Below, in pieces: positions 1 to 32,000 of a stretch of 32,000 nucleotides of DNA. The position numbers were made by a program, and so were the translations under genes. The stretch is taken from assembly GCA_032388755.1 (NCBI GenBank), contig CP135593.1, positions 476,530 to 508,529 of the forward strand. The letters run 5' to 3'. Within the stretch, counting starts at the first letter, position 1. The number at the start of each line of letters is the position of its first letter. Origin of the DNA: Neisseria sp. DTU_2020_1000833_1_SI_GRL_NUU_006 (GTDB lineage Bacteria > Pseudomonadota > Gammaproteobacteria > Burkholderiales > Neisseriaceae). The notes beneath the pieces were generated by a model. That model searched no databases, was not told where the DNA came from, and saw nothing but the letters and a program-made list of their open reading frames with translations.

Positions 1-505
1 TATTTCCCCCATCTAACAAGTCAAACAACCCGGTCTCAACATCCATACTGGTTCGTAGCAGGAACTCTTTGGGATAAGGATTGAGTTTCAGGTAACCTTT
101 GACTTCAATAATAAGTTTGTTGTGTAAAGCATCATCATCATCGTCTACGGTATTCACGATAACTTGCAGGGTTTTGCTTTCGAGGCGTGGTTCGAAATCG
201 ATGATGGCTTGTTTGATATTTTGTTCTACATCCTGCCATTCTATGTCGGAGAAATTCACTCCCGACAGGGGCGGAATGCCGTAATTGAGTGTGGACGAGC
301 GCACATTAACAGGCAGATCTTTCTCCATGGTTTCCACTTGCATGTTGCAGGTATTCAGCAAGTAAAGAATATCGCGCAGCACTGCCTGCCGATATTGGTC
401 AAGATTGATGACCTGATCGGGGCGTGCCTCTTTTTTTTTGCGCGGCTCTTCATCTGTCAGTCTGTCAAACAAAGAAGGCAGCAGTTGGTTTCTGAATTGC
501 GACAT
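1..505 (-). CDS. tssE: T6SS baseplate protein TssE (gp25/GPW-like), C-terminal end beyond window
   Basis: Absent from the ORF track because it runs off the left edge. The reverse complement from the ATG at 505-503 reads without stops: MSQFRNQLLPSLFDRLTDEEPRKKKEARPDQVINLDQYRQAVLRDILYLLNTCN...AIIDFEPRLES...LLRTSMDVETGLFDLLDGG. This is the typical TssE pattern (DRL, RDIxxLLNT, FEPRL). It lies directly after tagJ, as in H1-type clusters. Confidence 0.85.
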   Translation of the reverse strand, partial: MSQFRNQLLPSLFDRLTDEEPRKKKEARPDQVINLDQYRQAVLRDILYLLNTCNMQVETMEKDLPVNVRSSTLNYGIPPLSGVNFSDIEWQDVEQNIKQAIIDFEPRLESKTLQVIVNTVDDDDDALHNKLIIEVKGYLKLNPYPKEFLLRTSMDVETGLFDLLDGGN

Positions 506-538
506 GATGGATTGCGAGAGTCGGAGGATGGATAAGGT

Positions 539-1354
539 TTAACGCTGTTGTCCGAATTTAATATTGCGAATATCCAAGAGACCAAAATCATGGCTGTCGG
601 TATACAGGGTTTTTTGACCCATGCCTGTAAAGAGCTGTTCGGCTACTTCTATCCAGTCTGTTTGCGAACAGTTCATCAACATATCCGACCATTCGGTTTC
701 TGCATCCGGCAAAACGGCATAGCGGGCAGGACTGGTACATTGGATGCATTCGCCGTCGGTAAATTTGATTTCAGACGACCTCCAGATGATGTCGAGCAAC
801 GAGCTTGGTGCTTTGAAAGCTATACTTTCAATAGAGTCCCAAGTTTGCCAATAGTAGTGGCCTTGATAGAAGAATTCATAAACAAAAGCAGTACGTACAT
901 CGCCGTCCATAATCCAGTCGCTGTCGGTTTCAGCAACCGATTTATCTGCCAGAATATAAGTGATGTGCGCTGGTGTACCGTCGATACAGTCGGATAAGGC
1001 TTCGTAGTCGGCAGTGAGAGCAGAGCTTTTTTTCTCTGCAACATGAGCAACTAAAGAGAGTTGTTTTTGAAGAATATCGAGTTTGCTTGCGTGCTGTTCC
1101 AGAGTTTTAGGTTTCTGCTGTGTTTCCAAAACTGCCTGGCGATGCATTTCAGCAGAAATGTTTTCAATAAGGTAGAGCATCAGGGGCTTTTGAGTATCGG
1201 GAAACAGTTTTTGGTATTGCCCGATTTGCTTTAAAGCCTGTTCCCATTTGGCACTCAGACAGAGGTATTGAATCAATGCCAAACGATGTTCCTGATTGTC
1301 AGGATTTGAACGTACAAGCTCAATCATGTCCGTTAATTTAGTCTTCAAATCCAT
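539..1354 (-). CDS. tagJ: T6SS accessory protein TagJ (ImpE family)
   Basis: 271 aa. The N-terminus is TPR-like (LALIQYLCLSAKWEQALKQIGQYQKLFPD). Size and position between hcp and tssE match ImpE/TagJ in H1-type T6SS loci. Confidence 0.75.
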   Translation of the reverse strand: MDLKTKLTDMIELVRSNPDNQEHRLALIQYLCLSAKWEQALKQIGQYQKLFPDTQKPLMLYLIENISAEMHRQAVLETQQKPKTLEQHASKLDILQKQLSLVAHVAEKKSSALTADYEALSDCIDGTPAHITYILADKSVAETDSDWIMDGDVRTAFVYEFFYQGHYYWQTWDSIESIAFKAPSSLLDIIWRSSEIKFTDGECIQCTSPARYAVLPDAETEWSDMLMNCSQTDWIEVAEQLFTGMGQKTLYTDSHDFGLLDIRNIKFGQQR

Positions 1355-1452
1355 CCCAGCAACTCCTTATTTATTTGTATAAAGTGTGTAATAGTCGAAA
1401 CCCGATTAACTTTTCAGGAGGAAAGAGGTCGTCTGAAAAGTAAATTTATTGT

Positions 1453-1487
1453 AATAAAACCTGACTTAAAACGCCTTTTAAGCCAGG
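1453..1487 (-). terminator. Intrinsic terminator/attenuator hairpin downstream of hcp
   Basis: The minus-strand transcript reads CCUGGCUUAAAA-GGCG-UUUUAAGUCAGG (12-bp stem with one G.U) followed by UUUUAUU. It lies 27 nt after the hcp stop. Confidence 0.5.
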
Positions 1488-1513
1488 CTTCTGCAGTTAA
1501 ATGCGCATAGTGG

Positions 1514-1996
1514 TTATGCGGATTTGTTTTCTTTGATGTTGAAGGCCATTTGAACTTCAGCGCCTTTAGAACCTTTATCGGTTTGTTCCCAATATTGGTT
1601 TTTCACTTTGGCAGCTTGGAATGAGTAACGCATTTTCAGCTCATCGCTGTTTTGTACACCGATGAATTTCACGCCGGTTACCAAGACATCTTCCAAAGTG
1701 GTGCGCGAATATTCGATTTGTTCGCCACCGGCTTTGCATACGGAAATTTCTACTTTGCTCAAGTGTTGGCCGGTAGCACAGTTTTTCAGAATGGTCGGAG
1801 CGGCTTTATCAATAGCGGCAACTACGGTCAAGTCATTGAAATTGACTTTACCGGCACCACCGCCACCACCGCTGGTCATCGAACCGGGTTGCTCGGCACC
1901 CCAGTCAAAACTTTCGATGTTGGTCCAGTCTTTGTGGTTGGAATCTTTTGATTCTCCGTTAACACCTTCAACTTTCATGAACATATCAATAGCCAT
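1514..1996 (-). CDS. hcp: T6SS tube protein Hcp (TssD)
   Basis: 160 aa, MAIDMFMKVEGVNGESKDSNHKDWTNIESFDWG...: the canonical Hcp N-terminus, with typical size and context after tssBC. Confidence 0.95.
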   Translation of the reverse strand: MAIDMFMKVEGVNGESKDSNHKDWTNIESFDWGAEQPGSMTSGGGGGAGKVNFNDLTVVAAIDKAAPTILKNCATGQHLSKVEISVCKAGGEQIEYSRTTLEDVLVTGVKFIGVQNSDELKMRYSFQAAKVKNQYWEQTDKGSKGAEVQMAFNIKENKSA

Positions 1997-2084
1997 GTTT
2001 TTACTCTCCTTGTTAAAAGGTTAAAAAAATTAAGGGATTTAACAACAGGGCATGAACATGCCCACCTAAATAAACCAAACCCGA

Positions 2085-3584
2085 CTATTCCTGTTTAGCC
2101 GAAGGCAGTTTGGAAACCAAGCGCAATGAAACGGTAAGGCCTTCGAGTTGGTAGTGCGGGCGCAGGAAGAATTTGGAAGTGTAATATCCGGGATTGTCTT
2201 CAACTTCTTCCACAACCACTTCAGCAGCGGCCAACGGTTTACGGGCTTTTGTTTCTTGAGTGGAGTTAATCGGGTCTCCATCTACATAATTCATAATCCA
2301 TTCGTTTAACCAACGTTCCATGTCTTCACGCTCGCGGAACGAACCGACTTTGTCGCGTACGATACATTTCAGATAGTGCGCGAAACGACAGCACGCAAAC
2401 AGGTAAGGCAGACGTGCAGACAAACGGGCGTTGGCGGTAGCATCAGGATCATAATATTCAGACGGTTTATGCAGCGATTGAGCACCAATAAACGCGGCCA
2501 AGTCGGTATTTTTACGGTGAATCAACGGCATGAATCCCAATGCTGCCAATTCGGCCTCGCGGCGGTCACTGATGGCGATTTCGGTTGGACATTTCATATC
2601 CACGCCTCCGTCATCCGTCGGGAATGTGTGGCAGGGAAGGTTTTCAACGATACCGCCGGATTCCACGCCGCGGATTGAGGTACACCAACCATAGTATTTG
2701 AATGAACGGTTAATATTTACCGCCATTGCATAAGCCGCATTAGCCCATGTGTATTTGTTGTGATCCGCGCCTTCAGTTTCTTCTTCGAAGTCAAACTCAT
2801 CAACAGGGTTCGTTGTGGCACCGTAAGGCAGACGGGATAAGAAACGTGGCAGAGCCAAACCGATATAACGCGAATCTTCGGAATCACGCAGGCTGCGCCA
2901 TGGGGCATATTCGGCATTTTGGAAAATTTTGCTCAAATCACGAGGATTGGCCAACTCTTGCCAAGATTCCATCTGCATCAGTTTGGGGGATGCGCCGGCG
3001 ATGAACGGACAGTGTGCGGCGGCGGCAATTTTTTCAAGGCTATTGAGCATTTCCACATCGGGTGCAGAGTGATCAAAATAGTAGTCGCCAATCAAACAGC
3101 CGAAAGGCTCGCCACCAAACTGGCCGTATTCTTCTTCATAAATACGTTTGAATAGGGGGCTTTGATCCCAAGCGGTACCTTTGAAGCGTTTTAAGTTACG
3201 TGCAACTTCTTTTTTGGAGATGGGCAATACTTTGATTTTCAACAAAGTATCAGTTTCGGTATTGGTAACCAAATGATGCAGGCCGCGCCATTCGCCTTCC
3301 AGCTTTTGGAAATCTTCATGATGCAGAATCAAATTGATCTGTTCGGAAAGTTTTCTGTCGATCTCTGCAATAATCGCTTCGATGGTTTGATAAGTGTCGT
3401 CTGAAATAGTAATGGCGTTTTGCAAAGCTTGCTGTGCCAGTGTCGCTACGGCATTATTGACAGCACTTTTGGCTTCTTCAGTTTTGGGTTTGAATTCTTT
3501 TTGCAGCAGCTGTTCAAATTCATTTGCGGCAAACACACTTTTCGCGCCGCCGTCCCCTTGGATGTCTAATTGCTTTTCAATCAT
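2085..3584 (-). CDS. tssC: T6SS contractile sheath large subunit TssC (VipB)
   Basis: 499 aa with strong TssC-like sequence throughout (..LPISKKEVARNL..GEPFGCLIGDYYF..LPRFLSRLPYG..). Immediately downstream of tssB. Confidence 0.95.
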   Translation of the reverse strand: MIEKQLDIQGDGGAKSVFAANEFEQLLQKEFKPKTEEAKSAVNNAVATLAQQALQNAITISDDTYQTIEAIIAEIDRKLSEQINLILHHEDFQKLEGEWRGLHHLVTNTETDTLLKIKVLPISKKEVARNLKRFKGTAWDQSPLFKRIYEEEYGQFGGEPFGCLIGDYYFDHSAPDVEMLNSLEKIAAAAHCPFIAGASPKLMQMESWQELANPRDLSKIFQNAEYAPWRSLRDSEDSRYIGLALPRFLSRLPYGATTNPVDEFDFEEETEGADHNKYTWANAAYAMAVNINRSFKYYGWCTSIRGVESGGIVENLPCHTFPTDDGGVDMKCPTEIAISDRREAELAALGFMPLIHRKNTDLAAFIGAQSLHKPSEYYDPDATANARLSARLPYLFACCRFAHYLKCIVRDKVGSFREREDMERWLNEWIMNYVDGDPINSTQETKARKPLAAAEVVVEEVEDNPGYYTSKFFLRPHYQLEGLTVSLRLVSKLPSAKQE

Positions 3585-3617
3585 GATTCACGCTCACTTT
3601 ATTGATTTCATCTGAAA

Positions 3618-4142
3618 TTACTGCTCGTCTTTGGTTGTTGCTTTAGGTGCGGCTGCAAGGCTTTTCAGCAGCTCACTGTCTCCCAAGACTTTTCCGATTA
3701 ATTCTTCAGCACCGCTCTTACCATCCATATATGAAAGCAGGTTGGCAAGCTCTGTACGCGCTTGCAGGAGTTCGTTTAAAGGACCTACTTTTTTGGCTAT
3801 TGCTGCCGGAGAGAAATCATCCATGCTTTCCAATTCAAGCTCTACATTCAAGTTGCCTTCCCCGGTAAGCGTGTTTTTGACATTAAATGCGACACGCGGT
3901 TTGAGGGCTTTCATGCGTTCATCGAAATTATCTACGTCAATTTCCAAAAATTTACGTTCGGCTAATTCAGGTAGCGGCTCTACGGGTTTACCGACCAAAT
4001 CTGCCATCACACCCATAACGAATGGAAGCTCAATTTTTTTCTCAGAACCGTAAAGTTCTACATCGTACTCAATCTGTACGCGAGGCGCCCGGTTGCGGGC
4101 AATAAATTTTTGTCCGGATGATTTGTTTCGTGACATATTCAA
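3618..4142 (-). CDS. tssB: T6SS contractile sheath small subunit TssB (VipA)
   Basis: 174 aa; RAPRVQIEYDVELYGSEKKIELPFVMGVMADLVGK is the TssB signature region. Confidence 0.95.
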   Translation of the reverse strand: MNMSRNKSSGQKFIARNRAPRVQIEYDVELYGSEKKIELPFVMGVMADLVGKPVEPLPELAERKFLEIDVDNFDERMKALKPRVAFNVKNTLTGEGNLNVELELESMDDFSPAAIAKKVGPLNELLQARTELANLLSYMDGKSGAEELIGKVLGDSELLKSLAAAPKATTKDEQ

Positions 4143-4204
4143 TGACCTTTAAATGATAAAAGTTGTTTATTTAAACGAACTTTAAATATTGCGGATAGAC
4201 TAGC

Positions 4205-5272
4205 TTATTCGTTGGAAGTTCCCGTTTCTTCGTCCTGCTTCCCGATCAAAACTTCCAGATTGGCAATGCTTTCAGGACTGATATCTTTCATGATGTCGTA
4301 GAAGTTCATATTCATTTGCCGCTGTACCCTGCGGATAAATAGTGGGGCAGGGTGGCTGGGTTCCAGCGTTTCAAAGTAAATGCAGATTTTTTCCAAAGCC
4401 AAATCGACATCAGCACGATTTTTGATATTCAGACGACGCCAAGCATCCGCTTCTTGCAGGGTTGATGGCTCTTGGGCAACGGTCGAAACGGATGTTTCAA
4501 CAGGCTGTTCTGTTTGTTCTGCCTGTTGCAGCTGCGGGGTGCTTCCATCCTTGTAATTGACGGCTTTGTGAATGAGGGTAAGCGGCTTTTGAATCACCTC
4601 GAAATTAAGCGAATGTTCGTCTTGCAGCTGCGTTGAGAAAGTGTTTTGAATATCTTTCAGATAATCCAATGCTTGGATCAAGGCAATCAATTCCGGTTTG
4701 CCGGTGTCAGCGCTTACCCTGATGTCGAGCATCAATCGCTCTTTACCACCCGGATAGCTTTGCGGATCATTGCCTTGCAAGACAGAAACTGCTTCTTTGA
4801 CGGTAATAGGCTGTTGGGTCAGACCGTTTACTAATAACTTGGCTGAAAATACTTCTTTGGCGATGCCATCAAGTGTCGTGAATGCACTTAATGCATTGAT
4901 TCGATAAAACGGGTCGGGTTCGCCGTCCTCATCTTCGAGTTTGGGATATAGGGATTTCCAATATAAATCCACATTGGTTTTGATGGCCTCGCAGCCGGTG
5001 CAAAAGCCAACCAACCCGTGTTTTGCGGTAAGAGCCTGTGTGTAATAGGCTAAAACATGGAGGTCTTTTGATTCAGCCAGCAGTTGATTGCATAGCTTCT
5101 CTACTGTAACCCAATCAGGTTCTTCCGCAGGGATGATGGTGTCGCCATATTGTCTTTCCGGCTTTCCTTCCGCTGCACTTTGAAGTTCTAAAAAGCGGCT
5201 ATCGTATTCAATATTTACCCCTTCAGGGGTGTCGGCGGAAATTGGTTCAGCCCATAGGGGAAATGTACTCAT
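4205..5272 (-). CDS. tssA: T6SS protein TssA (ImpA N-terminal domain)
   Basis: 355 aa. ImpA_N-like N-terminus (EPISADTPEGVNIEYDSRFLELQSAAEGKPE...EPDWVTVEKLCNQLLAESKDLHVLAYYTQAL). Located upstream of tssB. Confidence 0.85.
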   Translation of the reverse strand: MSTFPLWAEPISADTPEGVNIEYDSRFLELQSAAEGKPERQYGDTIIPAEEPDWVTVEKLCNQLLAESKDLHVLAYYTQALTAKHGLVGFCTGCEAIKTNVDLYWKSLYPKLEDEDGEPDPFYRINALSAFTTLDGIAKEVFSAKLLVNGLTQQPITVKEAVSVLQGNDPQSYPGGKERLMLDIRVSADTGKPELIALIQALDYLKDIQNTFSTQLQDEHSLNFEVIQKPLTLIHKAVNYKDGSTPQLQQAEQTEQPVETSVSTVAQEPSTLQEADAWRRLNIKNRADVDLALEKICIYFETLEPSHPAPLFIRRVQRQMNMNFYDIMKDISPESIANLEVLIGKQDEETGTSNE

Positions 5273-5276
5273 TTAC

Positions 5277-5837
5277 TTATAATCCAAATATTTTATTGAA
5301 CAGGGAACATGTCGGCTCCCCGTCTCTTTCTATATGGTTACCACTTTCGCATTCCATCCAAAAGCTACCGATGTTATCTGTTTTGGATAAAAAAATGAGG
5401 AAAGATTCAGATAATGGATTGCTAGGTTTGTGAATTGTATCTAAGCAATCTTTTAAAACACATTTACCATTAATCAATGTTTGGTTAAAAAAATCTATAT
5501 TTTTGTAAAAAAAATTAATAGATTTTAACTGTTCGGAAGGAGTATAAAGCTTTTGAAATAATACAAAGGGATATTGCCGACCTGTTTGGTCCGAACTAAG
5601 GGCTGTTATACCAGTATAGGTAATGTTGTCAGGCAGTTTAATACAAAACAGCCAAATACGAGATGCGAAAAACGCCTTTCGGATAAATGGAATTAACTTA
5701 TCTTGGTTGGTGCAACGATCAAACCATCCATCCCAAAAATTTTTATCGTTAGCTTGGAGATTTTCAGAAACAATAAAATCACGAGATTGATTTAGCTTTC
5801 CGAAAAAGTAGGTTTCTATTTGCCGCATAAATAACAA
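5277..5837 (-). CDS. tagF: T6SS-associated protein TagF (DUF2094-like)
   Basis: 186 aa. Motifs FFGKLNQSRDF, WDGWF, RIWLF and SSDQTGRQYPFVLF parallel TagF (GKLPxxGDF, WDxW, IWRF, D.VGR.FPL). First gene of the minus-strand operon. Confidence 0.7.
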   Translation of the reverse strand: MLFMRQIETYFFGKLNQSRDFIVSENLQANDKNFWDGWFDRCTNQDKLIPFIRKAFFASRIWLFCIKLPDNITYTGITALSSDQTGRQYPFVLFQKLYTPSEQLKSINFFYKNIDFFNQTLINGKCVLKDCLDTIHKPSNPLSESFLIFLSKTDNIGSFWMECESGNHIERDGEPTCSLFNKIFGL

Positions 5838-6202
5838 TCACATGATGTAAAATTAACAAAAGATAAAGTTACTTAAGGTATTGGTTATGCTGCCTCAAAC
5901 ATATCCAATATGCCTGCTGTATATATACTTTACCATAATTTTGGTTTATGTATTAATATATTTTTTATTCGCTAAAATAATAAGTAAGGTAAATATTTTA
6001 TGTTATTAGTATATTTACGGAACATTTATTGTAAATTTAGTATCTTAAGATACAATGTATTTACAGTTTGTTATTTGTTATAATTTTGTTGTAATGCTAT
6101 TTCGAAACAGTCAGAATTATTTTGACTTAGTGTCTTAAGTCTCTAAAATATCTTAGTTTTTAATTTCAAAAGCAATAGAATCTCGACGGAGGGAGTAAGT
6201 GC
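5838..6202. promoter_or_regulatory. AT-rich divergent control region between the T6SS operon and rhs
   Basis: 365 bp without ORFs and visibly very AT-rich. Contains a perfect 14-bp palindrome GTATCTTAAGATAC (6040-6053), an inverted repeat GACTTA-N6-TAAGTC (6124-6141) and a third CTTAAG at ~5873. Confidence 0.6.
6122..6149 (+). promoter_or_regulatory. Candidate sigma70 promoter for rhs
   Basis: TTGACT (6122-6127), 16-nt spacer, TAAAAT (6144-6149). It sits ~55 nt upstream of the rhs ATG, which has a GGAGGGA Shine-Dalgarno. The spacer overlaps the GACTTA/TAAGTC inverted repeat. Confidence 0.35.
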
Positions 6203-9200
6203 ATGGCCTCTTTCGGTAACACTTTTGGTGTTCTCATTCCTAAACCAGCCGCACCAGCCATGGTGTCTCAAGGCTCTGCCAATCCACCTGAGCCGCTGAC
6301 CAATGCAGCCGGGCCGGTGGATGTGATAGAAATGGTTGCCGATGTTGCTTCCACTGCCCTTTCCATAGTTGCGCCTGATTCTGCTGCAGCCGATGCAGTT
6401 GATGCCATATCTGATTTGGTTTCTCTTGCGTCTATGATACCCGGTCAACCGGGCCCCAAACCCCCTTCCCGTAAAATGGTCAGCGGTTTTAGCGGCGGCA
6501 TGGGTATGGGCTTCGATGGTGGGATAGTTACCTCAGGTCATGGCCACTGTATTCCTTGTAAGGTAGCTGCTGCCACAAATGTTGGTAACCCTGTAAATGC
6601 AGTGCTCGGTATCAAAGTCCTATTTGACGATACCGAGACCGACTTTGCTTTCGATTCCCCACTTCCCCTCGTTTGGCAGCGCAGCTACTATTCCGACCAA
6701 ATAGGCAACGGCTGGTTGGGGCAGGGTTGGTCGCTGCCGTTCTCCATGCGTCTTGTCCGTACTGCCGACGGATTCCTTTATATTGATGAACAGGGCAGGG
6801 AAATTCCGTTGCCGGATATCAGCGACGAAGCGGACGAGCCTTATTCCGCAGCCGACGACGATGAAGACGATTTATATGAAGAAGAGGCTGCCCCAAGACC
6901 TGCTTCCGCCGAAGAAGATCCCTACGGTCTGGATGACGCCTATTTCGATCCTTACGAACAAATCTTCTTTTCACAGATTTCAGACGACCTCTACCAAATC
7001 GCCTCCCCCGACGGCGGCGCACGGCTACTGTTTGCCGAAGTCGATTCCGGCTGCGGCATTTACCAACTGGTCGCACAACTCGACCGCAACGGCCGCCATA
7101 TCCGCCTCTGCTACGACGACAACGGACTGCCGCACAGCATCTACGACGGCAGCGGCCGACACTTCCGACCCGTATTCTCCTCCATCCGTCTGAACGACAA
7201 CGATCCCGACTTCGACCCGGCCGGAGAACGGGACGTCTTCGTTTCCGAAGACGAGCGTTTCTACGACAACCGCCTCACTTCCGTCATCTTCAATGGTAAG
7301 GAACTGGTGCGCTACGACTACGACGGCTACGGCGATTTGACCGCCGTTTACGGACGCGACGGCAAAAAACTGCGCGGTTTCGCCTACCGCAACCACATCA
7401 TGGTCGAACACAGCCAGCCCGACGGACTGGTGTCCCGCTACGAATACGACCGTTATGACACCGACGGCAAAGTGCTCAAGAGCAGCAACAACCTCGGCGA
7501 AGAATGGACGTTCGACTACCGTAAAGACCATACCGTCGTTACCGACGCATTGGGACGGACGGAAGTGTATGGTTTCGACGAAAACCGCGAACTCGTCTAC
7601 CGCATCGACGCCGACGGACAGCGCAGCGACAGCGAACGCGACAGCTACGGCCGCATCACCGTAGAACGCGACCCGCTCGGACGCGAAACCCGCTATCTCT
7701 ACGATACCGAAGGCAACGTCATCGCCATCACCGCGCCGGACGGCAGCAGCACCCAAATCGACTACCACGAAACCCTCAACCTGCCGGTTGCCGTCAACGA
7801 TCCCGCAGGCAGGATTACCGCCTACACCTACGACGGACGCGGCAACCTCGTCAGCATCACCGACCCCGCCGGTTACACCACCAGCTACGGCTACAACGCC
7901 CAATGGCTGCCCGAAACCATTACCGACGCCTTAGGCAAAACCCGACACCTACACTACGACACCCTCGACCAACTCGTCTGCTTTACCGACTGTACCGGCG
8001 AAACCACCCGTTTCGGTTACACCGAATACGGCGATCTCGAAACCGTTACCGATGCACTGGGCCATATCACCCGCCACCATTACGACGCAGCGGGCAACCC
8101 CGTCCGTACCGACTATCCCGACGGCAGTCACGAAACCTTCGAATACGACCGCCTCAACCGACTGACCGCCTACATCGACGGACTCGGCGCCAAAACCGCC
8201 TACGAACTCGCAGTGGACGGACTGCCGCTCAAACGCACCAACGCGTTGGGCCATACCTTCGCCTACGCCTACGACAAAGCCCGCCGTTTGACCGTCCTCA
8301 CCAATGAAAACGGCGAAACCTACCGTCTCGATTACGACCCGACCGACAACTTGATCCAAGAAACCGGCTGGGACGGCAAAATCACCGCCTACGGCTACGA
8401 TGCCGCCGGACAACTGGTTCAACAGACCGAATACGGCCAAAGTCATAATGAAGGCCGTCTGAAAGACCGTCCCGAGACTTGGCACATCCACCGATTCAAA
8501 CGCAACATTCTCGGCCAACTGATCCAAAAACAAAGCCGCAAAGTGTCCCACAAAAACGGACAAAGCAAAGACGAAGGCATCAGCCGCACCCGTTTCGACT
8601 ACGACCCCATTACCGGCAACCTGACCAAAGCCCGCAACCGACACAGCAGCGTCGAACTTGCCTACGACGAACTCGACCGCCTCATCGGCGAAACCACCGT
8701 CCACAACGGCCAAAGTGCCACCGTAGGCTACCGATACGACCCGTTGGGCAACCGCATCCGCACCATCCTGCCCGACGGCCGCCATATCGATTACCTGTAC
8801 TACGGCAGCGGACACCTGCACCAAATCAGCCTCGACGGCGAAGTCATAACCGACATCGAACGCGACAAACTGCACCGCGAAATCCAAAGGACGCAGGGCA
8901 GCATCAGCAGCCTGTACGACTACGACCCCATGGGTCGTCTGAAAAGCCAGCGTACCGTCCGGAGCGGCACACAAACACCCCGCGGCAAACAAAACCCGTT
9001 GGCCGGCGGCGCCGTCAACCGCCGCTACGCCTACGACAAAGCCGGCAACCTGATTCAAAGCGCCGACCAAAGAAGCGGCGTCCTCCATTACGTTTACGAC
9101 AAAATCGGACGCATTCAAGAAGCCCGCAACAGCCAAACCGGCCGCAGCGAAACCTTCGCCTTCGACCCCGCCCACAACATCCTCGACATCCCAACATCTA

Positions 9201-10441
9201 CTCCCTCTCCCGTGGGAGAGGGCAAAGCGACCGCTCCGATTTCAGACGACCCCAAAACTCAAGGTCGTCTGAAATCACCTGCCAACCCTAACCCTGTCAG
9301 CGGCAACCGCCTCAAAGAATACAACGGCATCGAATACACCTACGACGCATTGGGCAACCTGATCTACCGCCAGCTGCCCGACGGTGAAAACCAATATTAC
9401 CAATACGATTTAGAAAACCAACTCGTCCGCGCCGAAATCAAAAAGCCCGCCGGCAATACCGAGATCTGGACATACGCCTACGACCCGTTCGGCAGACGCC
9501 TCTCCAAAGAACGCCAAGACAAACTTGCCTGGACGAGTACCGATCCGAAACGCACCCACTTCGTCTGGGACGGAACACGATTACTTCAGGAGTACACCTA
9601 CAAAGGCAGCTACACCTATATCTACACCGACCAAGACAGCTACGAACCGCTGGCGCAAGTCTTTGACAACGCCAAAGACGGCAAACAATACCTCGCCTAT
9701 TTCCACAACGACCAAATCGGCATACCGCGCGAGATGACCGACATCCACGGCAATCTCTTATGGTACGGCGAATACACCGCTTGGGGTCGTCTGAAAAAGG
9801 ATGAACGGGTTTACAAGAATGCGCATCAGCCGTTCAGATTGCAAAACCAATACTTCGATGAAGAGACCGGACTGCATTACAACCTGATGCGGTATTACGA
9901 GCCAGAGGCTGGGCGTTTCATTAACCAAGACCCGATTGGGTTGTTTGGTGGAGATAATTTATATTCATTTGGTAATCAAGTATTGGATTTTATCGATCCA
10001 CTTGGTTTAAAAATTTATGGCCATAGAAAAAACGGAACATTTAGGAAAAAACCTGGACCGAAATCCAAGAAGAAAAGCGCGGGTAAAGGGGAGTGTATCC
10101 AAAATAAAAAAGATGGTGATGCTCGCGAAGCCTTACATAAAAAAGACTTAGATGCCCAATATGGAGCTGACCGTATATTGAGTCAGAAACACTTGAGAAA
10201 TAAAAAGGGCGAAATTGTTAGAGATCCCGTAACAGGTGAGTCTCGTAAGCTTGATTTTGTTATAAAAGGAGCTGGTAAAAATGGTGGTGGGCATGCTCAG
10301 GAAGTAACTAGTTTGACTGCGTCTAAGACGGCACAACGTGCTAAAGAATTAAGGATTAGAAATTCTGGGGGTATTTATGTTAGAGATGGGACATCCCTAA
10401 TTAAAGTAGATGAATTATCTGAAATTATCCGATTGAAATAG
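6203..10441 (+). CDS. rhs: Rhs/YD-repeat T6SS effector with C-terminal polymorphic toxin
   Basis: 1412 aa. DUF6531-like segment (GNPVNAVLGIKVLFDDTETDF..PLVWQRSYYS). Many YD repeats (YxYDxxGN/RL). Rhs core end GLHYNLMRYYEPEAGRFINQDPIGLFGG...FIDPLGL, followed by an abrupt switch to an AT-rich tail. Divergent from the T6SS operon. Confidence 0.93.
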   Translation: MASFGNTFGVLIPKPAAPAMVSQGSANPPEPLTNAAGPVDVIEMVADVASTALSIVAPDSAAADAVDAISDLVSLASMIPGQPGPKPPSRKMVSGFSGGMGMGFDGGIVTSGHGHCIPCKVAAATNVGNPVNAVLGIKVLFDDTETDFAFDSPLPLVWQRSYYSDQIGNGWLGQGWSLPFSMRLVRTADGFLYIDEQGREIPLPDISDEADEPYSAADDDEDDLYEEEAAPRPASAEEDPYGLDDAYFDPYEQIFFSQISDDLYQIASPDGGARLLFAEVDSGCGIYQLVAQLDRNGRHIRLCYDDNGLPHSIYDGSGRHFRPVFSSIRLNDNDPDFDPAGERDVFVSEDERFYDNRLTSVIFNGKELVRYDYDGYGDLTAVYGRDGKKLRGFAYRNHIMVEHSQPDGLVSRYEYDRYDTDGKVLKSSNNLGEEWTFDYRKDHTVVTDALGRTEVYGFDENRELVYRIDADGQRSDSERDSYGRITVERDPLGRETRYLYDTEGNVIAITAPDGSSTQIDYHETLNLPVAVNDPAGRITAYTYDGRGNLVSITDPAGYTTSYGYNAQWLPETITDALGKTRHLHYDTLDQLVCFTDCTGETTRFGYTEYGDLETVTDALGHITRHHYDAAGNPVRTDYPDGSHETFEYDRLNRLTAYIDGLGAKTAYELAVDGLPLKRTNALGHTFAYAYDKARRLTVLTNENGETYRLDYDPTDNLIQETGWDGKITAYGYDAAGQLVQQTEYGQSHNEGRLKDRPETWHIHRFKRNILGQLIQKQSRKVSHKNGQSKDEGISRTRFDYDPITGNLTKARNRHSSVELAYDELDRLIGETTVHNGQSATVGYRYDPLGNRIRTILPDGRHIDYLYYGSGHLHQISLDGEVITDIERDKLHREIQRTQGSISSLYDYDPMGRLKSQRTVRSGTQTPRGKQNPLAGGAVNRRYAYDKAGNLIQSADQRSGVLHYVYDKIGRIQEARNSQTGRSETFAFDPAHNILDIPTSTPSPVGEGKATAPISDDPKTQGRLKSPANPNPVSGNRLKEYNGIEYTYDALGNLIYRQLPDGENQYYQYDLENQLVRAEIKKPAGNTEIWTYAYDPFGRRLSKERQDKLAWTSTDPKRTHFVWDGTRLLQEYTYKGSYTYIYTDQDSYEPLAQVFDNAKDGKQYLAYFHNDQIGIPREMTDIHGNLLWYGEYTAWGRLKKDERVYKNAHQPFRLQNQYFDEETGLHYNLMRYYEPEAGRFINQDPIGLFGGDNLYSFGNQVLDFIDPLGLKIYGHRKNGTFRKKPGPKSKKKSAGKGECIQNKKDGDAREALHKKDLDAQYGADRILSQKHLRNKKGEIVRDPVTGESRKLDFVIKGAGKNGGGHAQEVTSLTASKTAQRAKELRIRNSGGIYVRDGTSLIKVDELSEIIRLK
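10010..10441 (+). other. Rhs C-terminal toxin domain (family unassigned; possibly nuclease-like)
   Basis: The ~143 aa after DPLGL are lysine-rich and AT-rich. The segment ..GESRKLDFVIKGAGKNGGGHAQEVTS..K is loosely reminiscent of D...E.K restriction-endonuclease-fold toxins. A paralogue lies in orphan cassette 4. Confidence 0.4.
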
Positions 10442-10452
10442 AAAGGAAACTT

Positions 10453-10785
10453 ATGGAAGCAAATGATATAGTTTTATTTGATTTTGATGCATTTATTTCA
10501 GGAAGTAAAGATGTTGATTACCAAGAAGCAATAAAAAAAATGTCTTTGTCTTTGATGAAATTTTTAATAGAAAATGATTTGTTGGTAAATATAAATCCTT
10601 TTAATCAAGATGGATCAGTAAAAAATGATTTAATTATTAAGAAATCAAATTTAACGGATGAAGGTTTTCAATTATTCGTTAAACCAGTAAATAACTGGTG
10701 GAATGCTTTGGATAGGGGAACTCCTCCCGAGAAAGTTACTATTTTGGAGAATGGGTTGAAAAAAATTCGTGCTGTGAAAAAGTAA
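10453..10785 (+). CDS. Putative cognate immunity protein for the main Rhs toxin
   Basis: 110 aa, AT-rich, starting 12 nt after the rhs stop with an AAAGGA RBS. A paralogue follows the paralogous toxin at 19076-19399, with an identical C-terminal 40+ aa. Confidence 0.7.
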   Translation: MEANDIVLFDFDAFISGSKDVDYQEAIKKMSLSLMKFLIENDLLVNINPFNQDGSVKNDLIIKKSNLTDEGFQLFVKPVNNWWNALDRGTPPEKVTILENGLKKIRAVKK

Positions 10786-10791
10786 TTTTCT

Positions 10792-10976
10792 AGCAAGCCG
10801 TAGCCCGCACAAAACCTTCAGTCCTGACGTAGGGTGTGTGCGGTACACACGCACGCGGTTTCTGTTTTTCAGACGATCTCACTATCTTCTTTGAGGTCGT
10901 CTGAATCATTTGTTCTTTAACAATCTCATTAGCAGTTGACATAGAGGTCGTCTGAAAACGAACTTTCAGGCGACCT
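10792..10976 (+). repeat. Composite inter-cassette repeat, copy A
   Basis: AGCAAGCCGTAGCCCGCACAAAACCTTCAGTCCTGACGTAGGGTGTGTGCGG..., then DUS inverted pair 1 (10868-10905), CATTTGTTCTTTAACAATCTCATTA, then DUS inverted pair 2 (10944-10976). The same architecture recurs at 11621, 14426 and 17281, with partial copies at 18248 and 19409. Confidence 0.85.
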
Positions 10977-11194
10977 TCATCTTATTTCGTCAAAAATGTG
11001 CGCACGAAAGGGTTTTCATATCATACTGCTGCCTTTGAAATAGAATAAAAGGCGTATATAAAATCATGTAGGAAGGATGATTTCGGAAACCAAACGGCAG
11101 GGATTAATTTCTAGGAAACAGGCAGCAAGATTGCGTAGAATTATTGGTAAATGTTCCTAATTTTATTAATGTAAATATATTGGAAAGGGTTAAT

Positions 11195-11611
11195 ATGACC
11201 TACTTGATTAAGCCATATGAATCAATTGGTGATTTTGTATTTGGTACTTCTATTGAGGAAATACAAGAAAAATATGGAAAACCAGCAAGAATGGTTGAAG
11301 ATAATATTATGAATAATAAGGTGGAATATAGGAATGCTTGTGAGTTAGTTTATGAAAACGATAAATTGGTTTATGGATATTGCTTAAAAGATTCTAATCC
11401 CATATTAGGAGATATTGATATATTTAAAAATTCAATCGAAGACCTTAAAGCTATCGATTCAGAATTTATCGAAGGAAAAAAATATATTCTTTTTAAGAAT
11501 CTCGGGATTTGTATAGGAGGTATGACAGGAAAAAAAATTCCTGAAGGCAAGTTATTAATTGCATTTGATAAAAATCACTTTGATTTTTTTGAATGTTTTA
11601 TCGAGGTGTAA
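11195..11611 (+). CDS. Putative orphan immunity protein (no adjacent toxin)
   Basis: The likely start is MTYLIKPYESIGDF.. with a GAAAGGG RBS; the track ORF starts earlier, at 11144. It is small, AT-rich, embedded in the toxin/immunity array and followed by repeat copy B. Upstream is a 27-codon ORF (11077-11160) that could be a toxin 3' remnant. Confidence 0.45.
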   Translation: MTYLIKPYESIGDFVFGTSIEEIQEKYGKPARMVEDNIMNNKVEYRNACELVYENDKLVYGYCLKDSNPILGDIDIFKNSIEDLKAIDSEFIEGKKYILFKNLGICIGGMTGKKIPEGKLLIAFDKNHFDFFECFIEV

Positions 11612-11620
11612 TCGAACTGT

Positions 11621-11833
11621 AGTCAATGAAACTTCCAATTTCGATGTAGAGTAAGCCGCAGCCTACACAAAACCTTCAGTCCTGACGTAGGGGGTGTGCA
11701 GTACGCACGCACGCGGTTTCTGTTCAGACGACCTCAAAACCTTCTTTGAGGTCGTCTGAGCCATTTGTTCTTTAACAATCTCATTAACAGTAACATAGGG
11801 GTTGTCTGAAAACCGACTTTCAGACGACCTCTG
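11621..11833 (+). repeat. Composite inter-cassette repeat, copy B
   Basis: Same modules as copy A, with an extra degenerate ~39-bp subrepeat at its 5' end. Its terminal DUS (11818-11830) is also the first base block homologous to main rhs 6978-6990. Confidence 0.85.
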
Positions 11834-14214
11834 CCAAATCGCCTCCCCCGACGGCGGCGCACCGCCTCACCTCCGTCACCTTCAACGGTAAGGAACTGGT
11901 GCGCTACGACTACGACGGCTACGGCGATTTGACCGCCGTTTACGGACGCGACGGCAAAAAACTGCGCGGTTTCGCCTACCGCAACCACATTATGGTGGAA
12001 CACAGCCAGCCCGACGGACTGGTGTCCCGCTACGAATACGACCATTACGACACCGACGGCAAAGTGCTTAAAAGCAGCAACAACCTCGGCGAAGAATGGA
12101 CGTTCGACTACGATAAAGCCCGCCGTCTGACCGTCCTCACCAACGAAAACGGCGAAACCTACCGTCTCGATTACGACCCGACCGACAACTTGATCCAAGA
12201 AACCGGCTGGGACGGCAAAATCACCGCCTACGGCTACGATGCCGCCGGACAACTGGTTCAACAGACCGAATACGGCCAAAGTCATAATGAAGGCCGTCTG
12301 AAAGACCGTCCCGAGACTTGGCACATCCACCGATTCAAACGCAACATTCTCGGCCAACTGATCCAAAAACAAAGCCGCAAAGTGTCCCACAAAAACGGAC
12401 AAAGCAAAGACGAAGGCATCAGCCGCACCCGTTTCGACTACGACCCCATTACCGGCAACCTGACCAAAGCCCGCAACCGACACAGCAGCGTCGAACTTGC
12501 CTACGACGAACTCGACCGCCTCATCGGCGAAACCACCGTCCACAACGGCCAAAGTGCCACCGTAGGCTACCGATACGACCCGTTGGGCAACCGCATCCGC
12601 ACCATCCTGCCCGACGGCCGCCATATCGATTAATCGAACGCGACAAACTGCACCGCGAAATCCAAAGGACGCAGGGCAGCATCAGCAGCCTGTACGACTA
12701 CGACCCCATGGGCCGTCTGAAAAGCCAGCGTACCGTTTGGAGCGGCACACAAACGCATCACGGCAAACAAAACCCGCTGGCCGGCGGCGCCGTCAACCGC
12801 CGCTACGCCTACGACAAAGCCGGCAACCTGATTCAAAGCGCCGACCAAAGAAGCGGCGTCCTCCATTACGTCTACGACAAAATCGGACGGATTCAGGAAG
12901 CCCTCAACAGCCAAAGCGGCCGCAGCGAAACCTTCGCCTTCGACCCCGCCCACAACATCCTCGACATTCCAACATCTACTCCCTCTCCCGTGGGAGAGGG
13001 GCTGGGGAGAGGGCAAAACGACCGCCCCGATTTCAGACGACCTCCAAACTCAAGGTCGTCTGAAATCACCTGCCAACCCCAACCTTACCGGCGGCAACCG
13101 CCTCAAAGAATACAACGGTATCGAATACACCTACGACGCACTGGGCAACCTGATCTACCGCCAGCTGCCCAATGGTGAAAACCAATATTACCAATACGAT
13201 TTAGAAAACCAACTCGTCCGCGCCGAAATCAAAAAGCCCTCCGGCAACACCGAGATTTGGACATACGCCTACGACCCGTTCGGCAGAAGGCTTTCCAAAG
13301 AACGCCAAGACAAACTCGCCTGGACGAGTACCGACCCCAAACGCACCCACTTCGTCTGGGACGGAACGCGATTACTTCAGGAGTACACCTATAAAGGCAG
13401 CTACACCTATATCTATACCGACCAAGACAGCTACGAACCGTTGGCGCAAATCTTTGACAACGCCAAAGACGGCAAACAATACCTCAGCTATTTCCATACT
13501 GACCAAATCGGCATACCGCGCGAGATGACCGACATCCACGGCAATCTCTTATGGTACGGCGAATATACCGCCTGGGGTCGTCTGAAAAAGGGTGAGCGTG
13601 TTTATCAGAACGCACATCAGCCGTTTAGATTGCAAAACCAATACTTCGATGAAGAGACGGGGCTGCACTATAATTTCTTCCGTTACTATGAGCCAGACAC
13701 TGGTAGATTCATCAATCAGGACCCGATTGGGTTGTTGGGTGGGGATAATCTTTATGAATTTTCACCCAATATAAATAGTTGGTTTGATCCTTTAGGATTA
13801 AGTCCTAGAAATTTGCCAGGAATTGCATCAGGAAGTGGTAATTCAATTGGAAAAAAATGGTTGAAGGGTACACATGGAAATGCTGGTGTATTTCCTAAAT
13901 CTGTAGCAGATAAATTACGTGGTAAATCTTTTGATAGTTTTGATGATTTCCGAGCTGCCTTTTGGAAAGAAGTAGCAAAAGATCCAAAATTAGTTGAGGG
14001 TTTTTCGGAGACTAATAAGAAAAGGATGGCTCAGGGAAAAGCACCTAAAGCAGCCAAATGTCAACATGATGGTAAAGTAAGCTCGTATCAAATACATCAT
14101 AAAACTCCCATTAATCGTGGTGGTGGTGTTTATGATATGGATAATATGCTGATTGTTACACCAAAATTCCATAAAGAGATACTAGAACCGAAATACCATT
14201 TTGGAAGAGGATAG
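11818..14214 (+). pseudogene. Orphan rhs cassette 1: mosaic, multiply frameshifted rhs 3' fragment ending in a colicin-E-type HNH DNase toxin
   Basis: Homology blocks to main rhs: 6978-7021, then 7270-7520, then ~8273-8790 (apparently identical). A 61-nt deletion then creates RHID-TAA at 12631. A +1 change in the GGGGAGAGGG repeat (~12990-13010) shifts frame again. The open tail is ...WFDPLGL + ..SSYQIHHKTPINRGGGVYDMDNMLIVTPKFHKEI, the H-N-H motif as in colicin E9/pyocin DNases. No start codon or RBS at the 5' end. Confidence 0.85.
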
Positions 14215-14218
14215 CATT

Positions 14219-14437
14219 ATGTTAGATAGATTATATTTAATCAAACTGATTGATCAGTTAAGAAATTTTGAAGGTTCAGAAGAGGATGAAGATGTATTTC
14301 TTGAAAAATTAGAAAATTTGGTCACAGATCCAAATATATCAGATTATATATATTGGACAAACATGAGCTCTGAGGAAATAGCTGATAAAGTACTTAGTTA
14401 CAAACCTATTATCCTCCCTGATTTAAGCAAGCCGTAG
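14219..14437 (+). CDS. Colicin/pyocin DNase immunity protein (Im-type)
   Basis: 72 aa from an ATG 4 nt after the toxin stop. EEDEDVFLEKLENLVTDPNISDYIYWTN..SSEEIADKVL parallels Im7/Im9 (..EHPxGSDLIYYP..SPEGIV..). The last codons (SKP-stop) are supplied by the start of repeat copy C. Confidence 0.8.
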   Translation: MLDRLYLIKLIDQLRNFEGSEEDEDVFLEKLENLVTDPNISDYIYWTNMSSEEIADKVLSYKPIILPDLSKP

Positions 14438-14788
14438 CCTGCACAAAACCTTCAGTCCCGACGTAGGGTGTATGTGGAACGCACGCGGTTTCTGTTTTTC
14501 AGACGACCTCACTATCTTCTTTGAGGTCGTCTGAACCATTTGTTCTTTAACAATCTCGTTTCCGAAGCAAGCCGTAACCCGCATGAAACCTTCAGTCCCG
14601 ACGTAGCAAGCAGTAGCCCGCATGAAACCTCCAATCCCGATGTAGGGTGTGTGCGGAAAGCACGCACGTGGTTTTTGCTTTTCAGACGACCTCAATACTT
14701 TCTTTAAGGTCGTCTGAACCATTTGCTCTTTAACAATCTCATTAACAGTAACATAGAGGTCGTCTGAAAACCGACTTTCAGACGACCT
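14426..14788 (+). repeat. Composite inter-cassette repeat, copy C (tandemly duplicated)
   Basis: Two consecutive units (14426-~14540 and ~14553-14788). The second unit contains two ~39-bp subrepeats (GCAAGCCGTAACCCGCATGAAACCTTCAGTCCCGACGTAG / CAAGCAGTAGCCCGCATGAAACCTCCAATCCCGATGTAG). It ends in the DUS that begins cassette 2. Confidence 0.85.
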
Positions 14789-14796
14789 CTGCCAAA

Positions 14797-16821
14797 TTGC
14801 CTTCCCCGACGGCGGCACACGGCTGCTGTTTGCCGAAGTTGATTTTGGCTACAGCGACCGGCTGGGACGGCAAAATCACCGCCTACGGCTACGATGCCGC
14901 CGGACAACTGGTTCAACAGACCGAATACGGTCAAAGCACCGATAAAGACCGTCTGAAAGACCGTCCCGAGACGTGGTACATCCACCACTTCAAACGCAAC
15001 ATCCTCGGCCAACTGATCGAAAAACAAAGCCGCAAAGTCTCCGGCCGCAACGGACAAAGCAAAGACGAAGGTATCAGCCGCACCCGTTTCGACTACGACC
15101 CCATTACCGGCAACCTGACCAAAGCCCGAAACCACCACAGCAGCGTCGAACTCGCCTACGACGAACTCGACCGCCTCATCGGCGAAACCACCGTCCACAA
15201 CGGCCAAAGCGCCACCGTAGGCTACCGATACGACCCGTTGGGCAACCGCATCCGCACCATCCTGCCCGACGGCCGCCATATCGATTACCTGTACTACGGC
15301 AGCGGACACCTGCACCAAATCAGCCTCGACGGCGAAGTCATAACCGACATCGAACGCGACAAACTGCACCGAGAAATCCAAAGGACGCAGGGCAGCATCA
15401 GCAGCCTGTACGACTACGACCCCATGGGTCGTCTGAAAAGCCAGCGTACCGTCCGGAGCGGCACACAAACGCTTCACGGCAAACAAAACCCGCTGGCCGG
15501 CGGCGCCGTCAACCGCCGCTACGCCTACGACAAAGCCGGCAACCTGATTCAAAGCGCCGACCAAAGAAGCGGCGTCCTTAATTACGTTTACGACAAAATC
15601 GGACGCATTCAGGAAGCCCGCAACAGCCAAACCGGCCGCAGCGAAACCTTCGCCTTCGACCCCGCCCACAACATCCTCGACATCCCGACATCTACTCCCT
15701 CTCCCGTGGGAGAGGGTCGGGGAGAGGGCAAAACGACCGCCCCGATTTCAGACGACCTCCAAACTCAAGGTCGTCTGAAATCACCTGCCAACCCCAACCT
15801 TATCAGCGGAAACCGCCTCAAAGAATACAACGGCATCGAATACACCTACGACGCCTTGGGCAACCTGATCTACCGCCAGCTGCCTAATGGCGAAAACCAA
15901 TATTACCAATACGATTTAGAAAACCAGCTCGTCCGCGCCGAAATCAAAAAGCCCGCCGGCAATACTGAGATTTGGACATACGCCTACGACCCGTTCGGAC
16001 GACGCCTCTCCAAAGAGCGCCAAGACAAACTCGTCTGGACGAGTACCGATCCGAAACGCACCCACTTCGTTTGGGACGGCAGCCGCCTATTGCAGGAGTA
16101 CACCTACAAAGGCAGCTATACCTATATCTATACCGACCAAGACAGCTACGAACCCTTAGCCCAAGTCTTTCACAACAACCAAGACGAAGAACAATACCTC
16201 GCCTATTTCCACAACGACCAAATCGGCATTCCAAAAGAAATGACCGATATCCATGGTAATCTCTTATGGTACGGCGAATACACCGCCTGGGGTCGTCTGA
16301 AAAAGGACGGGCGGGTTTACAAGGATGCGCATCAGCCGTTCAGACTTCAAAACCAGTATTATGATTCTGAAACAGGACTCCACTATAACTATTTCCGCTA
16401 TTACGATTCAGACACAGGACGTTTTGTAAGCCAAGACGTGATAGGTTTGGTAGGAGGAGAAAATTTCTATCAATTTTCCCCCAATACACAAAGTTGGATT
16501 GATCCTTTAGGACTCAAAGAACTTTATTATCTTGTTGCAAGAAAAGATGGTTTTTACCCTGTAATGGAATGGGGTAAACGTAAGCCTGTGGGTAAGATAT
16601 GGTTGAAAAAAGGAGATATTTGGAAAATTGGGGAAACAAAAAATATTGTAAAAGGTGTTCAGCGTCGGTATTCTCAAAAATGGTTAGATAGAAATAATTT
16701 AAAATATATAAGAGTCATGAAGGGACCTAAGAAGGCTATGCAACGTTGGGAAAGGTTGAAAATTATTAAATATATTAAGAGAAGGGGTAAATTACCAGCG
16801 GGAAATAAATGTAAGCATTAG
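14797..16821 (+). CDS. Orphan rhs cassette 2: uninterrupted 674-codon rhs 3' fragment with a novel ~100-aa C-terminal toxin
   Basis: Rhs homology starts at 14776 (DUS plus a leader matching main 6978-~7055, out of frame), then joins main ~8364 onward. The frame is open through the core end ..WIDPLGL, followed by KELYYLVARKDGFYPVMEWGKRKPVGKIWLKKGDIWKIGET..RRYSQ..WERLKIIKYIKRRGKLPAGNKCKH. The track start is only a TTG without an RBS, so independent expression is doubtful. Confidence 0.7.
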   Translation: MPSPTAAHGCCLPKLILATATGWDGKITAYGYDAAGQLVQQTEYGQSTDKDRLKDRPETWYIHHFKRNILGQLIEKQSRKVSGRNGQSKDEGISRTRFDYDPITGNLTKARNHHSSVELAYDELDRLIGETTVHNGQSATVGYRYDPLGNRIRTILPDGRHIDYLYYGSGHLHQISLDGEVITDIERDKLHREIQRTQGSISSLYDYDPMGRLKSQRTVRSGTQTLHGKQNPLAGGAVNRRYAYDKAGNLIQSADQRSGVLNYVYDKIGRIQEARNSQTGRSETFAFDPAHNILDIPTSTPSPVGEGRGEGKTTAPISDDLQTQGRLKSPANPNLISGNRLKEYNGIEYTYDALGNLIYRQLPNGENQYYQYDLENQLVRAEIKKPAGNTEIWTYAYDPFGRRLSKERQDKLVWTSTDPKRTHFVWDGSRLLQEYTYKGSYTYIYTDQDSYEPLAQVFHNNQDEEQYLAYFHNDQIGIPKEMTDIHGNLLWYGEYTAWGRLKKDGRVYKDAHQPFRLQNQYYDSETGLHYNYFRYYDSDTGRFVSQDVIGLVGGENFYQFSPNTQSWIDPLGLKELYYLVARKDGFYPVMEWGKRKPVGKIWLKKGDIWKIGETKNIVKGVQRRYSQKWLDRNNLKYIRVMKGPKKAMQRWERLKIIKYIKRRGKLPAGNKCKH

Positions 16822-16847
16822 TTTTATTTTGTTTTTAAGATAAGGAG

Positions 16848-17282
16848 ATGAATATGGAAATACGAACTACGAGTGACTCTCCAAAATGGAGTAAAGTTAG
16901 TATATTAGATAGCGAAATAGAGAATGGCTTACAGCCTATTCTGAAAAAATATACTGAATTTCCTTTTGATTTAGTGTTATGTTTCAGGTGTTTAGAAAAA
17001 GATAGCGGCTGGAAATCTAAATCTCGATATTCAAAAGAAGATAATTATAATGCCCTTGGATTTGACATTGTTGTTTATGAAGAAGATTTTATACCCATTA
17101 AAAAAGATATAGATGCACAAAGAAAGATACTAGGTAAGGAGTTTTATCGATATTTTTTTGAAACCATGAAGAAAAAAGAAAGACAATTTCCTATACTTAA
17201 AAAAATTAACCCTAATTTCTTATATGATGTTGAAAAATGGTTATTGGAAAATAAATGGATAGATGCTATTAGTGAATCATAG
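16848..17282 (+). CDS. Putative immunity protein for the cassette 2 toxin
   Basis: 144 aa, AT-rich. The AAGGAG RBS favours the ATG at 16854 over 16848. A paralogue (137 aa) follows the paralogous toxin at 17809. Confidence 0.65.
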   Translation: MNMEIRTTSDSPKWSKVSILDSEIENGLQPILKKYTEFPFDLVLCFRCLEKDSGWKSKSRYSKEDNYNALGFDIVVYEEDFIPIKKDIDAQRKILGKEFYRYFFETMKKKERQFPILKKINPNFLYDVEKWLLENKWIDAISES

Positions 17283-17464
17283 CAAGCCGTAGCCCGGACA
17301 AAACCTTCAGTCCTGACGTAGGGTGTGTGCGGTAAGCACGCACGCGGTTTCTGTTTTTCAGACGACCTCACTATCTTCTTTGAGGTCGTCTGAAACATTT
17401 GTTCTTTAACAATCTCATTAGCAGTTGACATAGAGGTCGTCTGAAAACCAACTTTCAGACGGCC
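17281..17464 (+). repeat. Composite inter-cassette repeat, copy D
   Basis: Near-identical to copy A. It begins at the immunity stop codon (TAGCAAGCCGTAGCCC...). Confidence 0.85.
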
Positions 17465-17477
17465 TTTGTTGCACCGT

Positions 17478-17794
17478 ACTTAGGACTTAAAGAACTTTAC
17501 TACTTAACAGCTGCTAACGATGGTTTCTATCCTGTAATGGAATGGGGTAAGCGTAAGCCTGTAGGTAAGGTTTGGTTGAAAAAAGGAGATATTTGGAAAA
17601 TTGGAGAAACACGGAATGTTAAGAATGGGATTCAAAGACGATATTCTCAAGCATGGCTGCGAAGAAATGATTTGATATATAAAAGAGTGATGAAGGGACC
17701 TAAAATTAAGATGAGAATATGGGAGCGTCTAAAAATTCTTAAATATATTAAACGAAGAGGAAAATTACCCCCTGGTAATAAATGTAAACATTAA
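17478..17794 (+). pseudogene. Orphan cassette 3: toxin-tail-only fragment (paralogue of the cassette 2 toxin)
   Basis: Homology to cassette 2 starts at the LGL codons (..PYLGLKELYYLTAANDGFYPVMEWGKRKPVGKVWLKKGDIWKIGET...LPPGNKCKH). There is no Rhs core upstream. The track ORF 17537-17794 begins at an internal Met. Confidence 0.7.
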
Positions 17795-17808
17795 TAAAAG
17801 GAAAGAAT

Positions 17809-18222
17809 ATGTTATTTGCAACATGTGATTATCCATCGTGGACAAAAGTAGATAAAATTTGTGATGAATTTTATGGAGTAGAACCAATTATTAAAAAGTA
17901 TCCTATACCATTTTCTATCGGGTTTTGTTTTAGATGCTTGGAGAAGGATAGTGGTTGGAAATCAAAGTCTAGATTTTCTAAAAAGGATAATGATTTGGGA
18001 TTTGATATTGTCGTATATGAGGAGGATTTTATTCCTATTAAGAAAGATATTAATGCTCAAAAAAAAATTATTGGAACTGAATTCAAAGATTACTTTTTTG
18101 ATATAATGAAAAAATATGAAAAAAAGTTCCCAGAATTAAAGGAAATTAATCCTAAGTTTCTTTTAGAAATAGAAAAATGGCTCATCGAAAATCAATGGAT
18201 TGAACCTATTGAACAAGCGTAG
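17809..18222 (+). CDS. Putative immunity protein (paralogue of 16848-17282)
   Basis: 137 aa. Shares CFRCLEKDSGWKSKSR.SK.DN..GFDIVVYEEDFIPIKKDI.AQ.KI.G.EF with the cassette 2 immunity protein. Contains an A9 tract at 18059-18067. Confidence 0.65.
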   Translation: MLFATCDYPSWTKVDKICDEFYGVEPIIKKYPIPFSIGFCFRCLEKDSGWKSKSRFSKKDNDLGFDIVVYEEDFIPIKKDINAQKKIIGTEFKDYFFDIMKKYEKKFPELKEINPKFLLEIEKWLIENQWIEPIEQA

Positions 18223-18247
18223 GTTAGTTTGAAGCCAACCAAAGTTT

Positions 18248-18280
18248 AAGGTCGTCTGAAAACAACTTTCAGACGACCTT
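18248..18280. terminator. DUS inverted-repeat hairpin
   Basis: AAGGTCGTCTGAAAACAACTTTCAGACGACCTT. Equivalent to the last module of the composite repeat. Confidence 0.55.
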
Positions 18281-18302
18281 TAATATGTGGTAGTTTAATT
18301 AC

Positions 18303-19066
18303 TATGCCTATGACGCATTTAGTAACCTGATTTACCACTAAATCAGCATATCAAGAGAGATGACCGACATCCACGGCAATCTGTTGTGGTACGGCGAATA
18401 CACCGCATGGGGTCGTCTGAAAAAAGATGAGCGCGTCTATCGGAATGCTCATCAGCCGTTCCGACTGCAAAACCAGTACTTCGATGAAGAGACCGGGCTG
18501 CACTATAATTTTTTCCGTTACTATGAACCTGATATGGGTCATTTCATCAATCAAGATCCAATTGGGTTGTTTGGTGGAGATAATCTATATTTATTTGGTA
18601 ATCAAGTATTGGATTTTATCGATCCACTTGGTTTAAAAATTTATGGCCATAGAAAAACGGAACATTTAGGAAAAAACCTGGACCGAAATCCAAGAAGAAA
18701 AGCGCGGGTAAAGGGGAATGTATCCAAAATAAAAAAGATGGTGATGCTCGCGAAGCCTTACATAAAAAAGACTTAGATGCCCAATATGGAGCTGACCGTA
18801 TATTGAGTCAAAAACACTTGAGGAATAAAAAGGGCGAAATTGTCAGCGACCCCTTAACAGGTGAATCTCGTAAGCTTGATTTTGTGATTAAGGGTGCTGG
18901 TAAAAATGGTGGGGGGCGTGCTCAAGAAGTTACTAGCAAGACTGCTTCAAAAAGTAGTCAACTTGCAAAAGAAGAAAGGATTAGGGATGTTGGTGGGGTC
19001 TATGTCAGAGATGGCAAAAGCTTGGTTCATGTTGACGGAATATCCGAAATTATTAGACTACCTTAG
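18303..19066 (+). pseudogene. Orphan rhs cassette 4: short core fragment plus a paralogue of the main toxin, frameshifted in an A-tract
   Basis: A degenerate junction (YAYDAFSNLIY.. fused to ..REMTDIHGNLLWYGEYTAWGRLKK) is followed by the core end FIDPLGLKIYGHRK. The A5 at 18653-18657 corresponds to A6 in the main gene (10027-10032), a -1 frameshift. The rest of the toxin continues in ORF 18803-19066 (roughly 75-80% identical to the main tail by eye). Confidence 0.85.
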
Positions 19067-19075
19067 GAGATTATC

Positions 19076-19399
19076 ATGGATATGACATTATTTAATTTTC
19101 AGACATTTTGGGAGGCAAACTCTGATGAAGACTATCGTGAAGATATTATCAGAATGTCTATTGCACTTATGACATTTCTTAAAAAGAATGGTTTACTTGT
19201 TGATATTGAACCCTTTAATGAGGATGGCTCTATCAAAGAAGATTTGATTATTCGAAAATCAAATGTAACTGATGAAGGATTCCAATTATTTGTTAAACCA
19301 GTAAATAATTGGTGGAATGCTTTGGATAGGGGAACTCCTCCCGAGAAAGTTACTATTTTGGAGAATGGGTTGAAAAAAATTCGTGCTGCGAAAAAGTAA
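19076..19399 (+). CDS. Putative immunity protein (paralogue of 10453-10785)
   Basis: 107 aa with an AGGAG RBS. The N-terminal two thirds diverge from the 10453 protein. The C-terminal EGFQLFVKPVNNWWNALDRGTPPEKVTILENGLKKIRA.KK is identical. Confidence 0.7.
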   Translation: MDMTLFNFQTFWEANSDEDYREDIIRMSIALMTFLKKNGLLVDIEPFNEDGSIKEDLIIRKSNVTDEGFQLFVKPVNNWWNALDRGTPPEKVTILENGLKKIRAAKK

Positions 19400-19408
19400 T
19401 TTTATATT

Positions 19409-19473
19409 TTCAGACGGTCTCAATATCTCTTTTGAGGCCGTCTGAAACATTCGTTCTTTAAAAATTTCTCATT
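19409..19473 (+). repeat. Partial composite repeat, copy F
   Basis: TTCAGACGGTCTCAATATCTCTTTTGAGGCCGTCTGAA (canonical GCCGTCTGAA dialect) + ACATTCGTTCTTTAAAAATTTCTCATT. It abuts cassette 5a directly. Confidence 0.75.
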
Positions 19474-19474
19474 C

Positions 19475-19729
19475 ACGCATTGGGCAACCTGATCTACCGC
19501 CAGCTGCCCAATGGCGAAAACCAATATTACCAATACGACCTCGAAAACCAGCTCGTCCGCGCCGAAATCAAAAAGCCCGCAGGCAATACCGAAATCTGGA
19601 CATACGCCTACGACCCGTTCGGACGACGCCTCTCCAAAGAACGCCAAGACAAACTCGCCTGGACGAGTACCGATCCGAAACGCACCCACTTTGTCTGGGA
19701 CGGAACGCGATTGCTTCAGGAGTACACCT
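19475..19729 (+). pseudogene. Orphan rhs fragment 5a (matches main ~9344-9600)
   Basis: ALGNLIYRQLPNGENQYYQYDLENQLVRAEIKKPAGNTEIW...LLQEYT, ending in a junction-created TAA. Confidence 0.8.
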
Positions 19730-20563
19730 AACGACCGCTCCGATTTCAGACGACCCCCAAACTCAAGGTCGTCTGAAATCACCTGCCAACCCCAACCTTA
19801 CCGGCGGCAACCGCCTCAAAGAATACAACGGTATCGAATACACCTACGACGCACTGGGCAACCTGATCTACCGCCAGCTGCCCAATGGTGAAAACCAATA
19901 TTACCAATACGATTTAGAAAACCAACTCGTCCGCGCCGAAATCAAAAAGCCCTCCGGCAACACCGAGATTTGGACATACGCCTACGACCCGTTCGGCAGA
20001 AGGCTTTCCAAAGAACGCCAAGACAAACTCGCCTGGACGAGTACCGACCCCAAACGCACCCACTTCGTCTGGGACGGAACGCGATTACTTCAGGAGTACA
20101 CCTATAAAGGCAGCTACACCTATATCTATACCGACCAAGACAGCTACGAACCGTTGGCGCAAATCTTTGACAACGCCAAAGACGGCAAACAATACCTCAG
20201 CTATTTCCATACTGACCAAATCGGCATACCGCGCGAGATGACCGACATCCACGGCAATCTCTTATGGTACGGCGAATACACCGCCTGGGGTCGTCTGAAA
20301 AAGGACGAACGGGTTTACAAGGATGCGCATCAGCCGTTCAGACTGCAAAACCAGTATTATGATGAAGAGACCGGACTGCATTACAACCTGATGCGGTATT
20401 ACGAGCCTGAGGCGGGGCGGTTTGTGAATCAGGACCCGATTGGACTGTTGGGTGGAGGGGACAATTTTTACAAGTTCGCTGTAAATGCTCAAGGTTGGAT
20501 TGATCCATTGGGCCTTTCTCGTAATAGGTTGGCTACAGTAGGAAAAACACCATCAAAAGTAAG
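19730..20563 (+). pseudogene. Orphan rhs cassette 5b: core 3' fragment whose toxin tail is truncated by an IS insertion
   Basis: Starts inside the internal DUS-pair module (matches main ~9229). Positions 19766-20299 are essentially identical to cassette 1 13053-13586. After the core end ..WIDPLGL only ~17 codons remain before the IS left end. Confidence 0.8.
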
Positions 20564-21448
20564 TTGTAGAAATCAGTAGCGTTGTTTACAGTATTTCCAG
20601 GAGAATACTGAAACATGAACATGCACAAAAACACCCGCCTCACCCCGCACCACCGACAAGCCATTTGGCCGGCCTACACGCAGGGGAAGGAAAGCGTCAC
20701 CTCCCCGGCACGCCGCTACCAAGTCAGCCGCGTCACCATTTACCGCGCCCTTAAAGCCGCAAGGGCCAAGCTGCTCAAACCGCAAACCAGTACCAACAAC
20801 CGTTTCAAACAGGCAAAGTACGGAATGAAACGCCTGGCCAAGGTAGAACGCAGCATTCAGGAAAAACTCAAAAAGCAGGCCAAACGCTACAATAAATCCT
20901 ACCCCGGAGAGCTGGTGCATCTCGACACCAAACGGCTGCCGCTGCTCAAAGGGCAGAAAGTCACCGATAAGCGGGATTACCTGTTTGTCGCCATCGACGA
21001 TTTCTCAAGGGAGCCATACGCCGCCATTTTGCCGGACAAAACCGCAGACAGCGCCGCCAAGTTTCTGACCGAACACCTGATTGATCCCTGCCCATACCTG
21101 ATTGAGTGCGTTTACTCCGACAACGGTACGGAATACAAAGGCTCGGCCAACCATGCTTTCGGTGTAGCCTGTTACGAGAACGGGATTGGTCAAAAGTTTA
21201 CCCGGGTTGCCCGTCCGCAGACCAACGGTAAGGCGGAGCGGGTTATCCGTACCCTGATGGAGATGTGGCATGAGAAACAGTCGTTTGAGAGTCCGGAACA
21301 TCGGCAAAAGGAGTTGTGCCGCTTTGTTAATTTTTATAACACTGTGAAGCCGCACCGCAGTCTGAACGGCGATACGCCGTTTGAGGTCTTGCAGGCTTAT
21401 TTTTCTCAACCTGTGGTGTAAACAACGCAACGATTTTCTACAATTAAG
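20558..21448 (+). mobile_element. IS481-family insertion sequence
   Basis: Imperfect terminal inverted repeats TTGTAGAAATCAGTAGCGTTGTTTACA (20564-20590) and TGTAAACAACGCAACGATTTTCTACAA (21417-21443) flank a single transposase gene. The exact ends are uncertain by a few bp. Confidence 0.8.
20615..21421 (+). CDS. IS481-family (rve/DDE) transposase
   Basis: 268 aa. N-terminal HTH (NTRLTPHHRQAI..), HLDTKRLP, FVAIDDFSREPYA, SDNGTEYKG and RPQTNGKAERVIRTLMEMW are typical of IS481/integrase-core transposases. Confidence 0.88.
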   Translation: MNMHKNTRLTPHHRQAIWPAYTQGKESVTSPARRYQVSRVTIYRALKAARAKLLKPQTSTNNRFKQAKYGMKRLAKVERSIQEKLKKQAKRYNKSYPGELVHLDTKRLPLLKGQKVTDKRDYLFVAIDDFSREPYAAILPDKTADSAAKFLTEHLIDPCPYLIECVYSDNGTEYKGSANHAFGVACYENGIGQKFTRVARPQTNGKAERVIRTLMEMWHEKQSFESPEHRQKELCRFVNFYNTVKPHRSLNGDTPFEVLQAYFSQPVV

Positions 21449-21549
21449 GGGGTATTTGGGTAAAATTAGGCGCAATTAGGGGCGAAAACAGCCGAAAACC
21501 TGTTTTTGGGTTTCGGCTGTCGGGGGAAGGGCCTTTTTGCAAAGGTCTC

Positions 21550-22125
21550 AATATGCAGCAAACCCTACCGCAAACGCTACGGCAGCACATGGACCGGGGG
21601 CAAAGTGCCCGACCGCGTCGGCATAGAAAACCGACCTGCTATCGTCGACCGGAAAACCCGCATCGGCGATTGGGAGGCCGACACCATCATCGGCAAAAAT
21701 CAGAAAAGCGCGTTATTGACCTTGGTCGAACGCGTTACCCGCTACACCATCATCTGCAAATTAAAGAACTTAAAAGCCGAAGACACTGCCCGGGCGGCCA
21801 TCAGGGTATTAAAGGCATATAAAGCCAGAGTCCACACCATCACCATGGATGACGGCAAAGAGTTCTGCCAACACACCAAAATAGCCAAAGCATTGAAGGC
21901 GGAAACCTATTTTTGCCGCCCTTACCATTCTTGGGAGAAAGGGCTGAATGAGAACACCAACGGACTCATCCGGCAATATTTCCCCAAACAGACCGATTTC
22001 CGAACATCAGCGGTCGGAAGATACGCAGGGTTCAAGATGAGTTGAACCACCGGCCGAGAAAAACACTTGGCTGCGAAACGCCAAGTGTTTTATTCTTAAA
22101 TCTGTTCCAACCACCGGTACCCTAG
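21550..22125 (+). pseudogene. IS30-family transposase remnant (5'-truncated, 3' frameshift)
   Basis: ..RIGDWEADTIIGKNQKSALLTLVERVTRYTII..ITMDDGKEF..RPYHSWEKGLNENTNGLIRQYFPK is the IS30 DDE core. The N-terminal ~40% is missing. The C-terminal IRRVQDELNHRPRKTLG.ETP is readable only in another frame. Confidence 0.8.
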
Positions 22126-22183
22126 TGTTGCACTTGAAATCCGAATCCAAGGTGGCGAACTGTTCGATAGCTTTTTCAGCTAC

Positions 22184-22611
22184 CTACAAATTCTCGTTTA
22201 ACTTGTCGCCGCCAAATTCAGGGTCTGCGCGTGAAGCCGCTTCCCATTCTGAGCTTGCTTTTTCAACGGCTTTGATTTGTTGCTGCGCCAAATGCGGGGC
22301 AATTTTGCCCAAGATGATGTCAGCCTTTTCTTGGGATAAACCGGCTTCTTTGGCTGCTTCGGCGTAAAGATTGATGGTCTCTTCGTCAAACTCCATACCT
22401 TCGGCGGCTTGAAGTCGTACTTTTCAGGAACTTCAGATTCGGAGTCTGCATTTTGTTCGTCCTGATTGCCTTCGTGGTCTTCAGGTGGTGGGGCATTGCC
22501 CTGATTGCCTATTGTATCAAGCAAGGTTTGTCCTGTTTGATTTTGCGGCTCAACTCCGGATTCTGCGCCCGATGTTTCGTTTTCTGCGCCTTGCTGGTCC
22601 TCAATACTCAT
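22184..22611 (-). pseudogene. Phage scaffolding-like gene, frameshifted and truncated
   Basis: The acidic N-terminus (..EKYDFKPP) continues only in another frame (..AAEGMEFDEETINLYAEAAKEAGLSQEKADIILGKIAPHL...). It ends abruptly next to the IS30 remnant. Confidence 0.5.
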
Positions 22612-22885
22612 TGTTGCCCTCTTCGGTTAGAATCAAATGAAAATTTGAGGTCGGTTGGACATTGCTTAACAGCTTCAAGCCCATATTCCGCCTGCCTTCG
22701 TTAAATGCGGCGATTGACTGGCTTTCGTGAAATGTTGAACGCCATACACCAGCATCTTCTAAAAGGTGGCGAACGATGCGCCGACCACGCTTTTCTGACA
22801 TAAGCCATTCAAAGTCTGCCTTTTTCTGCTCTTCCAGCAGGCTGTCTTTTCTTTTTTTGGCTTCAAGGTCGTCATGTTTTGTCAT
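22601..22885 (-). CDS. Small phage protein (Bbp19-like, tentative)
   Basis: 94 aa. FEWLMSEKRGRRIVRHLLEDAGVWRSTF....FNEGRRNMGLKLL. Lies between the portal and scaffold genes, as in BPP-1/T7-like podovirus head modules. Confidence 0.45.
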   Translation of the reverse strand: MTKHDDLEAKKRKDSLLEEQKKADFEWLMSEKRGRRIVRHLLEDAGVWRSTFHESQSIAAFNEGRRNMGLKLLSNVQPTSNFHLILTEEGNNEY

Positions 22886-22916
22886 TTTATACAGTCATCC
22901 TTTTATTATATGCAGA

Positions 22917-24545
22917 CTAATATTCGTCATCAGACAGGCTTTGAGCCTGTGCTAAAGATGGGGCAATTACTGCGCCTTGCTCCATTTGCTGAAGTTGTTG
23001 CGCTTGCGCCTGTTGCTCCATGCGCTGCTGGCGAATTGCTGCCACTTCTTCAGGGTTCATCAAGATGCGCGGGTCAATACCCAGTGAATCGGCGTATATC
23101 TCCGCCCACTTGTCGCCGTTGAAGTTGTCTAAAACTTCGGGCTTGACTTGGGCAACCGATGCCAAAGCCCCGACAAATCGGTCAATGCCATTCACGCCGA
23201 TGGCACGCTGCGCCTGCACCAAGATGGAAACAAGGACAACATTTATATCTTGGTCGGCTATCGCGTCAGGCAGCGGCGGTAAAATCCCTGCGCGAACCAT
23301 TGCATCAAATGTAATTTCAATGAGTGGGTCAATAAGCTCATTTTGCAGACGCTCAAGCACCGGCCCCAATATCAACATCTTTTCTTCATGACGCTCCGCC
23401 ACTTCGGTGGCGGTCATGTTTTGCGATTGCTGGGATACCATCAAAAACAGGTCGGCATAAAATGCGGACTGGACACGCTGGCGAACATCGGCAATATCTT
23501 CAAGCAGATGGTTTAAATCTATCCGTACAGCAAAAGCGGAGCGGATGGTGTCTCCCGTTCCGTTTGAGTCGTGATACAAGATGCCGCCCGGCAAAAAACC
23601 TGCCGACTGTGTTTTCATGTCGGTTGGTGCAATGATTGGCGGGTTGACTTGGTAGTCAATGCCTTTGAGTTTGCTGGTTTGATTGAATTGAAGCTGCTTG
23701 ATGTCGCCAAGCGCGGTCATCGCAGGGCTGTTGCCGTACACATTGTTGTCGGTGATGTCCCATCTTGGGCAAACAGCGGGGAAACGAAGGAACCCGGATT
23801 CTCGCAAAATCTTTCCTTCTTCTGCGCCTGTCTCGATATACACCGACTTGTACGGCATATTTTTCGAGTCTTTACGCGCTGAATCTCTGTCTCGGCGCGG
23901 CTCGATTGCATGGATGATTTTCACTTTCGCATCGTATTTGCCGTCTTCATAATTTTTCCGAGTCGCGTCGCTGACATTCTCAATGCCAAACTCTTCAACC
24001 GTTTCACCGACGGTTTTTTCAAATTCGCGGTAAATCGTATCGATTTCACCACGCCAGTTTGAGGCAACGGCATATTCTCCGATTGTCAGCGGGTAGCATC
24101 TGATTACATCTTCATAGTCGGGAAGAATGATGCAGGCAGCCGTACCAAATGCCGCCAACTCCTCGTACATCGAATGAAGCGAGCCATAGATATTGCTGCG
24201 CTGAAAAACAGACAACATCATGCTCTCGACTTTTGACAGCTACTCCTTTACTTCATGGTACTGGTTCATTTCGTCATCGTGCATGGCTAGCTTGAACCAC
24301 GGGCGAGAAGGGGAGGTTAGCCCGCCCATCAGACCGGCAGAAAGTATTTTCAATGCGCGGATCGGAGTATTGTCGTAAATCTTGTTATGCTTCTTGCGCC
24401 GGTTATTTGAATCACCGTCAATAAATCGACCATTTCGCGGCAGGATGTTTTCTGAAATTTCCCGCCAATGGCTAATCCATGATGTACGCTCGGTCTTTAA
24501 AGATTCCCATCGGCGGTGTATTTTTTTGCGTTGCTCTTCCATCAT
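22917..24545 (-). pseudogene. Podovirus-type portal (head-to-tail connector) gene interrupted by an in-frame amber codon
   Basis: ORFs 24240-24545 and 22917-24221 are in the same frame, separated by a TAG at 24242-24240 (..HEVKE*LSKVESMMLSVF..). The combined ~542 aa is collinear with T7 gp8-like connectors (e.g. ..MTATEVAERHEEKMLILGPVLERLQNELIDPLIEITFDAMVRAGILPPLP..). Confidence 0.75.
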
Positions 24546-24557
24546 GTCAAATACCCA

Positions 24558-24878
24558 TCAAATGCCCAGTAAAGTCTGCTTACCAAGCTTCAGGCTGTTT
24601 GGGTCAATACCTGATGCGCCTGTCAGCATAGTTGAACCTGCGCCGCCTGCTGCTTGCTGTTGTTGGCTTAAAACAGACTGCGCATCAGTTTTTTTCTGAT
24701 TGGCTTTGTTGGTTTCGATGTCCGCCTGAGCTTGCGCATTACGCGCATTTTCTTTTGCCTGATTGGCGGCGGACTTATTCGCCTTGTCTTGTTTGTTTGC
24801 TTGGTATAGTGATGCGCCGACGCCAGCCACGCTGGCTACGCTGGCTGCCACCAATGCGATTGGAACTGCTGCTGGCAT
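24558..24878 (-). CDS. Small phage protein with N-terminal hydrophobic segment
   Basis: The likely start is MPAAVPIALVAASVASVAGVGASLYQ.. (internal Met of track ORF 24558-25010), which abuts the GNAT stop. Function unknown. Confidence 0.5.
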   Translation of the reverse strand: MPAAVPIALVAASVASVAGVGASLYQANKQDKANKSAANQAKENARNAQAQADIETNKANQKKTDAQSVLSQQQQAAGGAGSTMLTGASGIDPNSLKLGKQTLLGI

Positions 24879-24879
24879 A

Positions 24880-25326
24880 TTACAAACCTTTCTGAAATAT
24901 AATTTCTTCTTGTTGGAAGTGAAGCCGCTCCAGCAACTTGGCAAAATTGCTGTTCGGCTTTGCGTGGTATAGGACTTTTTTTGCGCCTGCCGCTTTGGCG
25001 GCTGCTTCAAAATCGCGCATCAGCTTCAGCCCCGCTCGACCTTTGCGATGAGACGGGTGAATGAAAAGCAGGTCGTGTTGCGCTATCAGTTGCTCGTAAT
25101 GCGGATGGCGGGAAAGGAAACCTGATACATACCCGACAATCTCACCATCTGCTATGGCAGCAAAGGCAATAATTCCGCCTTGCTCTTCCAATATTTGATA
25201 GGTCTGAATATCCAATTCGGGCGGACGGTCTGAAAAATCAGATTCCGTCTCCTGCCAGTGCATTACCGACAGTCTGCGCGTCTCATCGAAATGCTCAGAT
25301 ATTTTCACCGGCACGATTTCAATCAT
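24880..25326 (-). CDS. GNAT-family N-acetyltransferase (phage-associated)
   Basis: 148 aa. ..GEIVGYVSGFL....LFIHPSHRKGRAGLKLMRDFEAAAKAAGAKKV.. is the acetyl-CoA binding motif A pattern (R/Q-x-x-G-x-G/A). Confidence 0.8.
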   Translation of the reverse strand: MIEIVPVKISEHFDETRRLSVMHWQETESDFSDRPPELDIQTYQILEEQGGIIAFAAIADGEIVGYVSGFLSRHPHYEQLIAQHDLLFIHPSHRKGRAGLKLMRDFEAAAKAAGAKKVLYHAKPNSNFAKLLERLHFQQEEIIFQKGL

Positions 25327-25554
25327 AAAAAAATCCCATTAACGAATAATGGGATTGTATTTCTTGGAACGGCGATTATATGCAGACCTAGTGTATTTGA
25401 TTGGCTGTTAAAATGTCAGAAAGCCGCCTGATGACTAGGCGGCTTGGGATGATGGAAATTACTTGTATGGAAGGATTATTGTTGTGGCAGGTTTTGGCAT
25501 GGTGTCCCATTTCTGTCCCTGTATATCATAACTATATGATTTATTTGATATTTA

Positions 25555-25639
25555 TGGTGCGGACGGAGAGACTCGAACTCTCACACCTCTCGGCGCCAGA
25601 ACCTAAATCTGGTGCGTCTACCAATTTCGCCACGTCCGC
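25555..25639 (-). tRNA. tRNA-Leu (anticodon UAG)
   Basis: Reverse complement: GCGGACGTGGCGAAATTGGTAGACGCACCAGATTTAGGTTCTGGCGCCGAGAGGTGTGAGAGTTCGAGTCTCTCCGTCCGCACCA. It has a 7-bp acceptor stem, anticodon loop TTTAGGT, the long variable arm typical of Leu, a GTTCGAGTC T-loop and an encoded CCA. Confidence 0.93.
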
Positions 25640-25772
25640 GTGATGAAACCGAAGATTATACACAAAGTATCCTGCTCTGCAAACAATCTTTGGCTTGAAA
25701 TTGCTTTATTCTGACCGATATAATGGCAGGTCGGTTATCTGCCGGAACACACTAATATCAAAGAGGAACATC

Positions 25773-26441
25773 ATGCCTGTTTTACTGATTCAGGATTTTT
25801 TACAGACACAGGGTTTGAAGCTGTCTTCAGACGACCTCCGTATTGCTTATCTGACCGCAAAGACGGTGATGGATATGGGCAATGCTTCGATTGACCGCTC
25901 GGTTTTGTGGCGTGAGGAAGACGGCTGGAAGCTGGCAGACCATATTGAAGAAACGCCAGAAAACGAAACTTTGCTCAAACAGGTTTTCATGGCTTTGGAT
26001 TCGGTATTCAGCCGTGCAACAGCCGTCAAGAGCGCGGCGGTTTACATCCACCTTCCGGGCGAACCGCATGCAAGGCTGGTTCGTATCGCAGCACAAGGCG
26101 AGCCTTTGGAGAACCTGCTGGCGGTTCATGAAGAAAACGGTACGGTTTACCTTGCCTGCCGTACGGCGCAAAGCGGTTGGATGAATATTGCCAACGATAT
26201 AGCTTATTGGCTTTCGCTGGACGAAATCCAAGGCAGCCGGAACGAGGGCAGCGGAAGCCAGTTGTCCATCCCTGTGGCAACGCAAAACGGCACGGTTTTG
26301 GGCGTGGTTCACGTTGAATTTGCCGATAAAGATCAAGCCGATGACGCAGCCCAAACAGATTGGTCGGCGCTGGCGTTGGCACTTGCCGAGCCGCTGAAAG
26401 CATTGGCAGGCATCGAAGACAAGGAAGAAGAACATGAATAA
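25773..26441 (+). CDS. Hypothetical protein, GAF-like C-terminal region
   Basis: Start MPVLLIQDF.. with an AGAGGA RBS (internal to the track ORF from 25695). The tail ..[27 protein letters not shown].. resembles the end of GAF domains. Overlaps the ribA start by 8 nt. Confidence 0.45.
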
Positions 26442-27027
26442 TACCTTGAAATTCGTTGCTTCCTGCCGCCTGCCGACCGAATGGGGCGACTTCACTATGC
26501 ACGGTTTTGAAGAACCGAGCGGACAAGAACACATCGCCTTGACGATGGGCGATTTTTCAGACGACCTCCCCGTCCTGACCCGCATTCACTCTGAATGCTT
26601 GACCGGCGATGCGCTGTTTTCCAAAAAATGCGACTGCGGTCCTCAGCTTGAAGCGGCGATGAAAGCGGTTCAACAAGAAGGGCGCGGCGTGATCGTTTAC
26701 CTTCGTCAAGAAGGGCGCGGCATCGGTTTAATCAACAAAATCCGTGCCTATAAGCTTCAAGACGAAGGGATGGATACGGTCGAAGCCAACCTCGCACTCG
26801 GACTGCCCGTTGACGCACGCGACTTTACGCTTGCCAAGCAAATCTACGACCATCTGAATATCCGCGCCGTCAAGCTGTTGACCAACAATCCTGAAAAAAT
26901 TCAAACGTTGAAAGATGCAGGCATCAATGTCGTCGAACGTATTCCGCTCCATGTCGGCGAGAATGCGGAAAACGAACGTTATCTGCACACCAAAGCCGAT
27001 AAATTGGGGCATATGATTTTTGATTGA
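26434..27027 (+). CDS. ribA: GTP cyclohydrolase II
   Basis: 197 aa. ..[67 protein letters not shown].. are canonical RibA motifs. Confidence 0.95.
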
Positions 27028-27032
27028 GGGCA

Positions 27033-27057
27033 GGCGGGCGTATTTCCCGCCTTTTTT
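27033..27057 (+). terminator. Rho-independent terminator after ribA
   Basis: GGCGGG-CGTATTT-CCCGCC followed by TTTTTT. Confidence 0.7.
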
Positions 27058-27141
27058 CGTTTTCAGACGACCTTTTCCCAATCCGTATCCCGATATTGTT
27101 ATAATCCGATCTGTCCGGACCAACCACCGATTTATATCCAT

Positions 27142-28242
27142 ATGAACACCTTCATCCTACCCGACACACGCCCTTATCCGCAGACTCCGGTTAAAAACCA
27201 TTTACTGATAAACGCCTCCCTGCTCGCACACGGCACGACCGCCGCAACCCGCAAGATTGCTGTGGGGCAGTTGCAAACCGAAATCCGCAGCCAGCTTCAT
27301 CAAAACTACTACGTCAACCTGTCCGTCGCTATGACCATGGCGCCCGATGTAGAGACTTACAACGCGCTGATGCAGAGCATCAACCAAGTGTTATCCGCCG
27401 AAAACGACGATGAAGCCCAATGGTTTGCCCTGCCCGTCGTCATCGTCGCCGGCTGCAAACAGGAGCGATCGCTGTCCCTGACGCTGCCTACCGAGGCGCT
27501 GACCGCCTGCCTGTCCAACTATCCCCACTTGCGCGCCTTAACGCAAAACGCCCAATGGCTGCCCTTCCTCGCCCATTCAGACGACCTGAGCGGCATCACG
27601 CCCGAACAGTGGTGGAAGGCGAAACAAAACAGCGAATCCGCCGCCGCGTTCCTGCAAACCTTTGAAGACAAACCGCTGATTTGCCCCGAAGGACAGTCCG
27701 TCCACGTCGTTTACGCGCTGGGCTACGGCGACAAAAACCTGCAAACCGCCTTGGGCGTCAACCTGCAACAGGCAGGCCTGCCGCTGATGCAGGTTTGGCA
27801 GGAAAGCCTTGCCGCCGCCGGCGTTACCCTCTTCACCAATCCGCTGTCTCCGAACACCCCGCTCCAAGCCCTGACCGACGGCAGCCACACCCGTCAGCGC
27901 ATGGCGATGGACGTGTTCGCCACCAACGCCATCCGCGCCATCCGTATGCAAAGCCCGCGCGTCGGCGTCGTCATCGCCGCAAGGGCGGACGGGCAGATTC
28001 TGTTCGGCTTCAACGCGACTGACAGCGCGTTTGAAGTCGTCCCGCAAGTGTTCGTGTGGAACCTTTCGTCTTCCGACAACATCGCCGTCATCCAACACAA
28101 CTTCCTCGACCTGATGGCGGAATGCCGCGTCGAGCATATCCGCATCCTGCACGACGTTTTGCCGGAAAATGCCGACCTGCCGACCTACGCGCAGTCCCTG
28201 TCCCTGGACGGACACAACCCATTCTTCTCCGAACATGCCTAA
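27142..28242 (+). CDS. Conserved-looking hypothetical protein
   Basis: 366-aa ORF with host-like composition, its own TATAAT-like element upstream (GTTATAATCC) and translational coupling to the next gene. I recognise no family. Confidence 0.5.
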   Translation: MNTFILPDTRPYPQTPVKNHLLINASLLAHGTTAATRKIAVGQLQTEIRSQLHQNYYVNLSVAMTMAPDVETYNALMQSINQVLSAENDDEAQWFALPVVIVAGCKQERSLSLTLPTEALTACLSNYPHLRALTQNAQWLPFLAHSDDLSGITPEQWWKAKQNSESAAAFLQTFEDKPLICPEGQSVHVVYALGYGDKNLQTALGVNLQQAGLPLMQVWQESLAAAGVTLFTNPLSPNTPLQALTDGSHTRQRMAMDVFATNAIRAIRMQSPRVGVVIAARADGQILFGFNATDSAFEVVPQVFVWNLSSSDNIAVIQHNFLDLMAECRVEHIRILHDVLPENADLPTYAQSLSLDGHNPFFSEHA

Positions 28243-28714
28243 ACCGCCTATGAAAAACCATTCCGTACTCTTCGTCTGCCTCGGCAACATCTGCCGCTCC
28301 CCCATGGCGGAATACGTCCTGCGCCACCGCGCCCGCGAAGCAGGCGTAGCCCACCGCGTCCGCACCGACAGCGCAGGCACATCCGGCTGGCACGACGGCG
28401 AAAACATGCACCAAGGCACGCGCAAAATCCTCGCCGCCCACGGCATCGACCATCAAGGTTTTACCAGCAGCAAAGTGCGTTCCGAAGATTTTGATGAATT
28501 CGACTTCATCATCGCCATGGACGACAACAACCTTGCCGAACTAGAAAAAATGTTCGGCAAACACCCTGACAAAATCTTCAAACTCACCGACCTTATCCCC
28601 GAAAGCGGCTACCGCCACGTCCCCGACCCGTGGTACACCGGCGACTTTGACGAAACCTTCAGACTTGTGGACGCAGGCAGCGTCGCGCTGCTGAAAAAGC
28701 TCGGCTTGGTTTGA
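28235..28714 (+). CDS. Low-molecular-weight protein-tyrosine phosphatase
   Basis: VLFVCLGNICRSPMAE (CX5R(S/T) P-loop) and ..VPDPWY.. (DP loop). The start is at 28235 or 28250; the track ORF start at 28169 overlaps the upstream gene. Confidence 0.9.
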   Translation: MPKPPMKNHSVLFVCLGNICRSPMAEYVLRHRAREAGVAHRVRTDSAGTSGWHDGENMHQGTRKILAAHGIDHQGFTSSKVRSEDFDEFDFIIAMDDNNLAELEKMFGKHPDKIFKLTDLIPESGYRHVPDPWYTGDFDETFRLVDAGSVALLKKLGLV

Positions 28715-28760
28715 ATCGGTTGACACAACATTTAAAGTTGAACGCAATGCAGTAAGATAA

Positions 28761-28803
28761 AAGGTCGTCTGAAACCTAAAACTTAGGTTTTAGACGACCT
28801 TTT
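28761..28803. terminator. DUS-pair hairpin terminator
   Basis: AAGGTCGTCTGAAACCTAAAACTTAGGTTTTAGACGACCTTTT (one arm imperfect). Confidence 0.6.
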
Positions 28804-29048
28804 GTTGACGAGATGGCTGGGGTAGGGCGGCTAAATGAGAGATAAACACTACCGTAGCGCGAGTTCAACCCGTAGCAAACTGACGCTCCTCAACCACCAC
28901 GGGCAAAGCCCACGCTACACAACGCTACTTCGCCCGCCCATTGCCATACATCAAAAGGTCGTCTGAAAAAAGCCGTTTCCCGCGTTTCAGACGACCCCGC
29001 CGCCGCGAAAAGCGTATACTTTCCTTATCGCAACCAAGGAGCCGAATC

Positions 29049-29570
29049 ATGAAAATCCTGCCCGTCCTGACCGCCGCGCTGCTCTTGTGTTCCTGCGCTG
29101 CCGACCGTGAAACCGAAGCCCTGAAAAACAGCCTGTCCGAAGCGCAAACTGCCGTGCGCCTTTCCGCCGAAAACACCAAGCGTCTGGAAGGCACCTATTC
29201 CGATATCTACTTCCACCTCGACAGCCTGACCGTCGAGAGCTTCAAAAAACGCGTCGCCAACGGAGACACCGTTTACGCCTACATCGGCCGCCCGAGCTGC
29301 GGCGACTGCAACGCCTTCGAGCCCATGTTCAAACGCTACATCGCCAGCCGCAACCTGAACGGCAAAATCTACTTCGTCAACGTCCACCGCCTGCATCAAG
29401 ACAAAGAAGCATGGACCGCGTTCCGCCAACAATACAAACTCGGCGGCACGCCCGTCCTAGCGAAATACAGCAAAGGCAAACAAATCAACAAACTTGATTT
29501 GGAAGAAAACGGCGGCAAAATCAGCGCCGAAGACTTGGAGAAATGGCTGGACGCAAACAGCTTGCGGTAA
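29049..29570 (+). CDS. Thioredoxin-fold lipoprotein
   Basis: Start MKILPVLTAALLLCSC (signal peptide plus lipobox-like Cys) with an AGGAG RBS. CGDC (CxxC) motif in IGRPSCGDCNAFEP and a downstream GGTPVL cis-Pro motif. Confidence 0.7.
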   Translation: MKILPVLTAALLLCSCAADRETEALKNSLSEAQTAVRLSAENTKRLEGTYSDIYFHLDSLTVESFKKRVANGDTVYAYIGRPSCGDCNAFEPMFKRYIASRNLNGKIYFVNVHRLHQDKEAWTAFRQQYKLGGTPVLAKYSKGKQINKLDLEENGGKISAEDLEKWLDANSLR

Positions 29571-29627
29571 ACAGCCTGTTTGGGATTGCACCGTTTGAGG
29601 GTTAGAGATTTTGCGGAGGGATGAAGA

Positions 29628-29668
29628 GAGGTCGTCTGAAAATGGGATTTTGGTTTCAGACGACCTTT
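29628..29668. terminator. DUS-pair hairpin terminator
   Basis: GAGGTCGTCTGAAAATGGGATTTTGGTTTCAGACGACCTTTT. Confidence 0.6.
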
Positions 29669-29684
29669 TATTACATCAACAATC

Positions 29685-29980
29685 TTGTTCCTTCCCCCGT
29701 CCGGCGGGGGAAGGTTAGGATGGGGGTGGCTTTGTGGTTTTAAGCAAAATCAAATTCGTGCAGCCCATAGAGCCACCCTCTCCCCTGCCCTCTCCCGCCG
29801 GATGGGAGAGGGGGCATGCTGCAAGTCGCAGCATAAATTTCTGCCCAACTACCGTCATTCCCGCGCAGGCGGGAATCTACTTTTAAATCTCGGCAACTGT
29901 TTTTCAAACATCAGTTTCTTAGAATTTCCGATGAATTCCCGTCGTAACCTGTCCTCGCGTAGGCAGGGGCGGGAATGACA
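29685..29980. repeat. NIME-like region with dRS3 repeats
   Basis: ATTCCCGCGCAGGCGGGAAT at 29857-29876 matches the neisserial dRS3 consensus ATTCCC-N8-GGGAAT. A second ATTCCC...GGGAAT lies at 29935-29976. There are GC-rich palindromic blocks (CCCCCGTCCGGCGGGGG; CTCTCCCGCCGGATGGGAGAG). Confidence 0.75.
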
Positions 29981-30015
29981 ACAGTAGAGGTGTTTAATGT
30001 GGTTTGTTCATAAGA

Positions 30016-30060
30016 AAAGGTCGTCTGAAAACCTTTAAATCAGGTTTTCAGACGACCTTT
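30016..30060. terminator. DUS-pair hairpin terminator downstream of pntB
   Basis: AAAGGTCGTCTGAAAACCTTTAAATCAGGTTTTCAGACGACCTTTT. Confidence 0.65.
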
Positions 30061-30077
30061 TGTCTTGGCTTCAGATG

Positions 30078-31463
30078 TTATTTCTTCAATTCCGCCAAGA
30101 TCTCGTCAACGGTTTTCTTCGCGTCGCCGAAGCACATTACGCTGTTTTCGTTGAAGAACAGCGGATTTTGTACGCCTGCGTAGCCGGTATTCATCGAGCG
30201 TTTGAAGACGACGACTTCTTTTGCCTTCCACACTTCCAACACGGGCATACTGGCGATCGGGCTGTTCGGATCAGTTTGGGCGGCGGGGTTGACGGTGTCG
30301 TTCGCGCCGATGACCAGCACTACGTCGGTTTCGGGGAAGTCGTCGTTGATTTCGTCCATTTCCAAAACGATGTCGTAGGGGACTTTGGCTTCGGCGAGCA
30401 GTACGTTCATGTGACCGGGTAGGCGGCCGGCGACGGGGTGGATGCCGAAGCGTACTTCAGTGCCGTTTTTACGCAAAAGCTCGGTGATTTCGGCAACGGG
30501 GTATTGTGCCTGCGCCACTGCCATGCCGTAGCCCGGGGTGATGATGACGCTGTGGGCGTTTTTGAGCATTTCGGCGACTTCGGCGGGTTTGGCTTCGCGG
30601 TATTCGCCGACTTCTTGGCTGCCGGAGGCTGCGGCGGAACCGTCGGTACCGAAACCGCCTGCGATGACGGAGATGAAGGAGCGGTTCATGGCTTTACACA
30701 TGATGTAGGACAGAATCGCGCCGCTGGAGCCGACCAGCGCGCCGGTAACGATGAGCAGGTCGTTGGAGAGCATAAAGCCTGCCGCTGCGGCCGCCCAGCC
30801 GGAGTAGGAGTTCAGCATGGACACGACCACGGGCATATCCGCGCCGCCGATGGAGGCGACCAAGTGCCAGCCGAATGCGAGGGCGATCAGGGTCATCAGG
30901 ATGAGGATGAAGCCGCTGCCGTCAACGGATACGAACACCAGCATCAGGATAAAGGATAAAACCAATGCGGCGAGGTTGAGCTTGTGTTTGGCGGGCAGTT
31001 GTAGCGGCGCGCTGCTGATTTTGCCGTTGAGCTTGCCGAATGCGACCAGCGAGCCGGTAAAGGTTACGGCGCCGATAAAGATGCCCAAATACACTTCGAC
31101 CAGATGGATGGTGTGCATATCGTGCGAAACGTTGCCCGGCTCGATATAGCTGTTGAAACCGACCAATACGGCTGCCAAGCCGACGAAGCTGTGCAGAAGT
31201 GCAATCAGTTCGGGCATTTCGGTCATTTCTACTTTTTTGGCTTTGTAGATGCCGATGGCGGCGCCAATCAGCATGGCGATGATGATCCAGCCCAGTCCGT
31301 GGGTGTTTTCGGAAAACACGGTAACGAACAAGGCGACTGCCATCCCGGCGACGCCGGAATAACAGCCTTGCTTGGCGGTTTCCTGCTTGGACAGCCCCGC
31401 CAGCGAAAAGATGAACAGTATCGCGGCTACGATGTACGCCGCTGTAACGAGTCCTGAAGACAT
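30078..31463 (-). CDS. pntB: NAD(P) transhydrogenase subunit beta
   Basis: 461 aa. Multi-pass membrane N-terminus plus a dIII domain (..[49 protein letters not shown]..). Confidence 0.95.
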
Positions 31464-31510
31464 GGTGATTCTCCAATTATTTGTGAAAGTAAATGTGTTT
31501 GGAAATTAGA

Positions 31511-31541
31511 GGGTCGTCTGGACAATGGTTTCAGACGACGT
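31511..31541. terminator. DUS-pair hairpin between pntB and the lysE-family gene
   Basis: GGGTCGTCTGGACAATGGTTTCAGACGACG (imperfect arms). Confidence 0.45.
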
Positions 31542-31571
31542 TTGTACAGAGTTTCTTCTGCCCCCGTCTGT

Positions 31572-32000
31572 TTACGCGCCGTCCTTTACTGCCGACTGCA
31601 ACAGTTTGACACCAAGCAGCCCCAACACCGCCCCTGCCGCCTTGTCGATGTAAAAAGCGGCTTTGCCGAAAAAGCTGCGGATACGGTTCTGCCCAAGCAG
31701 AAAGACTATCATGCTGTCCCATACGAAAATCAACGCCACCATCCACACCCCCAAACCGATTTTCAGCCCCGTGCCGACGGTGGGGGTCAGTATCACGGCA
31801 AAGAGGCTGATATAAAAGATGATGTTTTTCGGGTTGGACAGCCCCGACAGCAAACCCAAGCCGAATTCTTTGAAAAAGGAGGACTGGGTGCGGTTTTCGG
31901 CAGACATGCCGCCGATAAAGTCATAATCGCTGCGTTTGGCACGAAAGGCATGAATAGCCACATACATCAGGAAACAGGCGCCTGCAACTTTCAAGCCGAC
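31572..32000 (-). CDS. LysE/RhtB-family amino-acid exporter, N-terminus beyond window
   Basis: ..FKEFGLGLLSGLSNPKNIIFYISLFAVIL.. and a hydrophobic profile typical of the LysE family. The reading frame stays open to the right edge. Confidence 0.8.
   Translation of the reverse strand, partial: VGLKVAGACFLMYVAIHAFRAKRSDYDFIGGMSAENRTQSSFFKEFGLGLLSGLSNPKNIIFYISLFAVILTPTVGTGLKIGLGVWMVALIFVWDSMIVFLLGQNRIRSFFGKAAFYIDKAAGAVLGLLGVKLLQSAVKDGA

Follow-up and report, generated by a model that had tools for sequence, protein, structure and literature searches.

Uptake sequences (DUS) located within coding regions have been described in several studies (Davidsen 2004; Findlay & Redfield 2009, PMC2817400; Treangen 2008, PMC2397512). 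Like those reported below, they are read as RL[K/N] on the forward strand and as SDG or SDD on the reverse strand, occupy permissive and less conserved protein positions, and are themselves more conserved than their flanks. Preferred frames in N. meningitidis are RLN/K and SDG (PMC2817400, Table 2), and RLX and SDD are dominant for the mucDUS dialect (bioRxiv 10.1101/2025.10.24.684340). Gene conversion fragments are enriched in DUS, which are found in permissive sites yet conserved (PMC2397512), and diversifying and accessory regions are those in which DUS are under-represented (Treangen et al., PMC2397512).

Three groups of toxin loci resemble the one examined here. The tpsC cassettes (2013, PMC3848433) likewise lie silent in the downstream part of a polymorphic-toxin locus, with uptake sequences at or near their 5' ends, and transformation was proposed in that study as the source of donor DNA for tail exchange (PMC3848433). 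Orphan rhs-CT arrays (enterobacterial Rhs; Snodgrassella alvi, PMC5727410; Poole 2011, PMC3150448) share with our locus a full-length rhs and immunity gene followed by 5'-truncated cores with alternative toxin/immunity pairs, as well as C-terminal displacement and recombination via the conserved core. The vgrG clusters of N. subflava (Calder et al. 2023, PMC10210955) are, likewise, T6SS effector-immunity loci of a commensal Neisseria, with 12-mer and 11-mer DUS of two dialects in coding and non-coding positions and inverted repeats as terminators; Calder et al. suggested that DUS help to share competitive genes (PMC10210955). Finally, microhomology-mediated or homology-facilitated illegitimate recombination offers a parallel for the junctions, where both parental contexts contain the 12-13 nt of the junction and other joints of the family carry microhomologies of 5-7 nt.

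Genetic organization of the locus

The window, a stretch of 32,000 nucleotides, begins with T6SS core genes identified by Pfam hits on the minus strand (539-5837): impE (539-1354), hcp (1514-1996), tssC (2085-3584), tssB (3618-4142), tssA (4205-5272) and tagF (5277-5837). They are divergent from a full-length rhs gene on the plus strand (6203-10441; PF05593, PF20148, PF03527), an arrangement corresponding to the rhs-flanked 'T6SS-B' type of PMC10210955. The encoded Rhs effector of 1412 amino acids comprises DUF6531, YD repeats and an RHS core ending in DPIGL, followed from about position 9971 by a C-terminal toxin of unassigned family; its PDB homologues are 7q97, 8qja and 8uy4. The position of the next ORF (10453-10785, plus strand, 110 amino acids) designates it as the putative cognate immunity gene. 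This ORF is free of DUS and without match in the Pfam scan, and has homologues in other arrays.

Downstream of each immunity gene lies a conserved intergenic module with two DUS hairpins; all modules and cassettes are on the plus strand, and S1 to S6 designate the six DUS of the main rhs. Module copy 1 (10860-10975), terminator-like in the scan, is ordered as hairpin 1 (DUS- then DUS+), spacer and hairpin 2 (DUS+ then DUS-), with no rhs sequence after it. The hairpin-2 right arm of copy 2 (11715-11830) lies at 11818-11830 and is the S1-equivalent DUS starting orphan cassette 1 (11818-14214), which blastn revealed to be an rhs core of mosaic make-up that has undergone internal deletions and breaks of the reading frame. 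Orphan 1 carries equivalents of S2 to S6 at 12293, 12712, 13032, 13055 and 13577, and its toxin is a colicin/pyocin DNase (13441-14214, PF21431). Copy 3 is complete (14681-14788; folds of -19.4 and -26.1 kcal/mol), with an additional hairpin 1 nearby (14498-14535), and its hairpin-2 right arm (14776-14788) is again the S1-equivalent DUS, here starting orphan cassette 2 (14776-16821). The latter joins a 75-nt S1 stub to sequence corresponding to 8363-9970 and to a Tox-URI2 toxin, and its ORF (14797-16821) contains DUS at 15428, 15747, 15770 and 16292.

Copy 4 (17357-17465), also complete, has a hairpin-2 right arm of the AG-DUS dialect and is followed by non-rhs sequence. A hairpin 2 alone (DUS+/DUS-, 18249-18279) is found 55 nt upstream of cassette 4 (18303-19406), where a degenerate YD fragment (18303-18335) precedes rhs homology; the cassette matches positions 9708-10792 of the main locus at 82%, spanning core end, toxin and immunity, with its S6 equivalent at 18412. 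Hairpin 1 at 19409-19446 precedes cassette 5a (19475-19730, matching 9345-9600; whole region 19409-20579), itself followed by cassette 5b (19732-20457, matching 9228-9953, with equivalents of S4, S5 and S6 at 19745, 19768 and 20290) and then by an IS. The toxin/immunity units, of 0.9-1.07 kb, are DUS-free, with S6 upstream and the DUS hairpin 1 of the intergenic region downstream. All rhs arms of the window keep at least S6, in agreement with the original observation of uptake signals in every homology arm. Contigs of Streptococcus, Veillonella and Haemophilus hold the same DUS-tagged arrays.

DUS within the rhs coding sequence

The six DUS noted in rhs are all present at their positions and are genuine, written in AG-mucDUS (AGGTCGTCTGAA), which is the dialect of the host; exact 12-mers account for three of them, and the other three match at 11/12. 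S1 (6979-6990, minus strand) is an exact AG-mucDUS, AGGTCGTCTGAA, read as ISDDL, and is the recurrent start of orphan cassettes. S2 (8452-8463, plus), in a lineage-variable loop, is an exact AG-DUS, AGGCCGTCTGAA, read as GRLK, and the only site in rhs with the canonical 10-mer core GCCGTCTGAA. S3 (8932-8943, plus, GRLK), where a GRL motif of the YD repeats is ancestral, and S6 (9784-9795, plus, (W)GRLK), which precedes the core/toxin boundary by about 175 nt, are both GGGTCGTCTGAA (11/12), with a G that is forced by the preceding Met and Trp codons. S4 (9241-9252, minus, 11/12, read ISDDP) and S5 (9262-9273, plus, exact AG-mucDUS) form an inverted DUS pair within the coding sequence, read as ISDDPKTQGRLK and located in an insertion of about 30 amino acids or variable loop; an alternative rhs allele without this pair was found in five loci (L018, L020, L024, L030, L036). 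Each of the four GRL tripeptides of Rhs is part of GRLK encoded by GG[T/C] CGT CTG AAA, and both SDD tripeptides are encoded by TCA GAC GAC. Both frames (RLK on the forward strand, SDD on the reverse) are those published as standard or preferred for coding DUS.

The density of DUS in rhs is elevated above the coding background, modestly and not extremely. It reaches 1.42/kb versus 0.435/kb in other coding sequence (103 kb of long non-rhs ORFs from loci of mucDUS hosts), a difference of about 3.3-fold (Poisson P = 0.012), and among the 27 ORFs measuring 1.5 kb or more, 2 equal rhs in DUS density. The description of this density as unusual for one gene thus holds at about 3-fold over coding sequence (P ~0.01) but not against the whole window, with 52 DUS cores in 32 kb, or the genome-wide spacing of about one per 0.6-1 kb, both of which rhs roughly equals. 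Given the trend reported by Treangen et al., a DUS-rich toxin locus would be unexpected under a general drive model, unless the rhs core behaves like core genome.

One could suppose that the motifs are by-products of the protein, YD-repeat proteins needing GRL or SDD and common codons happening to spell DUS. The YD-repeat consensus does include GRL, and S3 lies on such a motif, as GRLR or GRVK in the PDB homologues, which have gaps at S2, S4 and S5 and, at S6, WGNT, LGKQ or WGAV, with only WG conserved. The repeats of this protein, however, are mostly GNL or GNV, GRL being present in 1 of 16 YDxxG motifs. Using the window's own codon usage, the probability of a DUS-encoded GRLK is 0.076 per site and about 3e-5 for all four; synonymous codon permutation within rhs yielded a mean of 0.23 DUS and at most 3 in 5000 trials, versus 6 observed. 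At S1, hosts of the mucDUS dialect encode SDD (TTCAGACGACC), and N. oralis and N. wadsworthii encode SDG (TTCAGACGGCC); since the amino acid thus switches with the host dialect, S1 is not a protein by-product. Moreover, the S2 site, of GTC dialect in most orthologues, lies in a loop that can hold DUS on either strand, with a reverse-strand DUS (LSDG) in N. wadsworthii and no DUS in N. oralis. The main gene of N. wadsworthii has at S3 a GRLR written with the non-DUS codons GGA AGA TTA, and WGKLQ at S6. Codon odds, permutation, the D to G change at S1 and the strand switch in the S2 loop all contradict the by-product reading, which we regard as scarcely tenable.

Comparison of orthologues supports the view that the DUS of rhs are authentic and maintained at the DNA level, through synonymous-site conservation and dialect tracking. 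The same six sites are retained in all orthologues from mucDUS hosts, the glycine codon of S3 and S6 is GGT or GGC in line with the host dialect, and of 47 copies on Neisseria contigs, 42 have an intact S6. Third-codon differences affect 6.5% of cells in DUS cores (3.5% without S2) versus 12.1% in flanks, the cells of these conservation tests being phylogenetically non-independent, and per-nucleotide identity is 0.97-1.00 in DUS cores and 0.90-0.96 in flanks.

The S4/S5 pair could also be read as an intragenic attenuator or mRNA structure controlling Rhs expression, and not as uptake signals. Its RNA would form a 14-bp stem (-22.8 kcal/mol, z = -6.9), and inverted DUS repeats are terminators or attenuators elsewhere (PMC2397512, PMC10210955). 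Nevertheless, the stem lacks a subsequent T-run and was passed over by the terminator scan, some copies of the gene carry the allele without the pair, and the four single sites would be left unexplained, making a regulatory hairpin highly improbable.

Cassette junctions

Orphans 1 (11818) and 2 (14776) both start exactly at S1, as originally noted. Their upstream flank is the same, and their junction is consequently counted as one ancestral event, later duplicated. The 13-nt DUS at this start is common to S1 and to a hairpin arm of the intergenic module, and both parental forms as well as the recombinant are found in the window. For cassette 5b, the noted start at the 9241/9262 pair is near but not exact, position 19732 matching 9228, 13 nt before S4, and this start is a rhs-to-rhs duplication joint. 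Cassette 5a starts at a match to 9345, 72 nt from any DUS. The degenerate stretch announced at 18303 in cassette 4 was found, but homology begins at 18334-18340 (equivalent to 9708-9714), 72-78 nt before S6, and not at 18360. None of the internal deletion joints (7025/7269, 7529/8266, 8793/8855, 7052/8363) is at a DUS. The coincidence of DUS with cassette breakpoints therefore stands for one independent junction of the window, and fails for cassettes 4, 5a and 5b and for all internal deletions.

Examination of 68 related loci placed 8 of 68 distinct 5' junction classes at a DUS versus 1.95 expected (P = 7e-4), or 4 of 54 positions when coordinates alone are considered (P = 0.07); 3' classes showed no enrichment (3 of 64). 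Tracking of DUS by breakpoints in other strains is thus partial: S1 is recurrent, but 60 of 68 5' classes and 61 of 64 3' classes lie elsewhere.

These figures leave room for a historical accident, in which one ancestral S1-start orphan was copied widely and DUS had no mechanistic part in the junctions. The same hairpin-2/S1 junction is indeed found in orphans 1 and 2 and in eight loci, the by-coordinate test and the 3' ends agree with such a scenario, and an IS insertion or end, instead of a DUS recombination, may account for the S5 junction of L038. A single copied ancestor accounts poorly, however, for the repeated use of S1 as an orphan start in other strains, where five distinct left flanks are joined at exactly 6978. 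Among these flanks are the module's two DUS(-) arms, the right one of hairpin 2 and, in L062 and L006, the left one of hairpin 1. Nor does it explain a clean in-frame deletion of 522 nt from S5 to S6 between direct-repeat DUS (L067), or an exact start at S2 (L029). Other joints of the family, off DUS, use microhomologies of 5-7 nt, so a DUS of 12-13 nt is an expected preferred crossover substrate. We consider the accident unlikely. Short-homology recombination from DUS to DUS, between S1 and the intergenic module, accounts for the exact match at S1 better than uptake itself does.

Origin and maintenance of the rhs DUS

The explanation that we hold to be probable as a whole combines authentic, maintained DUS, enrichment driven by exchange, and DUS acting as short-homology crossover sites. 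DUS of the host dialect were introduced at permissive positions of the gene for a T6SS Rhs effector and are kept there at the DNA level: S3 on the YD-repeat GRL, S6 after the conserved WG, and S2, S4 and S5 in variable loops or insertions. We infer that the conserved rhs core is repeatedly exchanged through transformation-mediated gene conversion, so that recombination biased by uptake, a molecular drive acting with or without selection, would enrich and preserve its DUS, to about 3-fold the density of ordinary coding sequence. The sequences themselves show that the DUS, as the longest sequence common to the intergenic module and rhs (12-13 nt), has acted as a short-homology crossover: orphans 1 and 2 owe their 5' end to recombination between the DUS(-) arm of a module and S1. 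Joining of a different module arm at S1 and the S5-to-S6 in-frame deletion are related events in other strains. Since S6 and the intergenic module bracket each toxin/immunity unit, a fragment able to recombine a tail would presumably also be an efficient uptake substrate.

By analogy with the meningococcal tpsC cassettes, DUS-bearing arms and bracketed DUS-free units fit what uptake-assisted cassette exchange might produce, and promotion of toxin-tail swapping through transformation is plausible, with these cassettes as precedent (PMC3848433). Orphan displacement can also occur inside one chromosome without DNA uptake, and type strains of N. mucosa and N. sicca proved non-transformable in the laboratory, with mucDUS-dependent transformation then yet to be demonstrated within the mucDUS group (PMC3630211).

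A stronger adaptive reading holds that density and placement of the rhs DUS were selected for cassette uptake and swapping, and that DUS mark the ends of exchange units. S6 in every arm and intact in most Neisseria copies, the bracketing of DUS-free units by S6 and hairpin 1, the density at about 3.3 times the coding background, the experimental recombination reported for tpsC (PMC3848433) and the suggestion made for vgrG effector clusters (PMC10210955) would all agree with it. On the other hand, at the DUS spacing of genome and window nearly any 2-kb fragment has one, the sites, like their frames, are of the generic permissive kind (PMC2817400), breakpoints mostly fall off DUS, fragment ends are not set by uptake, and the status of transformation in the mucDUS group (PMC3630211) weighs in the same direction. 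Passive drive fits the present data equally, and selection for swapping is, to us, a possibility that we lean against.

Comparison with known systems

Set beside other coding DUS, rhs differs by packing six sites into a single accessory diversifying toxin gene, where the published trend is depletion, and by tracking of dialect at S1 through a nonsynonymous D to G change at one orthologous site. The tpsC cassettes concern a T5SS TpsA and not a T6SS Rhs; here, DUS are in addition in frame within the homology arms of the expressed gene, and the cassette start is the DUS itself, common to an intergenic hairpin arm. Orphan rhs-CT arrays are without uptake sequences, whereas in the present array DUS tag both the arms and the intergenic spacers, and truncation has recurred at one of these DUS. 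The description of N. subflava vgrG clusters was qualitative and did not include rhs cores, frames, synonymous conservation or junctions. Unlike the repeats of microhomology-mediated recombination, the repeat used here is the genome's own uptake signal, available in many copies from terminator hairpins. The rhs DUS are an extension of known DUS biology and not a new kind of system.

Organization of the rhs locus

A T6SS core cluster (impE, hcp, tssC, tssB, tssA and tagF) occupies positions 539-5837 on the minus strand and adjoins the divergently oriented main rhs gene (6203-10441). This gene codes for a full-length Rhs effector of 1412 aa carrying DUF6531, nine YD-repeat stretches (PF05593, E = 1.6e-68) and an RHS core; PF03527 was also matched. 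The core ends in a motif of the PxxxxDPxGL type ('...FINQDPIGLFGG', aa 1239-1250), and homology between core copies stops at about 9953-9970, beyond which lies a variable C-terminal toxin. DUF6531 is the only domain found at the N-terminus and neither PAAR nor VgrG was detected within the window; an rhs gene upstream of tssA without PAAR has been described (PMC10210955). A small putative immunity gene (10453-10785) follows the main rhs and precedes a run of 5'-truncated rhs fragments associated with other toxins, then IS and phage genes. The alternative toxins carried by these orphans include a Col/Pyo (colicin/pyocin) DNase and Tox-URI2. The layout corresponds to the 'T6SS-B flanked by rhs' arrangement of commensal Neisseria (PMC10210955), and close orthologues with 93-97% identity are found in N. 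mucosa, N. sicca and related oral Neisseria.

Cassette 4 (18334-19406), one of the truncated fragments, is 82% identical to 9708-10792 and is a paralogue of that stretch, which covers the main gene's core end and its toxin/immunity pair; a diverged second copy of the expressed pair is therefore present in the locus. Homologues of both immunity genes, imm_main and imm4, occur together in other arrays.

Six DNA uptake sequences in the reading frame of rhs

The six in-frame DNA uptake sequences (DUS) of the original prediction are real at the sequence level. Three are exact 12-mers, S1 (6979-6990, minus strand), S2 (8452-8463) and S5 (9262-9273), and three match at 11 of 12 positions, S3 (8932-8943), S4 (9241-9252, minus strand) and S6 (9784-9795). 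All six retain an intact 10-mer core with its CTG. The twelfth base is blocked at S3 and S6 by the G ending the preceding Met and Trp codons. The canonical 10-mer GCCGTCTGAA is present only once within the main rhs, so that a canonical reading of all sites was discarded; the five remaining sites carry GTCGTCTGAA, and the set makes sense only as the AG-mucDUS dialect. AG-mucDUS dominates in the N. mucosa, N. sicca and N. macacae group, with 3770 copies in the N. sicca genome (PMC3630211). Similarly, GTCGTCTGAA dominates the related N. mucosa and N. sicca loci, and AG-mucDUS is the dominant repeat of the genome studied here. The 32 kb window contains 52 DUS cores, and the canonical 10-mer is itself present five times against 0.06 expected. 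The motif is thus massively over-represented, and its occurrences include inverted pairs at the ends of genes.

GRL occurs four times in the protein, each time as a GRLK spelled GG[T/C] CGT CTG AAA, and both SDD tripeptides are spelled TCA GAC GAC. Under the codon usage of the window, a GRLK would be written as a DUS with a probability of 0.076 per site, or 3e-5 for four out of four. Permutation of synonymous codons within the gene (5000 trials) yielded a mean of 0.23 DUS and a maximum of 3, against 6 observed. The six sites are statistically non-random. They are not generated by the repeat consensus either, since most of the YD repeats here read GNL or GNV; an origin as a by-product of YD repeats is contradicted by these repeats, by the permutation, and by the dialect changes at S1, the non-DUS codons and the strand switch in the S2 loop of orthologues described below. 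The most frequent readings of coding DUS in N. meningitidis are RL[N/K], PSE, QTA and SDG (PMC2817400, Table 2), and the in-frame reading in rhs is the ordinary way in which DUS sit in genes.

The density of these sites had been called unusual, and this stands in a weaker form. The main rhs contains 1.42 DUS per kb; the figure for ORFs of 200 aa or more in mucDUS-host loci, 103 kb with rhs excluded, is 0.435 per kb (3.3-fold, Poisson P = 0.012). This enrichment over the coding background is nevertheless moderate: two of the 27 ORFs of at least 1.5 kb are as DUS-dense as rhs, and the rhs density is close to the mean of the whole window, which includes the intergenic hairpins.

Conservation of the DNA motif across dialects

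All six sites are kept in orthologues from mucDUS hosts. N. oralis and N. wadsworthii have orthologues with AG-DUS, in which S1 encodes SDG (TTCAGACGGCC) and not SDD, a nonsynonymous change following the dialect, and GGC replaces GGT at S3 and S6. The main gene of N. wadsworthii has GRLR with non-DUS codons (GGA AGA TTA) at S3 and WGKLQ at S6. In the mucosa group the S2 loop holds a forward mucDUS (GRLK); the loop of N. wadsworthii has a reverse canonical DUS (LSDG), and that of N. oralis is shorter and DUS-free. Across the Neisseria copies, third-codon differences affect 6.5% of cells in the DUS cores (3.5% when S2 is left out) and 12.1% in the 75-nt flanks on either side, cells being phylogenetically non-independent so that P values are overstated; the differences within cores are mostly the T/C dialect switch.

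Solved Rhs structures show how little the protein requires at several of these positions. S3 lies on the ancestral YD-repeat motif GR[LV][KR]. Only WG is conserved at S6, where homologues read WGNT, LGKQ or WGAV, while S2 and the S4/S5 pair fall in loop segments that are gapped or absent. The sites are conserved beyond their surroundings and beyond the needs of the protein, in agreement with the description of DUS as conserved motifs in permissive sites (PMC2397512). The synonymous-site comparison called for by the original prediction came out in its favour: DUS are kept where the peptide is dispensable, with codon, amino acid and strand varying with the dialect. The conserved entity is the DNA motif and not the peptide.

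Two further observations concern dialects. In the present strain S2 has the canonical GCC form, nearly all orthologues having GTC there; this GGT-to-GGC change is a single synonymous switch from one functional dialect to another. The rhs locus of N. wadsworthii 9715 (L015) contains 16 canonical DUS cores and only four cores of wadDUS, the species' own dialect (PMC3630211), which suggests import from an AG-DUS species. In the main rhs of this locus, DUS are confined to the reverse SDG frame and lie at partly different positions (aa 274, 601 and 761).

An intergenic hairpin module and an in-gene hairpin

Self-comparison and direct reading of the window revealed that each immunity gene is followed by a conserved intergenic module some 115 nt long. 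Its parts are a small GC hairpin, hairpin 1 (a DUS- arm then a DUS+ arm, on opposite strands), the spacer CATTTGTTCTTTAACAATCTCATTAGCAGTTGACATAG and hairpin 2 (DUS+, AAAACCGAC, DUS-). Copies are located at 10860-10975, 11715-11830, 14681-14788 and 17357-17465, and partial copies at 14498-14535, 18249-18279 and 19409-19446. The stems of the module fold at -19 to -26 kcal/mol. Those of hairpin 1 (-19 to -24 kcal/mol) are followed by T-rich tails such as CATTTGTTCTTT, as in a rho-independent terminator. The module is conserved across strains and also in non-Neisseria arrays, and it probably serves as both the 3' homology arm and the terminator of each cassette. No Rfam family matched at the gathering threshold between 6000 and 21000, a region that includes the module.

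Within the main rhs, the inverted pair S4/S5 (9241-9273) forms a 14-bp hairpin (-22.8 kcal/mol, z = -6.9) in an insertion of about 30 aa that is missing from solved Rhs structures, and some rhs copies carry an alternative allele without it. The pair lacks a T-run or T-tail and was not flagged in the terminator scan, so that it was rejected as a terminator. Its arm order is the same as that of hairpin 1, and for this reason it may be a captured terminator or a junction scar.

DUS and rhs breakpoints

According to the original prediction, DUS coincide with the breakpoints of the truncated cassettes. In the window this holds exactly for the first two orphans. Three module copies have unrelated sequence after the hairpin 2 right arm, TTTCAGACGACCT; this arm sequence occurs without rhs at 10963 (degenerate), 17453-17465 and 18267-18279, and within rhs at 6978-6990. 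At 11818 and 14776 it is the boundary itself, where orphans 1 and 2 show the same 13 nt followed by rhs from 6991. Both parents and the recombinant can be observed at this S1 junction. The DUS being at once the end of module homology and the start of rhs homology, the junction bears the signature of a crossover in the shared 13 nt. The two orphans have this junction in common and differ solely in later internal deletions (7025/7269 and others versus 7052/8363), and therefore derive from one ancestor starting at S1; a long orphan with this start survives in a related locus (L005). The coincidence fails for the other fragments. Cassette 5a starts at a position matching 9345, the joint between cassettes 5a and 5b runs from 9600 to 9228, 13 nt before S4, and cassette 4 starts at a match to 9708-9714, behind a degenerate YD fragment from 18303. 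None of these starts is at a DUS, and the four internal deletion joints of the window are likewise away from DUS.

A blastn search of the rhs core against 68 related loci, with junctions collapsed by coordinate and flanking sequence, gave 68 distinct 5' junction classes. In eight of them a DUS is no more than 3 nt away, where 1.95 such classes would be expected (binomial P = 7e-4, computed without phylogenetic control). Tracking of DUS by breakpoints in other strains is nevertheless partial: when junctions are collapsed by coordinate only, 4 of 54 are at DUS (P = 0.07), and 3' homology ends show no excess (3/64). S1, where starts may have arisen repeatedly, accounts for five of the eight DUS classes, each with a different left flank; these flanks include the hairpin 2 right arm (eight loci) and the hairpin 1 left arm (L062, and probably L006). 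Of the three other classes, one is an orphan starting at S2 in N. elongata (L029), and another starts exactly at S5 (L038:9900-10022), preceded by a sequence resembling the end of a mobile element (…TGTTGCACTTGAAATCCGAATCC). The latter junction may abut an IS end, raising the possibility that some elements insert beside DUS. The third is a clean in-frame deletion of 522 nt between the direct-repeat DUS S5 and S6 in a Veillonella contig (L067).

Further joints in the rhs family fall on microhomologies of 5-7 nt (TCTAC, TGAAAAC). Together with the joints at DUS, these indicate that short-homology recombination is the general process in the family, for which DUS are simply the substrate of greatest length and abundance. 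S1 appears to be a genuine hotspot, though not an exclusive one. At S1 the coincidence with breakpoints is exact and makes mechanistic sense as a short-homology crossover from DUS to DUS; it does not extend to most breakpoints. A literature search on DUS as microhomology or deletion substrates returned no relevant paper, and uptake sequences are not mentioned in the N. cinerea and S. alvi Rhs papers.

Arrays on contigs of other oral bacteria

Arrays of at least 20 kb with rhs orphan cassettes and Neisseria DUS were also found on contigs of non-Neisseria oral bacteria (for example L062:10001-21200 and L068:2500-15200). The contigs are assigned to Streptococcus infantis (including the 1.88-Mb scaffold of ATCC 700779), S. 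australis and another Streptococcus species (L058, L068, L062 and L059), Veillonella parvula (L054 and L067) and a Haemophilus haemolyticus MAG (L057). The DUS hairpin module of the window recurs in these arrays, together with rhs fragments of 80-100% nucleotide identity and with homologues, full in length, of the window's immunity genes (for example imm4, 88% in Veillonella, and orf11144, 97% in S. australis). The streptococcal arrays sit between zwf and ftsY. Chimeric assembly was considered and is the less likely explanation: there are no assembly (N) gaps, the flanks are contiguous DUS-free housekeeping genes (zwf, ftsY, Cof hydrolases, hprK), and several assemblies are independent. The arrays are probably real and would then reflect horizontal transfer of Neisseria toxin/immunity cassettes across phyla, perhaps retained as acquired immunity islands. 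An apparent decay of S6 outside Neisseria (intact in 13/29 copies, versus 42/47 on Neisseria contigs, P = 4e-5) vanishes when stratified by flank divergence; it is confounded and was not used.

The same rhs also occurs on contigs labelled N. meningitidis 1273_NMEN (L017, L031, L043, L045, L050 and L055), N. lactamica 919_NLAC (L032, L034, L037, L039 and L044) and N. lactamica NS19 (L035, L047 and L048). These contigs are mostly short (L034 and L035 were cut from contigs of 13-24 kb), their rhs is 95-98% identical, and where DUS cores were counted they contain mucDUS only and no AT-DUS, suggesting the mucosa/sicca group as the source, either through contamination or through recent transfer.

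Possible cassette exchange and a proposed origin of the enrichment

An uptake signal had been predicted in every homology arm needed to swap a toxin tail. S6, about 175 nt upstream of the core/toxin boundary, is indeed kept in every arm within the window, and among copies on Neisseria contigs it is intact in 42 of 47. The variable toxin/immunity units are free of DUS, with S6 on one side and hairpin 1 on the other, 0.9-1.07 kb apart. This arrangement agrees with the view that tail-replacing fragments would also be good uptake substrates. It falls short of proof that the arrangement serves cassette exchange. DUS are frequent throughout these genomes; their absence from about 3.9 kb of variable DNA, notable only against the density of the whole window, is unremarkable against the coding background (about 1.7 expected); type strains of the mucDUS group were not transformable in the one study that tried, although AG-mucDUS is reported there to work in N. 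meningitidis with reduced efficiency (PMC3630211); and displacement is possible within one chromosome. For these reasons we favour uptake-biased gene conversion of the conserved, often-exchanged rhs core as the cause of the enrichment, which would be driven by molecular drive, possibly with selection. A benefit for exchange is a plausible consequence of such conversion, and the evidence does not establish adaptation.

A wider and more doubtful reading joins these observations, with DUS as the physical joints that assemble toxin arrays. The hairpin module and the in-gene sites would supply 12-13-nt DUS in both orientations, acting as portable short-homology crossovers that truncate, delete and possibly capture incoming rhs cassettes. 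DUS-tagged toxin/immunity arrays would then have spread beyond Neisseria into the chromosomes of Streptococcus (between zwf and ftsY), Veillonella and Haemophilus, where they may protect, as acquired immunity islands, against Neisseria T6SS attack.

The locus offers a view of an uptake signal and a protein co-evolving, the DUS being kept while amino acid, codon and strand follow the dialect. In addition, the exact DUS-to-DUS junctions suggest a second and under-appreciated role of DUS as dispersed short-homology substrates for genome rearrangement. Should the arrays assigned to Streptococcus, Veillonella and Haemophilus prove genuine, DUS would further act as a mark of provenance, revealing that toxin/immunity cassettes of the oral microbiome move between phyla.

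DUS are in general under-represented in diversifying and accessory DNA (PMC2397512). The enrichment in rhs runs opposite to this trend, and we consider this the most interesting aspect of the original observation. Silent toxin cassettes tagged for uptake have been proposed for the meningococcal tpsC cassettes, and the idea is extended here to T6SS Rhs effectors.
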